Assembly: GCA_902385255.1 (NCBI GenBank)
Contig: CABMEV010000004.1
Span: 34,590-98,589, forward strand
Direction of reading: 5' to 3'
Source of the DNA: Candidatus Tiddalikarchaeum anstoanum
GTDB lineage: Archaea > Nanobdellota > Nanobdellia > Tiddalikarchaeales > Tiddalikarchaeaceae
Length of the DNA: 64,000 bases
Shown in pieces: positions 1 to 64,000 of this stretch. Positions within the stretch are counted from its first letter, which is position 1; each line of letters opens with the position of its first letter. The translations under genes and the position numbers were made by a program. Below the pieces are notes generated by a model, which saw nothing but the letters and a program-made list of their open reading frames with translations, was not told the DNA's origin and did not search any database.

Positions 1-1364
1 GAGAGGAATTGCTGAGGGAGAGGGGATTCATAAACGGGAAGAAGACAAAATCAGTGCTCAGGAAAGCAGGCAAAGACTTAATATTATCAGTCTCAGGAGC
101 GCCCGAGGAAGTGTTTAAATTAATCAAGGAAGACCCGAAAGAACTTGAAAAAGAAGTCTTGGTAGAGACTAAAAATGGGAAAAGAGTTATTGCCATCGCG
201 GTAAAAATAGTGCCTCCTCTCAGGAAGAACTTATCATTTGACAAATTGGAGAAAGACTTGGAATTTAAAGGATTAATAGCAATAGAAGACCCGCCGAGAA
301 AAGGAGTCAGGGAAACAATAACAATTGCAAAGAATGCAGGAGTTAGAACCATAATGGTTACAGGAGACCATCCGGAAACTGCAAGAAACATAGCCATGAA
401 GGTGGGTATATCCTCAGATAAAGTATTGACAGGGGCAGAACTGGATGCGTTATCAGACTCTGAACTTAAAAAATTAGTTGAAGAAGTTTCAGTATTCGCA
501 AGGACAAGTCCAGAACACAAGTACAGATTAGTAAAGGCTTTGCACTCAAACGGTGAAATAGTCGCAGTAACAGGAGACGGGGTGAACGATTCCCTTGCAT
601 TAAAGGGCGCAGATATAGGAATAGCAATGGGCATAAAGGGAACAGACGCTGCAAAGGAAGCAGCAGATATAGTATTAGCGGATGATAATTACATAACAAT
701 AAGCAAAGGCATATTTGAGGGAAGGAAATTCTACGACAACTTAAAAAAAGGAGTAAAATATTACCTGTCAGTAAAACTGGCATTAGTGCTGGTATTCTTA
801 GTGCCTTTGATATTAAACATGCCTCTTCCATTCTCACCAATACAGATAATCATACTGGAATTATTCATGGACTTGGCAGCTTCAGCAGGATTCGTTTCAG
901 AGCCTGAAGAGAAAACAATATACAGCAGGAAACCAAGAGGGAGGACTGAGAGATTAATAGACAATAAAACAATTATTGGAATAATAATTTCAGGACTAAG
1001 CTTGTTTGCAGGAGTCATAATAGCATACATTTACAGCAGGAATATGGGATTATCATTAGTTGAGACGCAAAGTTACGCGTTCATGGCATGGATAATAGGC
1101 CATATAATATTAGCATTCACTTCACGCTCCGACACTGAGCCATTGTACAAATTAGGATTATTCAACAACAAGTTAATGGATATATGGGCATTGCTCACAA
1201 TATTTTTTATAATATTAGTAAACACTATAACTCCTATCAGCACACAATTAAGACTAAGCCCGTTAACTCTTGCAAACTTGGGATTAATATTCTTAATATC
1301 ACTAGTCACAATAGGATGGCAGGAAATAGTGAAGATGATAAAATACGCTGTTAATAATAAATAA
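1..1364 (+). CDS. P-type cation-transporting ATPase, C-terminal part (5' end lies outside the window)
   Basis: The reading frame is open to the window edge. It carries the hinge motif VTGDGVNDSLALKGADIGIAMG followed by a multi-TM C-terminal region. Confidence 0.8.
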   Translation, partial: EELLRERGFINGKKTKSVLRKAGKDLILSVSGAPEEVFKLIKEDPKELEKEVLVETKNGKRVIAIAVKIVPPLRKNLSFDKLEKDLEFKGLIAIEDPPRKGVRETITIAKNAGVRTIMVTGDHPETARNIAMKVGISSDKVLTGAELDALSDSELKKLVEEVSVFARTSPEHKYRLVKALHSNGEIVAVTGDGVNDSLALKGADIGIAMGIKGTDAAKEAADIVLADDNYITISKGIFEGRKFYDNLKKGVKYYLSVKLALVLVFLVPLILNMPLPFSPIQIIILELFMDLAASAGFVSEPEEKTIYSRKPRGRTERLIDNKTIIGIIISGLSLFAGVIIAYIYSRNMGLSLVETQSYAFMAWIIGHIILAFTSRSDTEPLYKLGLFNNKLMDIWALLTIFFIILVNTITPISTQLRLSPLTLANLGLIFLISLVTIGWQEIVKMIKYAVNNK

Positions 1365-1376
1365 GTAGAAATATTT

Positions 1377-2714
1377 TTAGAAATTGTTTAGAGTCTTTCT
1401 TTCCAAGAACTCAACTACAGCCTGGTCAATTATTATATCACTTATTTGTATAGGACTTTTTAATACTATCCCGTTTAATGTCCTTGAACGGCTTAAGGCA
1501 ACATAAGTCTGGCCGTGTGAGAAAGCACCTCTTGACAAGTCAATGAATATTTTATCAAAAGTCTGGCCCTGGCTCTTATGAATAGTTAACGCCCATGCCA
1601 GGCGTATTGGAAACTGCTTCATCCTGCCCTTTGTTTCAACAATTATTTTATTCGTTTCAGCATCAAGCTTGTACTCAATCTTATCCCAGTTCGTCCTCTC
1701 AACACCAACGATACCGCCCTGGTCGAGTTTCACCATAACAAAATTATTATCCAAATCCGTAACTTTCCCAATACTCCCGTTCACGTAGCTGCCAGATGGG
1801 TCATTTCGGGTAAGTATCACCTTAGAACCAACTTTAAGGTATAATTCAGGGTCAACAGGGAAGTTTTTGCCGTTTTTGTCAAAATTACCCTCAAAAGAAG
1901 CGTTGTATACGAATCTTTTTCCAGGCAGGCTTCCAAGCTTGTTCATATTCAAATAATTTGCCTGTTCATTAGTGCCGGTAAGCGTAATGAAAGATTCATC
2001 AGTTTCGGCATTAAAATTAGGATTCACCCTGCTGTTTATCATCTCCAATGTCTTTTCATCAAACTCGCCTGTCCTTATAGAGTCAAGGATGGCTATGAAA
2101 TCCTTGTCAGTCTGGCGGTAAACTTTCTCTAATTCAATAATGCTTAATTTTATCTTGTCAAAGACGTCAGCGCTGAAAAAATAAGGGCTCATGTAACGTT
2201 CGCTTAATGAAGTTTCAGTGCTGCTAACTACTGGAGCTAACTGGAATAAGTCGCCAAAGAGTATGACTTGGACTCCTCCAAAAGGCTTGTCAGAATCCTT
2301 CCCGTTCTTCCTCATGAATTTATCAATGCCGTCTAATAAATCAGCGCGCACCATAGACACTTCATCTATGACAATGCACTCTAACTCTTTGTACAGTCTC
2401 GCATCCTCAACTTTCTTAATATGATGGCTCTCAATCACCCTTGGAGGAAGCCTGAAAAAAGAATGAATAGTCTGCCCCCCGACATTCAGCGCAGCAAGCC
2501 CTGTCGGTGCTAAGACAACAATCTTCTTCTTTGTGCGGTCCCGAAAATACCTAAGCAGCGTGGACTTCCCTGTTCCAGCGCGGCCCGTTATAAAAAAAGA
2601 AGACTTATTGTTCTCCAGCAAATTGTAAGCTTTCAAAAAATCATCATTTAATAAGTTATTACCGCTACGCCCTTCCGAATCCTTCTTCATGCAGTCAAAT
2701 AAGTTCTCAACCAT
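1377..2714 (-). CDS. PIF1/RecD-family 5'-3' DNA helicase
   Basis: Walker A TGRAGTGKST and Walker B CIVIDEVSM are present, along with a C-terminal LTIHKSQGQTFD motif typical of Pif1/RecD-like helicases. Confidence 0.75.
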   Translation of the reverse strand: MVENLFDCMKKDSEGRSGNNLLNDDFLKAYNLLENNKSSFFITGRAGTGKSTLLRYFRDRTKKKIVVLAPTGLAALNVGGQTIHSFFRLPPRVIESHHIKKVEDARLYKELECIVIDEVSMVRADLLDGIDKFMRKNGKDSDKPFGGVQVILFGDLFQLAPVVSSTETSLSERYMSPYFFSADVFDKIKLSIIELEKVYRQTDKDFIAILDSIRTGEFDEKTLEMINSRVNPNFNAETDESFITLTGTNEQANYLNMNKLGSLPGKRFVYNASFEGNFDKNGKNFPVDPELYLKVGSKVILTRNDPSGSYVNGSIGKVTDLDNNFVMVKLDQGGIVGVERTNWDKIEYKLDAETNKIIVETKGRMKQFPIRLAWALTIHKSQGQTFDKIFIDLSRGAFSHGQTYVALSRSRTLNGIVLKSPIQISDIIIDQAVVEFLERKTLNNF

Positions 2715-2790
2715 CTCACTCCTACTTTAAAATACGCATATTAAATAATTAACTAATAAAAAACCGCTATTTGCCTGAGCACCCGTTTAG

Positions 2791-2799
2791 TTTATAAAA
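2791..2799 (+). promoter_or_regulatory. TATA-box-like TTTATAAAA about 27 bp upstream of the 2822 ATG (leaderless-type archaeal promoter); it sits in the divergent gap shared with the helicase gene
   Basis: This follows the archaeal BRE/TATA spacing convention. The assignment is by position only. Confidence 0.3.
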
Positions 2800-2821
2800 A
2801 ATCTGCACATTAAATTTTAAT

Positions 2822-3388
2822 ATGGTTAAAGTTATCGGACTCTGCGGCAGCATAGGCGCAGGGAAAGATGTTGTTTCTAAATACTTGGTCAAGAATTACG
2901 GCTACGTACAACTCACTATCGGCGACATAGTGCGCGAGGAGATGACAGAGAAAAAAATAGAGATTACGAGGGAGAACAGCGACCACTACAGCGAGGAGAT
3001 GAGGAAGAAATACGGCCAGGACTACTTCGTAAAAAGATGCATAGAGAAGATTAAGAAAGAGAAATACACGCATGCAATCATCGACGGAGTCAGGCTTCCA
3101 AGCGACAGCGAACTGATTCTGAAGGCATTCAAGAAGGATTACGTAATGTTTGAAGTAAACGCAGACCCATTCTTAAGATATGAAAGGCTGCAGATAAGAG
3201 GAAGATCAGACCTGCCTCATACTTTGGAGGAGTTTGACAAGCAGGAAAGGATGCAGAATGACATATTCCACCTGGATGAGACGTTCAAGAAAGCAAGCGA
3301 AGTGATAGATAACGGCGGAACAATGGAAGAATTATACGAAAACGTGAGGGAAATAGCCAAGAATCCGAAATATAAAAATTGGTTCTAA
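2822..3388 (+). CDS. P-loop nucleotide/nucleoside kinase family protein (dephospho-CoA kinase/AAA_17-like)
   Basis: The N-terminus carries the P-loop GLCGSIGAGKD. The size and an IIDGVRLP motif fit small NMP/dNMP-kinase-like folds. Confidence 0.5.
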   Translation: MVKVIGLCGSIGAGKDVVSKYLVKNYGYVQLTIGDIVREEMTEKKIEITRENSDHYSEEMRKKYGQDYFVKRCIEKIKKEKYTHAIIDGVRLPSDSELILKAFKKDYVMFEVNADPFLRYERLQIRGRSDLPHTLEEFDKQERMQNDIFHLDETFKKASEVIDNGGTMEELYENVREIAKNPKYKNWF

Positions 3389-3508
3389 CACAGCTTTTTA
3401 CAATAATTATCAAATCTGCACAAAATGGTTTCTTAAAAATAGAGACAACAAAGTTAGATTTTTATATACTTAACGTGTGAAATTTCCTAATTGTTAAGAG
3501 TAGGATAT

Positions 3509-3591
3509 GGCAAAAGCAGGTCATAACCTTTGGGCATTCCGCGTGGTTGCTGGAGTCCCATGGCATTTAGAGATGAACCCCTGCTTTTGCC
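3509..3591. other. Candidate structured RNA or hairpin element, closed by a perfect 12-bp stem GGCAAAAGCAGG...CCTGCTTTTGCC
   Basis: The perfect 12-bp inverted repeat encloses a roughly 59-nt, locally GC-richer loop. It lies inside a 486-bp ORF-free gap. Confidence 0.25.
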
Positions 3592-3874
3592 TATTTTACT
3601 TTATCCTTTAAACCTTTAAATAATTTTCCAAATTACTTCACAAGCTAATAAAATGTTATATTTTTGGGAGTGAAATAATATATGGCTAAAAATCTATTTT
3701 TGTAGTATTTGGTAAGGTTTTAATAAAGAGTTAAATAAACCACACTTTTAAAATATAATATTTTTAATTGGTGTGAATGATAAAAATGACAATGTGACAT
3801 TAAATTTATAAATAAGAATAGGTTTAATAATTATATAGTTATTATCAAAATAACCTAATAAAAGGATAAGCAAG

Positions 3875-4672
3875 ATGAAAAATGAACGTAAAAATAGAAC
3901 AGGTATTCCGCAGGTTAGTCTTACGGAAGCAATTGGATATTTAACGAAAGTTTATACTATTATTGGAACAAATTTAAAATCATTTGCAGGTATGGCTGAA
4001 GTTATGGATATATCTATAGCAGGCGCGAAACGAGCATTTGGGGAACTTAAAATATATGGACTACTTGAGCAAGAAGGTACTGGGTGGAAAGTTTCTGATT
4101 TAGGTAAGCGTGTTGCAAATGGTGACAAAGCAGCAGTTATAACTACATTAGAAACAAATAGTATCTTAAAAGATTTATATGCAGAGCTAAAAGATAAGCA
4201 ATGTGATAGAGATTTTATAGAAGATTATATTAAAAAGAAAAGATTTGGATATAATCTAAACGTATCGCATGTTGCTAATAGATTCTTAGAAGCTTTAGAA
4301 TACATAAATAATCTCAAAGAAAGTGAAATTTCAACATCAGTCATAGAACATAAATATGATAATGACAAAGGAGACTTTCTAAAAGGAGTAAGATTAGGTT
4401 TTAAATTAGCTAAATTAATTCATGATAAGCCTGAGCATAAACAATTAATTAATGTACTTAATTCTTTAATGGAAGATGTAGAACATCAACCTGAAATTAA
4501 AAATGTATTAGTTCATATAAAGGAAAATATTACAGAAGGATATATGAAAGAGGAAAAAGAATTAGAATATTTAATCAAACAATTTGATAAATTAATACAC
4601 ATAGAAGAAAATGCCCAAGATAATGTTAAACAAAAATCTGAAGAAGATACGAATAATAATTCAGAGAAATAA
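3875..4672 (+). CDS. hypothetical protein (possible N-terminal winged-helix-like region)
   Basis: A long ORF in an AT-rich genome. Putative TATA-like elements (TTTATAAATA, AATTATATAG) lie upstream. No confident motif was found. Confidence 0.5.
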   Translation: MKNERKNRTGIPQVSLTEAIGYLTKVYTIIGTNLKSFAGMAEVMDISIAGAKRAFGELKIYGLLEQEGTGWKVSDLGKRVANGDKAAVITTLETNSILKDLYAELKDKQCDRDFIEDYIKKKRFGYNLNVSHVANRFLEALEYINNLKESEISTSVIEHKYDNDKGDFLKGVRLGFKLAKLIHDKPEHKQLINVLNSLMEDVEHQPEIKNVLVHIKENITEGYMKEEKELEYLIKQFDKLIHIEENAQDNVKQKSEEDTNNNSEK

Positions 4673-4693
4673 TTATACTTCTTGTATATTTAA

Positions 4694-5797
4694 TTAGTTC
4701 TCAAGAGATGTTTTAAAAATAGTTCTAAATTTTTTCATTGATTTATTACATTTATCTTTATTAATGCATTTATTGCATATAGATGAAAGTTGTTCCTCAT
4801 TTATATTCAATTGTTTTTTACTTAATTCTATTAATTCTTCGTGAACTGTAAAAAGATTATTTAGAATAAACCTTACAATTTCTTTATAATTTCCTTTGTT
4901 TCCAGCATCTAAGCATTTAAGGTATTCTTCTCTATTTTTATTATCAATAAACACAGTGGGCAAACCTGCATTTGATAACATTATCCTTAATAGTTCTCTT
5001 CCAACTCTACCATTTCCATCAATAAAAGGATGAATTTCTTCAAACTTTTGATGAAAAATACCAAATAATTCGACAGGATGTATTTTTCTTTTATTTTTAT
5101 TAAACCATTTAAGTAATTTATTTATTTCATCATCAATAAAGATATAGGGGGTGGGTTGAAAATCTGCCCCTCTAATTCCAACATCAATTCTTCTAAAATT
5201 ACCTTTTGTATTATCATCTATATTATTCAATAATATTTTGTGAATCTTTTTAATTAATTCAACACTGATTTCAATATTTTCTTTATTTTCAAATTCTTCT
5301 TTTAATTTTGAATAATTTTCAATTTCATAAAATTCCCTTTTTTCTTTCCCACTAACTGTTAAACCGTCATTTAGTGTCAAATCTGTTTCTCTTAAAGAAT
5401 AAGTATTACCTTCTATACTTGTAGTACCATAAACATATTTTGTAAAAAATGCATCTTTGTATTTTTCTAAATCGTTCCTATTAAATTTTTTTAAAGAAGC
5501 CTGATAAGAAAATAATAAATAGGCTAATATTACCTTATCTTTTTTTGTTATAAATTTTGTTTTAATATTATTTTGAGATTCATATAATATATTTATTGTA
5601 TCTATAAATATCTTAAAAATTATATGGCAGAAATTCGTTTTTAATTGTTCATTTGTTACTTGTTTAGGAGATAAGTATGTATAGTTATTCTTCGATATTT
5701 TTATATAATAATATTCTTTCCCTTTTATTGTTTTAGTTATCAACATTTTTTTAATTTTACTTATGGAGATATCAATTAAGTTATCTTTTAAAATCAT
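4694..5797 (-). CDS. Fic/Doc family protein (AMPylase-type Fido domain) with a novel N-terminal region
   Basis: It carries the canonical Fic motif HPFIDGNGRVGR. An upstream TTSIEGN stretch matches the [ST]xxxE[GN] inhibitory-helix motif. Confidence 0.8.
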   Translation of the reverse strand: MILKDNLIDISISKIKKMLITKTIKGKEYYYIKISKNNYTYLSPKQVTNEQLKTNFCHIIFKIFIDTINILYESQNNIKTKFITKKDKVILAYLLFSYQASLKKFNRNDLEKYKDAFFTKYVYGTTSIEGNTYSLRETDLTLNDGLTVSGKEKREFYEIENYSKLKEEFENKENIEISVELIKKIHKILLNNIDDNTKGNFRRIDVGIRGADFQPTPYIFIDDEINKLLKWFNKNKRKIHPVELFGIFHQKFEEIHPFIDGNGRVGRELLRIMLSNAGLPTVFIDNKNREEYLKCLDAGNKGNYKEIVRFILNNLFTVHEELIELSKKQLNINEEQLSSICNKCINKDKCNKSMKKFRTIFKTSLEN

Positions 5798-5914
5798 ATA
5801 TTTTAGTTATCATAGATAACTTAAAAAATCTTTCTTTTAGTTAACTTAATATGTGTTCCATAGGTTGATTTTAAATGATTATTGGAAAATCTTTAAAAAC
5901 AAAATTTAACTAAG

Positions 5915-7144
5915 TTATGAGAACTTGCTGAGTTTTACTTTTTCTTCCTTGCCGGAGACAAGGTCCTTAACAGTTATTGTATCCTTCTCCAAATCCTTCT
6001 CACCGATTATGTAAACTTTATGAATACCTCTATTTTCTGCGTACTCAAACTGCTTGCTTAAATTCCTCTCAGACATGTTAATGTCGCAGGACACTCCTTT
6101 TTTTAAGAGAAAATTCCTAAGCTTCAACGCCTCAGTCATCACATTCCCAACGGTTGCGATGAAAACGGAATTATTCAAATAATCAGGCAATAATTTTTTA
6201 TCCTTCAAGACCTCGAATAATACGGCATCACCCTCGGCGAATCCGACAGCAGGAGTCTTCTCCCCTCCAAAATCACTGACAAGATTATTATACTCTCCCC
6301 CTCCGAAAATTGCCCTGAACTTCCCGCCCCTGTCATAAGCTTCGAAAACGATATCAGTATAATAATCCAAACCTCTCACAATACTCAAATCAACCTCTAA
6401 ATATTCAGGATTGCAAAGTTCTACGACTGTCTTTAATCGCGAGACATCAAAACCAAGGCTGTCCAACTCAACTATTAACTCTTTATCAGTAAGTGAGAAT
6501 AACCTCTTAGCCAAATCATACTCTTTGACAAGATTCCTTAAACCATCATCAAACTCTTTAGGAGTAATCTTCAACTTCTTATCAAGAAGGAGGTAAAAAG
6601 CAGACTTATCCTCAACCCCGAACCTTTTGACAAAAGAATCAATAAGAACGCGGCTGTTAACCCTAACCACTATATCATTGCTCTTTAATCCGAAAGACTC
6701 TAAAGTTGAGATTGCAAGATTCAATATTTCAACAGTGGCAAGCACACTAACCTCACCTATAATATCCGCATTATACTGGAAAAACTCCCTTAAGCGGCCT
6801 TTCTGAGGCCTCTCATAACGGAAACATCTTGGTATACTAAACCATTTCAAAGGCTTCTTCAAACCTTTGCCATACATTATGACAAAACGGGCAAGCTGCG
6901 GAGTAAGTTCAGGGCGAAGACAAACCTCTCTATCCCCCCTGTCCTTGAAATAGAACAACTGGCTTTTAATCTCCTCACCGCTCTTTCTGGTAAAAAGAGA
7001 AACCTCCTCAATAGTCGGAGCATCATACTCCTCAAAACCCATCATTTTACTGCTAGAACGCCACTTATTAGCTATGAACAACTCCTTATCCCAATCAGAA
7101 GGCAAAAAATCCCTAGTTCCAATGTAAGGCTGCAAATTAGTCAT
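5915..7144 (-). CDS. hisS: histidine--tRNA ligase
   Basis: Class II aaRS motif 2 (FSIPRCFRYERPQKGRLREFFQ) and the HisRS motif 3 (AIFGGGEYNNL) are present. The ORF track extends to 7207, but the first 21 codons look like AT-rich junk, so the start was placed at M22 (7144). Confidence 0.85.
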   Translation of the reverse strand: MTNLQPYIGTRDFLPSDWDKELFIANKWRSSSKMMGFEEYDAPTIEEVSLFTRKSGEEIKSQLFYFKDRGDREVCLRPELTPQLARFVIMYGKGLKKPLKWFSIPRCFRYERPQKGRLREFFQYNADIIGEVSVLATVEILNLAISTLESFGLKSNDIVVRVNSRVLIDSFVKRFGVEDKSAFYLLLDKKLKITPKEFDDGLRNLVKEYDLAKRLFSLTDKELIVELDSLGFDVSRLKTVVELCNPEYLEVDLSIVRGLDYYTDIVFEAYDRGGKFRAIFGGGEYNNLVSDFGGEKTPAVGFAEGDAVLFEVLKDKKLLPDYLNNSVFIATVGNVMTEALKLRNFLLKKGVSCDINMSERNLSKQFEYAENRGIHKVYIIGEKDLEKDTITVKDLVSGKEEKVKLSKFS

Positions 7145-7371
7145 TAAAAAAATATAAAACCCGTTTCTGATTATATATCTTTTGTAGAATATGATGTTTC
7201 TGGGCAATTATTCAGGTTTTTTAGTTCATAAAAAATATATTTATTTACAATATGGTAAATAAATATGTGTTGTTGAAAAACGCATCCAGCGGCTCTAATT
7301 TCTTAATATTTTGGGGCACGGTCAGATTTATATCTCTTTCATAACTCTAATCTTAGTATAGACTTAATGAG

Positions 7372-7566
7372 GTGATATTAAAAATGGAAGACATAAATGA
7401 AATCGAAGGAGAAATAAAAGCAGATAAAGGTGCTTTAAAAGACTTTAAAGAAGTTGCAAAGAAAGCAGAAGATGTAGTTAAGCACAGTGAAAACGAGCTT
7501 AAAAAGGACGAAGGTGCCTTAAAAGCCGCAAAAGCAAAGAAAGAAAAGAAAGCAAAAAAGATGTAA
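7372..7566 (+). CDS. small lysine/glutamate-rich coiled-coil protein
   Basis: A 64-aa K/E-rich ORF that ends in KAAKAKKEKKAKKM. Confidence 0.35.
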   Translation: MILKMEDINEIEGEIKADKGALKDFKEVAKKAEDVVKHSENELKKDEGALKAAKAKKEKKAKKM

Positions 7567-7669
7567 AACTACTGTTCTAAATTTTAAATTTTATTATTTT
7601 TTTTATATTAATATTTATCTATTCCTTAACCAAACTTTTTTAATAACTATTACAATACTTCTAAAGAGC

Positions 7670-8806
7670 ATGAAAAAACTGTTACTAGCACTGTTATTAT
7701 TGCTGTCCTTTATGCCTGTATTCGCGGATAATTGCGTTTATATGCTGTTATTCTATAGCAGCACTTGTCCTCACTGCGCGCAGGCAGAACTCGTATTAGA
7801 CAGGTTAAAACAGAATTATAATGTAGTAATAGATCGGAGGGAAATACACGAGTTAGGAAACAGCAACTTACTGCAGGCATACTTGTCAATATATAATGTG
7901 CCGTCAGACCTTTGGGGCTACGTTCCTGTAACATTCATCAATAATAAGTACATAGTCGGATTCACAGAAGACTATGAACAAGAGCTTTTGAACGGGATAA
8001 ATTACTGCAGTGGGAACTCATGCTTATGTCCGTTTAACCAGTCATTGGCTGACTATTATGGAGCAAGGCCTTTTCCTCAGGTGAATGAAACAAGCGGGTA
8101 CTATCAGGGAACTAACACTACAACTCCAAGTAAGATAGAAGTAACAATACCTGCTATAATATCAGCAGCACTTGTTGATTCCATAAATCCATGCGCATTC
8201 GCAGTAATCATATTCTTACTGACATACTTAATCAGCATAGGTGCAAAGAAGAGAATACTAAAAATCAGCATGGCATACATACTAACTGTATTCACAGTCT
8301 ACTTCCTTGCAGGATTAGGCCTCTTCGTAGCCATGCAATCAGCCCACGTCACGAGTTTAATATACATAATATCTGCTGTTGTTGCAATAATTGCCGGATT
8401 AGTCAATGTTAAAGACTTCTTCTGGTACGGGAAAGGGTTTACTCTTGCAATACCGAAGAAGGCAAAACCAGTAATATCCGAATGGGTTAAGAAAGCAAGC
8501 CTTCCTGCCGCAGTAGTCTTAGGATTCCTTGTAAGCTTGTACGAACTGCCCTGCACAGGAGGAGTGTATTTGGCAATACTAGGATTACTGTCAAACACTA
8601 TGACAAGGACTCAGGCAGTGCCTCCACTATTATTATACAACCTGATATTCGTACTGCCTTTGGTAATAATAGCTGCATTGATAAATTTCGGAGTATCATC
8701 TGAGGCGATAGAGAAATGGAGAAAGGCCAAAAGGAATTATATGAAACTCGCAGCAGGTATAGTAATGATATTATTAGGTATACTGATGCTGGGCGGCTGG
8801 ATATGA
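7670..8806 (+). CDS. thioredoxin-fold (CPHC) domain fused to a CcdA/DsbD-like transmembrane thiol-disulfide transporter
   Basis: A signal peptide is followed by CPHC and then multi-TM segments. The TM region carries CcdA-type Cys motifs (SINPCAF, YELPCTGG). Confidence 0.7.
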   Translation: MKKLLLALLLLLSFMPVFADNCVYMLLFYSSTCPHCAQAELVLDRLKQNYNVVIDRREIHELGNSNLLQAYLSIYNVPSDLWGYVPVTFINNKYIVGFTEDYEQELLNGINYCSGNSCLCPFNQSLADYYGARPFPQVNETSGYYQGTNTTTPSKIEVTIPAIISAALVDSINPCAFAVIIFLLTYLISIGAKKRILKISMAYILTVFTVYFLAGLGLFVAMQSAHVTSLIYIISAVVAIIAGLVNVKDFFWYGKGFTLAIPKKAKPVISEWVKKASLPAAVVLGFLVSLYELPCTGGVYLAILGLLSNTMTRTQAVPPLLLYNLIFVLPLVIIAALINFGVSSEAIEKWRKAKRNYMKLAAGIVMILLGILMLGGWI

Positions 8807-9525
8807 AAATAATTGAGAAAGTAAAGAAATTATTCACAAAAACCAACACGTTATACTATCCTGGCTGCATCACTAAAATGGTTTATAAAAACTTGGAGAA
8901 AAATTATCAAGTTCTTTTTGAGAAAGCAGGGATAGATTTCATACAATTAAAAGATGCAGAGAAGTGCTGCGGAAGCCCGGTAACCAATGCAGGATATGAC
9001 AAGGATTATTCAGACTTAGTAACTCATAATAAGAAATTAGTCGAAAGTGCAGGTGTGAAGAGGATAATCACGAACTGCCCAGCATGTTATAACATACTGA
9101 AAAAAGAATACCCTGAAATAGAAGTCGAGCACGCGGTAACTGTCTTATTGGATGCAGTAATAACAAAAAAATTGAAGCTTAAAAGAAAATTCGACGAGAA
9201 AATAACATATCACGACCCCTGCCACCTTGGCAGGTATGCTGGAATTTATGAGGAGCCAAGAAAACTGCTCAAGCAATTAGGATTTACCATAATTGAGATG
9301 GCAAGAAACAGGGAGAGCAGCCTGTGCTGCGGTGCAGGAGGAGGCCTTCAGAACAATTCCAAAAGCGTGAGCGAGCGCGTGACAAAGATGAGATTGAACG
9401 AAGCAAGGCTCCTTAAAGTAAAAAAATTAATAACTGCATGCCCTATGTGTTATCACCAGTTCAAGAAGTACGAGGACGGACTTAAAATACTCGACATATC
9501 AGAGGTGTTATTAGAATGCATCTAA
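8803..9525 (+). CDS. CCG-domain Fe-S oxidoreductase subunit (LldE/GlcF/HdrD-like, two CCG domains)
   Basis: Two Cx(n)CCGx(n)CxxC modules are present (KCCGSPV...CPAC and LCCGAGGG...CPMC). The start was placed at the ATGA overlap with the upstream stop, because the ORF-track start at 8716 overlaps the upstream gene. Confidence 0.7.
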   Translation: MKIIEKVKKLFTKTNTLYYPGCITKMVYKNLEKNYQVLFEKAGIDFIQLKDAEKCCGSPVTNAGYDKDYSDLVTHNKKLVESAGVKRIITNCPACYNILKKEYPEIEVEHAVTVLLDAVITKKLKLKRKFDEKITYHDPCHLGRYAGIYEEPRKLLKQLGFTIIEMARNRESSLCCGAGGGLQNNSKSVSERVTKMRLNEARLLKVKKLITACPMCYHQFKKYEDGLKILDISEVLLECI

Positions 9526-10679
9526 GCGAGTTCGAGTCCATAGTAGGAAAGGAGAACTTGAATTATTTCCCTAATACGAAACTTGTTTACTCATCTGACG
9601 CTTCAATGTATAAGGGTAATCCTTTAGTTGTATTATGGCCTGAAACTATAGAGCAGATTCAGAAAATAGTTATGATTGCAAAGAAGAACTTCTTAGATAT
9701 TACAACAAGAGGAGGAGGAACCGGACTTGTCGGCGGCGCTGTTCCAAAACGCTCAATAGTGCTGAACATGTCGAAAATGAATAAAATCTTAGACTTTGAT
9801 AATGACAGCATCCTCGTCGAGGCAGGTATTGTGCTTGATGACTTAAACATGATATTATCGCAGAAAGGATTGTATTTTCCAATAATCCCTTCAAGCCATG
9901 AGGTCTGCACCATAGGAGGTATGATTTCATGCAACGCTTCAGGAAAAAGAGCAGTCAAGTACGGAAGCACCAAGAATTATATAAATTATTTAGAAGTGGT
10001 TGACGGAAGCGGAGCTGTAAGGAAAGTAAACGATGTGGAAAAGTTCTGCGGAACAGAGGGCACGGTCGGAATAATAGTGAATGCGGAATTAAAACTGGAG
10101 ATGCTTCCGAAAAAAATCTCAATGGATGTTTTCAAATTTGACAGGGCAACTGACATGTCAATCTACACTCCGGAATTGAAGGAGAAGCCTCAATTATTAA
10201 GTTTGGAATTGTTAGACCCAAAGACCAGCAGCATGTTAAACCTGGAAGAGAGATATCACTTGATAGCCGAGTATGAGAACTCGCTTGGCGAGATAAGAGA
10301 GCCTGAAGAGATTGAAAAATGGGACTCGTTAAGGGATAGTGCTTATTCGAAAATTGCAGGGTTAGGGTACTCGTTGATTGAAGACCCGGAGATATTGGAT
10401 GATGAGAAGCTTGCAGTTTTCATGAAATACTTGGAAGGATTGAATGTGCCTTTCTTCGGCCATGTTGGTATTGGGATACTGCACCCTTGCTTTAAGCAGG
10501 GAACAGACCTTGCTGATTTTTTCAAAACAGTCGAGTCATTGGGCGGCAGCGTGACTGGTGAGCACGGGATTGGATTAGCCAAGAAGAAGTATACTCCAAA
10601 AATCATGAGGGATAAATTACTGCTTTACAAGAAAAGTTTTGACCCTTCAAACATATTGAACAGAGGCAAGATAATATGA
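9516..10679 (+). CDS. FAD-binding oxidase (GlcD / D-lactate dehydrogenase family)
   Basis: A PCMH-type FAD-binding motif (TRGGGTGLVGGAVP) is present, plus a C-terminal VTGEHGIG motif. The gene is coupled to its flanking genes by overlaps. Confidence 0.8.
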   Translation: MHLSEFESIVGKENLNYFPNTKLVYSSDASMYKGNPLVVLWPETIEQIQKIVMIAKKNFLDITTRGGGTGLVGGAVPKRSIVLNMSKMNKILDFDNDSILVEAGIVLDDLNMILSQKGLYFPIIPSSHEVCTIGGMISCNASGKRAVKYGSTKNYINYLEVVDGSGAVRKVNDVEKFCGTEGTVGIIVNAELKLEMLPKKISMDVFKFDRATDMSIYTPELKEKPQLLSLELLDPKTSSMLNLEERYHLIAEYENSLGEIREPEEIEKWDSLRDSAYSKIAGLGYSLIEDPEILDDEKLAVFMKYLEGLNVPFFGHVGIGILHPCFKQGTDLADFFKTVESLGGSVTGEHGIGLAKKKYTPKIMRDKLLLYKKSFDPSNILNRGKII

Positions 10680-11020
10680 CTGACGTTAAGAAGAAGCCAT
10701 TATCAGGATGCATTAACTGCGGCATGTGCAATGCAGATTGTCCAACTCTTAAAGCCACGAATAATGAATTGTTCGGTCCGAGAGGGCGTGCTAACATGGT
10801 TAATAATAATTCTTCTGATGAATCTTTCTACATCTGCACTTTATGCAGGGCATGCGAGGCAAAATGCCCGCTAAACTTGGAGCTTGATTTTAGGAAAGAG
10901 AGGGGTAAATTGCAGAGAACGAAAGCGAATGAGGAAATGATAAAGAATATAAGAAAATACGGGAACCCAATAGGCGAATTGAAAGATGGTAAAGTCCCTG
11001 ATGAATTATACTGCTGCTAA
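10676..11020 (+). CDS. 4Fe-4S dicluster ferredoxin-domain protein (split-off GlcF N-terminal-like)
   Basis: Two cluster motifs are present: CINCGMCNADCP and CTLCRACEAKCP. Confidence 0.7.
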   Translation: MTDVKKKPLSGCINCGMCNADCPTLKATNNELFGPRGRANMVNNNSSDESFYICTLCRACEAKCPLNLELDFRKERGKLQRTKANEEMIKNIRKYGNPIGELKDGKVPDELYCC

Positions 11021-11025
11021 GAATT

Positions 11026-11358
11026 TTACTTTTTGACTAGTTCTAATCTGATTAAGTATTCACCTATTTCTATGTCTGATTTGGTTGCGGAGTCTGTATG
11101 CATATATTTATTGCTGATTTTTATTGACATATCAGGTGATACGTTGACGCATTTTAAGTCGGCAAACGCGTCGTTGCATATTTTTACGCAGAAATTATAA
11201 GGAAGGTTAGACAAGCATATTGAATCTTTTATTTCTTTTATTTCTTCGTTGCCTATGAAAACTCCTTTCTCTAATGAGTTAGGGTTAAAATTATGATTGC
11301 TGACTGCTGAACCGTCTTTTTTTGTGATGTTAACATTTAGTATGTATTCAATATTCAT
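11026..11358 (-). CDS. hypothetical protein
   Basis: A 110-aa ORF with no recognisable motif. Confidence 0.4.
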   Translation of the reverse strand: MNIEYILNVNITKKDGSAVSNHNFNPNSLEKGVFIGNEEIKEIKDSICLSNLPYNFCVKICNDAFADLKCVNVSPDMSIKISNKYMHTDSATKSDIEIGEYLIRLELVKK

Positions 11359-11477
11359 CTTATTTTAATATTTATTTACTTTATTATTAAATCTTTGTAA
11401 TAATTCTTTTGTGACAATTTAAAAAAAAATACTAGTTCCATAACTTTTTAATATATCTATATATTTGGTAATAATAT

Positions 11478-11762
11478 ATGGCAAAAACATTGTCTAAACT
11501 TGTTTTGAAGGATTTCTACGCTGACTGGTGCGGTCCTTGCAGGATGCAGACTCCTATAATTCAAGAATTGGAGAAGGAATTTAAGGGTAAAGTATCTTTT
11601 GAGAAGATAAATGTTGATAACAACCAGGCTCTGGCTGGAAAATATGGTGTTTCTGGAATACCAACGATAATAATAGAGAAAGACGGGAAAATCGTGAAAC
11701 GATTTTCTGAATTAACAGAGAAAGAAGTTTTAAAGAAAGCGTTGATGGAGAGTATGAAATGA
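11478..11762 (+). CDS. trxA: thioredoxin
   Basis: It carries the WCGPC active site and has the typical thioredoxin length. Confidence 0.85.
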   Translation: MAKTLSKLVLKDFYADWCGPCRMQTPIIQELEKEFKGKVSFEKINVDNNQALAGKYGVSGIPTIIIEKDGKIVKRFSELTEKEVLKKALMESMK

Positions 11763-12025
11763 TTCGAAGATTAAAAGCGGAATTGTTGGAAAATAAGCGC
11801 GCTTTTTATGCAACTCTCGTTTGCTTGTGCACTGTAATTATTAATTTATGGTATTATTTTGCATACCAGAAAAGTCCTTTGACACTAGTATCATTATTAC
11901 CTATCGTGTTTTGGATAGCGTATGACGGCAACGAGCACGAGCAGGCGACAACCAAAGGCTACTGGGTATGGGTTGTCTTATTATTAGTTACAACAATAAT
12001 AGCACTGGAATTCCCACTGCTCTAA
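11759..12025 (+). CDS. small membrane protein
   Basis: Two predicted TM helices. The gene overlaps trxA by 4 nt. Confidence 0.4.
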   Translation: MIRRLKAELLENKRAFYATLVCLCTVIINLWYYFAYQKSPLTLVSLLPIVFWIAYDGNEHEQATTKGYWVWVVLLLVTTIIALEFPLL

Positions 12026-12043
12026 AATTTTTAATAATTTTTT

Positions 12044-12820
12044 TTATAGAAATTTTTCCGCATTCTCTTCAAATATCTTATTCATTTTGCCTTGGGGTAT
12101 TATTTTTCTAACAGCTTCAAGATAATTGTTATACTCTTTTTCCGGTTTTGAATTATTAAAATCGGTTTCGAAACAAACTAACTTCTCTAATCCTTTTTCC
12201 ATGGCTGTTTTAACATATCCGACTTCGTTTGTGAAACATTTATATGATGAAGTTCCGAGGAATAAGTTGCCCTCCATTTTTTGAACTCTAAAATTATCAA
12301 TTTGATTATTCATTAATGGTTTATTTATAGCTTCGGCGCCGTGCGCTAAGTAAAATTTAATTCCTTGTTTAACGTAAGGTTCTAATATGTTTATTTCTTT
12401 ATCAGTTAAAATGTAAGTGTGAAATTGAAATTTATCATAACCTTTTTTTATAAAAAAATCAAGAAAATCATTAAATCTTTGATTATTTTTATCGCTTAAT
12501 ATGTCTCCGTGTAATTTAATAAAATCAAGTTTAGGCTCATTATTATAATCATCCTCTTTGTATGTGTCGCTTTCAATGAAGAATTGGATTCCTGTCGTTA
12601 ATGCAATTTCGTCTTTATACTCATCTTTTAGTTCATCACCTAATTTTTGATAATTGATTCCATGCCACTTATTTACTAAATAGGGCCAGTATATGGCATT
12701 TATTTGAGTGGTATTATATTTCTTTAATTCAGGGATTAATGCTTTGAAATTCTTCTTAATATTATTAATAGTCAATTTGCAGTTTGGATCCTGCATGTGA
12801 AAATGCGCATCAATAGTCAT
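12044..12820 (-). CDS. metal-dependent TIM-barrel hydrolase (amidohydrolase/TatD-like), paralogue of 57907..58671
   Basis: An N-terminal DAHFH metal motif is present. The C-terminal half is clearly paralogous to the 57907 ORF (FYLAHGA...LCFETD...EENAKKFL). Confidence 0.55.
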   Translation of the reverse strand: MTIDAHFHMQDPNCKLTINNIKKNFKALIPELKKYNTTQINAIYWPYLVNKWHGINYQKLGDELKDEYKDEIALTTGIQFFIESDTYKEDDYNNEPKLDFIKLHGDILSDKNNQRFNDFLDFFIKKGYDKFQFHTYILTDKEINILEPYVKQGIKFYLAHGAEAINKPLMNNQIDNFRVQKMEGNLFLGTSSYKCFTNEVGYVKTAMEKGLEKLVCFETDFNNSKPEKEYNNYLEAVRKIIPQGKMNKIFEENAEKFL

Positions 12821-12921
12821 ATTTAAAGTCTAGAAAAAAATCTGCTTAAAAGGATTTTTACTGGAATTAGCGGAAGTTTTATCATTATCTTCTTTAAAAA
12901 TCAAGTCATTTTTTCTATTTT

Positions 12922-13203
12922 ATGATAGCTCAATTAATTCCAGGCATGAAAGACCTGAAAATCAACGGCAAAATAGATTCTAAGTCCGAGAAGCGCAGCG
13001 TGAATACGCGTTATGGCAAAACATTCGTATGCGATGTACTGTTAAAGGACGAGTCCGGCAAAGTGGAGTTAACACTTTGGGGCGACCAGGCAGGACTTGT
13101 AAAAGAAGGGGATAATGTCGAGATACACGGCGCTTACACCACTGAATGGCAGGGGATAACAAAACTTAACATTCCAAAAAGCGGAGAAATAAAAAAAGTA
13201 TAA
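12922..13203 (+). CDS. OB-fold nucleic-acid-binding protein (small RPA/SSB-like)
   Basis: A 93-aa ORF with an OB-fold-like pattern (VELTLWGDQAG...GDNVEIHGAYTTEWQG). Confidence 0.45.
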   Translation: MIAQLIPGMKDLKINGKIDSKSEKRSVNTRYGKTFVCDVLLKDESGKVELTLWGDQAGLVKEGDNVEIHGAYTTEWQGITKLNIPKSGEIKKV

Positions 13204-13204
13204 T

Positions 13205-13942
13205 TCAGATTAATTCAGCATTTTCTTGTTCAATGCCTTTCTTCATTAACTTGTTTACTTCTTTTAATTTCTTATTATTTAATTCATTTGGTGCATTTTT
13301 GAATATTATTTTTAAGATTTCATATCCTTCCTTGTCATTTTGGACGTTAATTACCAAGTTTTTCTTGCTGTTTTTTAAAAATATTACTACATCCCTTGAG
13401 GTGCCAAAGGGTATTATTCCATAAAGTTTGGTGTGCATCCTGATTATTTTTGCTGTAATAATCTCGGAAAAAGTCGTCCAGCTGTAGCGGAAAAAAGAAG
13501 GTGCAATTATGAAATGTTTGGTAATCCTGCAGTGGCTGAACTTGGTTCCTTTTTCATTGTTCAATTCTGTCTCGAACAGGTTTAAAAGATTTCCAGGGTT
13601 TTTGAATCTGAAAAATTTTGCAAAATCAGGATGTTTTTGGATATTATCTTTGGTGCTTATGTAAAAGTGAAGGTATTTTATCCCTTTCCATATGAATACG
13701 AGAGCCATAATTGGTATTATAATAATTTCTATAATGTTCATTTCTGTTATTCCTATGAATATCAGGTATGTGATGGCGAGCGCGATTAGAAAAAATAATA
13801 CTGCTGCAAATAGATTACGCATATCTCTTTTTTTAATTTCCAGGTAAATTGCAGTGTTTTTGACCAAAATAGTTTTATCTGCCACAATATTTATTACTAT
13901 ATTACTTTCAATATATATGTTTCTATTTCCAAATGAAATCAA
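13205..13942 (-). CDS. membrane protein, unknown function
   Basis: Two or three central TM helices. No catalytic motif. Confidence 0.4.
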   Translation of the reverse strand: MISFGNRNIYIESNIVINIVADKTILVKNTAIYLEIKKRDMRNLFAAVLFFLIALAITYLIFIGITEMNIIEIIIIPIMALVFIWKGIKYLHFYISTKDNIQKHPDFAKFFRFKNPGNLLNLFETELNNEKGTKFSHCRITKHFIIAPSFFRYSWTTFSEIITAKIIRMHTKLYGIIPFGTSRDVVIFLKNSKKNLVINVQNDKEGYEILKIIFKNAPNELNNKKLKEVNKLMKKGIEQENAELI

Positions 13943-13993
13943 TTAAAAAATTATAAAAAAAAATTAAAAAAGAAAAATTTCTAAAAAAATAAT

Positions 13994-14338
13994 TTATTTT
14001 TTCTTTTTATCTTCTTTTTTCTCTACTTTCTCTTCTTTCTTTTCAGCTGGTGCTGATTCTTTCTTTGGTAATTCTTTGTATTTCTTTATTAACTTGTTCA
14101 AAGAGTCAACGAGGAAAGTGTGTATGTCTTCGTTTGCTGAGAAACCAAGGCTGTTCTTGTACTTCCTCATATTGTTCTGCGTTATGAATCCTTTTGATAT
14201 TGAGAAGAATGTATTTCCTCCAACACCTTCAGTCTCCTTTAACGCTACTTCGATAAAGTTTCTAGTTCCATACGTTTTTTCAAATTTCTCAATTGTCTTA
14301 AAAACGGGTCTTTCATTCTTAATTTCTTGTTCTACCAT
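13994..14338 (-). CDS. hypothetical small protein with a K/E-rich C-terminal tail
   Basis: It ends in EKKEEKVEKKEDKKKK. The tail resembles that of the 35657 ORF. Confidence 0.45.
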   Translation of the reverse strand: MVEQEIKNERPVFKTIEKFEKTYGTRNFIEVALKETEGVGGNTFFSISKGFITQNNMRKYKNSLGFSANEDIHTFLVDSLNKLIKKYKELPKKESAPAEKKEEKVEKKEDKKKK

Positions 14339-14402
14339 ATCTTATTTACACCTCAATTATTTCTTATTAAAAGAAGGAATCTACTCATTATTAAAAATTT
14401 TT

Positions 14403-15764
14403 TCATGTATAAGAGGTTTTAACTTCTTTGTCGCAGTTAGTCTTTTTCTTCTCATTTATGGCAAAAAAGATATCATTTTCGCTTATTAGGACATCTTTTT
14501 GCCCAACTTGAGCATTTACGAAGTTAATATTACTACCCTTATCTAATGAGCACCCTGTTGAGTTCGTTTTCAGATACTCCTTAAATACTTTTTTGCCTGC
14601 ATTTTTGACTACATATTCGATGTCAGCACCGCTGTAATCTTTGGTAATGCTTGATAAGTGTTTTGTATCTATTACACTATGTTTTTTGTTTTTAAGACAA
14701 ATATTGAATATTTCCTCGCGGGCTTTCTCATCAGGAAGTTCGATTTCTATAAGCGTGTCGAGCCTTCCCGGTCTCTTTATGGCTTCATCTACATAGTTAA
14801 TCATATTGGTTGTTCCAAAAATTAAGACATTAGATAATGCTTGGACACCATCAAGTCTTGCCAAGAAAGTACTGACAAGTTTATGGGTGGCTTCATGAAT
14901 ATCCATCCTTCTTGAAGGAAGAAAAGAATCTATTTCATCAAAAACCATAACTACATATTTATCCTTAATACTACTAACTTTATCGAATAATGCATTTACA
15001 TTTCTTTCTTCGTCGCCGTAATATTTCCCTGTTAAATCCGAAAGTTTAACTAGTTGAAACTCTGCCTTTATTTCATTAGCGAATGCTTTGGCAAGCAGGG
15101 TCTTTCCGCAGCCAGGGGGACCATATAAGATGATACCTTTGGTTAATTCTCCTGCAAGTTGTTTATACAGCTCTTTATTGTTAAGAGCTCCAGCTATAAG
15201 TTTTAATTCATCTTTTGCTTTATAGCAGCCCCCTACATCTTCAAAAGTTAATTTATTGTTTGATTCAAAATTTAAGTTAAGAGTTTCATTCTTATTGCAA
15301 AATCTTTCTTTTAAAGTATTGAAAACGTTGAGCGTTGGTTTTACTCTTACATCTTTATGCTTATTAATACTGTTTAAGTTCAATATATCTTCTATGTTCT
15401 TGAAAAAGACAGGTAACGTGTCACTTACGTTTTCGTTAGGTAAAAAATACATATTTGAATATAATAATAATGAATTATTGTTGCTGTCAGTCCACACTTT
15501 TCCATCAGTTATACAATATTCCTTTTTTTCTACTTTATTATAAGATTTACTTCTGATATCAAAATTTGCAAAGTAATAATATACACTGCCTTCTTCTTCA
15601 GTTCTACTTAATCCTGAATCTCGGATTTTGCATAAATTATTAAATTTTACATTTATATTAGTGAAGAAGCTGAAATTTTCACCATCATTGGGCATCTTTA
15701 ACGATTTTTCAATTTTTTTTAAGTCAGATTTCGGCAGTTGACCAACTTTTACGGGCATAGTCAA
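14403..15764 (-). CDS. AAA+ ATPase (classical AAA / CDC48-Vps4-like single module) with an unknown 190-aa N-domain
   Basis: Walker A (GPPGCGKTLLAKA), Walker B (VVMVFDEIDSF) and a second region of homology with arginine fingers (GTTNMINYVDEAIKRPGRLD) are present. Confidence 0.8.
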   Translation of the reverse strand: MTMPVKVGQLPKSDLKKIEKSLKMPNDGENFSFFTNINVKFNNLCKIRDSGLSRTEEEGSVYYYFANFDIRSKSYNKVEKKEYCITDGKVWTDSNNNSLLLYSNMYFLPNENVSDTLPVFFKNIEDILNLNSINKHKDVRVKPTLNVFNTLKERFCNKNETLNLNFESNNKLTFEDVGGCYKAKDELKLIAGALNNKELYKQLAGELTKGIILYGPPGCGKTLLAKAFANEIKAEFQLVKLSDLTGKYYGDEERNVNALFDKVSSIKDKYVVMVFDEIDSFLPSRRMDIHEATHKLVSTFLARLDGVQALSNVLIFGTTNMINYVDEAIKRPGRLDTLIEIELPDEKAREEIFNICLKNKKHSVIDTKHLSSITKDYSGADIEYVVKNAGKKVFKEYLKTNSTGCSLDKGSNINFVNAQVGQKDVLISENDIFFAINEKKKTNCDKEVKTSYT

Positions 15765-15840
15765 CTTTGATTCAAAGTTCTCTCTTTATATATTTATTGA
15801 GCTGTTAAAACTTTTTAAACGCTCTTTTTATTTCTGAGAT

Positions 15841-16260
15841 TTGATGAAATTACATGAATCATGTTTTTTGATTTTTTTATTAATTGCCGGGTGTACTGTT
15901 ATAGAGGTTGAATCTTCCGTTATTGCAGGATTAGGGACGGATTTCCAGTTGGGTATTGGGCAAATGGGTATTATAGAATCCGAGAACTTAAGTGTAATAT
16001 TCTTAAATGTCTCTGAGGATTCGCGCTGCCCTATAAGTGTTGAATGCATACAGGCAGGGAGGGTAATGGCTGATTTTAGCATTATTACAAACAGTTCAGT
16101 GATGAATTTCACTCTTATATTAAATTCTAACGGATCAGATTCTGTTGAAACAATCGGCAATTACTCAATCAAACTTGTAGAAGTTGTTCCAACAAGATTA
16201 CCTGACCATTATATAAGGCCTGAGGATTACTTGGCAACACTCTTAATTACTAAGGAATAA
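15841..16260 (+). CDS. small secreted protein or lipoprotein
   Basis: An N-terminal signal peptide carries a lipobox-like LIAGC. Confidence 0.4.
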   Translation: MMKLHESCFLIFLLIAGCTVIEVESSVIAGLGTDFQLGIGQMGIIESENLSVIFLNVSEDSRCPISVECIQAGRVMADFSIITNSSVMNFTLILNSNGSDSVETIGNYSIKLVEVVPTRLPDHYIRPEDYLATLLITKE

Positions 16261-16326
16261 AACGTTTTGCTTTATTATGAACAAGGATAAGATTAATAAA
16301 ATTAAAAGACTCTAAATCTCTTACTC

Positions 16327-17070
16327 ATGTTTGTTAAATCAAAAGATGGTGTCAGGATTTATTATGAACTAATTAGGAATGATAAGAAGTCTTTTTTGGT
16401 ATTTCTCCACGGCTTAGCTTCAAGTTCTAAATCATTCAAAAACCAGATTGACTATCTTAAAAAATATTATTCAATCATTGCGATAGATTTCAGGGGACAT
16501 GGGCAGTCAGACAAGCCTAAGGGTTCGGAGTATTACACAATTCAACATTCAATAAATGATATTAAGTCAGTTCTGTCCAAGGAAAATGTGAAGTCGTACA
16601 GTGTTATTGGCTTTAGCTTAGGCGGAGGAGTGGCGTTAAGGCTTGCGCAAAAAGATAATCGTGTTAATCATATTATTGTGATTAATCCTGCTTTTGGCAG
16701 GGAGTCCGTGAGGCCTTCTTTCCTGCTAAAATTATTTGCTGCAAAGTTTGTGCCCAGGTTTTTGATTAAATTATTTACAACATCTGAGGACGAGTCTAAA
16801 TTTTACGGACTTCTTGATGTTTATGGGAAGCACTTACTGCACACGCCAAGATACGTTTATGAGACTATAATCAAGACTGATGAGAGTGCTGATAGCATAA
16901 AATTGAAAAAGAAATTTACAATTATAAAATCTGATAATGACGAGATATTGAACTACTACGTGCCTAAGAATTTGAATTATGACTTAATGACTATTTCAGG
17001 CCACCATTACGTGCTTCCTGAGAACCCTAAAGAGCTGAATTCAGCGATATTATATGCTTTAGGAAAATGA
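16327..17070 (+). CDS. alpha/beta-fold hydrolase
   Basis: HGLASS precedes the nucleophile elbow GFSLGG. The size fits an alpha/beta hydrolase. Confidence 0.75.
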   Translation: MFVKSKDGVRIYYELIRNDKKSFLVFLHGLASSSKSFKNQIDYLKKYYSIIAIDFRGHGQSDKPKGSEYYTIQHSINDIKSVLSKENVKSYSVIGFSLGGGVALRLAQKDNRVNHIIVINPAFGRESVRPSFLLKLFAAKFVPRFLIKLFTTSEDESKFYGLLDVYGKHLLHTPRYVYETIIKTDESADSIKLKKKFTIIKSDNDEILNYYVPKNLNYDLMTISGHHYVLPENPKELNSAILYALGK

Positions 17071-17120
17071 ATTTTTTTTAGAAAGGTTAATAAGCCTAAT
17101 TAGTTAGAACTAGTTTATTT

Positions 17121-17447
17121 ATGAAATATATTAGCGGCAATAAAGAATTTCCAGGGATGCATATTATTCCTCAAAGTTTGATGGAACAACTGTTCCTTAA
17201 ACAAGAACTGGATTATTATTTTAAAGGCATAAAGGCCACTTATTTGAATTTGTTAATGAGGATTAATAATATATACAAGTTTGATATGGGTGTAGTTCCG
17301 GAATTATGTATTATAGAAAAAGGGAGTCTGAACTCCATTCCTTATATTACAATTGATGACACTTTAGTTAATGAGGATAATGTTAAAACTATTGCTGAAG
17401 AGATTGGAATGCACGTATCTGTTCTTAATGAAAAAGATATGAAATAG
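17121..17447 (+). CDS. hypothetical protein
   Basis: An ORF with no recognisable motif. Confidence 0.35.
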   Translation: MKYISGNKEFPGMHIIPQSLMEQLFLKQELDYYFKGIKATYLNLLMRINNIYKFDMGVVPELCIIEKGSLNSIPYITIDDTLVNEDNVKTIAEEIGMHVSVLNEKDMK

Positions 17448-17484
17448 AAACATTTATTAAAATAATTTTTTTGAAGAATGACTT

Positions 17485-17973
17485 ATGGATTTTGTTGACG
17501 AGCCTTGTCTTAATAAGGTGCTTAAGGTTGAGCAGAGAGGTTTTGGCTACTTAACTCCGGATTCTAAGAAGGATTATTTGGAAACAGTAGGATTATTCGT
17601 ATGCCTTGGTGTTTATTGCGAGAAGAGAGGGGAATTTCAGGTCTTATGCCATTTTGATACTGACCCTGTAAAACAGTTTAATATAATGATGAAATACTTA
17701 TACAAGAATGATTTTTCGAACACTGATTTTGACAGAGTCGAAATAATAGGAGGACGGAACGCTTTCGTTCCGAACATTGAGAAATTGAGTTTTTCAATGG
17801 AAACCAGGGGATACTATGCTGAGGTTAAAGTATTTGATTTAAGGTCAGTAAGTATATTATATGATAAAATGGGCGGATATAAATTTTTGAATCCGAAAAG
17901 GGAAATAATTAACTCATCTATTCTTTTGATGAAAGGTATTAAGTGTGAGAATACAGGATTTGAAATATTCTAA
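17485..17973 (+). CDS. hypothetical protein
   Basis: An ORF with no recognisable motif. Its 3' end overlaps the dys gene convergently by 4 nt. Confidence 0.4.
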   Translation: MDFVDEPCLNKVLKVEQRGFGYLTPDSKKDYLETVGLFVCLGVYCEKRGEFQVLCHFDTDPVKQFNIMMKYLYKNDFSNTDFDRVEIIGGRNAFVPNIEKLSFSMETRGYYAEVKVFDLRSVSILYDKMGGYKFLNPKREIINSSILLMKGIKCENTGFEIF

Positions 17974-18962
17974 TTATTTTTTTTTGCAAAACTTTCAGCC
18001 ACTAAGATTGGGAATAGTATTGTGGCATCCCCGAATACTTTCACGCTTTCTCCTTTAGGTGTTATCTTACCCCAGGATACTGCCTCCTCTGGGAGCGCTC
18101 CCGCATCGCTTCCGTCGAATTCTTGTGCAGTGTTGATGTAGACTGCGTAATCTGCCCCGTTTCTCATCATGTTAGTGTTTAAGATGTGGTGTTTTATTAT
18201 TCCCGAACCTAGTATTAATACTCCTGATTTTTTCACACTCATTGTTTCCTCATTTATGTTTTTGATGTCTTCGGAAATGTCTACCTTGAAGTCCGGATTT
18301 TTAAATTTGAAAAAGTATATGTTATCTCCTATTGCTCCGTCGGTCAGTGCAGGGCAGTAGATTCTTATCTTGTTCTTGTAAGCCCAGTAGCAGATGCTTT
18401 TTGGATTGTTTATTTTCTCTCCCATCTTCCAGATTATGTCTGATGGCGTGAATACTGTTCCTGATTTTTTCTGTTCTTCGTTTATTTCTTTTAATAATGG
18501 CTGAAAGAAGTCTTCAAATTTCATGTATCTTGAGTTTGGCACGAATATGTTTCCTATCCTGTTTATTCCTTTGCTTCTTAATTCGCTTCCGTTTGCACGA
18601 AAGTCTCCCATTATGAAGTCGCCTAAGCATTTTATTATGTCTTCTTCGATTCCTCCTGCTGTGGAAACTATCAGGTTTACTTTTTTATTCTGGACTAAGT
18701 ACCTGATTATATCCCTAAGTCCTGAGCTTACAAGGTTTGATGTATAGCCTAAGTATATGAATGCTTTATCGTTAATCATCTTGTTCGTTATTGATATTGC
18801 TTTTGCGAAATTAGTAGCTTGGAAGCCTGTTGAGGCAAAACTGCTTATTATCTTTTCATAGTTTACGCCGTTGTCGAAGTTGTATCCCTCAACTTTTACT
18901 CCGCTTACTTCGCTGCTCTCCCTTAAAACGTTCTTCCTTGCAGCGTCAATGCTTTTACTCAT
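17970..18962 (-). CDS. dys: deoxyhypusine synthase
   Basis: It carries the DHS signature STAGGIEEDIIKCLG. The length matches archaeal DHS. Confidence 0.85.
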   Translation of the reverse strand: MSKSIDAARKNVLRESSEVSGVKVEGYNFDNGVNYEKIISSFASTGFQATNFAKAISITNKMINDKAFIYLGYTSNLVSSGLRDIIRYLVQNKKVNLIVSTAGGIEEDIIKCLGDFIMGDFRANGSELRSKGINRIGNIFVPNSRYMKFEDFFQPLLKEINEEQKKSGTVFTPSDIIWKMGEKINNPKSICYWAYKNKIRIYCPALTDGAIGDNIYFFKFKNPDFKVDISEDIKNINEETMSVKKSGVLILGSGIIKHHILNTNMMRNGADYAVYINTAQEFDGSDAGALPEEAVSWGKITPKGESVKVFGDATILFPILVAESFAKKNN

Positions 18963-19107
18963 ATCATTAATAACCTCTTTTTTCGAGTTAATAAAAGTTA
19001 CTTATTTTTAAAACCCGTTTTTTTTTTTAACTTGGTTGCTATCCAAAATTGGGAATAAGATTTAAGAACTTATTTAAAATATCAATTACTTTAACATATC
19101 AATAATT

Positions 19108-20394
19108 ATGAATAAAAATACGCAAAAAATTATGTTTTTGGTTCTTATAGCCGGTATTGTCCTTATTAGTGGCTGCACCGTGTCAGTAAATACAGGCAGT
19201 GATAACTCTAATAATGCAAATAATAATGCGGGAAATAATGTAGATAATAATTTAGGAACGGTATCCGGGTCAGATTTTGAATTTATCGTGCCTTCTGAAC
19301 TCCCAATAGCGTATGTCGGACGCCCATATCTTTACTCTTTCTGCAATCCCGAGCCTGAAGCTCAGACTGGTTTTTCATGGACCTGCGGCGTAGATGTAAC
19401 TCCTGTAAATCCCAGCGGCGGAACTCCTCCTTACGAAGTTACAGTCGAAGAATCTCAAGATGAATGGTATGTTGATGGTTTATATAACGGCGGCGACGGA
19501 TTATTGAATTTCACCGCTAAACTTGGCGACGAGGGGCAATACGTTTTGAATGTCTGCGCAAGAGATACTGGCAGTAACAATCAAATATGTAAGAATACAA
19601 CGCTGTATATAATGTCAGATACTGTCACAGTCAAAGGGGAAGGCAATTTTAACCATTCTCTGTTATTGAAGATTAATTCTATTGTAAAAGCAGCTGATTT
19701 TGCAGGCAACCAGGATGAAAAAAATGTAATTACAGGTTACGTGGCTGCAGCAAATTTCACATTTGACAAAGTAACATCCAGCGTTCCAGCATCGCCTTCA
19801 GGAGAAGGAGCAGCGTGGCAGGGAGGAGGTTCATCTTCCAGTTTAGATGTTACTGCAAATGAGAATAGTGTTTCAGTAACCGCTGATGGTAATGCGCCTT
19901 GCGGGCAGACGTCGTATTATGGTGGTTACCAAGTTGATTATTACATGGTTGGTTATGTAGGATATAATGATAATTTGTATCTCGCATTGAGTTTGACAAA
20001 TACAGGCACTATGACTAAAGCTGTTGATATTTATCTTAATGTGAGTTCCGAATTGGATGCGAGGTCAGCGCATTATTTCGACGCAACGGCAAACGCAGTG
20101 GTATGTGTGGGAAGTGATAATTGCGTAGAAGCTCCGACAGGGAGTCCTGGTGCGGTGATGAAAGACGGCGTGGTGTATCGTGTTCTTGTGCGCCCTGGAA
20201 ATCACTGGATTAGCATAGGCAGCATGAATAACAGGTTTGCTAATACGAATATGATCACTTGTCCTTCATTTGTACAATCAAGCAGTACAGTGTCAGTAAT
20301 AATCGTTCCAGCAGACATGAATGACGGAAAGAGAGCAATAGGGACAATATACTCATACAGATACGGAACGGGAACAGAATCCAGTATTAGATAA
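19108..20394 (+). CDS. secreted lipoprotein-like surface protein, Asn/Ser/Gly-rich
   Basis: A signal peptide with lipobox LISGC. The composition is low-complexity and N/S/T/G-rich. Confidence 0.55.
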   Translation: MNKNTQKIMFLVLIAGIVLISGCTVSVNTGSDNSNNANNNAGNNVDNNLGTVSGSDFEFIVPSELPIAYVGRPYLYSFCNPEPEAQTGFSWTCGVDVTPVNPSGGTPPYEVTVEESQDEWYVDGLYNGGDGLLNFTAKLGDEGQYVLNVCARDTGSNNQICKNTTLYIMSDTVTVKGEGNFNHSLLLKINSIVKAADFAGNQDEKNVITGYVAAANFTFDKVTSSVPASPSGEGAAWQGGGSSSSLDVTANENSVSVTADGNAPCGQTSYYGGYQVDYYMVGYVGYNDNLYLALSLTNTGTMTKAVDIYLNVSSELDARSAHYFDATANAVVCVGSDNCVEAPTGSPGAVMKDGVVYRVLVRPGNHWISIGSMNNRFANTNMITCPSFVQSSSTVSVIIVPADMNDGKRAIGTIYSYRYGTGTESSIR

Positions 20395-20444
20395 TTGAAA
20401 ATAAATTATAATATTTTAAGAAAAGAATGGTTTTATAATATTTT

Positions 20445-20516
20445 AGCTTCAGGGGAGAGTTGAACTCCCGGCCTTATGCTTACGAGGCATACGCTCTACC
20501 ACTGAGCTACTGAAGC
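20445..20516 (-). tRNA. tRNA-Thr (anticodon CGU)
   Basis: Hand-folded as a 72-nt cloverleaf. The acceptor stem has 7 perfect pairs, the D stem is GCUC/GAGC, the anticodon stem is UAUGC/GCAUA with loop CUCGUAA, and the T arm is GGGAG-UUCAACU-CUCCC. The discriminator is U and no CCA is encoded. Confidence 0.85.
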
Positions 20517-20558
20517 AGTTTAATAAAATAATATCTAATTTTTTACTTTTAAACCCTT

Positions 20559-20888
20559 TTATGCAATTCTTTTGCCGTTAGGAACAGCCTTATCAGGAGT
20601 GAGAAGCACCACATCTTTATTGTCCAGTATTACACCCAAGACTAACACTTCCGAAACAAAATTAGCAATCTGCTTTGGAGGAAAATTAGTAACAGCAACA
20701 ACCTGCTTGTTCACTAGTTCTTCCTTCTTGTACAACTTTGTCACCTGAGCGCTTGACTTTTTAACGCCGAAACTCCCGAAATTAATCGTAAGCTTATAAG
20801 AAGGATTCTTCGCCTCAGGAAAGTCTTCAACACTCGTAATCGTACCAGTACGCATCTCCACTTTTTCAAAATATTGCCAAGAAATCAT
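20559..20888 (-). CDS. tRNA-binding domain protein (CsaA/Trbp111/MetRS C-terminal-like)
   Basis: A 109-aa ORF with the pattern VVAVTNFPPKQIANFVSEVLVLG, typical of the tRNA-binding OB domain. Confidence 0.65.
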   Translation of the reverse strand: MISWQYFEKVEMRTGTITSVEDFPEAKNPSYKLTINFGSFGVKKSSAQVTKLYKKEELVNKQVVAVTNFPPKQIANFVSEVLVLGVILDNKDVVLLTPDKAVPNGKRIA

Positions 20889-20947
20889 AATACTTTTTAA
20901 TGTCTTATTAGTTTTAACTTTTTTGATTTTATTAGAACTGTAAAGTA

Positions 20948-22318
20948 GTGAATAAATATTTTAATGGGCTGAGATTTAACATAAACCGTATGGATTTCGG
21001 TTACGGGGAAAAGAAAGCAGGCAACGTCGAGGCAAAAACGCAGCAAAGCATCAAAAACGTAAAAGGTTTAAGAATACATTCTAGAAACGCTTTTGGAACA
21101 TTATTAGAAGTTGACGCCGAAAAATGCAGTATTTATTTTAATGCAAGCACACTTGGAAAGAAAGGATTAGAGTATTATAAAAAAGGAGATATGATAAGTT
21201 TAGCAAGAGAATCATATAATAATCATTTTAAAAATATCAAAAAAGGAGATATTACATTATTAGTTAATCATATAATGATGGAGAAAGAATCTGACAATTA
21301 CAGGGACTTTATAGTAGAAGAGTTAAGAAGATTGGGCGAGTCTGAAAACTGCGCTGTTCCTTCAGGAGAAACTGCAATTATGAATACACTGCAGGGCACA
21401 TACTTAGGATTAACATCAATCTCTATTGACAATAGGGGAAGTGAATATGATTTGGAGGGAAAACTTTTACTACCACACGCGGATGGTGTTGGCACTAAAA
21501 CATTAGTATACAAGATTGGTGATTATGGATTTGTTGTTGACGCATTGGCGATGAACTTAAATGATATACTGGTTGCGGGATTAAGCATGCCAGAAAAAGT
21601 TTTCTGCTGTAATACTTTAATTGTTGGAGAAGGATATGAGAATGATATTGAAGGAATAAGATCTGAACTTGAAAACGTCTGCAAAGAGAGAAATATAGAA
21701 TTAACAGTTAATAATTTTGTATTAATGCCCAACTTTAAAGGCGTCGAATTAGACATGGTTTTAACAGCCATTTACGACAAGGAAAAAATTGGAAAATTCA
21801 ATGTTAAAGAAGGTGACTTGGTTATTGGAGTTGCAAGTTCAGGAATACACAGTAACGGACTCACAGGGGCAAGAAGTTATGCGGAGAACTTATCCGAGAC
21901 AGATAGGAATATTTTTTATGAAAAATTGGCAGTGCCTACACTTATATATGATGGGTTCTGGGATAAGATATCAAATAAAGGAATAACAGGTGCTGTTCAC
22001 GTAACAGGAGGAGCTTTCAAAAAGATTCTGAAAGTATTACCTGAAGATTTAGATGTTTTCATAAATAAAAGTCATACTTTGAATCCTCAAGATTTATTTT
22101 TTGAATTGAAAAAACAGGCAACTAATGAAAGAATGTACAGTTATTTTAACTGCGGAATAGGACTAGTTTTAATAGCAGATAATGAGAGCGCAGAAAAAAT
22201 AGTTGCAGAAATAAACAACGCCGGGTACGACGCTGACGTTATCGGTCTTGTCGAACAAGGCAGGCATGAAATACATATAGAATCAAAGTTTGACAATGAA
22301 GAAGTAATACTAAAATAA
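20948..22318 (+). CDS. PurM (AIR synthase)-related protein with a roughly 130-aa N-terminal extension
   Basis: HADGVGTK and ITGAVHVTGGAF motifs of the PurM-like fold are present. No other pur genes lie nearby. Confidence 0.55.
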   Translation: MNKYFNGLRFNINRMDFGYGEKKAGNVEAKTQQSIKNVKGLRIHSRNAFGTLLEVDAEKCSIYFNASTLGKKGLEYYKKGDMISLARESYNNHFKNIKKGDITLLVNHIMMEKESDNYRDFIVEELRRLGESENCAVPSGETAIMNTLQGTYLGLTSISIDNRGSEYDLEGKLLLPHADGVGTKTLVYKIGDYGFVVDALAMNLNDILVAGLSMPEKVFCCNTLIVGEGYENDIEGIRSELENVCKERNIELTVNNFVLMPNFKGVELDMVLTAIYDKEKIGKFNVKEGDLVIGVASSGIHSNGLTGARSYAENLSETDRNIFYEKLAVPTLIYDGFWDKISNKGITGAVHVTGGAFKKILKVLPEDLDVFINKSHTLNPQDLFFELKKQATNERMYSYFNCGIGLVLIADNESAEKIVAEINNAGYDADVIGLVEQGRHEIHIESKFDNEEVILK

Positions 22319-22322
22319 GTTT

Positions 22323-24002
22323 CTACATGCTTTTTACCGACTCTATGTTTAACAATTTCAGGCAGCTCTCCATAATCATTGCAAAAGAGTGCACTATTAA
22401 AGCCCTTGACTTCTTAATATCCTCATTCTCAGCTGTCAATACAGGATTCTTCTCATAGAACGCGTTAAATGTAGAAGCTAGTTTGAAAGCGTAATTGCAT
22501 AACATGTAAGGGCTGTACTCATTAGCTGATTTTTCAACAACGTCAGGGAATTCAGCAAATAATTTAACAATGTTGAATATCTCCTCAGACTCGAAGAATC
22601 CAGGATTAGCCTTGAACAATATCTTGTTGCGGACTTTTGAAAGAATCTTATTAGCCCTGACAAGGGAGTATAACAAGTAAGGACCTGTGTCGCCGTCAAA
22701 ACTTATAGACTCAGCGGGATTAAACACTATATCCTTATTATTCGACACCTTAAGCATGTAATATTTCAAAGCTGATAATCCGATTAAGTCTGCGATTTTC
22801 TTATTAGCCTCTTTCTCGCGCTTCTTCATCTCTTCCATTGCCAAATCATGCAGTTCATCCATTAACTCGTCAGTGCCTATGAAATTGCCTTTCCTTGATG
22901 ACATCTTTCCTTCAGGAAGCATCACCATCCCGTAACTCAAGTGGTGGCAGTTGTCAGCATAAGAGTAGCCAAGCAGTTTCAAGGTTTTGAACAGCATTGA
23001 CATCTGATAACTTTGCTCGTTGGCAATGACGTATAATGACCTGTCAAACTTGAACTCGTCATACTTAATCTTTGCAAGATACAAGTCCTGCGTGATATAA
23101 AGAGATGTGCCGTCTCCGCGAAGCAGGCATTTCTTCTGGTCATTTCCTAAGTCTACGAATACTGCTCCAGTGTTATCCTTTTTGAAAACTCCCTTATCCA
23201 CCCCTTCGTAGACTATTTTCTTGGCCTTATCATAAAAATCACTCTCATAATATACTTTGTCGAATTTTTTTAACCCGAAGCGCTTGATTGACTCTTCAAA
23301 TCCTTTGAAGAACCAAGCATTCATCTTCTTCCATAACGCCCGCACTTTCTTGTTGCCGTCCTCCCAATCCTTTAACATCTTCTGGGCTTCATCCTCTAAC
23401 TTCTTATTCTCCTCAGCTTTCTTTGAGAACATTACATAAAAGTCTCCGACGAAGTGGTCGCTTTTATCATTAGGCTTCTTGCCCTTGCCCCATTTCTGGT
23501 AAGCAAGCATGGACTTACAGATGTGAACACCACGGTCATTGAACAAGTTTAATCTCTTAACAATAAAACCCTGGCTTTCCAACAATCTTGAAACGGACTC
23601 GCCGAGACTCATATTACGCGCGTGGCCGATATGCAAAGGCTTGTTAGTGTTGGGGCTTGGGAATTCGATAATAATTTTCTTGCCGTTCTTAGACAGGAAG
23701 CCATACTTATCCTTATCCTTCAATACGTTCTTAATTATTAATTCTGCAAATTTTTTCTTATTAAGGAAGAAATTAATGTAAGGACCCTGCGCTTTTACGT
23801 GCTCGAATATTGAATCTTTAATGTTAATAGTGCTGATTATCTTAATAGCTGCCATGGCAGGATTCTCATTATCCCTCTTTGCAACTTCGAAGGCTATGCT
23901 TGTAGAATAATCACCCATTTTAGGGTCAGGAGGAGTGCTAATCTTGTCCTCAGATACGTTTAAAATCTTCGCCAGTTGGCTTATTGCGAACTTCATGGCC
24001 AA
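22323..24002 (-). CDS. argS: arginine--tRNA ligase
   Basis: The class I HIGH motif (PLHIGHARN) is present, plus a C-terminal DALR-type anticodon-binding region. The length is 559 aa. Confidence 0.9.
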   Translation of the reverse strand: MAMKFAISQLAKILNVSEDKISTPPDPKMGDYSTSIAFEVAKRDNENPAMAAIKIISTINIKDSIFEHVKAQGPYINFFLNKKKFAELIIKNVLKDKDKYGFLSKNGKKIIIEFPSPNTNKPLHIGHARNMSLGESVSRLLESQGFIVKRLNLFNDRGVHICKSMLAYQKWGKGKKPNDKSDHFVGDFYVMFSKKAEENKKLEDEAQKMLKDWEDGNKKVRALWKKMNAWFFKGFEESIKRFGLKKFDKVYYESDFYDKAKKIVYEGVDKGVFKKDNTGAVFVDLGNDQKKCLLRGDGTSLYITQDLYLAKIKYDEFKFDRSLYVIANEQSYQMSMLFKTLKLLGYSYADNCHHLSYGMVMLPEGKMSSRKGNFIGTDELMDELHDLAMEEMKKREKEANKKIADLIGLSALKYYMLKVSNNKDIVFNPAESISFDGDTGPYLLYSLVRANKILSKVRNKILFKANPGFFESEEIFNIVKLFAEFPDVVEKSANEYSPYMLCNYAFKLASTFNAFYEKNPVLTAENEDIKKSRALIVHSFAMIMESCLKLLNIESVKSM

Positions 24003-24065
24003 ATAAATGCTTTAATACGTTAAAAAGGTAACGAATTTAAATAGTAAGATTGTCTTATTTAATCC

Positions 24066-24467
24066 ATGAATCAGAATGATATAGTCACATTTCTCAGAAT
24101 GCAGAAAGCAAACGACCCCGAGGCTTATGAGAAGTATATGGCTGAATATAAAGAGAAAAACCCTGATTTTTATAAAACTGTCCTAATCCCTGCTTTAGAG
24201 CCACAGAAGACGGAGAAAAAAGCACCAACTACGTACAATAATGTTCCAAACCCTGCTGAGATGCTGGCCACAGATGTACAGCCTATAGGCTCAGCCAATG
24301 TAGGAGAATTAAACTACGGCGCCCCCGAACAACAAGTTAAAAAAGAAGCTGCCAATGAGAAACCCAAATCCGAGATTAACAGGAGAAAACCGCCTATTAA
24401 AATAATACTAATCATTGCAGCAATACTAATCGTGGCAGGCGTGATGGTTGCAATATTCATACGTTAA
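24066..24467 (+). CDS. C-terminally membrane-anchored hypothetical protein
   Basis: A single C-terminal TM helix. Confidence 0.4.
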   Translation: MNQNDIVTFLRMQKANDPEAYEKYMAEYKEKNPDFYKTVLIPALEPQKTEKKAPTTYNNVPNPAEMLATDVQPIGSANVGELNYGAPEQQVKKEAANEKPKSEINRRKPPIKIILIIAAILIVAGVMVAIFIR

Positions 24468-24503
24468 ATCTAAAAAGAATAATCTATTATATAAGTGTAA
24501 CAA

Positions 24504-24944
24504 ATGGTGCGCATTATTAAGCCAAAAAAGAGAGTCATATTCTACTGGTTCTTTGACAAAGGATTCTTCTTCATAATAACATCCCTCTTAGTCCTTGGAA
24601 CTTACCTTAGGTACTTCACTAATTATTACCTGCCAACGCTCTTCATACTCCAGATGGTGATAGTCACAGTGATGTTCTCATTGCTTTTGTTAGTCTATGA
24701 ATGGTTCGCCACCGAGTACTACTTATTGGAGGACCACGTCCTGATAAAAGACCTGGACAAGACCCGCATGATAAGGTACTCTGACATCAAGGACGTCGGC
24801 TACTACGGCAACTTATTACAGCACTTAATGGGCACAACCAACGTAGCAATTAGAACCAGAGACGACCACGACCACTATTTAAGAGGAATTAGCGACTACA
24901 AGTCGGTTGAAGATGAGATATTAAGGAAGATAACCCGTCCATAG
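24504..24944 (+). CDS. membrane protein with a bacterial-type PH (bPH_2/YdbS-like) domain
   Basis: Two N-terminal TM helices are followed by a PH-like pattern. Confidence 0.45.
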   Translation: MVRIIKPKKRVIFYWFFDKGFFFIITSLLVLGTYLRYFTNYYLPTLFILQMVIVTVMFSLLLLVYEWFATEYYLLEDHVLIKDLDKTRMIRYSDIKDVGYYGNLLQHLMGTTNVAIRTRDDHDHYLRGISDYKSVEDEILRKITRP

Positions 24945-25258
24945 TACGCATTAATGGCAAAAATAACGGGTAAAGTTTTATAAGTTAATAAGTATAATAT
25001 GTTAGTTGATGGCCCGTGAATTATCGGGCAGGTGTTTGATAAATAAATAAATGTTTGACGTGATGGAAAAACTTAGTTATTTCTTTTACGTTCCGAAAGT
25101 GGCTTTCTTTTACAAAATTTTAACTGTAATTGGCTTTGCCGCTTACGACCCAACGCTGCTAATTGTAGCTTTAGTCGTGGACGTATTAGGACTCGTCGCA
25201 ACGTACGTATAAAAAGATTGTAATTTTCTGAAAAAAAACTTTGCTTAAATAGCGAAGC

Positions 25259-25765
25259 TCAGATTTGGAAAACCCTTCGCTGCTTTCCAATCTGGCAGAG
25301 TACCCTAGTTTTATGATTCTTGCCTACGCCGATTATACCCGACGGACACTTAAGTATGACAAATTCTGCTTCCAAGTTGTTAACCTTGTCAATATCAAAG
25401 CCCCTAATCATCTTCTCTGCCTCATCATTAGTGATGTCTAAAATGCCTTTGGTAGCCTTGGAACCTACGATTTGGGCGCCTTCAGGTGAGAGTCTTAAAA
25501 AATCGCCGTCGTAATGAGAGAAGTATAATCCCTTAATCTCAACGATTAAATCCTTGGTGTCAAAAGTGGAAACTTTCCCAGGCACAAGCCATATGCTGTC
25601 TTTCCCAAGATTATAAAACACCCAATCAGGTGGTATTTGAAAACCATAATTTTCAAAAATCTTATTCCTGAACTCTTCATCGAAACTTTTACTTAACTTC
25701 TTATACTCTACTTTTTCGAAAGTTTCGCTACGAAGAAACCTTCCATGTTTTTCCTGTGCGGCCAT
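25259..25765 (-). CDS. PUA-like domain protein (possible split C-terminal module of the upstream Sun methylase)
   Basis: The C-terminal pattern GAQIVGSKATKGILDITNDEAEKMIRGFDI is PUA-like. The annotated start overlaps the Sun gene's 3' end by 58 nt in another frame. Confidence 0.4.
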   Translation of the reverse strand: MAAQEKHGRFLRSETFEKVEYKKLSKSFDEEFRNKIFENYGFQIPPDWVFYNLGKDSIWLVPGKVSTFDTKDLIVEIKGLYFSHYDGDFLRLSPEGAQIVGSKATKGILDITNDEAEKMIRGFDIDKVNNLEAEFVILKCPSGIIGVGKNHKTRVLCQIGKQRRVFQI

Positions 25766-26616
25766 ATGCGAATCACCTCTTTCATATTAATACCCCTGCT
25801 ATCCTCAAAGCCTTTAATGTTAATATTTTCAAGAACGGCATCATCATGGCTCTTTACGAAACTGGCAATGACTTCCTCATTCTCCTCAAGAGTTAAAGTG
25901 CATGTCGAGTAGACAATGGTCCCGCCTGTTTTCAGCGCATCCCATGATGACTGAAGAAGGTCAGACTGCACCCTCTTCAAACTTCCGAAACTTCTTGGAT
26001 TAAACATTTTAGCAATAGCCCAGTTCTTCCTTATCGCACCAAAACCGCTGCAAGGAGCATCAACTAGAATCTTGTCAAAAGTGTCCGCGAATTTCTTGAA
26101 TCTCTGCCCAGGACCCCTCGTCACAATTATATTCCTGCAACCCAGCCTTTGCAGATTCACCCTAAGAACGCTAATCTTGTTAACATTAACATCATTCCCA
26201 ACCAGTACTCCTGTATTGTTCATCAACTGGCTAAGCTGGCTGGTCTTACTGCCCGGGCTCGCGCAGCAGTCCAACACAACATCGCCCTCCTTCGGGTCTA
26301 GTACGAGTGGAGGAATCATGCTAGACTGTTCCTGCACGTAGTAATAACCCATGAAGTGTTCTAAGCTGTTACCTAAAGCCTGATTCCTTTTTTTAACTAT
26401 GAAAGCATCTTTGTAGAAAGGCACATCCTCCAAGACCCAGGATTTTGCGAGAAGTAATTCTTTCAATTTTTCCCTGCTTGTTTTCAGTGTGTTAACCCTG
26501 ATAGAATCAGGGAGCGGAATCATTGAAGAGTTTATGAAACTGTCCAGTTCGTCGCCTATTAACTTCTTAAAATACTCCTTGAAGGAGTCTTTAAACACTG
26601 GCTTTTTTGAACTCAT
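25708..26616 (-). CDS. NOL1/NOP2/Sun-family RNA cytosine-C5 methyltransferase
   Basis: Motif I (DCCASPGSKT), motif IV (DAPCSGFG) and motif VI (YSTCTLT) are present, and the C-terminus ends in the typical GFFVAKL. Confidence 0.85.
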   Translation of the reverse strand: MSSKKPVFKDSFKEYFKKLIGDELDSFINSSMIPLPDSIRVNTLKTSREKLKELLLAKSWVLEDVPFYKDAFIVKKRNQALGNSLEHFMGYYYVQEQSSMIPPLVLDPKEGDVVLDCCASPGSKTSQLSQLMNNTGVLVGNDVNVNKISVLRVNLQRLGCRNIIVTRGPGQRFKKFADTFDKILVDAPCSGFGAIRKNWAIAKMFNPRSFGSLKRVQSDLLQSSWDALKTGGTIVYSTCTLTLEENEEVIASFVKSHDDAVLENINIKGFEDSRGINMKEVIRIWPHRKNMEGFFVAKLSKK

Positions 26617-26679
26617 TATTAAATAAATAGGTGAAAACAGTTATTTAAAATCCTTTTACTATTAAAATAATATAATAAG

Positions 26680-26973
26680 ATGAAACGATTAAGTGCACTT
26701 GTTTACGGGAAAGTTCAGGGCGTATTCTTCAGGAGGAACACTGAACTAATAGCCTTAAAATTAGGATTAACAGGCTACGTTGAGAACCTTAAAGACGGAA
26801 GCGTAAAAGTGGTTGCTGAAGGAGAAGAGGATAAATTAAAGGACTTATTGGTTTGGCTTCATAAAGGCCCTGAGAATGCAATAGTTGAACGGGTATCTTA
26901 TGACTTTTTGCAGGCTACAGGAGAGTTTAAAACATTCACGAAAGTCTGGTCAAAGGACGCGTTCTGGTTATGA
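26680..26973 (+). CDS. acyP: acylphosphatase
   Basis: It carries the VYGKVQGVFFR signature and is 97 aa. Confidence 0.85.
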   Translation: MKRLSALVYGKVQGVFFRRNTELIALKLGLTGYVENLKDGSVKVVAEGEEDKLKDLLVWLHKGPENAIVERVSYDFLQATGEFKTFTKVWSKDAFWL

Positions 26974-27263
26974 CTAAAATTAAGGATGAACTATTCAAGT
27001 TGTTAACTAAGATACCTAAAGGCAAAGTGACAACTTACAAGTCTTTGGCGGAAAAACTGAAAACGAGCCCGAGGGCTGTTGGCAGAATGTTAAACACGAA
27101 CACTAAACTGGTTATAATTCCTTGCCATCGTGTAATAAACAATAACGGATTAATCGGAGGATACAAAAATGGTGCTCCTAAGAAAAAAGCCTTGTTAAGA
27201 AAAGAAGGAGTAATATTCGATAAACACTTAGTGTCTAAAAACTGCATATATAAATTTCTTTAG
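26970..27263 (+). CDS. ogt: methylated-DNA--protein-cysteine methyltransferase, DNA-binding/catalytic C-domain only
   Basis: The PCHRV active-site motif (IIPCHRVINNNG) and an HTH are present. The gene overlaps acyP by ATGA. Confidence 0.8.
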   Translation: MTKIKDELFKLLTKIPKGKVTTYKSLAEKLKTSPRAVGRMLNTNTKLVIIPCHRVINNNGLIGGYKNGAPKKKALLRKEGVIFDKHLVSKNCIYKFL

Positions 27264-28057
27264 TCATCCGCAAGCCAATAGCTTGAGTCGCACTGCATCA
27301 CTGCATGAATTACATTGCTAAACAGATTATAAACCATCGAATATAAGCGCGCCTTCTTCCTCGAAGCATTCAGCGAATTAATCAAGTCTTCATCTTTAAC
27401 CTTGTTAGTATAAGCATTAAGCACCCTGGCAGTTATGCACAGCGTATTAAAATCCACATCCAAGGAATGCATTGAGTGTCCGCACACGTCAAAACCAATA
27501 ATATTATTATTCTTAGCAAGGAACCTGATTGAATTTAGCAGTGATTCAAGATTCATTTTTCCAGTATTCCACTCACCCATTTCAAGGCTTAATTTCGTAT
27601 TTAGAACATCCAGATCAACAGACACGTAGACAGGCTGGCGTGATGCAACTAAAACATATCCAGCCTCGTCGGGGCTTAATACTGTCAATGCAGGAACATC
27701 TATTACTGTGCTGTCAGGACCAACGATTAAAACGTTGCAATCCGGGTGTTTCTTAATGGTTGAATAAATCCAGTTCCCGCAGGTCATGAACTTGTCAGGC
27801 TTGTAATGAAAATGCGTATCCATAGACTTAACCACTTCATCCTCAGTATAGTCAATATGAGCATCATAAACAAGCAAAGTAAAATTATCAACAGGTTCGA
27901 TGGAGTCTATGATTTTGTCAGTAAGGTAATGGTTTTTCCCGCTGCCCAAGTAATAAGGCTGTTTTGCTTCACTAACATTGTCAATAACGTCTAAATTAAG
28001 TAATTCTTCATGCATTTTGAGCGAAATCCTGTCATTTCTAAGCAGGTTTAAATCCAT
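27260..28057 (-). CDS. arginase/agmatinase-family (ureohydrolase) protein, divergent
   Basis: DAHID, SVDLDVL and GFDVCGH blocks correspond to the DAHxD, SxDxDxxDP and GxDVVEV motifs of the arginase family. The first GGDHS block is degenerate (GKNHY). Confidence 0.5.
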   Translation of the reverse strand: MDLNLLRNDRISLKMHEELLNLDVIDNVSEAKQPYYLGSGKNHYLTDKIIDSIEPVDNFTLLVYDAHIDYTEDEVVKSMDTHFHYKPDKFMTCGNWIYSTIKKHPDCNVLIVGPDSTVIDVPALTVLSPDEAGYVLVASRQPVYVSVDLDVLNTKLSLEMGEWNTGKMNLESLLNSIRFLAKNNNIIGFDVCGHSMHSLDVDFNTLCITARVLNAYTNKVKDEDLINSLNASRKKARLYSMVYNLFSNVIHAVMQCDSSYWLADD

Positions 28058-28109
28058 AGACTCCTAGATTAATATTTCTAATTTAAAAGTTTTACCTAAC
28101 AAGATATTT

Positions 28110-28910
28110 TTAGAGTCCTAATTTTCTCTTAAGCCATTGGAAGAACGACTTGTCATCCTTGTCCTCTATGAATAATTCCTCTCCAGCTATCTTATTCACT
28201 ATCTGCTTTATTATCTTGGCGCTCTTGCTTTTCGGGTATGAGAAAATCACAGGCCTTTTTTCGCTGACACTCTTCATAACGTAGATATCATAAGGGACTA
28301 CTCCTAGTATTGGAAGCTCAAGGAATTCTGCAATATTCTTCTCATCAAGGTCGAATTCAAGGCCGGTTTTTTTGTTAATTATGACTCCAAGAAGCGCCAC
28401 CCTGTCTTCTTCAGCTATTTTTTTAGCGCGAAGAGCATCGGTTAATGCAGGAAGTTCAGGATTAGTAACCAGCACTAACTCATCAGCAGCTCTCACTGCC
28501 AGCTCTGCTTCCTTTCCGAGTCCTGCGCTTGAATCAACAATTATGTAATCATACTTTCCTAACAAGTCAAGAAGGGATTTGCTTAATTGTTTCCTAATCT
28601 GGGTCTTTAAATGATGGAAGCTTAACCCTCCAGGTATTACCTTTAATCCTTCCTTGGTTTTGTAAATAGCAGATTCTATGCCTACTGCGCCGCTTAACAC
28701 GTCATGGAGTGTGGGTCCTTTATCAGTTATGCCAAGCAGTATGCTGAGATTAGGTGTTGTGACATTAGCATCTATTATTAGAACGTTCTTTCCTGCCTGG
28801 TGAAGCGCTGCGGCAACATTGCAGGACATGGTGCTTTTTCCAACGCCCCCTTTACCGCTTGCGAATACTATAACACGAGTCATATTTTCAATTAATTCTA
28901 ATAACTGCAC
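28110..28910 (-). CDS. MinD/ParA-family P-loop ATPase
   Basis: It carries the deviant Walker A SGKGGVGKST. Confidence 0.8.
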   Translation of the reverse strand: MQLLELIENMTRVIVFASGKGGVGKSTMSCNVAAALHQAGKNVLIIDANVTTPNLSILLGITDKGPTLHDVLSGAVGIESAIYKTKEGLKVIPGGLSFHHLKTQIRKQLSKSLLDLLGKYDYIIVDSSAGLGKEAELAVRAADELVLVTNPELPALTDALRAKKIAEEDRVALLGVIINKKTGLEFDLDEKNIAEFLELPILGVVPYDIYVMKSVSEKRPVIFSYPKSKSAKIIKQIVNKIAGEELFIEDKDDKSFFQWLKRKLGL

Positions 28911-28949
28911 TTTTTAAATATTTTACATATCAGCCTAAAAAACAGGGAA

Positions 28950-29411
28950 TTATTGATACTTTGAGAACAGCTTCAGGCTGGAGTCTTCATCCTTGACAGA
29001 GCCTTCGAATATTAACACCTTGTATTTCTGGTTGAATTCTTCAAGCGTTTTGGAAACCTCGGCCAGCATGTTTGATGCCTGTGCATCATTAGTGATGTTG
29101 GTGACATGTCTTAACCTTACAGCCGTATCCTCGCCGATGTAAGCATACATGTTGACTACGAAGTAAGATTTGGAGTCGAACGTCACCTTTTTCGAGTTGA
29201 ACATTACGAACCTGACAATTTTATTCTCAAGAAGGGCTGTTATTGTTGAAACAGCGTTGCAGTCGAATATCATTATATAGTCTATTATATCTATTGTTTT
29301 TAAGATTACCGGAAATGTTATGGTCAGCGTTATTAAAAAATGAAGCCTTAATATGCAGTTATGAAACTTACAATGGCTGAGCGCAAACTGATGACTGAAC
29401 GGCTGAAGCAA
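28950..29411 (-). CDS. possible Roadblock/LC7 (MglB-like) domain protein; the real start is probably at internal M47 (29273)
   Basis: The C-terminal 105 aa show a roadblock-like pattern (NDAQASNMLAEVSKTLEEFNQKYKVLIFEGSVKD). The N-terminal 46 codons look non-coding. Confidence 0.35.
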   Translation of the reverse strand: MLQPFSHQFALSHCKFHNCILRLHFLITLTITFPVILKTIDIIDYIMIFDCNAVSTITALLENKIVRFVMFNSKKVTFDSKSYFVVNMYAYIGEDTAVRLRHVTNITNDAQASNMLAEVSKTLEEFNQKYKVLIFEGSVKDEDSSLKLFSKYQ

Positions 29412-29524
29412 TTAAGAACGTATGCCGTAAGATGTTTAAAAAATAAAAAAATGGATGAATACCTTAATACTTTAAACTCGAGAGAGTTGAAATTATTAGA
29501 GGACACCCTTATAGTTCAAAATCC

Positions 29525-29809
29525 TTATTTCTTGTGTTCTTCGCAGGTTTTGCATGAATCACATGACTGACTGCAGTTTTCTTTATTGCCCATTTGTGAT
29601 TTTATCTGTTTTTCTAATTGCATTAATATGTCAACAAGCACTTGATAAACTATTACTGCATTCTCCTCTTTCTGGATGACTTCAACAACGGAGTTGAATA
29701 ATTTCTTGTATCTTTCTTCAAGAACTTTCATGTCAGGCTGTTTTGGTGCTTCTTCCTTCTTTGCTTCCTTTTTCTCTTCTTTTTTAACTTCTTTCTGCTC
29801 TTTTGCCAT
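29525..29809 (-). CDS. small K/E-rich protein with a C-terminal Cys cluster
   Basis: The N-terminus reads MAKEQKEVKKEEKKEAKKEE. The C-terminus carries CSQSCDSCKTC. Confidence 0.35.
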   Translation of the reverse strand: MAKEQKEVKKEEKKEAKKEEAPKQPDMKVLEERYKKLFNSVVEVIQKEENAVIVYQVLVDILMQLEKQIKSQMGNKENCSQSCDSCKTCEEHKK

Positions 29810-29851
29810 AACTTCCCACTAACCTTTTTTTATTTTAAAAAGCTTTGTAAT

Positions 29852-30322
29852 TTAGGGATTGTTTTTCCTGAATTCTTTAAGTTTATTTATGAATTCGTTA
29901 TCCTTCTTTTTTTCTTCAGCCACTAAGTCCAAATAGCCGCTTTTAATCAGAGTCGTCTTGACTTCAGTAGCCGGCATATTTTTAGGGAAGTAGATTTCCA
30001 GTCTGAACTTGTACGTTTTTGGTGGAGGATTCCAATAAGAATACATCATGCACGGGTCGCGCTCAACATTGGTGTCTATGACTACGCATTGAGCAATGGT
30101 AGTGCCGTAATTTGTAGACTTTGTTGCTGCATCATCTTTTTTTTCAAACTCGCAATGCTTAATCAAATTATTAATTATTGATTCAAAACGAGAGTCACTC
30201 TTGCTGCAATAATCTTTGCCGTCTGCGAAGAAAAAAGAGCCTTTTTCATTATTTAAAAAAGAAAAACCAGTCTCCCTCAAAAACAGGATTAAATCCTTGA
30301 CTGTTAATTCATTAAAACTCAT
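29852..30322 (-). CDS. hypothetical protein
   Basis: An ORF with no recognisable motif. Confidence 0.4.
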   Translation of the reverse strand: MSFNELTVKDLILFLRETGFSFLNNEKGSFFFADGKDYCSKSDSRFESIINNLIKHCEFEKKDDAATKSTNYGTTIAQCVVIDTNVERDPCMMYSYWNPPPKTYKFRLEIYFPKNMPATEVKTTLIKSGYLDLVAEEKKKDNEFINKLKEFRKNNP

Positions 30323-30370
30323 AAAAGTCTGGAAATCTTACTTAGTTTATTAAACTAACTAAAAAAAGTA

Positions 30371-30444
30371 TGGGATGGGGGGGATTTGAACCCCCGGCCT
30401 CACGGGCTTCAGCCGTGCGCTCTCCCAGGCTGGGCTACCGTCCC
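30371..30444 (-). tRNA. tRNA-Phe (anticodon GAA), with two C-A mispairs
   Basis: Hand-folded as a 74-nt cloverleaf. The anticodon arm is CACGG-CUGAAGC-CCGUG and the T arm is GGGGG-UUCAAAU-CCCCC. The acceptor stem GGGACGG/CCAUCCC has C5-A68, and the D stem GCCC/GAGC has C12-A23. Confidence 0.7.
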
Positions 30445-30514
30445 ATTAGGAATAATAAAAGAATAAGAATAATAGTGTATTATAAATCTTATCCCCTAAT
30501 AAAAAAATAATAAG

Positions 30515-30955
30515 TTATAGAGTTGTGAACTCATTCTTATTGCTGATTAATATGCTGAAGAATATATCCGCATCCAAATCGTTTAAGCCTGCGCGTTTTA
30601 AGTAAAACCTTGCCTGTTCAGTGCCAAGGAAGAATAACTGGGTTAAATCCTTTCCCGGAGTGTCAATATAATCGCGAGCAATCATCTTAGTGGCCTGAAG
30701 CTGTAAGTCAATAGGTATTCCGCTATCCCTGCATAAGTACTTAACAAGCCTGGCAAAATTAGCGCTCTTTCTTGAGATTCCTTTCTTCTTCTTTCCTTTT
30801 CCCCTTAAAACCAGGACAACAACAACTCCGATAACAATCATTAAGATAAAAAGCACAACTCCGACGATGATAACAGTCAAATCACCCTCGTTCTGAGAAA
30901 ATCCTGCACTGAAACTCAATAACAACAATAAATACAATAAAAACAACTTATCCAT
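30515..30955 (-). CDS. membrane protein with N-terminal signal/TM, unknown function
   Basis: A hydrophobic N-terminus plus a second TM helix. Confidence 0.4.
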   Translation of the reverse strand: MDKLFLLYLLLLLSFSAGFSQNEGDLTVIIVGVVLFILMIVIGVVVVLVLRGKGKKKKGISRKSANFARLVKYLCRDSGIPIDLQLQATKMIARDYIDTPGKDLTQLFFLGTEQARFYLKRAGLNDLDADIFFSILISNKNEFTTL

Positions 30956-31016
30956 GGATAAAACAGAGTTTACAATCGAATAAAAATATTTACTTTTACT
31001 CCAAAAAATTGTTTCC

Positions 31017-32963
31017 TTACCTCATAGTGAACCATCCACGGTTAACCGTGCAGGAAATAACACCCTTATCCTCAAGATTTGCCAGTAAAGTGTTAAACTT
31101 GGCTCTTGACATCTTGCTTGGAAGCTTTGCGAATAAAATATTCGATTTCACAGCCTTCTTTTCGCTAAAAGCCTTAACCTTTGACAAAGCCTTCAAAATA
31201 ACCTCTTCATCACCGGTTAAATTATACTCTAAAGGTTCGCTTTTTATGAAAGAGCAGAACTTTCTATAAACAGCATCGTAATCATTGGATGAGACGAGTT
31301 TTGAAAACTCCTCATTCTGCTTCAATGAAGACTCAGGAGATAACAATGAAATATTACCCTTCTTTGCACCCCTAAGCACGGCCTCCTTAATCCTTATACG
31401 GAGATTAATATTATCCAATAATTTCTTAACCGAGACGCCCTTTGTGTAAGCTATCTTGTTAAGGAGTGGTGAAACGCCAAGTTTTGAAATATTATACTTA
31501 TTGGTTGAAGAGTCAAATATTACAAGGTCTGAAAATCCATTCTCGCCTGCAGGATTATTAATCCAATTCTTACCCACCTCAGTTATACGAACAAGCTTCC
31601 TGGTATTCTCCGTCTTATCGCCTAATTCAAGGTTTGAACAACTAACAACTATATCACAAGCCTTGAAACTGGTTGGAGGAACACCTAAGTCATTAACAAC
31701 CCTGTCGAACGTGTCAAAAGCAGTGTTCCCATGGATAGTTCCGAGCACGGAACTACCTGCGGCACCAACACGCATAGCCTCAAACAAAGTCTTTGCTTCA
31801 GTTCCCCTCACTTCCCCTATAATAAGCGCGCTATCACCAAGCCTTAATGCAGTCCTAAGAACAGTCTCAGGTGATAGTTCGAATGATTCACTCCCTTCGA
31901 AACTGACAGTCTTCAAATGTTCAAGATTAAAACCCAAGTTCCTAAGATGGTTGACAGGAAGTTCCGGAGTATCCTCTATGACAATCAGCCTCAAATTGTA
32001 AGGCAGTTCGAACATTAATGAACCAAGAAGGCTCGTCTTCCCGCTCCCCCTGGGGCCTGTTATTATAATAGAAACCCGGTTATCTATGAGGAACCAAAGT
32101 AGTCCTGCAACGCTGGCTGACAAGAACCCATCATACAGCATGCGGTTAAGAGTCAGGGGAATAGTGGTATGTTTTCTGATTGCGAAGCCGGTACCGTTGA
32201 ATGACAATGGCTGGCTCACACCACATATACGCGCATTCACAGTTCCGATGTTGCTGTGAATGACTGGGAACGCTTCATCAAAAGGCCTGCCGCTGTTAAT
32301 CCTGAGAAATGTGCCAATCTTATTCACCATTTCATTCTTAAGATAGACATTAGTTGCAAGATTGCCCTTACTGGAATGGTTGACAAAAAGACGGCTGTTG
32401 CCCGGACTGTTAATGAATATATCCTGAACGTTATCATCAGAGAGGAACTCTTCAACAATACCAAGACCGGAAGTATATCTTATGACAAGGGGAACTAAGA
32501 ATAACTTATCCTTCGGCAATAACTTCTCAATATTATCCTTTTCAATCTCTTCATTCTGAACCTTTTCAACAACAGAATTCAAGAGTTCCAAGTCCTCGTA
32601 ATTTAACATGTACTCCTTAGGATTAACGAGCATTAAAGGCGAACCTTCAATATCCTTGAAGGTGAAAGTTCCGGTACTTTCATTAGCAGCCTTGTTTGGA
32701 ACCAGGTAGAATTTTATGAAAGAAGGAACTGTAACAGGTTCGAACACGTGAAAATTATCATGCAATAACGAGGAGCTAAGGCCTTTCTCATAATAAACCT
32801 TTGAATACTTCTTAACTAGTTCCAATAAATCAAAGGATAGATTAAGGCTGTTTACGCACTCGATGCATTTTGGGTTCTCAAGAGAAGCTATCGAGACGCA
32901 GTTATTGCAGTTAATCTCTAACGCATTAAATCCTATAAAACCCCTAAGATTAAACTCAACCAT
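31017..32963 (-). CDS. type II/IV secretion-system ATPase (FlaI/VirB11/GspE family) with an N-terminal Cys cluster and a C-terminal extension
   Basis: Walker A (TGPRGSGKTS) and the Asp-box/His-box region (LIVIEDTPEL...IIGEVRGTEA) are present. Cys clusters CNNC...C..C sit near the N-terminus, and about 130 extra aa follow the ATPase core. Confidence 0.8.
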   Translation of the reverse strand: MVEFNLRGFIGFNALEINCNNCVSIASLENPKCIECVNSLNLSFDLLELVKKYSKVYYEKGLSSSLLHDNFHVFEPVTVPSFIKFYLVPNKAANESTGTFTFKDIEGSPLMLVNPKEYMLNYEDLELLNSVVEKVQNEEIEKDNIEKLLPKDKLFLVPLVIRYTSGLGIVEEFLSDDNVQDIFINSPGNSRLFVNHSSKGNLATNVYLKNEMVNKIGTFLRINSGRPFDEAFPVIHSNIGTVNARICGVSQPLSFNGTGFAIRKHTTIPLTLNRMLYDGFLSASVAGLLWFLIDNRVSIIITGPRGSGKTSLLGSLMFELPYNLRLIVIEDTPELPVNHLRNLGFNLEHLKTVSFEGSESFELSPETVLRTALRLGDSALIIGEVRGTEAKTLFEAMRVGAAGSSVLGTIHGNTAFDTFDRVVNDLGVPPTSFKACDIVVSCSNLELGDKTENTRKLVRITEVGKNWINNPAGENGFSDLVIFDSSTNKYNISKLGVSPLLNKIAYTKGVSVKKLLDNINLRIRIKEAVLRGAKKGNISLLSPESSLKQNEEFSKLVSSNDYDAVYRKFCSFIKSEPLEYNLTGDEEVILKALSKVKAFSEKKAVKSNILFAKLPSKMSRAKFNTLLANLEDKGVISCTVNRGWFTMR

Positions 32964-33017
32964 GATTATTTGAAAACATTATAACTTATAAAAACATTAA
33001 CTACCACTAATAAGTAG

Positions 33018-33638
33018 ATGAAAAAAGCGCAGTTCGTAAGCCCTATAATAATTCTTGCAATAATAATTGTATCAACATACATCATATTAAACCAGCGAAT
33101 AATAAACGAAGCGGCAACCGATACGATAATAGGTATTAACCCGATAATAAACAACCTTGAAAATATTACAGTGCAGGACTTAAATTTTCAAAACAATATT
33201 ACGAAAAGAATAATACAATTAGCGAGTACGACAAACAGTTCCGAAACAATCACATCAATCATAAGACAAGAGTATGGAAGTAGCTTAACATTCAGCAATG
33301 AAATAATAATTAATTATGCACGAACGTATTATATCGGGAACAATAGTAAGTTAATTAATAATACAATAATAGTTCCGTACCCGTATAACCAATTCCTAAG
33401 GGAGGAATCAAGATTATTAAACAGTTTGGCAGCGTTTGGAACATGCATCGGAACTGACTGCACTAACTTCAACACTTGTGTTAACAACTATGACTCGCTG
33501 CCGACAGACTGGGTTCCGGTCTCATGCGAGATAGGTCCGCCAATAATGGTGAGAATAGAACTAATAAACCAGGAATACCCATTAACATACAACTACACAT
33601 ACCACACGTTCAATAATAACCCAATAAAGATAGGTTAG
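33018..33638 (+). CDS. putative pilin-like secreted protein (class III-like signal peptide), Asn/Ile/Thr-rich
   Basis: The N-terminus MKKAQFVSPIIILAIIIVSTYIIL has a basic residue followed by a hydrophobic stretch, like archaeal prepilins. It is transcribed divergently from the ATPase gene. Confidence 0.35.
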   Translation: MKKAQFVSPIIILAIIIVSTYIILNQRIINEAATDTIIGINPIINNLENITVQDLNFQNNITKRIIQLASTTNSSETITSIIRQEYGSSLTFSNEIIINYARTYYIGNNSKLINNTIIVPYPYNQFLREESRLLNSLAAFGTCIGTDCTNFNTCVNNYDSLPTDWVPVSCEIGPPIMVRIELINQEYPLTYNYTYHTFNNNPIKIG

Positions 33639-33718
33639 AGTTCCGGAACTAAACGCTAAAAATACCCCTATTTTGAGGAAAATTTTAAAAGATAACAGGA
33701 ATAATTAGAATATATAAT

Positions 33719-34366
33719 ATGGGTTTCTTAAAAAAGATATTAGGAATAGAGAACTTGGAAAAGAAAACAGAAGACGAGTTAGACCAGGTTAAGAAGAACA
33801 TGAAAACAAGCTGGAGCTGGGTTAATTACCTGCACGAGTTAGAACAGGATAACAGGTCCAGGATAAAGAAGCTCGAAGATGAAAATTCTGAACTAAAAGA
33901 ATTATTCAAAGCAGAGATTGAACGACTTTCAAACATCCAAGTCTCACAAAATACCGGCATTAAAGTGCAGGAAAAACACATCAAACTGAATGAAGACAAG
34001 GAGAAAAGCAAAACAGTTCCGGAACAAGAAGAGGAAGATGAAGATGACGAGAAAGAGGAACTATTAGACAAGAAAGGCCTCCCCCTCAAGGAATTGGATA
34101 TACAGGGGATTGGGAAGAAAGAAGCTTATCTCCTTCAAATATTATACCAGATGGCGTGCTTTGACGGTTCCTCAAGCCTCGAGACTGGCAAGATATTTGA
34201 ACACTTGCCTTATCAGATAACAGTTAGAGGGCTTAGGAAGAAACTATACAAACTGCAGCAGCAGGGCATAATTAAATCAGTAATGTATGGGAACACAAGG
34301 AAATGGTACCTTGATATGGAGAAACTTGCAAAACTCAAGCAGTTCCTCACTGAAAGGGCAGTATAA
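33719..34366 (+). CDS. acidic coiled-coil protein with a C-terminal winged-helix-like segment
   Basis: An E/K/D-rich central region is followed by a C-terminal GIIKSVMYGNTRKWYL wHTH-like pattern. Confidence 0.4.
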   Translation: MGFLKKILGIENLEKKTEDELDQVKKNMKTSWSWVNYLHELEQDNRSRIKKLEDENSELKELFKAEIERLSNIQVSQNTGIKVQEKHIKLNEDKEKSKTVPEQEEEDEDDEKEELLDKKGLPLKELDIQGIGKKEAYLLQILYQMACFDGSSSLETGKIFEHLPYQITVRGLRKKLYKLQQQGIIKSVMYGNTRKWYLDMEKLAKLKQFLTERAV

Positions 34367-34445
34367 CAAGGATGGGAACAGAAGGGAACCATGGTTTCCT
34401 ATGGGAACTTCGGAACGGAACAAGACCGGAACTAATCTTTAAGGC

Positions 34446-34871
34446 TTATTTTAACACTTTATCTAAATGTTCTATTGTTGATTTCTTAAATCCGGAACTT
34501 TGAAACAATCTCAATACATCGCCCTTCGAAAACGACTTAGTGAGCAGCTTGGCCAAGCGCAAGTTGCTCTTGTTAACATAATCATCCCTGAAAGGAATAA
34601 CTTCCTGAATCCTTTTGAATAATAGAAAAAGCACACTCCTTGTTGTAATAATCGAGATGAAAGCAAGGAAGAAGTACAGAAATAACTGGACAAACAAGTT
34701 ATTATTAACAACTATATTCAAAAGGATGACATTCATTATCACGATGAACATCACTAATTCCAATATGACTTCAAAAATAGTCCTGTTTGTTCCAAAAACC
34801 AAGGAGCATAAAGCCTCGCCGAGAAAGACGCCAAGAATCAACACCAAGCTTGAAACAATTTCAACAATCAT
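34446..34871 (-). CDS. membrane protein
   Basis: Three or four TM helices. The gene overlaps the downstream gene by ATGA. Confidence 0.35.
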   Translation of the reverse strand: MIVEIVSSLVLILGVFLGEALCSLVFGTNRTIFEVILELVMFIVIMNVILLNIVVNNNLFVQLFLYFFLAFISIITTRSVLFLLFKRIQEVIPFRDDYVNKSNLRLAKLLTKSFSKGDVLRLFQSSGFKKSTIEHLDKVLK

Positions 34872-35638
34872 TTTATCCTGTCAACCTTAATACCTACTTC
34901 ACCTGACCAGGATATAATCTTATCCCTCATATCTTTCTTTGAGCCCTTCCAGTCAATTAATACCAGCTTAGGTCTTGGAACTGTCTTATTAATCATTTCA
35001 TTAAAGATTTCCCTGGTAAGGTAGGTGAAAGCGTATTCGGGGCAGATATGGCCAATTGCTAAACTATTATCACTCACTAATTTGCGTGTGAAATTCGGGG
35101 CATAATGAGGCCCTCCAAAACCAATGCATACTATTTTTTCCTCAGCCATTATCTTTTCATAATCATTTACCATGTTGAGAACTAAGGACGCCACATGGGA
35201 ACAGGTACTATTATCATTCCATTGTTCCTCGGAACTTCCAACTTCCACAAATAAACTTGGAGTGTTAATACTTGGGCCGTGATGAGTCACTTCAAGAGTT
35301 ATCTCAAAACCCATACTATTGTCATTATTTAACTTGCAGAGGCGTCTAAGGCACTCAGACTGGATTTTAGCATTTGAAACACTCAGAGTTCCCATAGTTC
35401 CGCCGAACTTGGCAGGTCCGAAATTGCCAGGAGTATGGCAGGACAAGGATTTCACGCCTTTCTCGCTCTGATGCTTTGAGAGGAACAAATCAAGTTCCGC
35501 ATCACTGAACTGTTCCGCATAGTCAAGATTGGAATCGCATGAGATTATCCTAAAACGCGTTTTATCCGCATATTTCTCAATATATTTTCGCATATTAACA
35601 CTTGCAGCGTCAGAAGTTGAACTTACAAGGTTAATCAT
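34868..35638 (-). CDS. D-aminoacyl-tRNA deacylase, archaeal type (DtdA-like)
   Basis: The EVTHHGP and GFGGPHYAP blocks and the N-terminal VSSTSDAASVNM are recalled as DtdA (PF04414) signatures. Confidence 0.5.
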   Translation of the reverse strand: MINLVSSTSDAASVNMRKYIEKYADKTRFRIISCDSNLDYAEQFSDAELDLFLSKHQSEKGVKSLSCHTPGNFGPAKFGGTMGTLSVSNAKIQSECLRRLCKLNNDNSMGFEITLEVTHHGPSINTPSLFVEVGSSEEQWNDNSTCSHVASLVLNMVNDYEKIMAEEKIVCIGFGGPHYAPNFTRKLVSDNSLAIGHICPEYAFTYLTREIFNEMINKTVPRPKLVLIDWKGSKKDMRDKIISWSGEVGIKVDRIK

Positions 35639-35656
35639 AGAATAGTTTTTAAATAG

Positions 35657-36163
35657 GTGTTTAATAAAACTTTCTTAGATAAGCAAAAGGAGGTTTTTGC
35701 ATTGCCAGTAATTGCTAATAATATCGGTGAAGTACGAATAAAAATTGACACAAAAGAGTCTGGAAAACTAACAGGCGTTCGAAACAATATGTTAATCAAG
35801 AACGTCGAAGAGAAAAAATTAGGCGACAAGAAAGGATTAATCCTCACAGTTGATTTATTAACCACTTACGTTAAAGAGGATGACAAACCGCTCTCACAAT
35901 TCTTAGTTGAGGAAGAAATGCTATACGCAGGAGAGGAAAAGGAAGTTAAGGAGATACTGGATGAGTGGACTAAGGACAAGAAGATACCTAAAAAGTTCGA
36001 AGACTCACTTATACAAGGATTAAACACTATCTGCATGTATGATATGCAGTTCTTCACTAACAGGATGAGATTCCCGCCATGCACAGGCTATAGCGTATCA
36101 ATAAACGCAGGCGAGGAAGAGAAAAAGAAAGACGAGAAGAAAGAAGACAAGAAAAAGAAATAA
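35657..36163 (+). CDS. hypothetical protein with a K/E/D-rich C-terminal tail
   Basis: It ends in AGEEEKKKDEKKEDKKKK. The tail resembles that of the 13994 ORF. Confidence 0.45.
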   Translation: MFNKTFLDKQKEVFALPVIANNIGEVRIKIDTKESGKLTGVRNNMLIKNVEEKKLGDKKGLILTVDLLTTYVKEDDKPLSQFLVEEEMLYAGEEKEVKEILDEWTKDKKIPKKFEDSLIQGLNTICMYDMQFFTNRMRFPPCTGYSVSINAGEEEKKKDEKKEDKKKK

Positions 36164-36194
36164 AAAGCTGAATTCTAGCCTTTAATTTTTAATT

Positions 36195-37085
36195 TTATTG
36201 CATTTCATTATTTTCTTCATTGTATAACTGGTCACGCTTAGCTTCTAACTGGTGTATTGGAACGCCTGCGTACTCGGCTCCGGTAAGGAACCTTTTACCC
36301 TTCTTTTTGGCCAAAGCAATGAACTGGCTGTAGAACTTCATGTAATCCTTATCCCTCAATATATAGTGGTCATAGATAATATCTTTCACCTTACACTTTT
36401 GAATAATCTGAATCAGGTTAGCCTTGACCAATTCAAGATGAGCTTCCATTATGTCATAACCCACCATGTGAGTAGGAGGCCCGCACATTATCAAAACATC
36501 CGGATTCTCACTTATGATATAATCCGCATTCTCCTTTAAAATAGGCCCCATGACGTCCCCGGCGAATAATAGCTTGGTCTTCCCTGATGTTATTGTTGCC
36601 ATGATTAAGTATCCGAAGCTGCTTCTCTCAACACCATGCCATAATGGCTCGCTGAATTTAATCTTGACATCGTCAAACTCGAAGCTGTTCCCGTCTATGA
36701 AGTGAAACTCCTTGCAGACGCGCTTAACGCTCATCTCAAACTCTTTTCCTTCGCTCCTCTGGTTGAAATTGAGCTTGGTCTTCCTGTTCTTGCATAATAT
36801 GATCTTGTCAGTATACACATCTTCGAATATCTCATCATTGCTTGGTATGTAATGGTCCAGGTGGTAATGAGTGATTATGATTATATCACTCCTTTTTGCA
36901 AAGTCAAGTATCTTATTCTTGAAAACGTTGAAAGTGTTTAATTCTATATTAGTCGGAGGAAGGCCCAATCTCCTGGTTGCCAGGGCGATACCAGGGTCTA
37001 TCAGAATATTATGCTTGTCTGTCTGCACAAAGGTGCACATGCTACGAACACCCATACTGTCAAAAGCAACCGGAATAATCTCCAC
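36195..37085 (-). CDS. metallo-beta-lactamase-fold hydrolase
   Basis: It carries the ITHYHLDHY (HxHxDH) motif. Confidence 0.7.
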   Translation of the reverse strand: MEIIPVAFDSMGVRSMCTFVQTDKHNILIDPGIALATRRLGLPPTNIELNTFNVFKNKILDFAKRSDIIIITHYHLDHYIPSNDEIFEDVYTDKIILCKNRKTKLNFNQRSEGKEFEMSVKRVCKEFHFIDGNSFEFDDVKIKFSEPLWHGVERSSFGYLIMATITSGKTKLLFAGDVMGPILKENADYIISENPDVLIMCGPPTHMVGYDIMEAHLELVKANLIQIIQKCKVKDIIYDHYILRDKDYMKFYSQFIALAKKKGKRFLTGAEYAGVPIHQLEAKRDQLYNEENNEMQ

Positions 37086-37158
37086 GCATAATTTACATAA
37101 AGAGATTTTATTAATCTTATCCTAAAAAAGAGTTGAAAGTGTTGGGATTTTAAGCCAA

Positions 37159-38281
37159 CTCACTTTTGAAAAAAAACATTCATTTTTCTGGCTGAAACAC
37201 CATACCCCTCTCCTTCATCTTCACATTTTGAAAATGTGTTGGATGTGTTGGAGTAATTTTAGTCTTCGCCACCACATTTTGGGTAAAAACTCACTATTTT
37301 TTCGAAACCCTCACTTTTGAAAAAAAAGCCTGCTATAATAGTAGTTTTTCCTATAATCACTCACTTTGTTTAATATATGGGTAATATCCATCGGATTAGT
37401 CATACTATTTATCACAAGATCTGCATTACTCACTTTTATGCTTTTGAACACGTCTTCTATGGTTCCCTCACTTTTAGAAAAAAGCTGCCTATTATGTATG
37501 CCTAAAACCGAATAAAACATGTCTGTAATGGTAAAAAGCAGGAATCCAGCCCTAAGAGGCCACATTGAGCCGAATCTGTCGAAATTACTCTTACTTTTGA
37601 TTGTTTCATTATGCCCAAGGTAGTATTTCCATAAAGTATTATCCCCATCGCACACTACAATATCATAACACTCACTTTTGATAAAATTGGCCAATTCTTT
37701 CAAATTTCGGAGAGTAAAATCAGCACTTTTGTGAGTATTCCCGTATCTATTGACTAGAATCTTATCCACCCTCACTTTTGAATTATGGTGCTTGTTTTCG
37801 AGCGCTTTTTCAAGGTTATAGGCTAGTTTTAAGTCAAGAAAGTCATCACCTATAACACCTATGCGAACAGGCCCAGAATTTGATTTTAACGCATATTGGA
37901 AGGATTTAAACAATCCTCCATATTGGTAGAATAGTTCTATTAATGCAGCTGGGTTTGGCTTTAAACCGTGTCTAATCCAGTGATAAGCGCTCACAATGCC
38001 TATATTTATGCTGTTTGCCTGTAATTCCCTCTCACTTTGAACCTGGGGAGCTGATAAGATCATTAATTATCTGGTAAAAGTATTATAGATTTAAATCTTA
38101 CCTTAAACCCTCACTTTTGGGAAAACAGGCTGTTTTTATGCCTTTTTAGCCCTATTTTAGCCTTTTTTATCACTTTTTACTATTTTAGGATCTTGCAGGA
38201 CTTATATTCACTCAAGTTATAGATTGCCAATTGATATATAGTGATAATCTATCTATCACTCACTTTGGGATAAATAAGCTA
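37159..38281. repeat. Dispersed array of at least 12 copies of CTCACTTT(T)G; four exact copies of the 12-mer CCCTCACTTTTG are followed by A/G-rich runs
   Basis: Copies lie at about 37159, 37222 (variant), 37308, 37360, 37429, 37465, 37671, 37769, 38031, 38108 and 38259. Some extend to CTCACTTTTGRRAAAA(A)GCTG..TTATG units. An inverted copy CAAAGTGAGGG lies at 40144. Confidence 0.7.
37311..38063 (-). CDS. hypothetical ORF whose frame contains five of the CTCACTTTTG repeats (each encoding a KSE/QSE tripeptide); its coding status is doubtful
   Basis: A 250-aa ORF, which is long for an AT-rich genome. The same repeat continues into both flanking non-coding regions. Confidence 0.3.
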   Translation of the reverse strand: MILSAPQVQSERELQANSINIGIVSAYHWIRHGLKPNPAALIELFYQYGGLFKSFQYALKSNSGPVRIGVIGDDFLDLKLAYNLEKALENKHHNSKVRVDKILVNRYGNTHKSADFTLRNLKELANFIKSECYDIVVCDGDNTLWKYYLGHNETIKSKSNFDRFGSMWPLRAGFLLFTITDMFYSVLGIHNRQLFSKSEGTIEDVFKSIKVSNADLVINSMTNPMDITHILNKVSDYRKNYYYSRLFFQK

Positions 38282-38392
38282 TTTTTAGCTGCTTTTATGT
38301 ATTTTTTTGATTCTTCAATCAATATTTTAGGTTAATTTTTATCCTATCTACCTATATATCGAGTTAATCTAGAAAAAATTATAAATATTTGA

Positions 38393-38470
38393 CGTGTTGA
38401 CTAATGTGTTTAATATGTTGTCGAAAGTGTTGGATGTGTTGGACTTGTTGTTGAATGTGTTGTGGTGGTT
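38393..38470 (+). repeat. Iteron-like array of about 7 units of (A)TGTGTTGGA with roughly 9-12 bp period, just upstream of the 38501 gene
   Basis: The sequence reads gacgtgttgactaatgtgtttaatatgttgtcgaaagtgttggatgtgttggacttgttgttgaatgtgttgtggtgg. Related copies lie at 37234..37253 and 7265..7275. Confidence 0.6.
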
Positions 38471-38500
38471 CTAATGGGCATTTTAGATATAATTTACAAT

Positions 38501-39085
38501 ATGGTAAATAAATCCAAGCAAAAAAAGGCCAAAAAACCAAAACAAAAGCACGAAAAACATGCTGCCAATAATGGAAAAACAGGGCAGGTGCAGGAAACCA
38601 AGCAGAAATTGGAGCAAAAGATAATAGTCAAGGATTTGTCAGATACTGAAAAACTGCTGAAAGCGTGGGATTCAAGCGTCAAGAACGTTTCAGACCATCC
38701 ATTATCACAGGTTAAAATCATTAATACGCAGATATTGGAGCAGTTAACTGATATACTCACTTCTATGAACTCAAAATTAGACCGCCTGGATGTGTTAGAA
38801 GAGATTTTGAGGCTACTTAAGGATTCCAGGGCTGAAATCAGGGTTGTTGGTGGAAGTACTGAGAAATTGGATGCTGCTATCTCTAAAATTGAGGGTTTGA
38901 CTATCAAGGATGAAGAGTTTATCCGCGTCTTGAAGGATAAGGGGCCTCAAAGTGCTGATTCCATAAGCCGTTTGGTTGGCATTTCAAGGAGCACAGCTTC
39001 AAGCAGATTGAATAAATTGGAGAAGTTTAAGCTTGTTAAGAAGAATGCTGACGGCAAAGATATTTATTATTCATTGAACCAATAA
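38501..39085 (+). CDS. basic N-tail protein with a C-terminal winged-helix DNA-binding domain (regulator or Rep-like)
   Basis: The C-terminus reads SISRLVGISRSTASSRLNKLEKFKLVKK..DIYYSL (HTH plus wing). The start was placed at the MVNK ATG embedded in the 22-bp box with a TATA-like TTTAGATATAA just upstream; the ORF track starts at 38462. Confidence 0.5.
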   Translation: MVNKSKQKKAKKPKQKHEKHAANNGKTGQVQETKQKLEQKIIVKDLSDTEKLLKAWDSSVKNVSDHPLSQVKIINTQILEQLTDILTSMNSKLDRLDVLEEILRLLKDSRAEIRVVGGSTEKLDAAISKIEGLTIKDEEFIRVLKDKGPQSADSISRLVGISRSTASSRLNKLEKFKLVKKNADGKDIYYSLNQ

Positions 39086-39622
39086 AAAATATTATCAAAG
39101 GTTTTAATAATTTATCAAAAGTTTTATCGTGCTGTTTTTTCAGTATTTTTTATCGTTTTTTTGATTTTTTTCTAATTTTCTATATTCCATCTCGTTTACA
39201 AAATTTGGATTGACTTTTTTTAGTTCGGTAAGATGATAGTTTCTTTCTTTTTCCATGTCGTCTTTTATATTTCTTAATATGTCTGATAAGCTGATTAGTC
39301 CGTTTCTTACGAAATCATTTTTCATTACTATTATGGATTTCATTACTTCTTTATAGGTTTTTAGCGCCTTTTTTAGCTGCCTAAATAGGGCTCGGAATAT
39401 ACCCTCCAGGCGAAAGTTTTAGGCCTAAAATGCGTTAAAATGACCCCGTTGTTTCCTATGGATATATCGGCTTTCTATACATAGAATTTGGCCGGATTTC
39501 ATTATGTCTTCCTCCAGTAATCTGTATGACAAGCTCCCTATATCTTTTATAGAATAGTAGTTAGGGAACCACTTTCGTAAACCTTATATGTCGCTCTCCA
39601 CTTATAGAAAACTGGTATATTT

Positions 39623-39970
39623 ATGAAAAACGTGATGTTTTTGGTATTCGGAAACCACCCCAAAGCTAACAGCATAAAAGAGCGTGCTCTGGTGATTATT
39701 AAGTTCCTGAAAGGCAAGGACTGGGTGGACTTAAACGACATACAAAAAGAGCTTAACATAGACAGGAACGAAAGCCCCAGCATGTTCTATAAACCTCTTA
39801 GTGCGATGAAGCGCTGGAAGCTGCTTGACAGTAAGCGCCAGGTTACAGGCGGCCGAGGAGTGCACGTTATCTACACGACTTATTACAAGTTTACCCCAGA
39901 CCATTTTCTTACATATTTGAAAGACACTTTGTACGCAGTGTGCGATACAGAGCTTAAAATGTTCAAATAA
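39623..39970 (+). CDS. small winged-helix (MarR/PadR-like) DNA-binding protein
   Basis: The stretch LVIIKFLKGKDWVDLNDIQKELNIDRNESPSMFYKPLSAMKRWKLLDSKRQVTGGRGVHVIY reads as helix-turn-helix plus a beta-wing. Confidence 0.5.
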   Translation: MKNVMFLVFGNHPKANSIKERALVIIKFLKGKDWVDLNDIQKELNIDRNESPSMFYKPLSAMKRWKLLDSKRQVTGGRGVHVIYTTYYKFTPDHFLTYLKDTLYAVCDTELKMFK

Positions 39971-40978
39971 TTTAATATTAATTTACCATATTGTAATTAT
40001 GTGGGTGCCCATATAGTCAAAAAACATTGCATACTTTTTAATACATTATTACCATATAGTAAATAAATTGAGATTACACCTCGAAAAATTCCACTATCTG
40101 CCGAAAACTAAAAACTGAGTGAGACATCAAATTTAAGAGAATGCAAAGTGAGGGATAATTATAAATTTTATTAATGTGATTTATAATATTTATTAATTAA
40201 TAATTATGTAATATAATATGGTCTTTTATAATAACAAAGAAATAATAACTAATGAACATGATCTTGCATATTTAAAATATTTTGATTGGTTTTTATCACT
40301 TAGCTCAGATAAGTTAAAGAATTTAAATGTTTTATTTAAAAAATCGTAAAATTGATTTGTATATAAAAGCAAATAAAATTATAAAAAGTCCAGACCTTAT
40401 TTCAAAATCTCAGATACAAGATATTAAATCCAAACGAATTACAAATAAAAAAAGATGAAGTAAATATAATTTTAATGGGCGGAGAATCTAATATTGATTC
40501 ATTAGATGATATGTCAGATTTTTAGATCATGGGGTTGTCATAAGAGAGCCTGCGACGAATTAATAAACTGGTTTTATGAAGAATCCAATCTTAAAAAAAT
40601 GACCATTATAGTCCCTTTTGACACTATTTTCAGTACGTATAATGCTAATTTGAATACTCCAAAATATAAAGAATATTTCTTAAACGTATATAATTCTAAA
40701 AAAACTTCATTCAAAATAAATCAAGACCAAGCAATAACTGTTTTGTCTAAAATAGTTATTTAAAATTTTTCAAAGATAACAAGTCCCAAAAAAAATAAAT
40801 TAATCAAACAATAATATTTTAAGCAATTAATACTAAACTAAGTTTCAGGAACTCTAGATTTAATACTTATTTTGTTAGGTATAACTTATATTTTGGCTAA
40901 AATTTCAATTAAAAGCCTTTTTAACAGACGCATGCCTTGTTAAAAATAATAATATTAATAATAGGGGGTGCAAAAAGA

Positions 40979-41146
40979 ATGCTAGTTGTAAGAAAAGCAG
41001 CAAAAGAAGCTGGAAAGAAGTACGAAATGAGATTCCCAGACGAGACTATTGATGCTCTTGACAAGTATTTAGATGAAAAAATAAAGAAAGCCGCAGACAG
41101 AGCTAAAAAGAACGGAAGAAGTACTTTAAGAGAATATGACTTCTAA
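40979..41146 (+). CDS. small histone-fold protein (archaeal-histone-like, alpha3-truncated)
   Basis: The 55-aa sequence aligns by eye to HMfB alpha1-L1-alpha2-L2 (RKAAKEAG..FPDETIDALDKYLDEKIKKAADRAKKNGRSTLREYDF against RIIKDAGAE..VSDDARITLAKILEEMGRDIASEAIKLARHAGRKTIKAEDIE). A Shine-Dalgarno-like AGGGGGTG lies 8 nt upstream of this ATG, whereas the ORF-track start at 40937 lacks one. Confidence 0.4.
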   Translation: MLVVRKAAKEAGKKYEMRFPDETIDALDKYLDEKIKKAADRAKKNGRSTLREYDF

Positions 41147-41290
41147 AAGCTAAAAAAAATCATTTTTCAAACTTTTTTTTTAATGTTTCTAATTTTTATG
41201 ATTTAAGGCAAAAGATAAACGCCTATAAAAAAAAGTACTTCTAAAAAATACTTAAAATAACAACACGCATCTCCTAAAGACTATACAAAA

Positions 41291-42079
41291 ATGTTAAATA
41301 AAAAAATAATACAAAATAGACTAGAACTAATAACACGAAAATGGTGGTTTTTCTTAGCATTAATACTCCTTCAATTCATACCCCCATACGCATCCAAAGG
41401 AATAACAAGCTGGCAAGACTCAGGATACCTTACCGGAGCAGTACTAACAAACGCATTAATCAATAATATATCAATATTATACCCAGTTTTCAAAATAATA
41501 CCAATAATACTAGTCATCTCAATAATATTATACAAGAACAAAGCTAGAAGAATATTCAGCATTTACGCAGGAATAAACTACGCACTATTTGCAGTACTGC
41601 AAAACGTAGGAATCACCGAACAATACGGCCTAGGAATAGTCACAATCAACGTAATCATGTTCTTAATAGTTGCAATATCCTGGTTCTGGGAATCAATCAT
41701 CCAAAAAAATGACTTCACGATAAGAAAAATACCAAAATGGAAATACTTACTAATAATATTATCATTCATCGCATTCTGGTACCCGACCGAACCAAAAACT
41801 TTCACACCCAACTTTAACCCATTAGGAATAATAACAAACATGGCAGGACTAGCATTCTGCACAATGACACCATTCTACATAACAATACTAATCATATACT
41901 ACCCTAAAATAAACACTGCAACACTAAGAATAACAAGCCTCATCGGATTCATACTCGCATTTTACAATATCTGGGTGAACTTCTTCATCTCCCCAACTAC
42001 ACTATGGTGGAACGGTATACTGCACATACCATTATTGATAACGTCAGTCACGGGAATAATATGCTCATACAAAAAATAA
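41291..42079 (+). CDS. polytopic membrane protein
   Basis: At least 7 predicted TM helices. Confidence 0.5.
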   Translation: MLNKKIIQNRLELITRKWWFFLALILLQFIPPYASKGITSWQDSGYLTGAVLTNALINNISILYPVFKIIPIILVISIILYKNKARRIFSIYAGINYALFAVLQNVGITEQYGLGIVTINVIMFLIVAISWFWESIIQKNDFTIRKIPKWKYLLIILSFIAFWYPTEPKTFTPNFNPLGIITNMAGLAFCTMTPFYITILIIYYPKINTATLRITSLIGFILAFYNIWVNFFISPTTLWWNGILHIPLLITSVTGIICSYKK

Positions 42080-42088
42080 TATTTTTAC

Positions 42089-42559
42089 TTAACTTTTTTG
42101 CGCAATAAACGATTTAAAAAATCTTCTAACTGATTCGTGCGAGAAAGCATTGAACAATAATTGAATAATATAAAGAGCTAATAATATAACTCCAAGAGTT
42201 AAGTTCTCCTTCCACACAAGTATCACTAAAACATAATTGGCAAAGAAATACAGCATTAAATAAGGAATTAACAAGTACAGTTTAGACTTGGACCGAAAAT
42301 TAATCTTCAAAACCCAATCCAAAACAACCTCAAAACCCAAGTAGACTAACACTATTACTAAATATAAGTAGTAAAAAAGAGGCTTGTTCTCAAATATTGA
42401 AAGAATCAAGCAAATAATAGCAAGCGGAATAACCAAGACTAAGTAAGCGAAACCGAACGTTTTAATTAATTTATTATTTTTAACCCTATTGGAATTAAAG
42501 ACGCAGATAAGCAATAAATTATGCACGAGCCCTAACACAAACGCTAGTTCTAAAAACAT
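42089..42559 (-). CDS. membrane protein
   Basis: About 5 TM helices. Confidence 0.4.
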   Translation of the reverse strand: MFLELAFVLGLVHNLLLICVFNSNRVKNNKLIKTFGFAYLVLVIPLAIICLILSIFENKPLFYYLYLVIVLVYLGFEVVLDWVLKINFRSKSKLYLLIPYLMLYFFANYVLVILVWKENLTLGVILLALYIIQLLFNAFSHESVRRFFKSFIAQKS

Positions 42560-42617
42560 AAATTAAGCCAAATGGCCTCAAATTAATAAAAATATCGATG
42601 AGAACGTTGGGATCAAA

Positions 42618-43181
42618 ATGCTTTTATTATCTTTACTTTTTCCTAGAAAAATAATGGACCTTAAGGAGTTAATAAGCAAAAAAGAGATAGATGCTAAAAT
42701 AACTGAGTTGTCAGGAGTAATCATTAACGACTTCGGCAGCAGCGTCTATGCAATGACTGTACTTGAAGGTGCAAGAGTATTCTCCAACTACTTAATACAA
42801 AATCTGAGAACTAACAGCTCTACAGTAGAGAATGACTACATAAAACTATCCAGCTACAATGAAGGCACAGAATCAAGCGGGAAGATAACGATAAAGAAAA
42901 ATCCTGAAAAAGACTATAAAGGCAAGAAAATCCTAATCATTGAAGACATAATAGACACAGGGCTAACACTAAAATTCCTGAAAGACTACCTGACACGAAA
43001 CGGCGCAAGCCAAGTAAAGATATGCACATTACTAGACAAGCCAAGCCGAAGAACTGTAAAAATAACACCTGACTACTGCGGATTCACAATACAAAACCTG
43101 TTCGTTGTCGGCTTTGGCATAGACTTTAACGAACAATATAGAGAACTACCCTGCATATACTACATCGAACCCAACACTTAA
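42618..43181 (+). CDS. hpt: hypoxanthine/guanine phosphoribosyltransferase
   Basis: It carries the PRPP-binding motif KILIIEDIIDTGLT. The size is typical of HPRT. Confidence 0.8.
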   Translation: MLLLSLLFPRKIMDLKELISKKEIDAKITELSGVIINDFGSSVYAMTVLEGARVFSNYLIQNLRTNSSTVENDYIKLSSYNEGTESSGKITIKKNPEKDYKGKKILIIEDIIDTGLTLKFLKDYLTRNGASQVKICTLLDKPSRRTVKITPDYCGFTIQNLFVVGFGIDFNEQYRELPCIYYIEPNT

Positions 43182-43453
43182 TAAAAAATACAACCCCACA
43201 AAACCCAAATTCAGAATTATAAGAATGCGTAATGCATAAGAATTATAAACAAAGCATTAAGGACTACTAACAAAATAATTAATTTAGTCCTTCCCATTGA
43301 TTTAATCTTCCTTATAGTTGACATATTCATTATAATATATACAGTATAAATTATTACAAGAATAGCTGCGCCAAGAAAATTACCACGTACTTCCATAAAA
43401 AAATAATACATTACGTATATAAATATTAAACTCTTTAGAATAATACGAGACCA

Positions 43454-43873
43454 ATGAAGAAATCAAATCCAAAAATTGACGAATCTGCACCTAAACTGAT
43501 TGGCAAACATATTATAGAACTTGATGATTGGCGCGGAAAGATATTAACTACTATTCGTAAAATAATTCACGACGCAGATCCAGACATAATAGAAGAATTG
43601 AAATGGAAGAAACCAACCAACCCAGCAGGTACACCAGTATGGTCCCATGATGGGATTGTCTGCACTGGAGAAACATACAAAGATCATGTAAAACTGACTT
43701 TTGCCAAAGGCGCCTTCTTGAAGGATCCAAAACGCATATTTAACGCTAGCCTTGAAGGTAATTTAACACGCGCAGTCGATATTCACGAGGGTGAAACTAT
43801 TAACGAAGCTGCTTTAACAGAACTTATTCGTGCTGCAGTAGCCTACAACATATCCGAAAAGAAAAAACGATAA
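43454..43873 (+). CDS. DUF1801/YdhG-like domain protein
   Basis: The pattern resembles the YdhG-like fold and the 52183 ORF. Confidence 0.45.
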   Translation: MKKSNPKIDESAPKLIGKHIIELDDWRGKILTTIRKIIHDADPDIIEELKWKKPTNPAGTPVWSHDGIVCTGETYKDHVKLTFAKGAFLKDPKRIFNASLEGNLTRAVDIHEGETINEAALTELIRAAVAYNISEKKKR

Positions 43874-44074
43874 TCTTCTTATAAGAATTAGTTTCAGAAC
43901 CATTTCTCAATTATTTTAAATAAGCTAAAAAAACGCAATACCAAAGAATTCAGAACAAAAATAATAAACTTTCCTAAAAAAATAATATTAATTTACAATA
44001 AAAATTCACTTAAAAAGATTACTAAATACTATATTTCTCAAAAATGTTTTTAAATTGATTTTTCTAAACAGTTA

Positions 44075-44860
44075 ATGAATATGAGTACTGCTATAGATGT
44101 TTTAGAGATGGAAATCGCGAAAGAAGAATTAAAATATGACGCTATAATTAAGGATATTAACGACGGCATAAAAATTAGACTATTCCTGCCATTTTTAAAG
44201 AAAAAGATTGAAAAATTAAAATCTGAATATGAAGCATTAAAAAAAACAGGATTAGAAGAAAGCCTAACTATTCACGCAGCAATTATCGGAAGACCAGAAT
44301 TTTACTCCTGCATTAAATACGATCCTTGCTGGAAACAAAACCAGCAGAAATCAAGCTTCAGGTGGGAGTGGGACCTCTATAATCCAACAATCACCAACTT
44401 AGGCTCAGCACTAACAGCAATAGTAGAGGAAGAGGACCCAAACATATACAGAAACTTTGACTGGATAATTAAAAAAACATCAATGCCAAATATAAGATAC
44501 ATACACAATATACACGGCGAATTATTCGGAATCTACATCGGAAGCTCTTACCAAAAAACAGTCAATACCTTAGAAGAAGCAGTAAAAGAAATAATACCAT
44601 TAATAAAACACTACGAAGGATACAAACAAGAACTAAAACAGATAAAAAAGAATAAAAAAACGAATAAGGCAATAAATGAAAAAGAAGTAGTGCCGGAATT
44701 AGACAATAACCAAGTAATTGAGAAACCAATAATAATATCAGCAGCACCGAAAAATAACGACGACGTAATAAGCGAGATTACCAGAAGAAAAAACGAGATA
44801 CTAAAGAATCAAAGAGAAGAAAGATATAAGATGATAGTAAGAACTTTAAAAATCGCCTAA
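44075..44860 (+). CDS. hypothetical protein
   Basis: A 261-aa ORF with no recognisable motif. Confidence 0.4.
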   Translation: MNMSTAIDVLEMEIAKEELKYDAIIKDINDGIKIRLFLPFLKKKIEKLKSEYEALKKTGLEESLTIHAAIIGRPEFYSCIKYDPCWKQNQQKSSFRWEWDLYNPTITNLGSALTAIVEEEDPNIYRNFDWIIKKTSMPNIRYIHNIHGELFGIYIGSSYQKTVNTLEEAVKEIIPLIKHYEGYKQELKQIKKNKKTNKAINEKEVVPELDNNQVIEKPIIISAAPKNNDDVISEITRRKNEILKNQREERYKMIVRTLKIA

Positions 44861-44866
44861 AAAGCA

Positions 44867-45244
44867 TTAAGTTCCGGAGCTAAAACTCATCCAAAAGAAC
44901 CATACACCAATTAATAGTATAACTATTCCCCAGATTACTTGCTGAGACTTAAAATCCTGAGCCCTCTTATTAACATGACCTGGAAAACCAATCTTGGTAA
45001 TACCCTTAAAGAAAGTAACCCAACCTAAGATAGTAACAGTAACCCTCCAGTCAAAAACCCATAAATTATGCAGTACAACAGTGCCAAGACCTAATAAGAA
45101 AGTGATATAACCTGTAGATACGGTAATAGCTTTCTCCTCAGTGTATTTAATAATCCTGCCCAACAACTTAGCAATAATAGACATTAGTCCAAGACAAATA
45201 AAAAGGCTGCCCCAAAACCTTGCCAAAAAAATAGTAACATCCAT
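44867..45244 (-). CDS. membrane protein
   Basis: Four TM helices. Confidence 0.4.
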   Translation of the reverse strand: MDVTIFLARFWGSLFICLGLMSIIAKLLGRIIKYTEEKAITVSTGYITFLLGLGTVVLHNLWVFDWRVTVTILGWVTFFKGITKIGFPGHVNKRAQDFKSQQVIWGIVILLIGVWFFWMSFSSGT

Positions 45245-45325
45245 ACATTAAACTAAGAACTGAGGCAAGTTAAATATTTTTCCCAAAAAGAGTTTTTTTT
45301 TGATTAGTTTTATAAAAAAAATAAT

Positions 45326-46294
45326 TTATCCACCGCTATACTTCACCGTATTTATAGGATAAACCTCGTACAAAATCGTTGATTCATATTTTAATATATT
45401 ATCAGGGAACTTATTCCTCAACTCCTTCAACAAGTCATGAAGTTCGAAATGAGACTCAAGCACCGCCTCAAACTCCAAATCCCACCTGCCAAGACCCTTA
45501 ACAATCTGAGTAACAGACTTCTTACCGGCAAGAAAATGAACCAAATCCTTATACTTAACCTGATTCATATTAGTCAAATTAAGAAAGATATGGAAATTAT
45601 TCAAATTAAACTTTTTAGGATTAACCCTGATTTTAAAACCAGTAATTATCCCTTCTTTAAAGAGCCTCTTCATCCTAACCCTGACCATTTGCGGACTCAA
45701 ACCCAGCTTGGAAGTTAGTTCAATCATCGGCTTTCTCGAATCCTCCTTAATACTGTTAATTAACAAGTAATCCTTCTCATCCAGCTTAACATCTCCTTTA
45801 ACATTCACAACTTCATCAACCCTAACCTCCTTTTCGCTATACAAGTAATTGTAAGGCAGATAATAGATTCTTGATGCAATGCTCAACTCCTTGTCAATCA
45901 AATGATTATCCAAGGAATAAATTATCGAGTCATAAATCTCATCAATCTCTTTAATCGTTTTTGCTAAGAATATGACGCAAAAATCGAACGAGCCGTCAAG
46001 CCTGGCAGCAAAATGAATATTTTTAAGCTTGGACAAGGAATTAACAAGCGAGTCTTTGATTTTCTCAGAAAAACCCATAAACTTCAAAAAAAGCCTGCAG
46101 TACATGTAACCCAGCTTAGCCCTATTAACAGTAGTGCAAAAAAGAGTGATTACACCATCATCAACCAATTTCTTAATCCTGTAATTGACAATATTCTTAG
46201 GCAAACCCACTTTTTTACCAATCTCGGAAAAAGACCGCCTGCTGTTATTATCCAACTCCTTAATTATTCTTTCGTCCTTAACGCTGAGCTTCAT
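45326..46294 (-). CDS. tandem-duplicated Lrp/AsnC-family transcription regulator (2x HTH plus RAM-like domains)
   Basis: Two HTH_AsnC-like segments are present (RIIKELDNNSRRSFSEIGKKVGLPKNIVNYRIKKL and LLINSIKEDSRKPMIELTSKLGLSPQMVRVRMKRL). Confidence 0.7.
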   Translation of the reverse strand: MKLSVKDERIIKELDNNSRRSFSEIGKKVGLPKNIVNYRIKKLVDDGVITLFCTTVNRAKLGYMYCRLFLKFMGFSEKIKDSLVNSLSKLKNIHFAARLDGSFDFCVIFLAKTIKEIDEIYDSIIYSLDNHLIDKELSIASRIYYLPYNYLYSEKEVRVDEVVNVKGDVKLDEKDYLLINSIKEDSRKPMIELTSKLGLSPQMVRVRMKRLFKEGIITGFKIRVNPKKFNLNNFHIFLNLTNMNQVKYKDLVHFLAGKKSVTQIVKGLGRWDLEFEAVLESHFELHDLLKELRNKFPDNILKYESTILYEVYPINTVKYSGG

Positions 46295-46372
46295 AATATA
46301 TCAAAATAGATGTTTTTGGTTAAAAAGCTTACTTTTTGAGCTATTTTTTAATAAATAGTTTAAACTAAAATA

Positions 46373-46954
46373 ATGGGCTATATGTATTTTATGAAAAACA
46401 ACCTTGAAGATTTAATAACTAAAAACAAGTCTGAAATCTTTAACTTAGTTAACGATTTGGACTCTAAATATTTGCCAGAGTTTAATACGGCCTATAGAAG
46501 CTTAAATGAAGGAGTTTCCCGCGAAGACCTGCTTGATCCAGATACTCCGGAGATTGAAAACCCTTACCATTTCGATTTTGTTAAAAGAAAAGGATTAATA
46601 CTTGATGTAATATCAAATGGCGACTTTGATTTCTCAAGATACTCTGTAGTATTCGACATTGATGCTAGGTCAATCTATCACACTTCATACAGGAGCGACA
46701 CGAAAGAAACAGTGCCAATACTCGAATTCTATGGCAATAGATTAGTTCCAGTTTTCAATGTTCAAATACCTGATATTACAGGAATCAGGTGCACTGACAA
46801 AAATGACTGGATGAAATACCATGACAAGATTGTCTCAAAGCTTAAGGAACTAAAGCAGGAAGAAATTAACAAAAAAGCCAGCGAGTCTAAAGAAGAGCCT
46901 GACATCTTTGGCGGAAGAGACTTCGCGCACTTTGACCACTTATTCGAGGACTGA
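46373..46954 (+). CDS. hypothetical protein, tandem paralogue A
   Basis: It is homologous to the next ORF (VFDIDARSIYHTSY..TVPILEFYGNRLVPVF against VFDIKSKTIYRTVF..AVPILDCSEDKLIPLY). Confidence 0.45.
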   Translation: MGYMYFMKNNLEDLITKNKSEIFNLVNDLDSKYLPEFNTAYRSLNEGVSREDLLDPDTPEIENPYHFDFVKRKGLILDVISNGDFDFSRYSVVFDIDARSIYHTSYRSDTKETVPILEFYGNRLVPVFNVQIPDITGIRCTDKNDWMKYHDKIVSKLKELKQEEINKKASESKEEPDIFGGRDFAHFDHLFED

Positions 46955-46963
46955 AAACGAAAA

Positions 46964-47506
46964 ATGAACGAGCTTGAAAACATCTTAACTAAAATAAACG
47001 AACTAAAACTTAAGAAAGTGAATTTTCCTGAATATTTTGCAGCTTACAGGCTCATAAAGAATGATAAGAGCCACATAGAGTATTATACCTCTATTTGCGC
47101 AAGAGAAGTTCCCAACCAGTACGATTACAAATTTTTCAAACGCGAAGGATTCGTATTGGAAGTTCAGGATGAAAGCCATTTCATTTACTGCGTTGTTTTT
47201 GACATAAAATCAAAAACGATTTATCGGACAGTCTTTGGAATGAATGAAAACAAAGCAGTTCCAATACTTGACTGCTCAGAGGATAAACTAATTCCCCTCT
47301 ACAAAAAATTCGGGTCGCAAGATGATTATGCTGACACTAATTCAAGCAACTGCTTCATGGAAAGTGACTGGAGGACTTTCAGTAAAGAAATCAGTGAAAT
47401 CCTTGCCGATTTTAGCATGTCAGAAAAATATAACAAAGTCAAGGAAGAGGATGATTACTCAATAAGAAAATTCAGGATAGACGCTGATTGGGATATCATC
47501 CAATAA
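46964..47506 (+). CDS. hypothetical protein, tandem paralogue B
   Basis: Paralogous to the 46373 ORF. Confidence 0.45.
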   Translation: MNELENILTKINELKLKKVNFPEYFAAYRLIKNDKSHIEYYTSICAREVPNQYDYKFFKREGFVLEVQDESHFIYCVVFDIKSKTIYRTVFGMNENKAVPILDCSEDKLIPLYKKFGSQDDYADTNSSNCFMESDWRTFSKEISEILADFSMSEKYNKVKEEDDYSIRKFRIDADWDIIQ

Positions 47507-47517
47507 AATAAAGGAAG

Positions 47518-48369
47518 ATGAAAAATATGAAAATAATTTTTTTAGGAACAGGAAACGCTTGGGGACTGCCAAACGAAATAATCCAAAACACCACAGACGT
47601 GAAAGATTACAGGAAAAGAACATCACTGTACATAGAATCAGGCAAGAATATCTTGATTGACTGCGGACCAGACTTCAAAGAACAAAGAATAAAGTACGAA
47701 ATCAAGAACATTGATGCACTACTGCTCACGCATACGCACCAGGACCACACAGGAGGATTGGATGAATTAAACATTTACAGAAGGGCTTACAAGAACTGGA
47801 AACTACCAACTTACGCTCACACGGATGCAATAAAGTATTTGAAAGAAAAAAAAGACCTAAACTACCTATTTGACTCAATACTAATAGAAAAAATAGTAAC
47901 TCCTGACGAATCTTTCCCCCTTGACAACTTATTAGTCACTCCGTTTAAGACAAATCACGGAAGCTTCGCACCAGGCTCAGTAGGCTACATAATTGACGAA
48001 AAAGACAAAAGAATAGTCTATACTTCTGACTTCAGCAGCATAGTAAATGACGCTAAAATAAAAGAAAAAAACATAGACAAGTTAGTGATTGAAACCAACT
48101 GGTTCAGCGAACCATTAACCAACAAGCCGGGGCACATGAGCTTCCAGAATGCGCTAAAATACATAGAAGACTGGAAGCCTAAAGAAGTCTACCTGACCCA
48201 CTTTGGCGATGAAATAATACAAAACGAAAAAATATTACCTTACAAGAACCCGACAAACCACAAAGAATGGGACGAAGCAGTCAGACAAGAATTCACCAAA
48301 AGAGGACTAACCCAATACTTGAAGCAAGAAAACATCATCACATTTGACGGACTAAAGATTGAATTATGA
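47518..48369 (+). CDS. metallo-beta-lactamase-fold hydrolase (PhnP/tRNase Z-like)
   Basis: It carries the LLTHTHQDHTGG (HxHxDH) motif. Confidence 0.7.
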   Translation: MKNMKIIFLGTGNAWGLPNEIIQNTTDVKDYRKRTSLYIESGKNILIDCGPDFKEQRIKYEIKNIDALLLTHTHQDHTGGLDELNIYRRAYKNWKLPTYAHTDAIKYLKEKKDLNYLFDSILIEKIVTPDESFPLDNLLVTPFKTNHGSFAPGSVGYIIDEKDKRIVYTSDFSSIVNDAKIKEKNIDKLVIETNWFSEPLTNKPGHMSFQNALKYIEDWKPKEVYLTHFGDEIIQNEKILPYKNPTNHKEWDEAVRQEFTKRGLTQYLKQENIITFDGLKIEL

Positions 48370-48379
48370 AAATAATATT

Positions 48380-48799
48380 TTATAATTGTTTTTTGTTTAA
48401 ATAATCCATTTTTTCCAGGCTTTTTTCCAAACATTCAACTGAAGGAGTCGGTTCAGCATCAAAAACCTTAGATAAATCACTTCGTAACTCCAAAGACATT
48501 GACTTATCGCTGATATTGCTCAAATAATCCTTGGCCTCGCGAACGTACGATTTAATAAAATGTTCAGGATAATTGTTCTTTTCATACTCGATAATATCAG
48601 TTATCTCATATTTTAACGCCTTAATGAAAGTTTCATCCTTAAGCTTCAGAATCTTATTCTTAAATAAGAATTTCCTCCAAGGCTTAATGTACTTAAGACA
48701 ATCCTTCATCTGAAAAGCTGCACCATACATGGCGCATAATTCCAAATCATGCATATTCGGATCCAAAATTGCTATTCCAACACCGCTTAAACCAATCAT
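48380..48799 (-). CDS. hypothetical protein
   Basis: An ORF with no recognisable motif. Confidence 0.35.
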   Translation of the reverse strand: MIGLSGVGIAILDPNMHDLELCAMYGAAFQMKDCLKYIKPWRKFLFKNKILKLKDETFIKALKYEITDIIEYEKNNYPEHFIKSYVREAKDYLSNISDKSMSLELRSDLSKVFDAEPTPSVECLEKSLEKMDYLNKKQL

Positions 48800-48909
48800 A
48801 AACTAAAAAATGTAAAAAATGTGTATTTTTAAACGTTTACAAAAAAATAATAACTTAAAATTTAAGAATGTAAATGTTTAAAAAATTGAGATTTTAGCTC
48901 TTAATATCA

Positions 48910-49548
48910 ATGAATTCTTCACAAAACGATGAATCCGGACTGAAACTTGACGTAACACTAGAAAACGGATTAAAAACACAAATGAACTTAGAGGACTACA
49001 TCAAATACTTAGCAAAAAAACAAGCCAGACACAAAGAACCCAGCACAAAAATAGGACAACTAACAAAAAGACACATCTATAAAACCCTGACAGAAAACCT
49101 CGAAGAAGAACCATTAATAATAATACATCCCGGATGGAAAAACTACGGTAGCGACGGCTTTAACTATATGAACTCATTCTCAGGATACGAAGACTACATA
49201 ACAGCATTAAAAGAAGAAATCAGCAAACAAGCAAAAAAAGGCACAACATTCATATTTTATGACGTAGAAAAAAAGAACAGTTTAAACACCACAAAAGAAA
49301 CAATAAACATAGAATCCGAAAAATTATTCTATATACCTTCAAGGTCATCAATGTCAATAAAAGAATACGACTTTGATGAAGATTTCTTCAAAAAAGTAAG
49401 TAATGTCGCGCCGAACATAAAACTAGCAGGCGAATGGAGATACGGCTGCATAACCCACTACGCCTACGGACTGCAAAACATATTCCAAAAAATAACAATG
49501 CTTGAAAACTTAATATTCCCGCCTAAAAAAAATTCGATTAGCCAATAA
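48910..49548 (+). CDS. hypothetical protein
   Basis: An ORF with no recognisable motif. Confidence 0.4.
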   Translation: MNSSQNDESGLKLDVTLENGLKTQMNLEDYIKYLAKKQARHKEPSTKIGQLTKRHIYKTLTENLEEEPLIIIHPGWKNYGSDGFNYMNSFSGYEDYITALKEEISKQAKKGTTFIFYDVEKKNSLNTTKETINIESEKLFYIPSRSSMSIKEYDFDEDFFKKVSNVAPNIKLAGEWRYGCITHYAYGLQNIFQKITMLENLIFPPKKNSISQ

Positions 49549-49555
49549 AGATTTT

Positions 49556-50107
49556 TTACTTGAAAATCTTCAATAAATCAGTCTTAGTGATTATGCCTGA
49601 AAAGATGCCATGATTCAATAATAATACAGCCTCATTATACTCTAACAAGTTGCTGACAAGCTGGATGGGAGAATCCTCCGGAATCATAGGAAAAGGCTGG
49701 TCCATGACATCCTTAATAATAAGTTCATCAACACACTTCAAACCCTTCCTGATAAGACCAGGAATAGTCCTCTTGCTGAAACTGCCAACAATAACAACAC
49801 CATCAGTAACAGGGAGCTGAGAAACACCCAAATCATGCATTAAGATAACAGCATCCTTAACCGTCTTATTCATATTAATCCTCTTAATCTTAGTCATCAA
49901 AGACTTAACATTCACCTTCTCACCCTCACTCCTCAACTTCTCCAACAAATTAATCAATTTCTTACAAACACTAAAAGGAGGATCAGCATTCAAATTCTCA
50001 ATCTTATTAATATACGACTGGGACAAACCAGACAACTTACTCAACTCGTGCTGCGTAAGACCGGACTTTCTCCGCAAAAACTTAATAATCTCCAAATCAG
50101 GAATCAT
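49556..50107 (-). CDS. HTH (XRE-type) plus CBS-domain transcription regulator
   Basis: The N-terminus carries HTH_XRE (LRRKSGLTQHELSKLSGLSQSYINKIEN) and the C-terminus has CBS-like repeats. Confidence 0.65.
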   Translation of the reverse strand: MIPDLEIIKFLRRKSGLTQHELSKLSGLSQSYINKIENLNADPPFSVCKKLINLLEKLRSEGEKVNVKSLMTKIKRINMNKTVKDAVILMHDLGVSQLPVTDGVVIVGSFSKRTIPGLIRKGLKCVDELIIKDVMDQPFPMIPEDSPIQLVSNLLEYNEAVLLLNHGIFSGIITKTDLLKIFK

Positions 50108-50232
50108 TTCAAATATATTATAAAAAATCGAACGTATAAAAATATTCCTAACAAGAATAATTTATTCAATAATCGTTAATAAGAGATAAATCATTTTAAT
50201 TAAACAGAATGAGGGGTGATTAATTAGAAAAT

Positions 50233-51081
50233 ATGGAAATTGAAAGCTTACGAGTAATGATTGGAGGATACAACTGCAACGCTGCATGCCCTTTCTGCAT
50301 CACGAAAATGATGGGAGCAGGAAAAGAAGCACCAAAGACTAACTGGAGAAAATTTGACACGGCATGCAATTATTCAATGAAAGGAGGTGCGCAGAGTGTA
50401 ATAATAAGCGGACCAGGGGAGCCTACACTGTACCCGAAAGATTTAACGGAAACACTAAGGAAACTGGAAAAATACCAATTTCCATTAATAGAACTCCAGA
50501 CAAACGGATACTATATCTCAACAAAAGAATACAACAAAAACCTGCAAAAATGGTACAAACAAGGATTAACAACAATACTGTTATCAATACTCAGCCAGGA
50601 TAGCACAATAAACAGTAAAGCCATGAACATTCCATACTACAACATTGAAGACAACATCAAAAAAATCCACAGCTTCAATTACAGCCTGAGAATGTCATGC
50701 GTAATGTACAGAGGAGGAGTCAACTCACCTGAAACTTTAGAGTCATTAATCAATTTTGCAAGAAAAAACAAAGTAGAACAGTTAACAGTGAGGCCAATAA
50801 TGAAACCTCCAAACCCAAAAGGGGCAGTATATGAATGGGTTAAAAAGAACGAACTCTCAACCATTGAACAAAAGAGAATCCTGGAATACTTGGAATCAAA
50901 AGGTGCAAGAATATTGAAACTCTCACTTGGAGGAATAGTCTACGACATAGAAGGGCAGAACGTGGCAGCAATAGGATGGCCAACAACAGTGCCGCCTGAC
51001 GAGGACTTAAAACAATTATTAATACTGCCAAATGGGAAACTAAACTTCGACAAAAGATACAGAGGAGCAGTATTATTATAA
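50233..51081 (+). CDS. radical SAM domain protein
   Basis: The CNAACPFC (Cx3Cx2C) motif is present, plus the glycine-rich SAM motif ISGPGEPTL. Confidence 0.7.
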   Translation: MEIESLRVMIGGYNCNAACPFCITKMMGAGKEAPKTNWRKFDTACNYSMKGGAQSVIISGPGEPTLYPKDLTETLRKLEKYQFPLIELQTNGYYISTKEYNKNLQKWYKQGLTTILLSILSQDSTINSKAMNIPYYNIEDNIKKIHSFNYSLRMSCVMYRGGVNSPETLESLINFARKNKVEQLTVRPIMKPPNPKGAVYEWVKKNELSTIEQKRILEYLESKGARILKLSLGGIVYDIEGQNVAAIGWPTTVPPDEDLKQLLILPNGKLNFDKRYRGAVLL

Positions 51082-51227
51082 AGAAACCCTCAAGAAAAAG
51101 TCATTAAATGTTAAACCAAACAGCTGAAAGCATTACTTTGCTTTCTATTAAGCAAAAAAAGAAGCCGAAATAAGAAAAACTACCAGCAAATAATAGCAGA
51201 AATAAAGATTAAAACTTGTTTTTTTTC

Positions 51228-51785
51228 CTAATTTTTTTTAATAAAATCACTTAAAATTTCATCCACTTTTTCAAATTTAACTTCTAAACCTTTGTCAAAA
51301 TCATGAAATATTGAATCAATCATCACATCAAGATCATATGTCACATCATTAATTGCCTTATTAATTATTTCGAATTTGTTAGTTTCATCAAATACGCGGG
51401 CAATCTCTTCATACATTAAGCTTTTGGCATCGAACTTTTCACAGTTAAAACCTGAACTTAAAGCATCAACACCATCACCATCTAATTCATATAACTTAAG
51501 CAGTTTACACAACTTAAGTCTACCTTTAATATGTTCTATAATATCATCATTAATTTTATATATGGCATTGCACTTAAACGGCCGAACTTGAGAAGCATTC
51601 CTCAACAAACCATCAGTTAAATAAAAATCATCCTTATACTTAAAAATCATGTTCTGTAGCAAGAAACCACTTGTTTCTTTAGAAAAAAACTCATAAATAG
51701 GCGTATTTTCATCAAGTCTTAAACTGCTACTCCACTCCTCTTTGACCAAAATATCAGTTAAATAAACCTTATTCGACTCCTTCAT
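51228..51785 (-). CDS. hypothetical protein
   Basis: An ORF with no recognisable motif. Confidence 0.4.
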   Translation of the reverse strand: MKESNKVYLTDILVKEEWSSSLRLDENTPIYEFFSKETSGFLLQNMIFKYKDDFYLTDGLLRNASQVRPFKCNAIYKINDDIIEHIKGRLKLCKLLKLYELDGDGVDALSSGFNCEKFDAKSLMYEEIARVFDETNKFEIINKAINDVTYDLDVMIDSIFHDFDKGLEVKFEKVDEILSDFIKKN

Positions 51786-52182
51786 CTTAATAATAATCTC
51801 TAAAAAAGTTAGTTTAAAAACTTTTATGGTTATAAAACAACTTTAAATCAAAAATTACTTATAAAAAATTTAAAACAAATATGATAATAACACCAGTTAA
51901 CTTTAAACTTAAATTTTTTACCCCAAATTTTAAATTTCTTTAGCTAAATTAATTAGTTATTCTAGGAAATCGTTAGAATTTGCGCTTTGAGTCACGTGCT
52001 CAGCCAAAATTTTGCACAACCAATCTGGCAAAGTCTTACTCCTGCCGTTCTTTAACGGTCTTTTAATTGATTTAAAAAAACAGTTCATAATCCTTTATTT
52101 TAAAAACTCATTTTTTATACTATCTCAAAAAATACAATATTCCATAAAAGAATTAAAGAATAAGACGCCTAAAAATTAGTAA

Positions 52183-52530
52183 ATGAAAGACAAATCAAGC
52201 GATGTTGACAAATACATTAACTCCCTGCCAAAAGAGAAAAGAATTATTCTGACAAAACTCAGGAAAATAATCAAGACAGCAGCGCCAAAAACCACAGAAA
52301 AAATAAGCTACGGAATACCAACCTTCGACTACAACGGCCGCCACTTAATAGGATACGCAGCATTCAAAGACCACTACTCACTCTTCCCGATGAACTCAGC
52401 ACTAATACAAAAACTAAAAAATGAACTAAAAGAATACAAGACGGCAAAAGGAACCATACAATTCACAAAAGAAAAACCCCTGCCAACACCACTAATAAAA
52501 AAAATAGTAAAAGAAAGAATGAGAGATTAA
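52183..52530 (+). CDS. DUF1801/YdhG-like domain protein
   Basis: It follows the YdhG-like pattern and is related to the 43454 ORF. Confidence 0.45.
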   Translation: MKDKSSDVDKYINSLPKEKRIILTKLRKIIKTAAPKTTEKISYGIPTFDYNGRHLIGYAAFKDHYSLFPMNSALIQKLKNELKEYKTAKGTIQFTKEKPLPTPLIKKIVKERMRD

Positions 52531-52672
52531 AGTCAAAAAAATTGGAAGAATTAGGAAGATTCACGCCTAATGAATTATTATCCGCAATAAAAGACAATAA
52601 AAGAACAGGGGAGATACTCAACTATTTATACGAACATAAAATAATGCTAAAATCAAGAAAATAAAAATTCCT

Positions 52673-53125
52673 TCAAATATTCTTCAGTATAATGTTAAGC
52701 TCTTTTGCTATAATGTACTCGTACACTAATCTTCTAACATCCTTTTCTTCAACATTAAAGTCAATATAGTCAAAACCATAACCCGCCTTTGATATTTCAT
52801 AAGTCTTTAACGATATCAGCCTAATCAGGGAAGAATTCACCTTATAATTAGCATTAAGTGATAGTCTAAGAAAATCCAAAGTGTACTTATGAGCCTTGTC
52901 TTTAACAACAAGGTAAGGATTAACAGAAACAACACCCTTCTCCTTATAGAACAAGACCTTATCCTTCAATGCCTCGTTAGGAATAACATCAAGAAGTAAT
53001 ACTTCACCATTTTTCAACATAAATTCAGTAGCATTCTTCTCCAAATTCTTAATCGTAACATCCAACTCAAGCATGCTCTTATTATACAAGTCCAATATGC
53101 TGGAATTACTAGCATTACTCATCAA
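52673..53125 (-). CDS. hypothetical protein
   Basis: An ORF with no recognisable motif. Confidence 0.4.
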   Translation of the reverse strand: MMSNASNSSILDLYNKSMLELDVTIKNLEKNATEFMLKNGEVLLLDVIPNEALKDKVLFYKEKGVVSVNPYLVVKDKAHKYTLDFLRLSLNANYKVNSSLIRLISLKTYEISKAGYGFDYIDFNVEEKDVRRLVYEYIIAKELNIILKNI

Positions 53126-53257
53126 TAAATTTGGTAAAAAGAACCTGCTTTAATAATTATGCTTTTTTTCGTAGAATATTCTTATCGCTTTCTTTAAGGT
53201 TCAGAACTTATTATCTTTATATTTAACTGCTGACTTTGTAAAATTAGGCAAAAAAAA

Positions 53258-54310
53258 ATGGAAAAACTTCACTTAGTACTCATAACAATATTCTTAATAC
53301 TAATTGGCGGATGCACAACAACACAAACATATAGCTTGGAAGAGCAGACACCTGTATTGTACATTTCTGACATATCCAACGCGCTCACAGAAATAGCATA
53401 CAACTATAATATGTGCGGCGATCCTTCAAACACCCCGTTAAACTGCGGAAGCGACCCGGAAACGTGGAACCCTTACAGCGGAACGTCCCCTTATACTTTC
53501 ACCATAGCAGGACTCCCTCCTGGATTAACAATGCGATTAGACGGACTAATTTACGGCAAAGTGCCCGATGGTTCAAGACTAGGCGTTTATAACATTAACA
53601 TCTGCGTAACTGACAGTGCAGCAGCAAGGTCATGCTATGACAATAACATCACTGTTGAAAAAGGATGCACTCCGACAAAATGGACTGGAATAGTGGACAT
53701 CCCATTAGACCAGGAATTTTATGGGATATGCACGCCGGACATCGCTGGAATGGAAGGATTACAGGATACGGACACTCAAAGAATGACAAATGAGAAATGC
53801 ATGCTTACATTCCAATACGAATTAGAGATTAATTTTAACCTAGACATGAAAATGGATTTGCACGATTACTACAGCGGCGAAACTATTTTATCAGAATGCC
53901 ATGAAGGAAACGGCACTTTCACAAGCGTAACTAATCTAGTCGTGGCAGGAAAATCCTGCGATTCCGGATATGAATCTTACAGCAGCCAGTATTTTCTATC
54001 ACCAAGAGAAGAGACTAATGGCGCCATATACTTTAACGGAGGAGCGTTGACAAGCTATTTTACAGACTTATATGCTGACACTGAAACATTTAGAACTGCT
54101 TTTTTTGAAGCACCGCCTTTAGCAAAAGCAACCTGCAATGATGAATTCGGAGCATTCATACGAGTTAGTAAGACTATTGTTCTGGAAACAGATGACTGCA
54201 CGTACCAAGCTGATCTTAGCCAGATAAACTGCCCATGCAGTATAAGCGGCTTAGGATTCGACCCTCAGATTGGAACATGCGAATTCTACAGAGAAACACC
54301 TCACGAATAA
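53258..54310 (+). CDS. secreted Cys-rich lipoprotein-like protein
   Basis: A signal peptide with lipobox LIGGC. The mature part has about 20 Cys. Confidence 0.5.
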   Translation: MEKLHLVLITIFLILIGGCTTTQTYSLEEQTPVLYISDISNALTEIAYNYNMCGDPSNTPLNCGSDPETWNPYSGTSPYTFTIAGLPPGLTMRLDGLIYGKVPDGSRLGVYNINICVTDSAAARSCYDNNITVEKGCTPTKWTGIVDIPLDQEFYGICTPDIAGMEGLQDTDTQRMTNEKCMLTFQYELEINFNLDMKMDLHDYYSGETILSECHEGNGTFTSVTNLVVAGKSCDSGYESYSSQYFLSPREETNGAIYFNGGALTSYFTDLYADTETFRTAFFEAPPLAKATCNDEFGAFIRVSKTIVLETDDCTYQADLSQINCPCSISGLGFDPQIGTCEFYRETPHE

Positions 54311-54357
54311 AGTAATGTAAATATTTTTAAAACCCTCATTTTAACCTTTTAGTTTAA

Positions 54358-55578
54358 ATGGCAGTCAACATAGACGTTGCAGTAATAGGCGCAGGGTTCA
54401 GCGGATTAGAATGCGCGAAAGTGCTGGCAAGAAACGATTACAGCGTTAACGTTCTAGAACAAAGAAACACTATATACAGAGACCAAAGCCTGAAAGTGCC
54501 GGAAAGCATACTGAAAAAATTCGGCATAGACTACGTGGCAAGAAAAGTAGACAAGATACACTTAAGAAACGTAGACACAGACGCTGGGAAAATACTGAAT
54601 GACAACATAATATTGTCTAAAAATTTTAAGGGCGACGAAGTAGTAATCGCTGACCATACACGAATATACGAGCATTTTGAAAAAGAACTGAAAGAACAAG
54701 TAATACTCAACTCTGAAGTTAAAAAAATAGAGAAGAGAGACGGCAAGTTTCACATATACACGGAAGATGAGGAATACGTATCCAACTTATTAATAGACGC
54801 GAGCGGACAATCCAACATTACAGACAAACTAATACCAAACAATCACTGGTTTCACCAAGGCGCGTACTTCTCATGCTACGGAAAAAGGTACGATAACTGC
54901 GAAGGATTAAAAAATTATTACGAATCATTCTTTGACTTTGACAGGCCGGGACTACTTGGAACATGGGGCTACACAATCAACGATTCAACATTCGAACTTG
55001 GAGTGTCATACTTCTCCAAAGGATTCGATTTTGAGAAAGAATCAAAAAACCTGGAAAAACTGCTCTCAAATTACGCCCACCTCGAACCGTTCTGGAATAT
55101 ATTAAAGAACGCTGAGCCTGGAAGGCTATTATACGGGCACATACCTTTACTTCCAAGGCCGTACAACGAGAAAGAAGGAGTATACTACGTAGGAGACGCT
55201 CTTCATGCAGTATCTTTCACAGGACAAGGAATACCTAACTGTTTTGAAAGCGGAAAAGCCGCAGCGAACAGCATAATAACAGGAAAAAAATACACTTACC
55301 ACGCGTCACCCCCGTTAAGAGGGCTTGAAATGCTGAATTTAGTCTCAAACTTCGACACTGAGAGACTCAGAATATTAGTGAACGCCTTAGGCAAACTTGA
55401 CGGCAAGAACATCTTCAAATTCTTGACAGGAAAAGTGGACAACACTTTCATGTTTAAACTCATGTCGAAGTTAGGGAAAGATGTGACTAAATTCTTATCA
55501 GCGGCGAATCCTTCAACAATGATTAGAAGCGTATTCAACATGAAGCCGAAAGAGTCAGATTATAAAATGTGGTATTAG
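54358..55578 (+). CDS. FAD-dependent oxidoreductase, geranylgeranyl-reductase family-like
   Basis: An N-terminal dinucleotide-binding motif (DVAVIGAGFSGLECA) and a VGDALH motif are present. At 406 aa it has the typical archaeal GGR size. Confidence 0.55.
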   Translation: MAVNIDVAVIGAGFSGLECAKVLARNDYSVNVLEQRNTIYRDQSLKVPESILKKFGIDYVARKVDKIHLRNVDTDAGKILNDNIILSKNFKGDEVVIADHTRIYEHFEKELKEQVILNSEVKKIEKRDGKFHIYTEDEEYVSNLLIDASGQSNITDKLIPNNHWFHQGAYFSCYGKRYDNCEGLKNYYESFFDFDRPGLLGTWGYTINDSTFELGVSYFSKGFDFEKESKNLEKLLSNYAHLEPFWNILKNAEPGRLLYGHIPLLPRPYNEKEGVYYVGDALHAVSFTGQGIPNCFESGKAAANSIITGKKYTYHASPPLRGLEMLNLVSNFDTERLRILVNALGKLDGKNIFKFLTGKVDNTFMFKLMSKLGKDVTKFLSAANPSTMIRSVFNMKPKESDYKMWY

Positions 55579-55886
55579 AAACTTATTTATTTTATCCCGT
55601 TTATCCTGTCTTGATAATTATGATTTTTAAAACTGTTAACAATGTTGGCTGGAGGAAATTCTTATTATGGAGTATTAGTATAGGTGTTTTATTCCTTGTT
55701 CTTGACATGGCTGCTGCAATTATCACAATGCCAATAATGAACAGTTACGTAAGCCTTCCTGTCTGGAAAGTTCCGGTGGACTCCACTGCAGGAATAATTT
55801 TTGATATAATTAACGGCTTTATCTTGGTCAGCGATTTGTTATTATTGAGAAAGGGCTTCCTGGCAAAGGCTGGAAGAAAGGGTTGA
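55569..55886 (+). CDS. small membrane protein (possibly frameshifted; a hydrophobic ORF continues at 55921..56050)
   Basis: It has TM helices. A downstream 43-codon hydrophobic ORF lies in another frame. Confidence 0.3.
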   Translation: MVLETYLFYPVYPVLIIMIFKTVNNVGWRKFLLWSISIGVLFLVLDMAAAIITMPIMNSYVSLPVWKVPVDSTAGIIFDIINGFILVSDLLLLRKGFLAKAGRKG

Positions 55887-56073
55887 ATTATGGATTAATA
55901 GTCGGCTTATTCAGAGTCGTAATGATGGGTTTTTCAACCTATGTCATGTACAACATCCCTCTCATAATTGTTTTGACAAATGCAATTTCAGGATTTCTGG
56001 AAATAGTACTCCTCTCTGTGCTGCTTGCAGTGATAGGAAATAAAATTTAATAAAAAATATTTTTTTTTAAAAT

Positions 56074-56262
56074 TCAGCAGGTGAATAAGTCGTCAACAGT
56101 TGTGCTTAAAGCTTTGGCAACATCCATTGCGAGCTTGAGCGAAGGGTTATACTTGTTCTTTTCAAGAAAAATTATAGTCTCCCTTCTCACGCCAACTTTC
56201 CTCGCCAGTTCTTCCTGAGTCAAGTTGTACTTCGCCCTTAACTCCTTAATATGATTCTTCAT
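56074..56262 (-). CDS. XRE/Cro-type HTH transcription regulator
   Basis: It carries [28 protein letters not shown] and is 62 aa. Confidence 0.75.
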
Positions 56263-56522
56263 GAGTTCCTGTAAAACAAGTAACTGATGCCAAAAACAGC
56301 AGCCATCACACCCACTGTAAGATTAGTCACCAAACTAGGCCTTATGCTTGGAAATTCATCAATAAACCACGAGGCAAACAAGACCAAGTATAATGATACG
56401 TAAAAGCTTGTTGACGCAGTCTTCTGCATAATATTCCTTGAACGCTCATCATCAAGAGGCAATCCCTTCCTGACACTCTCATGCATCCTCAAAATGTAAG
56501 GCACGAAGAATGCAATCAGCAA
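56259..56522 (-). CDS. small membrane protein, co-transcribed with the HTH regulator
   Basis: Two TM helices. The gene overlaps the HTH regulator gene by ATGA. Confidence 0.45.
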
Positions 56523-56701
56523 TAAGTGACTAGTACTGAACCAATACTGCTCAATAAATCTCCTTTTGTTATTGTGGTAACGCCATATATGACAAGAGTG
56601 GCAGACAATAAAACAAATAAAGTAAGCCTGATGTAATACTTCCTCTTATCCAGACCTTTTTTGTTAGATTTAGTTAACATAATGTTAGAAATAGTTAACA
56701 C
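56516..56701 (-). CDS. small membrane protein
   Basis: One or two TM helices. The gene overlaps its downstream neighbour. Confidence 0.35.
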   Translation of the reverse strand: MLTISNIMLTKSNKKGLDKRKYYIRLTLFVLLSATLVIYGVTTITKGDLLSSIGSVLVTYC

Positions 56702-56756
56702 TTACTTATAAATTTTTCTAAAAGTTTTATTTATTCACACCTTAGCCGGACAAATT

Positions 56757-57446
56757 TTAATTATAGGATGATACGTAATTCTTCATAAACTCAAGTTCTT
56801 CAGGATTGCCCCATAAGAGTTTAGCATTTAAAATATAAGGTCTGACAAAACTGTCAATAATAAGATTATCAGCACCAACTAGAATACACTTATCTATTAT
56901 TTCATACGCTAACTTATTAACGAACTCCTTGCCAGTCTCCGACTTGAAATGGTAAAGGCAATTCCAGTCAACCAAGGGGTATTTGCTCCTAAGTCCGATC
57001 AGATTATTATCCAGATTCTCGTCAGTAATACCCGGATTTATTAATCCAATATCAATGTCGCCTCTCACACTGCCAAAATAAAAAGCGGTATTCACAAAAA
57101 TAAGCGCCTTACTCAAATCCGGAACTAAATAATTCAATAACCTCTCTTTTTCCTCAAGAAAATCCTGCTCTTTAGGCATACTCTTCTTAAAATAATTAAT
57201 CTCTTTCTCAACAAGCTTCACATCACTCCTCCCGCAAACTAATTGTTTCAAGTCTGAACGCTTGTACTTTGAAGTAATGAAACCGAAAGGTATTGAGAAT
57301 TCGCCAAGAAGCGAATACGCTGAATCAAACCAGGTTCTAGCATTGTCATTCATTGGAAGTATTTTAAATAAAATTATTAATAAGTATAAAAACATTTTGT
57401 AATTAAAAACAATCCAAGTTAGGTTTCTTTTAAGGTTTTGCAACAA
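56757..57446 (-). CDS. hypothetical protein with a weak nucleotidyltransferase-like motif; the real start is probably at M32 (57353)
   Basis: FGSVRGDIDIGL resembles a GS..DxD minimal NTase motif, but its spacing is atypical. Confidence 0.3.
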   Translation of the reverse strand: MLQNLKRNLTWIVFNYKMFLYLLIILFKILPMNDNARTWFDSAYSLLGEFSIPFGFITSKYKRSDLKQLVCGRSDVKLVEKEINYFKKSMPKEQDFLEEKERLLNYLVPDLSKALIFVNTAFYFGSVRGDIDIGLINPGITDENLDNNLIGLRSKYPLVDWNCLYHFKSETGKEFVNKLAYEIIDKCILVGADNLIIDSFVRPYILNAKLLWGNPEELEFMKNYVSSYN

Positions 57447-57482
57447 AGCCTATAAGGAGCTAAATATCTGTGAATAACTCTT

Positions 57483-57881
57483 ATGGAAGCAGCTAAGTGT
57501 GATAAAACAGTGAAGAAGTACGCGGATGAAGGATTCTTATGCTTAGACGCTCAAAGCGAAAAAAGCCGTGTGCAACTAGACTTTTATAACAACAATACTG
57601 TATACGGATGCTTAGCATGCAACTGCGATGATGCAGGCTCTCCAACTGGATTCCCATGCTTTTACCTAATATCACAAGCGAATATGGAGTTATACTTAAG
57701 CGGCAAAGAGTTCGAGTACGAACTAAATAATAAAAAATTTAAAACGGCACCAGGAGAATTCAACACCAAAGTATCAGACTTCCAAAAATTATCCGCCACG
57801 CTCGAGAAATACTTAAAAACAGAGGAATTCAAAGAAGACTGCAAAAGATTCAAACTAGGATTTAAAATTTCTAAAAATTAA
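57483..57881 (+). CDS. hypothetical Cys-containing protein
   Basis: An ORF with no recognisable motif. Confidence 0.35.
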   Translation: MEAAKCDKTVKKYADEGFLCLDAQSEKSRVQLDFYNNNTVYGCLACNCDDAGSPTGFPCFYLISQANMELYLSGKEFEYELNNKKFKTAPGEFNTKVSDFQKLSATLEKYLKTEEFKEDCKRFKLGFKISKN

Positions 57882-57906
57882 TAGCATTCAAGGCTGATAA
57901 TTACAT

Positions 57907-58671
57907 TTATTTCAAGAACTTCTTCGCGTTTTCCTCATAAATCTTCTTGTTAAATGGTATTGTTTCACTCATTGACTTAAAATAAACATCGTACCAGTTT
58001 TTACCCATATTAAACGAGTAATCAGTCTCGAAACACAAATTATCCTCCAAACCAAGGCTTAACGCATTAGTCACGTACTCAAGAGGAGTCATCACACAAT
58101 AAGTGGGCTCGGATATTCCAAGCAATATATTGCCTTCAGCAATTAAACCGGCCAGTTTGGACGCGTTGCTGCCGCCATACTTAATCGAATTATTTAACGC
58201 ACTAGCGCCATGAGCCAAGTAAAAATTGACACCTCTTTTGGAATACTCATTAAGAACCCTTAAACTCTCCTCGCTTAAATTGCTGGTGTGAAATTGGAAT
58301 TTGTTAAAACCCAAACTAAGACACTTATCCACTTTCTCAATGACTAAGTCAAGATTGGACAAAGGGTCGCCTATATGGTAATGGAACTTGATGAAGTCAA
58401 AATTAGAATCCGCCTTGCCTAACTGCTCCTCAACATTATCATACAGCATCAGATACAAACCTGAAACTAAACCAGGAAAGATTTTCTTAACCTCTTTAGA
58501 TAGTCCGGGATTAAAATAGGCGAATATGCCATAAATGGAACTAACACCATACTCCTTAACAATAGGGAGAAGACGATTAAAATAGCTTAAAACTTTGTTA
58601 TTATTCCAATTCAGTTCCTGGAAATCCTCATCATCTGAGCCAAAACTGAAATGAAAATGGGAATCGATCAC
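57907..58671 (-). CDS. metal-dependent TIM-barrel hydrolase (amidohydrolase/TatD-like), paralogue of 12044..12820
   Basis: An N-terminal DSHFHFS metal motif is present. The C-terminal half is paralogous to the 12044 ORF. Confidence 0.55.
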   Translation of the reverse strand: MIDSHFHFSFGSDDEDFQELNWNNNKVLSYFNRLLPIVKEYGVSSIYGIFAYFNPGLSKEVKKIFPGLVSGLYLMLYDNVEEQLGKADSNFDFIKFHYHIGDPLSNLDLVIEKVDKCLSLGFNKFQFHTSNLSEESLRVLNEYSKRGVNFYLAHGASALNNSIKYGGSNASKLAGLIAEGNILLGISEPTYCVMTPLEYVTNALSLGLEDNLCFETDYSFNMGKNWYDVYFKSMSETIPFNKKIYEENAKKFLK

Positions 58672-59031
58672 GGATTAATTGTTCAACGTTCCCGTTTATA
58701 AGAATTACTATTCGCTACTAGGATTATATGGGTTTTAATATCTGAATTTAAAAGAATTCTTAATTCTTATTCCTGTAAGTTATTATTATTCCATTCTTAG
58801 TGAATTCGCTTCTTAAAATCTCATACATTGAAAATAGATTATTAACTATGTCCCTGCTGGTGTTAACCGGAATAGACATTGTGAAAACCCGTCCATTCGG
58901 AGCATAAACACCCAGCGCATCAGCGATATCCTGATTATTCATAAAATAACTTAAGAAAATACTTAATATAAAAATCTGATGTTATTATAATAACAAAAAA
59001 CTTACTAAAAGTTATTTTTAACTAACTCATA

Positions 59032-59355
59032 ATGTTTTTAAATTCATATTCTTCTAAGCCTTCTAAAATGATGAGGCACGCGAATGCTACAATTACTATA
59101 GGGAGCTCTGAGACAAACCTTGGCAGCCTTGTTTTAACTTATACGAAGTTCGCACCAAGCTCCATCCGAGGAAGCCTTGGAATGCGAAGCGGACAAGGGG
59201 AAGTGCTGTTAAACAATAATCATATAGGCAAAATAGGCAATTTAATACTCCTTAACAACAGGCACTTAATATTCCATAACTCATTAAAACATGCAGGCAA
59301 AGAAACAATAATAGACTTAGACCATAATTTAGTGTATGCATTGCTGGAAAAATAG
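59032..59355 (+). CDS. hypothetical protein
   Basis: An ORF with no recognisable motif. Confidence 0.3.
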   Translation: MFLNSYSSKPSKMMRHANATITIGSSETNLGSLVLTYTKFAPSSIRGSLGMRSGQGEVLLNNNHIGKIGNLILLNNRHLIFHNSLKHAGKETIIDLDHNLVYALLEK

Positions 59356-59397
59356 GATACATTAATAACTATTCAACTATTAACTCTAAATTTAGTG

Positions 59398-59724
59398 ATG
59401 AGTAAATTTTTTTTAATAATCAGCATATTAGTATTAATCTCTGGATGCACCGCACAAAAATGCGGCATTGAGAACTGCCACGGCTTAGACATTACCTGCG
59501 GGCCGAACATTCCGGAAGTATGCACAACACTTTACTAATTAGGGGATTTCTGCAGAGCTTACGCGTCATGCTCGGCGGCAAGCGGCGCATGCGCACTAGA
59601 ATCAAGCAGTCAATTCACAATATGCAAGGACTGCATAACACGATGCATGCAGATAAATAATACAATGGCATCCTTCGACTGCGAAAATACATGCAGGACA
59701 ATGATAGAAAATCATACGCAGTAG
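59398..59724 (+). pseudogene. Cys-rich secreted lipoprotein gene interrupted by one in-frame TAA (59536..59538)
   Basis: The continuous 108-codon frame is MSKFFLIISILVLISGC...TTLY*LGDFCRAYASCSAASGACALESS...CRTMIENHTQ. It has a lipobox signal peptide and 13 Cys. Only the TAA breaks it. Confidence 0.4.
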
Positions 59725-59805
59725 GAATTACTAAGTAGAAAAATAAGATAAGAAGACTTAATGGAATATTAAAAAAAATAAAACGGAAAATAAATTTTTT
59801 TCTTT

Positions 59806-60123
59806 CTACTTGTACTGGTCTTTCCACATCATCATGCCGTGGAAATGGTGAGCCTTCTTTCCAGCCTTAAATCCCATCATCAAAGCCATAACGATGGCAA
59901 GCTTGAACGCAGTATACCATGATATGGCTCCTGCTATTGACCCACTCTGCACTAATCCAGGGAATATGTCCGGCACTATCCAATTCCATAATAGGTTGAT
60001 AAGCACAAAACACACAACAAACGCTATTGCTGCAATTATTAACCCCTTGATTATGCATGAACCGTCACATTTGTAAGAACTTTCTTTAGATTTTGCACTT
60101 TCTCTTGGCATAGGATTATACAA
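59806..60123 (-). CDS. membrane protein
   Basis: Two TM helices. Confidence 0.4.
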   Translation of the reverse strand: MYNPMPRESAKSKESSYKCDGSCIIKGLIIAAIAFVVCFVLINLLWNWIVPDIFPGLVQSGSIAGAISWYTAFKLAIVMALMMGFKAGKKAHHFHGMMMWKDQYK

Positions 60124-60189
60124 GAAGCCGGTATCTTAAATACGTTTTGAAAAACTTTTTAAAACTATGACTTTTTTAGAAAAAAAAAT

Positions 60190-60672
60190 ATGACAAACAA
60201 AGAAGAAGCTGAATGTTGTCCGAAACTTGACACCAAGAAGTGGGATAATAAGAAAATAGTCTGGAAAAACAAATTGTTCATCCAGGATACAGCAGTGCAG
60301 CTGTTTCACATGCCTTTGAACTTCGGACCCGTAGTTGCCCGCATGTTCGCAAAGCTTACGAAAGCAGGGGCGGACCCGAAACCTGAAGATTTCTTGCTAT
60401 TATCATACGACCCTTCACCATGGAAGGCAGAAATTTATATGAATGCAACGAAGAACGTACCTGGTGCGGCAAACGTGCGCTTGTCAGGAACTTTCCTTAC
60501 TAAAGTATTCGACGGCCCTTACAACGTGGTTCCGGAATGGATAAAGAAGATGGACGAGTACGTCAAGGACAAGAAAGAAACAGTCAAAAAGTACTATTTA
60601 TACTTCACAACGTGCCCAAAATGCGCAAAGAAATACGGACATAATTACGCAATAGTATTCGCCCAGATTTAA
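60190..60672 (+). CDS. hypothetical protein
   Basis: A 160-aa ORF. Cys pairs (CC near the N-terminus, CPKC near the C-terminus) hint at metal binding. Confidence 0.45.
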   Translation: MTNKEEAECCPKLDTKKWDNKKIVWKNKLFIQDTAVQLFHMPLNFGPVVARMFAKLTKAGADPKPEDFLLLSYDPSPWKAEIYMNATKNVPGAANVRLSGTFLTKVFDGPYNVVPEWIKKMDEYVKDKKETVKKYYLYFTTCPKCAKKYGHNYAIVFAQI

Positions 60673-60759
60673 GAATGCCAAGCAACATCAAATTTGAACT
60701 GAAAGTTCCGGAACTAGATATAGGAATCATTTTAAATATACTTAGATTAATCCTTATTC

Positions 60760-61221
60760 TTGATGAAAGCTTATCTTGCCGGGCCATGGGGATTTGATTC
60801 TGCAGGCAAGAAGTACATGGATGAAGAAGTCATACCTAAACTTGGAAAGATTCAAAACCTGGAAATATTAAACCCATGGGAATTAACGCCAAAAGATGTA
60901 ATAAAAAATAATCCTGAGAAGACAGCGCTGAAAATAATATACAATAATAACATAAAAGCCATTAAAGAGTCCAACTTCATAATTGCAGTGCTTAACGGGC
61001 CGCAGGTTGACGACGGGACAGCATTCGAACTCGGGTACGCGGCGGCGCTTGGAAAGAAAATAATACCTTACAAGGATGACTGGAGAACCGCATGCAAGGA
61101 CGGCAAAGACAATGAGTTTAACTTAATGATTGATGTTCCAATACTAAAACCTGTAATCAAAGACGTCAATGAACTGGTGCGAAGGGTCACGGAATTCGTC
61201 AATTTGGAAAAGAAAAAATAA
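60760..61221 (+). CDS. nucleoside 2-deoxyribosyltransferase-like protein
   Basis: It carries the N-terminal YLAGP motif and the DDGTAFELGYAAALGKKII block typical of PF05014. Confidence 0.6.
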   Translation: MMKAYLAGPWGFDSAGKKYMDEEVIPKLGKIQNLEILNPWELTPKDVIKNNPEKTALKIIYNNNIKAIKESNFIIAVLNGPQVDDGTAFELGYAAALGKKIIPYKDDWRTACKDGKDNEFNLMIDVPILKPVIKDVNELVRRVTEFVNLEKKK

Positions 61222-61281
61222 ACCCTTATTTTTCTAATATTTAAACATGTTTTCTTTTTTTAACTAAATATATAAGTAATT

Positions 61282-61533
61282 ATGACCTACGTAAAATGTA
61301 TGGCTATTGATGTTTCTAAGGCAAAAAAGTTATGTATATGCAAAAATTGTCCGTCATACTTTGAATGCGGAGAAAAACTTGCATACTGTTTTCTAGGCAA
61401 AAGTAAATGCATCAAACAAGAAGTTGGATGCATATGCCCGGGCTGCCCTGTTGAAAAAGAGATTAACTCAACCAAGGAGTACTACTGCACAAGAGGCAGC
61501 AACAAGGAATTAAGCGGAGGCGTTAAAAAATGA
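61282..61533 (+). CDS. small Cys-rich protein (DUF2769-like pattern)
   Basis: The stretch CICKNCPSYFECGEKLAYCFLGKSKCIKQEVGCICPGCPV is Cys-rich. The gene overlaps the downstream gene by ATGA. Confidence 0.45.
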   Translation: MTYVKCMAIDVSKAKKLCICKNCPSYFECGEKLAYCFLGKSKCIKQEVGCICPGCPVEKEINSTKEYYCTRGSNKELSGGVKK

Positions 61534-63170
61534 AAAATAATAAGTGGGATTATAAAGCTGACATAGTTGTTGTAGGAAGCGGCGCTGCAGCGTACAGTGC
61601 TGCAATCACAGCCAAGTCAAAAAAAGCAGACGTGATAATGATAGAGAAAGGAGTAATGGCAGGAGGAACAACCCTCAGGTCAGGCGGAGGATTCTGGACT
61701 CCTAACAACAGGTTCCAGAAAGAGAAAAAAATAGTCGACCTGAAAGAAGATGCAGTAAGATACATGGCGAGGTACTCATACCCGCAGTTATACAACCCTG
61801 AAGACAAGATGCTCGGGCTACCTGAAAACGAATACAAACTAATCACTACGTATTATGACAATGCATCCAAGATGGCGGATTTCATGATAGACCTTGGAGC
61901 GTTGAAGATAATCCAGGAAATTAACTGGACAGGAAAACCGCAAGTGGACTACATGGACCACCTCCCTGAGAATAAAGGAGTAAGAGGAAGAGTATTATAC
62001 TCAATGGGTGCTGACGGAAAATTAGCCTACGGCGGCGAATTCATAAGACAGTTGAAATCATGGGCTGATGGCCACAAAATACCACTATACCTTAATCACA
62101 GGGTAACAAAGATATTAAAAAATGATAAAGGGGAAGTAATCGGACTTGAAGCATTAAAAGGAAAAAAGACAGTCAGGATTCAGGCAAAGAAGGCAGTGAT
62201 ATTCGGAACTGGAGGTTACACGCATAACAAGGAATTAATGCTTCACTTCCAGAGAGGTCCTCACTTTGGAGGATGCGCAGCGCCGACTAATACAGGAGAC
62301 TTCGTATTAATGGCCGAAGAGATAGGCGCGAAATTAGGAAACATGGCAGGGGCTTTCAGAGCTCAGATAGTATTAGAAGAGGTGTTAAGCGACCCAAACG
62401 GTGTTCACAATATATTCTACGTAATGGGAGACAGCATATTAGAAGTTAACAAATATGGAAAAAGAATAGTTGATGAGAAGAGAAACTACAGCGACAGAAC
62501 AATGGTGCACTTCTTGTGGGATCCTCAAAAGGCAGAGTGGACTAATATGCTGGTATTCATGGTATATGATGAACGAACAGCCATGCTGTGGCAGGGATTC
62601 CCTCCTCTTCCTGTGAAAGGAACATTAGCGCCGTACATTATAGACGGAAAAACGCTTGATGAATTAGCGGATAATATTAAAGACAGGCTGAAACAATTAG
62701 CTCCGAAGATTGGTGGATTCAACATAGATGAAAGTTTCGCTGAAAACTTTAAGAAAACAGTTGCGGCTTTTAATGACTATGCAAAAGAGGGAGTCGACGC
62801 AGAATTCCACAGGGGAGAATACGCTTATGACAGGGAGTGGACTACGTTCCCTCCAACAATACCTGGTGCTGAGTGGCCGCCTAAAGACACGAAGAATTAC
62901 ACTATGTACCCGTTAAGCAGCGAAGGGCCTTACCACGCAGTAATACTCGGCGCCGGAACGTTAGATACTAACGGGGGGCCTGTGATTAACCCTAAAGCGC
63001 AGGTATTAGACACTAAAGATGCGCCAATACCCGGACTTTACGGGGCTGGAGACTGCATAGCTTCACCAACTGCGAATGCGTACTGGGGCGCAGGAAGCAC
63101 TATTGGGCCAGCTCTCACATACGGGCATATTGCAGCATTAAATGCAGTAAAGGAGAAGCCAAAAAAATAA
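61530..63170 (+). CDS. FAD-binding dehydrogenase (KstD / fumarate-reductase-flavoprotein-like, FAD_binding_2)
   Basis: An N-terminal DIVVVGSGAAAYSAA...EKG..AGGTTLRSGGGFW motif and a C-terminal GLYGAGDC are present. Confidence 0.7.
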   Translation: MKNNKWDYKADIVVVGSGAAAYSAAITAKSKKADVIMIEKGVMAGGTTLRSGGGFWTPNNRFQKEKKIVDLKEDAVRYMARYSYPQLYNPEDKMLGLPENEYKLITTYYDNASKMADFMIDLGALKIIQEINWTGKPQVDYMDHLPENKGVRGRVLYSMGADGKLAYGGEFIRQLKSWADGHKIPLYLNHRVTKILKNDKGEVIGLEALKGKKTVRIQAKKAVIFGTGGYTHNKELMLHFQRGPHFGGCAAPTNTGDFVLMAEEIGAKLGNMAGAFRAQIVLEEVLSDPNGVHNIFYVMGDSILEVNKYGKRIVDEKRNYSDRTMVHFLWDPQKAEWTNMLVFMVYDERTAMLWQGFPPLPVKGTLAPYIIDGKTLDELADNIKDRLKQLAPKIGGFNIDESFAENFKKTVAAFNDYAKEGVDAEFHRGEYAYDREWTTFPPTIPGAEWPPKDTKNYTMYPLSSEGPYHAVILGAGTLDTNGGPVINPKAQVLDTKDAPIPGLYGAGDCIASPTANAYWGAGSTIGPALTYGHIAALNAVKEKPKK

Positions 63171-63246
63171 CTCTTTTTTTTATTTTTTTTAAATTAATGA
63201 CGGAAAGAGAATCTTTAAATAAACATTTTTTTCTAACTTTCATTTA

Positions 63247-63924
63247 ATGAACAGTTTGCTAAACAACAATATCATAGCGCAGTTCTTGTCAACTTATTTT
63301 AAAATAGAAGGGTCAAACACCAGCAGTTACTTAAAGGAGTCATTTAAAAAAAACATTTTCGAGCCATATTTTAGAAAAATTGGTGTGAATATGGAAAGCC
63401 TGATTAAGGAGCTTCCGCTTGAGTCGGAGAACATAGAAGCTATTATGATAAAAAGTTCTGTAATGGAAGAGATGAAAAAAGAGTTTGCTTATCCTGTTGA
63501 AAGAATAGGGTTCTTATACGGAAAGTATTACACAGATAAAAAACAATTAAGAATATATGATTTGGTGAATGCTGAAGAATTAAAGAACTTATTCGGAAAA
63601 GAAATACTGCATATGGAGAAAGAAGGTTGCCAAGTCATAGATGACTTATATGAAGTGAGGTTAACACTCGCAAGAGAAGCTGGAAAGAAGGGAAAAGGCT
63701 TAGTTGGTGTCTATCACACGCATAAATCCGAACTGGGTCATACTAAAGGTGCGAATACGAAAGACTGCCTGCAAAAAGAATTCATAGGCATGATGGGGTT
63801 CGTACTATACTATGACAGTCAATTGCATGTATTTCCCTACAGGAGCATAGACGGATTTTACAGGACTGATGAAGATATTGAAAAACACTATAAAGAAGCG
63901 GAAAAAATAATAAAAGAGTTCTAA
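63247..63924 (+). CDS. hypothetical protein
   Basis: An ORF with no recognisable motif. Confidence 0.4.
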   Translation: MNSLLNNNIIAQFLSTYFKIEGSNTSSYLKESFKKNIFEPYFRKIGVNMESLIKELPLESENIEAIMIKSSVMEEMKKEFAYPVERIGFLYGKYYTDKKQLRIYDLVNAEELKNLFGKEILHMEKEGCQVIDDLYEVRLTLAREAGKKGKGLVGVYHTHKSELGHTKGANTKDCLQKEFIGMMGFVLYYDSQLHVFPYRSIDGFYRTDEDIEKHYKEAEKIIKEF

Positions 63925-64000
63925 AACTCAAACTATAATTTTATAAAAAACAGTCCCGTCTTACTAAGATTATGAAGAATATAATAATTAGCATAATAAT

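Follow-up and report, generated by a model that had tools for sequence, protein, structure and literature searches.

Oriented DNA repeats and a winged-helix gene form a conserved chromosomal locus in Candidatus Tiddalikarchaeum anstoanum and related DPANN archaea

What is a gene-poor, repeat-rich island of almost four kilobases doing in an archaeal chromosome? The window analysed here is a stretch of 64,000 nucleotides from Ca. Tiddalikarchaeum anstoanum, a DPANN archaeon of the class Nanoarchaeia. Positions 37100-40950 have the lowest coding density of the window: ORFs of at least 80 amino acids cover 0.51 of the island compared with 0.84 outside, and 12 of the 13 equally low windows among 602 sliding windows overlap it. 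The initial annotation had recognized this collapse and read the island as an extremely AT-rich candidate replication origin or an integrated plasmid or virus-like remnant. Its observations on density, on the repeats, on two small winged-helix proteins (c0 and c9) and on the absence of an Orc1/Cdc6 gene from the window were reproduced, whereas those on AT-richness and on a doubtful ORF were not. From 37100 to 40000 the GC content is 34.9%, compared with a window mean of 35.8%, and low GC (23.6%) is confined to 40000-40950. The segment 40160-40500, put at about 85% A+T, is AT-rich but reaches only 81.5%, and the most AT-rich 350 bp of the window lie at ~5431-5900 (17.4% GC). The island is a composite of a conserved locus around c0, clade-specific extra genes and a variable low-GC tail.

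The conserved block spans 37134-40152. About 50 related loci share its order of motif A array, AT-rich spacer, 21-bp-phased motif B array and c0. Of 23 genome loci, 21 have both motifs upstream of c0 in this order and orientation, as do most of 26 analysed metagenome loci. Conserved synteny upstream comprises a T2SSE ATPase, c4, c3, DTD and c1. In the Tiddalikarchaeales-like clade, MBL, c7 and c9 are extra genes within this frame, and the block itself holds two clade-specific genes, c7 among them. At the left edge (37140..37252, + strand), between the MBL gene and c7 (ORF250), lie a B unit TGTTGG at 37140-37145, the first A copy at 37159-37166 and a 9-nt tandem B pair, GTGTTGGATGTGTTGGA, at 37236-37252; an A copy and a B pair occupy the equivalent position in loci L001, L005, L006 and L007. 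The right edge (40112..40152, − strand) is formed by inverted motif A, exact at 40145-40152 and as a near-copy at 40112-40119.

Directly past the inverted A copy, homology among L005, L006 and L007 stops, and GC content and synteny with relatives both break. The tail that follows (40160..40950) contains only doubtful small ORFs. In relatives, kilobases of DNA with 14-30% GC occupy this position and contain genes of defence or mobile type: DprA, HNH, AIPR, radical-SAM/DUF5131, ResIII and STAND. The tail is what remains of a variable low-GC slot that is almost empty here, and the DNA-unwinding element that had been assigned to 40160-40500 falls in this non-conserved part, past the end of synteny. 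For the tail alone, an insertion would fit the low GC, the degenerate-looking small ORFs without homologues and the genes found there in relatives. Insertion of the whole island was considered and rejected on synteny: the block stands among the same neighbours, with the same motifs, in many genomes and around 50 related loci. Moreover, the island gave no DNA match among 50,697 phage or 72,556 plasmid records, c0 relatives were not found in IMG/VR, and the island contains no integrase, Rep or att-like flanks. A remnant of an integrated plasmid or virus-like replicon is therefore extremely improbable.

The protein encoded by c0 (38474..39085, + strand) has 203 amino acids. Its model consists of an N-terminal amphipathic helix, a disordered Lys-rich linker, a helical domain and a C-terminal ArsR/SmtB-like winged helix. 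The hydrophobic moment of the N-terminal 11-mer is 0.53, compared with 0.29 for shuffled sequences. The C-terminal 60-80 residues match the fold and the HMMs of ArsR/SmtB repressors (1e-08 for NF033788), and Foldseek matches include CzrA, SmtB and NolR. The HMM scores lie under the ArsR/SmtB family cut-offs, and in contrast to these repressors c0 has 140 additional residues (amphipathic helix, Lys-rich linker and helical domain) and presumed sites that are phased direct repeats instead of a single palindromic operator. The protein is of the ArsR/SmtB winged-helix type and specific to its lineage. Nowhere in the alignment does its recognition helix, SRSTASSRLN, vary, and the motif cores are likewise invariant; since the related loci were retrieved by peptide patterns that include this helix, the co-conservation of helix and motifs is partly built into the sample.

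Several further elements lie downstream of c0 within the block. Motif C (39094..39130, + strand) consists of two AAA(A/G)GTTTTA(A/T) copies directly 3′ of the c0 stop codon and is kept in close relatives. It is followed by a possible 67-aa gene (39140..39343, − strand) with a good codon score and no detectable homologue. The ORF-free patch that had been called GC-richer has average GC (38.7%) and is a conserved non-coding block, patch D (39385..39622), whose core GCTCCCTATATCTTTTATAGAATAGTAG contains the palindrome CTATA-N5-TATAG. Patch D is kept even by relatives without the downstream gene c9, and showed no RNA structure, covariation or Rfam family. The product of c9 itself (39623..39970, + strand) is a winged-helix protein of 115 amino acids that matches TFIIE-alpha weakly, and the gene is restricted to some close relatives.

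Motif A, CTCACTTT, occurs in 12 exact copies in the 64-kb window compared with 2.6 expected. Ten of them form a + strand array at 37159..38266 (starting at 37159, 37310, 37360, 37429, 37467, 37671, 37771, 38031, 38110 and 38259), with near-copies at 37290, 37590 and 38169; the extended consensus is aaCtCTCACTTTt, and T-rich tracts come after the copies. Across 25 loci, the 2 kb upstream of c0 contain 112 copies on the + strand versus one on the − strand, a density of 2.26 per kb compared with 0.049 per kb elsewhere (46-fold). In 12 loci, reverse copies follow the c0 start at a distance of 0.45-2.0 kb. Much of the array runs through c7 (37311..38063, − strand), the ORF dismissed as doubtful and full of repeats. 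It is a real coding gene found only in the Tiddalikarchaeales-like clade, with homologues at 41-49% identity, seven syntenic orthologues, a codon score inside the range of genuine genes, a conserved DxD(N/G)TL motif and a weak HAD-IIIC match. Its antisense strand carries six motif A copies, and one more overlaps its stop codon. Each of the seven orthologues keeps 2-6 copies compared with 0.13-0.32 expected from synonymous-codon resampling (P ≤ 0.007 each), while the positions of the copies inside c7 turn over between lineages. Motif A is under selection at the DNA level.

Motif B comprises TGTTGGA-type units arrayed at 37140-37252 and 38394-38463, with GTGTTGGA pairs at 37236/37245 and 38427/38436. 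In the array preceding c0 (38394..38463, + strand), TGTTGA, TGTCGA and TGTTGG units follow a degenerate 9/12/21/30-nt spacing. Across loci, the units are most often 9 nt (192 cases) or 12 nt (89 cases) apart, which gives a 21-bp super-repeat. The units reach 5.8 per kb compared with 0.19 per kb elsewhere (31-fold), and up to 27 of them occur in a locus. The last A copy is separated from the B array by an AT-rich spacer (38267..38393, ~23% GC) with a TATA-like box, TTATAAATA, at 38378-38386. Its counterpart in 31 loci has a median length of 98 bp and a mean GC content of 21%, compared with 34% for the loci; any archaeal promoter region is expected to show such a spacer. The TATA-like box precedes the B array by 8-15 nt in the window and in L001, L004 and L008. 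In the window the array extends from about 8 nt past this box up to the GGTGG Shine-Dalgarno-like sequence of c0, and is therefore probably transcribed.

These positions could also suit motifs that act in RNA, with repeats of CUCACUUU and GUGUUGGA in a long c1-to-c0 transcript or 5′ UTR being read by an RNA-binding factor or serving as serial terminators. The location of all copies upstream of c0 on its sense strand (112:1 for motif A), the probable transcription of the B array in the window and the T-rich tracts behind the A copies are consistent with this explanation. It is at odds with reverse-orientation B pairs in L001, L042 and L043, with the inverted A copies downstream, with A copies antisense to an expressed-looking gene in the Tiddalikarchaeales-like clade and with the lack of conserved RNA structure or an Rfam match, and we consider it improbable.

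We propose, with a probability of about 0.5, that c0 binds to the B array ahead of its own gene and assembles an autoregulatory nucleoprotein complex at its conserved locus. Oligomers of c0 would bind B half-sites that lie in phase along one face of the helix, and would coat the promoter and 5′ region of the gene. We infer motif B, rather than motif A or palindrome E, as the site of c0. For ArsR and MarR dimers the usual target is a palindrome, and the c0 gene itself contains a perfect one, E (TTTACAATATGGTAAA; 38493..38508, codons 7-12), which speaks against this assignment; further copies of E lie at 39982-39997 and 40048-40063. The palindrome TTTACNATATNGTAA is overrepresented, with four sites versus 0.3 expected, three of them in the island. 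Because the B array in some lineages lies upstream of the likely promoter or extends into the coding region, not every case fits a simple operator model. Furthermore, up to 27 half-sites are far beyond the needs of autoregulation.

The initial annotation had named conservation in place without the repeats as evidence against its reading. The block was found conserved in place together with its repeats, and therefore a centromere-like function or a non-canonical origin must be weighed. In the former, c0 would coat the B array and its N-terminal helix would tether the locus to the membrane or to a partner in partition or division. ParR at parC and omega at its heptads coat arrays in this way, and in centromeres of types Ib and II the gene for the binding protein has a promoter that coincides in part with a dense, phased array. 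The c0 locus shares this overlap, and a small binding protein, with the autoregulators ParR-parC, the omega-heptads and AspA of pNOB8. In such systems a higher-order complex is expected to be nucleated by a single cluster of sites on each replicon, and the c0 locus is likewise single. AspA, an archaeal centromere-binding protein, is a winged-helix protein like c0 and appears at rank 39 among its fold matches, although this reflects generic winged-helix similarity. The amphipathic helix and polybasic linker of c0 fit a tether, and the neighbouring coiled-coil protein c4 begins with a similar peptide, MGFLKKILG; membrane binding by the c0 helix is, however, a prediction. In contrast to the known systems, no ParA, ParM or TubZ-type motor NTPase gene adjoins c0, the nearest MinD/ParA gene lying 10 kb away (28110-28883). 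The N-terminal helix and helical domain of c0 and the oriented array of a second, unrelated motif (A) are additions without counterpart there, and motif A is left unaccounted for. A centromere-like or chromosome-anchoring site is possible, yet rather doubtful.

A canonical archaeal origin is not supported. The island resembles an archaeal oriC in that it is gene-poor, has AT-rich stretches, carries repeated candidate sites that point both ways and has small DNA-binding proteins encoded next to them. In contrast to an oriC, it has no orc1/cdc6 or whiP alongside, no dyad plus G-string ORB was found, no consistent skew switch was detected, and its opposed repeats flank genes instead of an unwinding element. 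What survives of the origin proposal is the layout, in which a site array, an AT-rich stretch and phased direct repeats precede the gene of a DNA-binding protein, as in iteron theta replicons (pSC101, R6K, RK2 and F). These have ~21-22 bp tandem direct repeats by an AT-rich stretch, directly upstream of a winged-helix gene and with accessory sites to one side.

In a non-canonical, Orc1-distal origin of this type, motif A would provide accessory or initiator boxes, the spacer 38267-38393 the unwinding element, motif B the iterons and c0 the origin-binding protein. Consistent with such an origin, this arrangement is kept in about 50 loci and occurs once per 64 kb, gene strand bias flips at the island (24-37 kb mostly −, 41-64 kb mostly +), and in L010 a Cdc6-family gene follows c0 at a distance of 1 kb. 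In Sulfolobus, non-Orc1 proteins are known to bind accessory origin motifs (PMC12141716). On the other hand, L010 is the only one of 61 related loci with orc1/cdc6 near c0, and ORC1/Cdc6 is reported for 206 of 208 complete Nanobdellota genomes (10.64898/2026.05.13.725050). The genomes with this locus encode Orc1/Cdc6. The arrangement also differs from the ORB(−)/DUE/ORB(+) order of origins (10.64898/2026.08.15.744077). Cumulative GC skew of the window has its extremes at ~22 and 60 kb, away from the island, four-fold-site skew has no switch, and relatives show no consistent change in skew or strand bias. Unlike an iteron replicon, the locus is chromosomal and syntenic across an archaeal class, shows no sign of a replication start and encodes a protein with a single ArsR-like winged helix, without an AAA+ domain or the WH1-WH2 fold of Rep. 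We regard this kind of origin as unlikely.

The orientation of motif A raises the further idea of a polar barrier, in which a terminator-type protein at the A sites would block replication forks or read-through transcription one way. RTP-Ter in Bacillus and TTF-I at Sal boxes are one-directional blocks, and the rtp gene adjoins its own sites. The strong orientation bias, the opposed copies beyond c0 in 12 loci, the winged-helix gene beside its presumed sites and the variable, island-rich region alongside recall RTP-Ter of Bacillus subtilis. In contrast to that system, c0 has no sequence or detailed fold relationship with RTP, the opposed groups are very unequal (10 versus 1-2 copies) and only about 2 kb apart, no skew sign of a terminus was found at the island, and no specific protein is tied to motif A. 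Fork-trap systems are not known from archaea. A polar barrier at this locus is very improbable.

We therefore return to the autoregulatory complex of c0 on its B array. Coating by c0 would at once regulate its gene and form a single large nucleoprotein complex at one place on the chromosome, which the amphipathic N-terminal helix and polybasic linker may tether to the membrane or a partner protein. Motif A may represent a second class of oriented DNA sites for a putative factor, bracketing the block. Of the initial interpretation, the insertion, the oriC features and the unwinding element have fallen away, while its link between repeats and small DNA-binding proteins is borne out. The A and B repeats are selected DNA elements tied to adjacent genes of this kind, and most of the island is a chromosomal locus whose position has been kept throughout a class of tiny DPANN archaea.

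The island (37100-40950 in the window) is a conserved, repeat-rich cis-element locus around c0, the gene of a winged-helix-turn-helix (wHTH) protein at 38474-39085 on the + strand, together with two genes specific to the clade and the margin of a variable region. The host, Candidatus Tiddalikarchaeum anstoanum, is a DPANN archaeon of the class Nanoarchaeia, order Tiddalikarchaeales (CG07-land), and is known solely as a metagenome-assembled genome (MAG) of 56 contigs and 1.16 Mb (PMC8561730). The repeats that had been noted in the island are real and well above chance when copy counts are compared with expectation in the 64 kb. Motif A, the oriented 8-nt repeat CTCACTTT, occurs in 12 exact copies in 64 kb compared with 2.6 expected; ten of them lie on the + strand in 37159-38266 and one is inverted at 40145. 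Motif B, which consists of TGTTGGA-type units, forms 9-nt tandem pairs of GTGTTGGA at 37236-37252 and 38427-38443 and a degenerate array at 38394-38463. The palindrome E, TTTACNATATNGTAA, has four sites compared with 0.3 expected, and three of the four are inside the island. The fourth exact copy (TTTACAATATGGTAA; 7244-7259) precedes the 5915-7144 (-) gene, at ~100 nt from its start, which suggests that E is the operator recognized by a dimeric regulator and that this regulator also has targets outside the island.

Scanning one genome per GTDB species for c0 returned 23 loci. Immediately upstream of c0, 21 of these loci have two to nine motif A copies, all in the orientation of c0 and at -200 to -1400 relative to it, and then TGTTGG(A) units at -15 to -450. 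The same A-then-B pattern is repeated in most of 26 further metagenome loci. Within 2 kb upstream of c0, 112 motif A copies are on the c0 strand versus one on the opposite strand (25 loci). The density of motif A upstream of c0 is 2.26 per kb in comparison to 0.049 per kb elsewhere, and that of motif B is 5.8 per kb in comparison to 0.19 per kb elsewhere (25 loci each). Sequence logos give A as aaCtCTCACTTTt and B as a(t/a)gTGTTGGA, and neither logo contains a dyad or a G-string. B-type half-sites TGT[TC]G[AG], of which there are up to 27 per locus, are spaced by 9 nt (192 cases) or 12 nt (89 cases), which results in a 21-bp super-repeat. The last A is separated from the first B run by an AT-rich spacer with a median length of 98 bp and 21% GC, compared with 34% for the loci. 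The cores of both motifs, 7-8 nt, are invariant among lineages whose c0 proteins share only about 35-65% identity. In the window and in the related loci L001, L004 and L008, a TATA-like box is present 8-15 nt upstream of the first B unit and the array extends to a GGTG Shine-Dalgarno-like sequence; due to this arrangement, the B array is predicted to cover the transcription start and the 5′ leader. In other lineages the B array precedes the likely promoter or runs into the codons of the Lys-rich linker of c0.

Selection on motif A itself can be seen inside a neighbouring gene. The ORF at 37311-38063 (-) had been considered doubtful in the initial annotation; however, it is a real gene (ORF250, here c7) with homologues of 41-49% identity, an acceptable codon score and seven syntenic orthologues sharing a DxD(N/G)TL motif. 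In the Tiddalikarchaeales-like clade, motif A copies are located antisense inside c7. When the protein sequence was held fixed and synonymous codons were resampled in the seven orthologues, 0.13-0.32 copies were predicted compared with 2-6 observed, in 7/7 orthologues (P <= 0.007 each). One motif position is common to all seven and the rest turn over. Since the copies exceed the synonymous-codon expectation in every orthologue, this is direct evidence that motif A is under selection as DNA or antisense RNA and is no by-product of the c7 protein sequence. In the protein, the motifs GDS..D and D.D(N/G)TL stand in an unusual order and the HAD-IIIC match is marginal; its sequence suggests a divergent HAD-like phosphatase.

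Upstream of c0, synteny is kept and comprises a T2SSE/FlaI-like ATPase (31017-32963), the coiled-coil protein c4 (33719-34366), a small membrane protein, a D-aminoacyl-tRNA deacylase (DTD) and c1 (35657-36163), which precedes the arrays in 22 of 25 loci. In its fold, the model of c1 resembles the chaperone SecB (H. influenzae SecB by Foldseek, E 3e-4), which is unexpected in an archaeon because SecB is bacterial. With such a fold, c1 does not look like a DNA-binding protein, and it is unlikely to bind motif A. The MBL gene and c7 are found between c1 and c0 solely in the Tiddalikarchaeales-like clade. On L001, a 4.7-kb metagenome contig with an ORF250 homologue of 45% identity, the order DTD, c1, MBL, ORF250, wHTH is the same as in the window, and the DNA motifs were read by eye in matching positions. 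Exact-sequence contig look-ups with c9, the second wHTH gene, and with the NCBI copy of ORF250 gave no match.

This conservation bears on the proposal that the island is the remnant of an integrated plasmid or virus. For 37134-40152 we reject it because the block, repeats included, is in place in relatives, family searches revealed neither integrase nor Rep families in the island, phage and plasmid collections contained no DNA match to the island and IMG/VR no relative of c0. PHROG matches were confined to the generic wHTH of c0, and the Rep ones among them were marginal.

For c0 itself, at least 66 relatives were found by word-indexed search, and a full HMM scan returned 31 clusters (50% identity) at E <= 1e-30; all relatives with a source organism name are assigned to Nanoarchaeia or Nanoarchaeota. 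The protein passes the cut-off of Pfam HTH_24 and matches NF033788 with 1e-08 and 34.9 bits, under the 55-bit cut-off. Its AlphaFold model (mean pLDDT 71, ~90 over the C-terminal winged-helix domain) consists of an N-terminal helix (residues 3-12), a disordered Lys-rich linker (residues 14-52), helices across residues 58-140 and the winged helix (residues 144-201). The best Foldseek matches of the model are CzrA, SmtB, NolR and HlyU, and the wHTH fold of the ArsR/SmtB winged-helix regulators is also found in c0; the archaeal centromere-binding AspA appears among the fold matches only at rank 39. The recognition helix SRSTASSRLN is invariant in an alignment of 35 sequences. At a mean hydrophobic moment of 0.53, compared with 0.29 for shuffled sequences, the N-terminal 11-mer is amphipathic, and the net charge of the linker in the close clade is +8 to +17. 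The N-terminal motif MG(F/L)L..(K/R)L presumably recalls MinD-type membrane-targeting helices, which we take as a lead only. The coiled-coil neighbour c4 and c0 (38474-38515) start alike, with MGFLKKILGI and MGILDIIYNM, and the corresponding pair in other lineages reads MFKRLFGI and MGLLSRLLGR; judged by these sequences, both N-termini may contain a common motif for binding to the membrane or to a partner.

On the downstream side of c0, several non-coding modules are common to close relatives: two AAAAGTTTTA-type elements just past the c0 stop codon (39094-39130), the conserved patch D (39385-39622; core GCTCCCTATATCTTTTATAGAA), E palindromes and, as the last module, the inverted motif A copy at 40145. 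Patch D is kept even in relatives without c9 (39623-39970). In an alignment of seven sequences, the ORF-free patch 39360-39620 is strongly conserved at the DNA level and is read as a putative promoter or operator palindrome. A non-coding RNA was rejected for this patch, as the alignment contains just an invariant 8-pair hairpin and no covariation, and a Dif/Xer site in patch D was rejected by eye, as relatives do not keep the arms palindromic.

Directly past the inverted A copy, the homology among L005, L006 and L007 stops, and the 10 kb that follow c0 in relatives contain none of the window genes at 40937-48369. In L029, L005, L006 and L007 the GC content drops to 14-30% for kilobases beyond this point. 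Among relatives, this low-GC DNA (11582-19878 in L029, 7406-10390 in L006 and 9800-11587 in L007) carries genes for DprA, radical-SAM/DUF5131, HNH, bPH_2, AIPR, ResIII helicase and STAND NTPase proteins, and looks like a defence or mobile-gene hotspot adjoining the c0 block. Many MAG and metagenome contigs stop <= ~1.6 kb downstream of c0 (L001, L004, L005, L009, L012, L014, L021, L023 and L026) and L004 has a scaffold gap within patch D, which fits strain-level variation at this boundary. Because homology, synteny and GC content all break past the inverted A copy, the DNA-unwinding element proposed at 40160-40500 falls into a variable slot outside the conserved element, and its sequence is not conserved. 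Of the island, only the tail at 40160-40950 (0.8 kb) could be a remnant of acquired DNA.

The composition of the window, which has 35.8% GC, also requires some correction. Coding density does drop at the island, where ORFs cover 0.51 compared with 0.84 outside, the lowest level in the window; the sole other stretch with island-like low coding density (0.49) is at ~55900-59750. However, the island is not extremely AT-rich as a whole: 37100-40000 is of average composition with 34.9% GC, and low GC (23.6%) is found only at 40000-40950. For 40160-40500 we measured 81.5% A+T instead of the ~85% given before, and the window has a more AT-rich stretch at ~5.4-5.9 kb. The lowest GC of the window (17-26%) is contained in 3875-5797, which codes for a Fic/DOC protein and for another that weakly matches a CARF-associated HTH and is adjoined by a PIF1-like helicase (1377-2714); this segment probably was acquired or has a role in defence. 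When the whole window was scanned for Rfam families and tRNAs, just two tRNAs were found, both outside the island. The designation of 40979-41146 (55 aa) as a histone-fold gene is weakly supported by structure matches of its product to CBFD_NFYB_HMF-domain chains of the solved structures 8fvx and 8cmp (64-66 aa; E ~0.002), but no Pfam histone model matched.

Is the island an origin of replication? Of 208 complete Nanobdellota genomes, 206 are reported to encode ORC1/Cdc6 (10.64898/2026.05.13.725050). Pfam scans of the ORFs, a Walker-A scan and tblastn confirmed that the window contains no orc1/cdc6 gene, and the Pfam scans found no initiator gene (orc1/cdc6 or whiP) beside the locus. Among 61 related loci, Walker-A and tblastn scans revealed a Cdc6-family gene in one, L010 from a Nanoarchaeota MAG, 1 kb downstream of c0 (4899-5960, -; 353 aa; Cdc6_lid 5e-17); by rough estimate, about 0.3 such cases are expected by chance in the 23 genome-scan loci. 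The region upstream of this Cdc6/Orc1-family gene contains no repeat array like A, B or ORB. The canonical ORB (TTCCA-N-TGGAAA dyad with G-rich extension) gave 18 matches with <= 2 mismatches in the 64 kb compared with 36 expected, with one palindromic site inside the island. Inverted ORBs around an unwinding element were not found: the last forward A (38259) and the inverted A (40145) are separated by 1.9 kb with two genes between them, and the proposed unwinding element at 40160-40500 is outside this interval. An AT-rich spacer is present between the A and B arrays. The extremes of the cumulative GC skew in the window are at ~22 and ~60 kb, without a switch at the island in the raw or the four-fold-site skew of the 64 kb, and the left and right flanks of 25 loci (6-10 kb) gave no consistent switch in GC or AT skew. 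Gene strand bias flips at the island, which favours an origin in this window only, as relatives lack the flip. Thus, a canonical archaeal origin is unsupported: initiator gene and ORB were not found, the 64 kb and the flanks of relatives gave no consistent skew switch, and the opposed A copies enclose genes, not an unwinding element. A non-canonical origin at the c0 locus is still conceivable, since the succession of A array, AT-rich spacer, 21-bp array and wHTH gene resembles iteron replicons.

As in iteron-type replicons, tandem repeats (21 bp), an AT-rich region and an adjoining gene with c0 as putative binder are found together. However, Rep proteins of such replicons contain tandem WH1-WH2 domains, while the c0 model has one wHTH and a helical domain with ArsR/SmtB proteins as best matches. 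In partition centromeres (type Ib, II, III and AspA-ParBA), a small DNA-binding protein occupies a repeat array over the promoter of its own gene; at the c0 locus, the B array and its position relative to a TATA-like box were observed, and c0 is the candidate binder. No motor NTPase gene (ParA, ParM, TubZ) is next to c0, whose neighbours are c1, DTD, MBL, c7 and c9; the nearest MinD/ParA gene is 10 kb away. The most economical mechanism is an autoregulatory complex of c0 and the B array, for which we infer binding, tethering and biological purpose. In this mechanism, c0 would bind its own phased B array and thereby autoregulate c0, protein and array would form a large complex that is possibly tethered to the membrane, and motif A would be a second, oriented class of sites bracketing the conserved block. 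Roles as origin, centromere-like site or polar barrier are live alternatives. We hypothesize, tentatively and with a probability of roughly one in four, that the c0 locus is the cis-acting chromosome-maintenance site of these DPANN archaea. It would be an iteron-type origin away from Orc1, or else a single-locus centromere or membrane anchor, at which a lineage-specific, membrane-tethered wHTH protein would occupy a 21-bp-phased array and motif A would set polarity and boundary.

To our knowledge, there is hardly any work on how DPANN archaea replicate and segregate their chromosomes and control their genes, since most of them resist cultivation. Literature searches on DPANN with replication origins, on DPANN with iterons or centromeres and on the motif sequences returned no description of this architecture. 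The locus offers a concrete in vitro handle, namely one lineage-specific DNA-binding protein and two invariant motif cores in strictly oriented arrays, one of them kept even within the coding sequence of another gene. It also marks a hotspot, next to which defence and mobile genes gather and metagenome assemblies are often interrupted. If a membrane-tethered complex, an origin or a centromere is nucleated by the arrays, ultra-small cells would have a new way of maintaining their chromosome. If the arrays are just an elaborate autoregulatory operator, the locus would still be an unusually clear cis-regulatory architecture kept over such divergence and a case of DNA-level selection overriding codon choice.

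Follow-up and report, generated by a model that had tools for sequence, protein, structure and literature searches.

In the TubR/tubC system of Bacillus plasmids and the C. botulinum prophage c-st, the place of tubC is always upstream of tubR; the site is divided into blocks, may comprise two different iterons, occupies 130 to over 350 bp of a spacer of about 500 bp and overlies the promoter, acting as both operator and centromere in a dual repressor and segregation role (PMC6009700). The StbA protein of plasmid R388 binds 9-bp direct repeats (stbDR) in stbS and combines repressor and segregation roles with no requirement for a dedicated adjacent NTPase. The archaeal protein AspA of pNOB8 starts from a single palindromic site, spreads along DNA with no dispersed array and works with ParB and ParA partners. 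For MarR/ArsR-type winged-helix (wHTH) regulators, the usual target is a palindrome, bound by a dimer. Among initiator-binding sites, the lambda-type origin, which lies within the initiator gene O, and the iterons of plasmid Rep proteins are one-way direct repeats, which can sit in and constrain coding sequence; plasmid iterons are 17-22 bp long and regularly spaced by about two helical turns. A wHTH-type initiator has its precedent in WhiP, at Sulfolobus oriC3. Archaeal ORBs have a dyad and often a G-string; the ORB and mini-ORB repeats of Pyrococcus have a perfectly conserved TTCC...GAA core (PMC1904270).

The locus described here (Table 1) lies in a 64,000-nucleotide stretch of the Candidatus Tiddalikarchaeum anstoanum genome, analysed as a whole and referred to as the window. 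To our knowledge, no replication origin or chromosome-segregation site has been mapped experimentally in DPANN archaea, and a literature search found no experimental mapping of either in this group.

Table 1. Coordinates of the boxes, genes and promoter elements of the locus, in window positions.
Feature	Position	Strand	Remarks
MBL-fold hydrolase gene	36195..37085	-	Downstream of embedded gene; Pfam
B-type boxes among A boxes	37127..37252	+	AAAGTGTTGGG 37136-37146; GTGTTGGATGTGTTGGA 37236-37252
A-box array	37159..38266	+	Single orientation; likewise in 11 related loci
Exact A boxes, CTCACTTT	37159, 37310, 37360, 37429, 37467, 37671, 37771, 38031, 38110, 38259	+	
Degenerate A boxes	37222, 37273, 37289, 37588, 37724, 38171		Array orientation
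Embedded 250-aa gene, within A-box array	37311..38063	-	Real gene: homologues, synteny, fold model
Promoter region of embedded gene	38080..38119	-	TATA-like GATTTAAATC at 38088-38097, about -25 to -34 from ATG
A box just upstream of embedded-gene TATA	38108-38119		About -45 to -57
AT-rich spacer between A and B arrays	38270..38394	.	100-bp bin 38301-38400, 21% GC
TATA box of wHTH gene, AATTATAAATATT	38377-38389		Inside AT-rich spacer 38270-38394
B-box tandem array	38388..38470	+	Units GTGTTGAC, TGTCGAA, GTGTTGGAT; period about 9 bp
Conserved wHTH gene, candidate box binder	38474..39085	+	Divergent from embedded gene; Pfam HTH_24, TrmB-like
Sole inverted A box near the locus	40144..40155	-	CAAAGTGAGGG on + strand

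Twelve copies of the A box, CTCACTTT, are present in the window where 2.6 +/- 1.6 would be expected, and none of 100 shuffles reaches twelve. Ten of these exact copies fall within 37159-38266, every one on the + strand and with no inverted copy inside the array (binomial P ~1.5e-19 for ten of twelve in this 1.1 kb on a single strand). The same polarity is seen with the shorter word TCACTTT, which has 11 of its 12 + strand window copies in 37100-38300 and none on the - strand there, and with a position weight matrix trained on boxes of other genomes only, for which eight of nine + strand matches (>=12 bits) lie in this interval, with none on its - strand. Exact and degenerate copies together number about 15. 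The core is asymmetric, 9-10 bp long and irregularly spaced (38-260 bp), and the consensus is (C/A)(C/T)CTCACTTT(T) followed by an A-rich tail; 33 boxes and likewise 76 boxes yield CCCTCACTTT(T), with a reverse-strand GGG in some copies only. The window k-mer count and shuffles bear out the repeat cluster that the earlier note had described as exceeding chance, as well as its inverted copy at 40144. Some details of that description required amendment: the exact 12-mer CCCTCACTTTTG, given as occurring four times, is present three times (37308, 37769 and 38108), the copy at 37465 ending in A, and what was taken for a longer shared unit is mainly the A-rich tail after the core, plus one 35-nt pair with 80% identity. 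The inverted A box marks the left edge of a nearly gene-free stretch of 18-24% GC. The side of the locus that carries it varies between genomes.

A second repeat, the B box, fills the interval from the TATA box to the start codon of the wHTH gene. This arrangement, with B boxes in the TATA-to-ATG interval and A boxes reaching a further 0.7-1.4 kb upstream, was found in eight of the eight loci that include the start of the wHTH gene, and a B-box array precedes every wHTH orthologue examined, including those of the two loci L017 and L019 discussed below. The B-box stretch also doubles as a 26-codon small ORF ending in TAATG. A boxes and further B-type boxes intermingle in the spacer that separates the embedded gene from the start of the MBL-fold gene (37085), whose promoter region (37086-37170) contains the A box at 37159 and one B box. 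The A and B boxes flank the 21% GC bin, which also holds two promoters, and phased T-tracts (38134-38178) lie just left of the AT-rich spacer. The two boxes have only AAAGTG in common; a likeness beyond this was considered and is too weak to claim.

The open reading frame inside the array, whose status as a gene the earlier note had implicitly questioned, is a real gene, with homologues, conserved synteny and a confident fold model. Its product belongs to a tiny, DPANN-only family with invariant residues G33, K35, P36, G72, D77, D139 and D141, and is predicted to adopt a Rossmann-like alpha/beta fold (model pLDDT 85.9). The model had no match in the PDB at E <= 0.001 with Foldseek, a Pfam scan gave no credible match and structure search revealed no DNA-binding fold; a HAD-like identity, suggested by DxDxT and GDxxxD motifs, was dropped when structure search gave it no support. 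Synteny with the MBL-fold gene is kept in loci L001, L010 and L015. An A box lies 54-71 nt upstream of the embedded-gene start in eight of the 11 array loci, the other three having upstream sequence missing or a start called differently.

Eleven homologous loci, with embedded genes 25-50% identical, share the box, its strand and its layout, within the gene as well as in the flanks. Certain box positions are shared between loci, namely about -55, columns 27, 118, 169 and 254 of the alignment, the stop codon and about +65, with lineage-specific extra boxes on top of these; at column 118, a box is present in all ten loci aligned there. About half of all boxes are intergenic. The embedded genes of the 11 loci contain 45 boxes against 9.9 expected from synonymous-codon shuffles, with an excess in every locus (each P <= 0.035); in the present locus, seven boxes lie inside the gene or on its stop codon, against 1.9 expected. 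The same 8-mer is read in frames 0 and 1, giving K-V-R in one and K-S-E in the other, and K96, V97 and the xSE residues at three aligned positions are near-invariant or recurrent in the family, respectively. The claim in the earlier note that each copy encodes K/Q-S-E holds for three in-frame xSE copies; three others encode KVR or KVS in the other frame and one spans the stop codon.

The array also exists apart from the embedded gene. In the distant relative L019, eight A boxes occupy a 716-bp non-coding spacer (55% T) immediately ahead of the B array and wHTH gene, with no homologue of the embedded gene, and L017 has two A boxes and about 260 bp of B array. The constant partner of the array is therefore the wHTH gene. 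Long contigs on which the locus is found include Ga0675942_0000066 (618 kb; record range 4,876-25,502), JAQTNH010000001.1 (956 kb; 218,666-239,382) and Ga0378408_0000062 (233 kb; 27,875-40,438). Conversely, a contig scan of genomes found one further relative of the embedded gene, in L006, where the array is missing and the KVR and KSE residues are absent as well; an apparent enrichment of AATCACT in L006 comes from a leucine-rich-repeat gene. A scan of metagenome contigs for further relatives returned one already known contig only.

Taken together, the excess over synonymous shuffles, the use of two reading frames and the non-coding array of L019 indicate that the boxes act at the DNA level, as the earlier note had favoured over a protein-coding by-product. 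The objection that homologues might carry the repeats as ordinary conserved protein motifs is correct in so far as KVR and xSE are indeed conserved residues; at the codon level, however, the data turn the causality round, so that it is the DNA box that appears to impose these residues. The earlier interpretation is supported in part. These results establish the array, its single orientation, its conservation, its constraint at the DNA level and the fact that it is linked to the wHTH gene. The locus is also a clear natural case in which a non-coding DNA code prevails over the choice of codons, and even over the identity of amino acids, within an overlapping gene: one 8-mer is retained in two reading frames in lineages with proteins as little as 25% identical.

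The wHTH gene encodes a protein of 203 aa, predicted to begin with an amphipathic helix (MGILDIIYNMV), followed by a disordered linker rich in Lys, a helix of 48 residues and, at the C terminus, a single winged helix (pLDDT above 90 in this domain). It is 62-65% identical between loci where the embedded gene is 25-45% identical. Its recognition helix, S171-R-S-T-A-S-x-R-L-N180, has eight of ten positions invariant, with A175 in >=90% of sequences and S or F at position 177, and stays nearly unchanged across the family down to 35% identity, paralleling the invariant box. The family comprises 66 clusters, whose source names, where given, are only Nanoarchaeia or Nanoarchaeota, and a fold search gave only generic ArsR/MarR/AspA-type matches.

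The A boxes would be DNA-level sites for a sequence-specific protein, for which the divergently encoded wHTH protein is the most likely candidate; like every function proposed here, this is read from sequence. Together with the 9-bp tandem B boxes on the wHTH promoter and leader, the A boxes would form a two-iteron binding array of 0.7-1.4 kb, on which the wHTH protein may assemble an extended, polar nucleoprotein complex spanning three promoters, those of the wHTH gene, the embedded gene and the MBL-fold gene. A complex over three promoters would act at least as an operator and, by analogy with TubR/tubC and StbA/stbS, the array may also be a chromosomal handle, either a centromere-like or an anchoring site. 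In Tiddalikarchaeum-like lineages, which have a gene inside the array, the boxes constrain its codons and appear to impose KVR and K-S-E. This reading, of a two-iteron array that is at least an operator and perhaps a handle, is held with moderate confidence. The A boxes just upstream of the embedded-gene TATA in most loci and the B boxes ahead of the wHTH start codon argue for it, as do the clustering and polarity of the boxes, their conservation and fixed positions, the codon-level constraint, the separate occurrence of array and embedded gene, the recognition helix and the tubC and StbA precedents. Several features speak against it: the A box is asymmetric and irregularly spaced, unlike MarR/ArsR palindromes, the binder could be another protein, a partition NTPase gene is not adjacent, and 15 or more sites exceed the need of a simple autoregulator. 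MarR/ArsR operators consist of one or two palindromic sites at a promoter, whereas at least ten asymmetric one-way boxes run through a gene here. As the A and B boxes differ in sequence, that one protein binds both is an assumption.

More tentatively, the array and the wHTH protein might constitute the centromere-like anchor or replication origin of a whole DPANN (Nanoarchaeia-type) clade. A winged-helix protein other than Orc would then determine the site, in place of Orc1/Cdc6 or SegAB; its N-terminal amphipathic helix might attach the locus to the membrane or a MinD/ParA-type ATPase, and the site would be so old that its boxes have become inscribed in the protein sequence of the embedded gene. 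With its 9-bp box, second 9-bp tandem box and small conserved protein, the locus is a concrete candidate for a chromosome-maintenance or master-regulatory site.

It is unlikely that the locus is the chromosomal replication origin in the sense that the A and B boxes bind Orc1/Cdc6, or the wHTH protein as a lineage-specific initiator, and that the AT-rich spacer unwinds. Such an origin agrees with a polar array of asymmetric boxes present once per DNA stretch examined (12.6-64 kb), with a 21% GC bin between A and B boxes of opposite AAAGTG orientation, with the phased T-tracts, with non-coding spacers of 716 bp (L019) and 825 bp (L015), unusually long for compact genomes, and with the divergence of gene orientation at about 38.2 kb in the window, and clusters of Cdc6-bound mini-ORBs are known inside the coding gene dp1 of Pyrococcus (PMC1904270). 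However, the two divergent promoters also account for the AT-rich stretch, and L017 shows no divergence of gene orientation. The likeness to origin-recognition boxes that had been suggested is not supported: the box has neither the TTCC...GAA core nor a dyad, and no orc1/cdc6 gene was detected in the 64 kb of the window, nor at distances of up to 10 kb in L015 and L017 and up to 6 kb in L019. Pfam scans and a P-loop scan of the large window ORFs detected no Cdc6/Orc1 domain, the P-loop ORFs being PIF1-like, AAA, MinD/ParA and T2SSE only. GC skew, a weak test when confined to the 64-kb window, has its extremes at about 22 and 60 kb and is negative between them except for a brief, weakly positive stretch at ~38-41 kb, with no lasting switch at the locus.

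An element acting in RNA is improbable, whether as AAAGUGAG on the mRNA for the embedded gene and MBL-fold operon or as CUCACUUU on a long leader or antisense transcript that enters the wHTH gene. It would account for the strict single orientation, for the location in a transcription unit and for the fact that A and B boxes read AAAGUG... in the sense of the genes that they precede or overlap, but not for the conserved box at about -55, upstream of the embedded-gene TATA box. In L019, the array strand has many T5-T8 runs, which should terminate archaeal RNA polymerase, and no opposite-strand gene could use the motif. An Rfam search of the window returned two tRNAs and no other family, and a scan for bacterial-type promoters and terminators, whose signal models are bacterial and the host archaeal, stayed at chance level.

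The decayed tandem element proposed earlier, or the remnant of a mobile element or integration site beside a variable island, is very improbable: on the right side of the wHTH gene the DNA does vary, with defence genes in L015 and low-GC small ORFs in the window, but synteny on the left is stable, terminal repeats and genes for a transposase or integrase are absent, and box sequence and positions are kept despite saturated synonymous divergence, across lineages with embedded genes only 25% identical. That the boxes are a mere by-product of K-V-R/K-S-E residues or of an internal protein repeat is hardly credible, as four box positions do coincide with conserved residues but the shuffle excess, the single DNA word in two frames, the intergenic half of the boxes, the arrays of L019 and L017 with no such gene and the gene of L006 with no boxes all contradict it.

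Plasmid Rep iterons differ from the A boxes, with their 9-10 bp core and spacing of 38-260 bp, in both length and regularity, and RepA-type initiators have two winged helices where the wHTH protein has one. As with ORB and mini-ORB repeats, many short asymmetric repeats occur at one locus and a cluster may lie inside a coding gene; unlike them, the A boxes all have one orientation, with no core, dyad or adjacent orc1/cdc6. With pNOB8 AspA, the locus shares the proposal that an archaeal ArsR/PadR-like wHTH protein builds an extended superstructure with DNA; the fold matches to the wHTH domain include AspA, which ranks 36th and does no better than dozens of ArsR/MarR regulators.

On the preferred reading, the array resembles the operator-centromeres of the partition systems TubR/tubC and StbA/stbS. 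As in these, a direct-repeat array lies upstream of the candidate binder's gene and overlaps its promoter, in all eight loci with the gene start; a motor NTPase (ParA, ParM or TubZ) is absent from the operon, the downstream genes varying and none encoding an NTPase, and the nearest MinD/ParA-type gene is 9.5 kb away, in the syntenic block. The TubR/tubC systems likewise have block-split direct repeats, for which two iterons can be used, upstream of a wHTH gene. They differ in that no TubZ or other motor gene adjoins the wHTH gene here, that the present locus is chromosomal and archaeal with its array partly inside a coding gene, that its A boxes are dispersed over 1.1-1.4 kb, and that its protein is about 200 aa long with an amphipathic N-terminal helix and a long coiled coil, against about 10 kDa for TubR. 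In StbA, which belongs to a plasmid system, the HTH is N-terminal and differs in fold, and the stbDRs are regular (11-bp cycle) in two sets of five; in common with the present locus, StbA/stbS has 9-bp asymmetric direct repeats upstream of the binder's own gene and the same boxes in other promoters.

The array of forward-strand repeats (A boxes) described in the earlier note was borne out by word counts, with 12 copies of CTCACTTT in the 64-kb window where 2.6 would be expected; no shuffle attained 12, and 10 of the copies lie on the forward strand at 37159-38266. The 7-mer TCACTTT has 11 of its 12 forward-strand copies within 37100-38300, where none was found on the reverse strand. The window has three exact copies of the 12-mer CCCTCACTTTTG rather than the four reported, the one at 37465 having a final A, and degenerate boxes lie between the exact ones. 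A position weight matrix trained only on the boxes of other genomes placed 8 of 9 forward-strand matches of at least 12 bits inside the 1.2 kb of the array, and none on its reverse strand. The A-box array is genuine, far from random and strictly polar. The sole forward-strand match of the matrix at 12 bits or more outside it is a lone strong A-like box (CCCCTCACTTCCCC, 16.4 bits) at 31803-31816, within a T2SSE ATPase gene.

Layout of the locus from left to right (window positions)
Feature	Position	Strand or remark
MBL-fold gene start	37085	
A boxes in MBL-ORF spacer	37159; degenerate 37222, 37273, 37289	+
B boxes in MBL-ORF spacer	37136, 37236-37252	
A box on embedded ORF stop codon	37310	+
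A boxes within embedded ORF	six exact, two degenerate (37588, 37724)	
TATA-like element of embedded ORF	38088-38097	
A box just upstream of this element	38108-38119	
Phased T-tracts	38134-38178	10-11 bp phase: TTTTATGCC / TTTTTAGCCC / TATTTTAGCC / TTTTTTATCAC
A boxes right of T-tracts	degenerate 38171; 38259	+
AT-rich spacer with wHTH TATA box	TATA box 38377-38389	one 100-bp bin of 21% GC
B array	38388-38470	
wHTH ATG	38474	+

The phased T-tracts suggest intrinsically bent DNA between the promoters of the embedded gene and the winged-helix (wHTH) gene. The analogy with archaeal origin-recognition boxes (ORB) drawn previously found no support, as the A box is without the ORB core and no orc1/cdc6 gene was found in the 64-kb window or beside the related loci of three other genomes (L015, L017, L019). 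With these absences, and with no lasting switch in the GC skew of the 64-kb window at the locus, a replication origin is an unlikely identity for the array, even with its occurrence as one cluster per stretch examined, its polarity, the AT-rich stretch flanked by oppositely oriented AAAGTG-containing boxes, the candidate bent-DNA tracts, the long spacers despite compact genomes, the local divergence of gene orientation and the precedent of Pyrococcus, in which mini-ORB clusters lie within the dp1 gene (PMC1904270).

The embedded ORF (37311-38063, reverse strand), annotated as 'Uncharacterised protein' in Candidatus Tiddalikarchaeum anstoanum, a DPANN archaeon of 1.16 Mb (MAG LFW-252_1; PMC8561730), is a real gene. 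The doubt raised about it is not supported. Among 1.84 billion representative proteins a profile search recovered only 19 relatives, ~14 of them full length; AlphaFold gave a confident model (pLDDT 85.9) of a Rossmann-like alpha/beta fold; and synteny is kept in L001, L010 and L015 (ParA/MinD ... T2SSE ATPase ... D-aminoacyl-tRNA deacylase, MBL-fold hydrolase, embedded ORF, divergent wHTH gene). Alignment of the family identified G33, K35, P36, G72, D77, D139 and D141 as invariant.

The box CTCACTT(T) is common to 11 related loci, often as the commonest 7- or 8-mer of its contig, and lies always on the strand opposite the ORF, within it and in both flanks, in ORFs only 25-50% identical to that of the window. 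Mapping of boxes onto the protein alignment identified fixed sites 54-71 nt upstream of the ORF start codon (8 loci), at an N-terminal xSE (6 loci), at K-V-R/S (10 of the 10 loci aligned there), at xSE in column 169 (6 loci), at K-S-E in column 254 (7 loci), at the ORF stop codon and at ~+65, in addition to extra boxes specific to single lineages, indicating turnover. KVR and KSE residues are likewise missing from the one orthologue that has no array, that of L006, a Parvarchaeota MAG in which the gene has other neighbours. The 8-mer AAAGTGAG encodes K-V-R in one frame and (K)-S-E in another, so the common factor is the DNA word, not a peptide. Shuffling of synonymous codons within each ORF, which is conservative because the already biased codon pool is retained, gave 9.9 expected boxes against 45 observed over the 11 loci (P <= 0.035 in 11 of 11). 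Coding constraint alone as the cause of the boxes is contradicted by this shuffle and the use of one 8-mer in two frames, and the core proposal of the earlier note, an array of binding sites in place of such a constraint, is upheld. New here is the demonstration that an array has imprinted its word, in two different frames, on the protein that overlaps it.

The divergent wHTH gene (38474-39085) encodes 203 aa and is 62-65% identical at loci where the embedded ORF is only 25-45% identical. Its family comprises 66 clusters, from Nanoarchaeia or Nanoarchaeota where the source names an organism. The protein has a predicted N-terminal amphipathic helix, Lys-rich disordered linker, 48-residue helix and C-terminal winged helix, and residues S171, R172, S173, T174, S176, R178, L179 and N180 of its recognition helix do not vary even among relatives of 35% overall identity. 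Directly before the start codon of every orthologue examined, in the interval from a conserved TATA box to the ATG, is a tandem array of B boxes with a period of ~9 bp (e.g. GTGTTGGAT, TGTTGAC, TGTCGAA). No ORF homologue adjoins the wHTH gene in L017 (wHTH ~35-43% identical), which retains ~260 bp of B boxes and two A boxes, or in L019 (wHTH ~35-41% identical), where a non-coding 716-bp spacer (55% T) with eight A boxes in one orientation precedes the B array and wHTH gene. Since both keep the boxes without the ORF, the conserved module is A boxes, an AT-rich stretch with TATA box, B boxes and wHTH gene, and the constant partner of the boxes is this gene, not the ORF; in Tiddalikarchaeum-like lineages a coding gene sits within the A array. 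A deeply conserved two-box array linked to an uncharacterised DPANN wHTH family is likewise new.

Several other features were observed around the locus. A 26-bp near-palindrome, ATTTATTTAC(A/C)ATAT(G/T)GTAAATAAAT, has four copies in the window (7239-7264, 38488-38513, 39977-40002, 40043-40068), one within the first 14 wHTH codons, where close relatives share an unchanged peptide, MGxLDIIYNMVNKS. At the equivalent place L017 carries another near-palindrome of different sequence, and the element may serve as a second operator or form an mRNA hairpin. The B array at 38394-38473 also reads as a small ORF (VLTNVFNMLSKVLDVLDLLLNVLWWF, then stop), its TAATG end overlapping the wHTH start codon; frame and W-x-F-stop end are common to L001 and L015, where genes of 33-42 aa are called. 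In L017 and L019 this frame is interrupted. The small ORF may represent either a leader peptide or a by-product of the repeats. Some A boxes of the ORF-wHTH spacer lie in a longer conserved unit, ATGTCTCACTTTTCGATATATA(N)TG, which includes a TATA-like element and occurs twice per locus, ~360 bp apart (L001 ~1380-1400, 1735-1755; L015 9236-9262, 9611-9637; L011 ~190-210), and in the window only in rearranged form (38228-38266). The nearly gene-free stretches 39971-40505 and 40764-41290 (18-25% GC) have the only inverted A box (40144-40155) at their left edge, and DNA on this side varies among genomes, including Mrr, a type I R-M system and a UvrD/PD-(D/E)XK gene in L015. Many locus-bearing metagenome contigs (L004, L005, L010-L014) are 1-2 kb and end in or beside the array, which may reflect low coverage or assembly breaks at repeats. 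A second protein built like the wHTH protein (33719-34366), with N-terminal amphipathic MGFLKKILG, coiled coil and C-terminal winged-helix-like end, is encoded beside a divergent T2SSE-family ATPase gene (31017-32963); L010, L015 and L019 likewise have a T2SSE gene close to the wHTH gene. The window also has a PIF1-like helicase gene (1377-2714; Pfam PF05970, E = 5e-33).

The box works in DNA, because the conserved box at ~-55 precedes the TATA box of the embedded gene, T-runs abound on the array strand of L019, where no opposite-strand gene could use the motif, and an Rfam search of the window returned two tRNAs and no other match. The most economical candidate binder would be the wHTH protein, as an invariant asymmetric box adjoins a gene whose product has a recognition helix that is invariant too. 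The span of >15 A boxes and ~8 B units over three promoters points to a nucleoprotein complex of some extent more than to a simple operator. Because the motor gene that defines TubR/tubC- or StbA-type partition systems was not found beside the wHTH gene in the window or in L015, L017 and L019, array and gene would only work like these systems, short of membership. The nearest documented logic is that of the TubR/tubC centromere, in which tubC repeats are always upstream of tubR, in blocks and of two iteron kinds, overlap the promoter and combine repression with segregation (PMC6009700); StbA with its 9-bp stbDR repeats provides a second parallel.

Follow-up and report, generated by a model that had tools for sequence, protein, structure and literature searches.

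What reads a tandem array of short direct repeats that lies directly in front of a winged-helix (wHTH) protein gene in Candidatus Tiddalikarchaeum anstoanum, and what does this reading accomplish? The first-pass annotation of this DNA proposed primarily that the repeats are the iterons of an integrated plasmid or virus and are bound by its Rep protein, and secondarily that they form an autoregulated operator. The 64-kb stretch of DNA that was analysed, hereafter called the window, is chromosomal DNA of a DPANN archaeon from the Nanoarchaeia with a G+C content of 36%. The repeats, the gene, and the putative expression signals are located as follows.

38394..38462, plus strand: proximal array, 7-8 direct units that share a TGT(T/C)G core, conserved in 25 related loci
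37234..37252, plus strand: distal unit pair, ATGTGTTGG ATGTGTTGG (2.1 copies), at the far end of the TCACTTT cluster described below
37139-37146, plus strand: single further unit, GTGTTGGG
38372..38389, plus strand: putative BRE/TATA box, GAAAAAATTATAAATATT, immediately 5' of the array, read from the sequence
38465..38469, plus strand: Shine-Dalgarno-like GGTGG, fused with the last repeat unit; GGGGTG or GGTG precedes the ATG in L001-L005
38474..39085, plus strand: wHTH protein gene, 203 aa, based on sequence, homologues, family scans, and a structure model

Units of the proximal array start at 38394 (GTGTTGAC), 38406 (GTGTTTAA), 38416 (aTGTTGTC(GAA)), 38427 (GTGTTGGA), 38436 (again GTGTTGGA), 38446 (tTGTTGTTGAA), and 38457 (GTGTTGTG), and are spaced by 12, 9, 12, 9, 9, (3), and 9 bp. 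Tandem Repeats Finder reports periods of 9, 12, 21, and 30 over positions 38394-38463. The plus strand carries seven copies of TGTTG within 75 bp at this site. In 300 dinucleotide-preserving shuffles of the window, the maximum number per 75 bp averaged 2.6 and the largest was 5, and the array is therefore beyond chance. Unit positions, Tandem Repeats Finder, and shuffles thus agree with the original observation of approximately seven head-to-tail units. The accompanying claim of a ~10-bp periodicity requires adjustment, because the repeats are present but their period is not a smooth ~10 bp. Rather, spacings of 9 and 12 bp alternate to create a two-turn super-period of 21 bp.

A single array was found within the window, where GTGTTG occurs 38 times compared to 19.5 expected. 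The repeat word had also been said to recur at two other places. The recurrence at 37234 is real (37234-37252, with 2.1 copies of ATGTGTTGG according to Tandem Repeats Finder), and pairs equivalent to it occur at -1384 to -1726 in L002-L004, three of the related loci, each of which has two or three distal unit groups interleaved with TCACTTT sites. At 7265, the word ATGTGTTGTTG is present as a single copy that is indistinguishable from chance.

The wHTH gene had been placed at 38501, which is not borne out. The start is instead ATG 38474 (MGILDIIYNMVNKS...), preceded by GGTGG at 38465-38469, because the GenBank protein of this organism (P0001, 203 aa, encoded on a 115-kb contig, 100% identical to the product of the 38474 gene) and every homologue begin at MG(I/F)LD and align from the Met. 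An amphipathic helix at residues 3-15 is followed in the protein by a disordered linker (16-55), three further helices (58-72, 77-125, and 130-140), and a wHTH domain (144-201) whose recognition helix is SRSTASSRLN. The C-terminal winged helix described originally is real and adopts an ArsR/MarR/TrmB-type fold, and the region N-terminal to it is helical and lacks a family match. In contrast, the 'basic N-tail' is not a family feature, because whether the linker is net basic or net acidic depends on the clade. Both the charge and the length of this linker vary freely across homologues. The 11 residues at the N terminus have a hydrophobic moment of 0.32-0.71, with 0.5-0.7 in most members, which is indicative of an amphipathic helix.

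Invariant residues cluster in HPLSQ (75-79) and in the recognition helix SRSTAS-RLN (171-180), and SRSTAS(S/F)RLN is near-invariant or invariant although the remaining protein drops to 33-40% identity. A profile search of 1.84 billion representatives yielded a family of 63 proteins at E <= 1e-10, beyond which the matches involve the wHTH domain only. No AAA+ or Rep domain is present in the protein. An ESCRT-III/CdvB-like identity was suspected from the MG(L/F)(L/F)D N terminus and a match to CHMP1B (E about 0.1), and was dropped because the structure model lacks a helical hairpin and the CHMP1B match is not significant. Likewise, paralogy between this protein and the product of the nearby orf215 is not supported.

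To place the array in a comparative context, 25 relatives were assembled, which comprise 22 loci from a scan of one genome per GTDB species and three metagenome loci. Identity among homologues is 36-83% over all 25 loci and 36-65% in the 22 GTDB loci, whose records are labelled Woesearchaeota, Parvarchaeota, Nanoarchaeota, or Nanoarchaeia. In every relative (25/25), the 420 bp in front of the homologue contain 5-26 TGT(T/C)G units on the same strand as the gene, and thus the array lies directly upstream of the wHTH gene, on the same strand, in all 26 loci examined. The first-pass annotation named the absence of the repeats in relatives that keep the gene as grounds for refutation; such absence was seen in 0 of the 25 relatives, a result in its favour. 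The window and the 22 GTDB loci together contain 271 unit copies, compared to approximately 0.7 per locus expected from flanking sequence. The family consensus unit is aATG-TGT(T/C)G-(G/A)A with an invariant core, and in these 23 loci the units are spaced by 9 bp (125 cases), 12 bp (50), 7 bp (11), and 21 bp (8). Inverted copies are rare in this set, and in several loci one such copy caps the array near the promoter. In some loci, the array is divided into two blocks. A DNA-pattern scan of metagenomes for arrays lacking the gene gave listed matches that are mostly unrelated coding microsatellites; the true arrays among these listed matches number three, and each precedes a homologue gene.

A BRE/TATA-like element (AAAAAnnTATAAAT) precedes the array in the window and in L001-L005, and in the window the array lies between this TATA-like box and ATG 38474. 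The position of the putative TATA box (38372..38389) places the predicted transcription start near 38408, inside the array. Thus, in this closest clade the array is promoter-proximal and probably forms a leader. The array is 5' of the TATA-like box in L008, L009, L012, L013, L015, L016, L018, L019, and L021, and is found on both sides of it in L006, L011, L022, and L126. In 26 of 26 loci (the window and 25 relatives), the TATA-like box is overlapped or abutted by the array. The leader RNA does not have a significant fold (z = -1.0). Given that the position relative to the TATA-like box varies by clade and that the leader is unstructured, the array most plausibly acts at the level of DNA rather than RNA.

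The wHTH gene is the sole gene adjoining the array in every locus, and no other neighbour is universal. In addition, position 7 is the only variable residue of its recognition helix, and this residue tracks the unit variant (GGA versus GAA). Loci with Ser or Thr at this position carry 78 TGTYGG and 18 TGTYGAA units, and those with Phe or Leu carry 50 and 91, respectively. This covariation, which reflects two or three phylogenetic events rather than many independent ones, is as direct base readout would predict, and we consider it supportive rather than conclusive. The comparative data, namely an array that is always upstream and over or abutting the TATA-like box, together with the covariation of helix and unit, favour the proposal of an autoregulated operator. 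We therefore consider it probable that the array provides conserved binding sites for the protein encoded downstream, which would give rise to autoregulation.

If so, each 9-bp unit (TGTGTTGGA, with variants TGTGTCGAA and TGTGTTGAC) would be read by one C-terminal winged helix. Because the units share an orientation and are 9 or 12 bp apart, we infer that loading is cooperative and head-to-tail, with the 21-bp period corresponding to two helical turns per pair of units and with the bound proteins probably held together via the long central helix. The resulting protein filament would coat 70-250 bp, including the gene's own TATA box and transcription start, and the coated promoter would then provide feedback control of the wHTH gene. 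Since the TATA box precedes the array in the window and its closest relatives, this control is presumably repression there, and might be exerted by blocking either the recruitment of RNA polymerase or promoter escape. The distal units (37139 and 37234-37252) probably permit the same protein to act on, or loop to, the divergent side that carries the MBL-fold and ORF250 genes. One point against such an operator is its geometry. ArsR/MarR-type dimers normally read palindromes, not direct repeats, and here the sites are 5-26 direct repeats instead of one or two palindromic operators.

The genes around the array are of the housekeeping type, and include those for a D-aminoacyl-tRNA deacylase, an MBL-fold protein (PRK04286 family), tRNA synthetases, deoxyhypusine synthase, and a putative hypoxanthine phosphoribosyltransferase that was identified by eye from its translation. 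The conserved upstream order is T2SSE-type ATPase, C8, orf215, C4, deacylase, orf168, MBL-fold protein, and ORF250. This synteny upstream of the array and gene is kept across orders of Nanoarchaeia, and it breaks directly downstream of the wHTH gene, where the DNA is A+T-rich and gene-poor and its content varies between genomes. The most constant neighbour, orf168 (C1), has no PDB or Pfam match and looks unrelated to DNA. The best PDB sequence match of orf215 is TubR, and it is weak (E = 0.01). Other small wHTH proteins encoded nearby, those of orf215 and ORF115, could in principle bind the array, which counts against the explanation given above, and a Zn-ribbon-wHTH protein near the locus in other clades is in principle another possible binder.

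A second conserved element, a cluster of TCACTTT motifs, lies upstream of the array and has a counterpart on the other side of the gene.

about 37159..38266, plus strand: 11 oriented TCACTTT motifs, 10 of which are CTCACTTT; the maximum in 300 shuffles is 4 per 1.2 kb
37311..38063, minus strand: conserved gene, 250 aa (C7, ORF250), no family match, with seven antisense TCACTTT copies
40145..40152, minus strand: single inverted copy of CTCACTTT that closes the unit, followed by ~350 bp of 18-23% G+C

The motif of the cluster is TAACYCTCACTTTT, and the family consensus is tAAC(T/C)CTCACTTTt. Every locus has 1-11 oriented TCACTTT-type copies on the strand of the gene, at a distance of 170-1600 bp upstream. 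Outside the cluster, the window is depleted of TCACTTT, with 8 copies compared to ~15 expected. The seven copies within the minus-strand gene at 37311-38063 fall in three different frames, and one position is common to 6/6 orthologues whereas the others turn over. This use of different frames and turnover of positions indicates that the constraint is on DNA rather than on protein. The window and L001-L004 each have a single inverted copy 1.0-1.7 kb beyond the gene start, located at +983 to +1378 in L001-L004. The cluster always accompanies the array, and autoregulation does not account for it.

A third motif, the near-palindrome ATTTAC(A/C)ATAT(G/T)GTAAAT, occurs at 7243, 38492, 39977, and 40049 in the window. 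Three of these copies are near the array.

38492..38513, plus strand: near-palindromic box, ATTTACAATATGGTAAATAAAT, at codons 7-13 of the wHTH gene
39977-39998 and 40049-40062: two more palindromic-box copies, downstream of a small wHTH gene (39623-39970)

In the window and L001-L005, the codons that carry the first of these boxes are invariant at synonymous sites, with TAC and GTA kept in A+T-rich genomes, and in L005 an Asn-to-His change perfects the palindrome. This box is confined to the closest clade. The downstream pair, followed by the inverted TCACTTT, recurs 1.1-1.35 kb downstream in L001, L002, and L004, and another clade has a related palindrome (TTTCAATATTGAAA) after its last TCACTTT. 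The box has the appearance of an operator for another, dimeric regulator.

Among other explanations, the one that survives best overlaps with an operator bound by its own gene product rather than excluding it. The array and the TCACTTT cluster together might be a unique cis-acting locus that serves as a centromere or membrane tether, with the protein coating it, the conserved N-terminal helix anchoring the complex to the membrane or to a partner, and autoregulation arising as a side effect, as is the case for plasmid partition operons. We regard this as unlikely. In its favour, the 5-26 contiguous units, sometimes in two blocks, are nearer to tubC (PMC6009700) and stbS (bioRxiv 10.1101/2022.04.29.490116) than to an ordinary operator, and, as in partition centromeres, repeated sites lie upstream of the gene for the putative binder and over its promoter (cf. 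PMC6009700). Autoregulation might even be a by-product of another role, because up to 26 units and two arrays exceed the needs of feedback. There is one array in the 64-kb window, TCACTTT is depleted outside its cluster, and the conserved neighbour orf215 has the weak match to TubR noted above. For a tether in particular, the N-terminal 11 residues are amphipathic and are followed by a variable linker, and a bridge from a DNA motif to the membrane has been described in bacteria for RicO (bioRxiv 10.64898/2026.03.06.710092). Opposing these points, no gene for an NTPase or cytomotive partner is adjacent in the window or in the 22 loci. The nearest ATPase gene, of the T2SSE type, is 5 kb upstream of the wHTH gene. 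Membrane binding by the helix is a physico-chemical guess. Furthermore, the 38474 protein shows no clear specific similarity in sequence or fold to TubR, AspA, ParR, or StbA beyond the generic wHTH: AspA ranks 49 in Foldseek with a sequence E of 0.27, and TubR is absent among the listed matches.

Several known systems illustrate what such a locus could look like. The Omega repressor of plasmid pSM19035 binds 7-10 contiguous short repeats, mostly direct and occasionally inverted, that act as operator and centromere upstream of its own gene. Its fold is of the ribbon-helix-helix class and its unit is 7 bp, and the system is plasmid-borne with a ParA partner. It resembles the present case in having a direct-repeat array upstream of its own gene, and differs in protein fold, unit length, and ParA. 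Another system is TubR/tubC of type III plasmid and prophage partition, in which direct repeats are always upstream of tubR, the promoter is repressed, and binding is cooperative and spreading in a complex that also serves segregation (PMC6009700). TubR is likewise a small ArsR-like winged-helix protein with short direct-repeat blocks upstream of its own gene, and the c-st tubC words TTGAC and (A/T)TGAA resemble the TGTTGAC and TGTTGAA units found here, although this may be coincidence (PMC6009700). However, the present locus is chromosomal, archaeal, and syntenic, lacks an adjacent gene for TubZ or another NTPase, and has an array spaced by 9 and 12 bp. Relative to TubR, the 38474 family has in addition a long helical domain and, at the N terminus, an amphipathic helix.

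In the StbA/stbS system of plasmid R388, 9-bp direct repeats in two sets of five are present at the stbA promoter, and StbA is autoregulated and supports segregation without a dedicated NTPase (bioRxiv 10.1101/2022.04.29.490116). Each StbA dimer is proposed to occupy two consecutive repeats, and groups of two or three stbS-type repeats are found at other promoters (bioRxiv 10.1101/2022.04.29.490116). In the present family, the distal pairs at 37234 and of L002-L004 correspond to these smaller groups. StbA differs in having an N-terminal HTH of another fold class, a regular repeat spacing of 11 bp, and a plasmid location, and no homology was detected. For a tether, Noc of Bacillus subtilis has a sequence-specific DNA-binding domain and an amphipathic helix that bridge the chromosome to the membrane. 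RicO, which acts at ricS in Staphylococcus aureus, forms a chromosome-membrane bridge with a DNA-binding domain and a C-terminal amphipathic helix (bioRxiv 10.64898/2026.03.06.710092). Compared to RicO, the domain order is reversed here, with the helix N-terminal, and membrane binding is putative. The folds are unrelated to those of RicO and Noc, whose sites are dispersed near the origin rather than gathered in one tandem array. Array size and geometry, conservation, the amphipathic N terminus, and the company of TCACTTT are nevertheless compatible with a centromere-like or tethering function similar to that of RicO, for which we see an outside chance.

A more elaborate version of this idea, which we consider quite doubtful, is that a unit of 1.3-3 kb constitutes the single organising centre of the Nanoarchaeia chromosome, an NTPase-free device for segregation or positioning in very small cells. 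Besides the wHTH gene and the GTGTTGGA array, the unit would comprise the oriented TAACYCTCACTTTT cluster, the palindromic boxes, and the TCACTTT copy in inverted orientation. On the array, the wHTH protein would form a polymer, and its N-terminal amphipathic helix would pin the locus to the membrane, while a second factor would read the TCACTTT sites.

It is very unlikely that the array is bound by another factor, or read as RNA or peptide, with the downstream protein being merely the regulated target. Examples would be an RNA-binding site in the 5' leader, or a leader peptide encoded by an upstream ORF (VLTNVFNMLSKVLDVLDLLLNVLWWF in the window, with a stop that overlaps the start codon in TAATG). 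Because 9 and 12 are multiples of three, a frame stays open through the array, and in the window and L001 it stops at or directly before the start codon. The array is also likely to be transcribed as a leader in the closest clade, and several more wHTH genes are nearby. However, unit spacings of 7, 11, 13, 20, 22, and 23 bp break the frame, and in most clades the array is upstream of the TATA-like box and hence would not be transcribed with the gene. A coding role is unlikely on both counts. A role as RNA is opposed by the lack of a significant leader fold, and there is no match to known RNA families or tRNAs near the locus. With regard to another protein, the downstream gene is the only neighbour shared by all loci, and the covariation of recognition helix and unit implicates the downstream protein.

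We consider it slightly less plausible again, and thus highly improbable, that the region is a chromosomal replication origin, in which TCACTTT motifs would be lineage-specific origin recognition boxes convergent around the gene and GTGTTG repeats would be iterons of an accessory or alternative initiator, the product of the wHTH gene. In its favour, oriented repeats on one side face an inverted copy on the other, followed by the stretch of 18-23% G+C, and synteny breaks immediately downstream. Clusters of initiator sites within a coding region are known from the Pyrococcus dp1 gene (PMC1904270), and an Orc1/Cdc6-like gene is located 1 kb downstream in L007. As with archaeal ORB and mini-ORB elements bound by Orc1/Cdc6, the TCACTTT sites are numerous, oriented, and non-palindromic, with some in a coding region and one inverted copy opposite (PMC1904270). 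Unlike those elements, however, the cluster lacks the canonical TTCC...GAA core (as defined in PMC1904270) and an adjacent orc1/cdc6 gene. A scan of the large ORFs of the window gave no Orc1/Cdc6 gene, and TTCCANTGGAA with one mismatch allowed gives 2 matches in the window compared to 3.2 expected, with none in the region. The Orc1-like gene of L007 is the only one near the array locus among the 22 relatives. The DPANN Orc1 family is otherwise found elsewhere, beside GINS51/NucS or SerRS, with 0-1 TCACTTT nearby; these orc1-linked regions of related genomes do not have TCACTTT clusters, and one Orc1 locus has its own TCCAGTG-like repeats. Moreover, cumulative GC skew over the 64-kb window does not have a turning point at 38 kb, the local change in skew sign follows the gene strand, gene orientation shows no clear switch at 38 kb, and the 38474 protein does not have an AAA+ or Rep domain.

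The main reading of the first-pass annotation, iterons and Rep of an integrated plasmid or virus, has almost no probability left and we reject it: although helix-phased direct repeats with a 21-bp super-period do lie next to a wHTH gene and the region downstream is A+T-rich, gene-poor, and variable, scans with Pfam, NCBIfam, and PHROGs give no Rep, plasmid, or phage family match beyond the generic wHTH, searches of IMG/VR viral contigs, PLSDB plasmids, and GenBank phages give no relatives of the family, a 17-mer double unit gives only isolated chance matches in viral contigs, and the gene order with its housekeeping neighbours is conserved in DPANN chromosomes across orders of Nanoarchaeia. 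Iteron/RepA origins (pPS10, pSC101, P1, and F) have direct repeats phased by two turns beside a winged-helix gene, and RepA has an inverted operator. The array resembles these in its two-turn phasing and in the inverted copy that caps it in several loci. In contrast, the 38474 protein has no Rep_3/RepA match and a single wHTH rather than WH1 and WH2, and the locus is chromosomal and syntenic and is absent from plasmid and virus collections.

To our knowledge, next to nothing has been learned about how DPANN archaea, most of them uncultured, regulate their genes and organise or segregate their chromosomes. The ordinary part of the present finding is most likely an autoregulatory operator. What is unusual is the size of the array, its direct-repeat geometry, its conservation, including that of the motif, across the sampled DPANN lineages, the amphipathic N terminus of the protein, and the constant second motif cluster. 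The TCACTTT cluster represents a second conserved cis-element that lies partly within coding sequence and is depleted elsewhere in the window. The locus provides a testable candidate protein-DNA pair, conserved across the sampled DPANN lineages, with a 9-bp unit, a near-invariant recognition helix, and natural covariation (Ser or Thr with GGA, Phe or Leu with GAA) that predicts which residue reads which base. Should the array turn out to do more than serve as an operator, this lineage would have its first candidate for a centromere-like or tethering site.

A second oriented motif cluster, with the consensus tAAC(T/C)CTCACTTTt, is present beside the array of GTGTTG direct repeats in every locus, both in the window and in the 22 genome loci that carry a homologue of the winged-helix (wHTH) gene (L001-L022), where it is located 170-1600 bp upstream of that gene. 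Positions of the elements in the window are as follows.

7243-7264, 38492-38513, 39977-39998 and 40049-40062: near-palindromic box, ATTTAC(A/C)ATAT(G/T)GTAAAT
33719-34366, + strand: orf215, about 4 kb upstream of the wHTH gene
37159-38266, + strand: TCACTTT cluster
37311-38063, − strand: gene for a conserved 250-aa protein
40145-40152, − strand: inverted TCACTTT copy downstream of the wHTH gene

The window cluster contains 11 TCACTTT copies, seven of which fall, in differing frames, within the gene for the 250-aa protein, and the heptamer is depleted in the window outside the cluster. The downstream inverted copy is seen in the clade closest to the window. The cluster has no likeness to the origin recognition box of archaea and no linkage to orc1. 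The 250-aa protein is without a match in Pfam, NCBIfam or PHROG, and its relatives are restricted to the closest clade (L001-L005). Its DxDxT-like motif (CDGDNTLW) hints at a candidate HAD-type phosphatase.

The near-palindromic box, which the first-pass annotation had listed as a 22-bp box, spans codons 7-13 of the wHTH gene, where synonymous sites are invariant, and occupies positions +17 to +40 of the gene in L001-L005. Two more boxes are found downstream of the gene, ahead of the inverted TCACTTT copy, and those of L001, L002 and L004 lie at 1.1-1.35 kb. A different regulator, acting as a dimer, probably uses the box as its operator, and the small wHTH gene ORF115 (39623-39970) is one candidate for it. 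A further wHTH domain is encoded by orf215, which 13 of the 22 loci retain at about 4 kb upstream. Its product begins with an amphipathic helix (MGFLKKILG), continues through a coiled coil and an acidic linker, and has the wHTH at its C terminus. Among PDB sequences, this wHTH is matched best by TubR, a centromere-binding protein (4asn_A, E = 0.01, over nearly the full length). Similarity between orf215 and the product of the wHTH gene beside the array is not significant.

One reading frame runs without stops through the array (38394-38474, + strand; VLTNVFNMLSKVLDVLDLLLNVLWWF*) and terminates at a TAATG that overlaps the wHTH start codon. In L001, the equivalent frame stops at a TGA immediately 5ˊ of the ATG. 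This open frame is probably a by-product of a stop-free unit repeated at 9/12-bp spacing, although in the closest clade it may encode a leader peptide.

Several arrays are closed by an inverted unit that creates a palindrome (e.g. CCAACATGTGTTGG in L003 and L004, or TGTTGGAACAGTTCCAACA), reminiscent of the way in which iteron arrays are capped by an inverted-repeat operator. This unit, absent from the window array, is found in L002 (5978-5992), at the equivalent place in L003 and L004, and in L011, L012, L014, L015 and L019.

Repeats also occur on other contigs.

L086, about 3874-4000, and L185, about 3830-3950: GTGTTGGATGTGTTGGAATATG repeats on metagenome contigs of 28-30% G+C
L194, 7144-7191: AAGCACTGGACA (TCCAGTG-like) repeats on a Woesearchaeota contig

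The GTGTTGGATGTGTTGGAATATG repeats share the 9+12 spacing of the wHTH-linked array and adjoin a (GTCT)n microsatellite, with no wHTH gene homologue detectable nearby. Those of L194 are directly 3ˊ of a DPANN Orc1/Cdc6-family gene within a gene-poor stretch of 1.3 kb, a candidate for a real orc1-linked origin of that genome.

Synteny is kept as far as the wHTH gene and is lost immediately downstream (window 39086-41290; L003 7406-10390; L004 9800-11587; L017 9451-11538; L007 4899-5960). This variable side carries defence-type genes (STAND NTPase, ResIII helicase, GmrSD+Schlafen), an Orc1/Cdc6-like gene in L007 and, in the window, 2.2 kb of A+T-rich DNA with few genes. The DNA downstream of the wHTH gene looks like an insertion hot spot.
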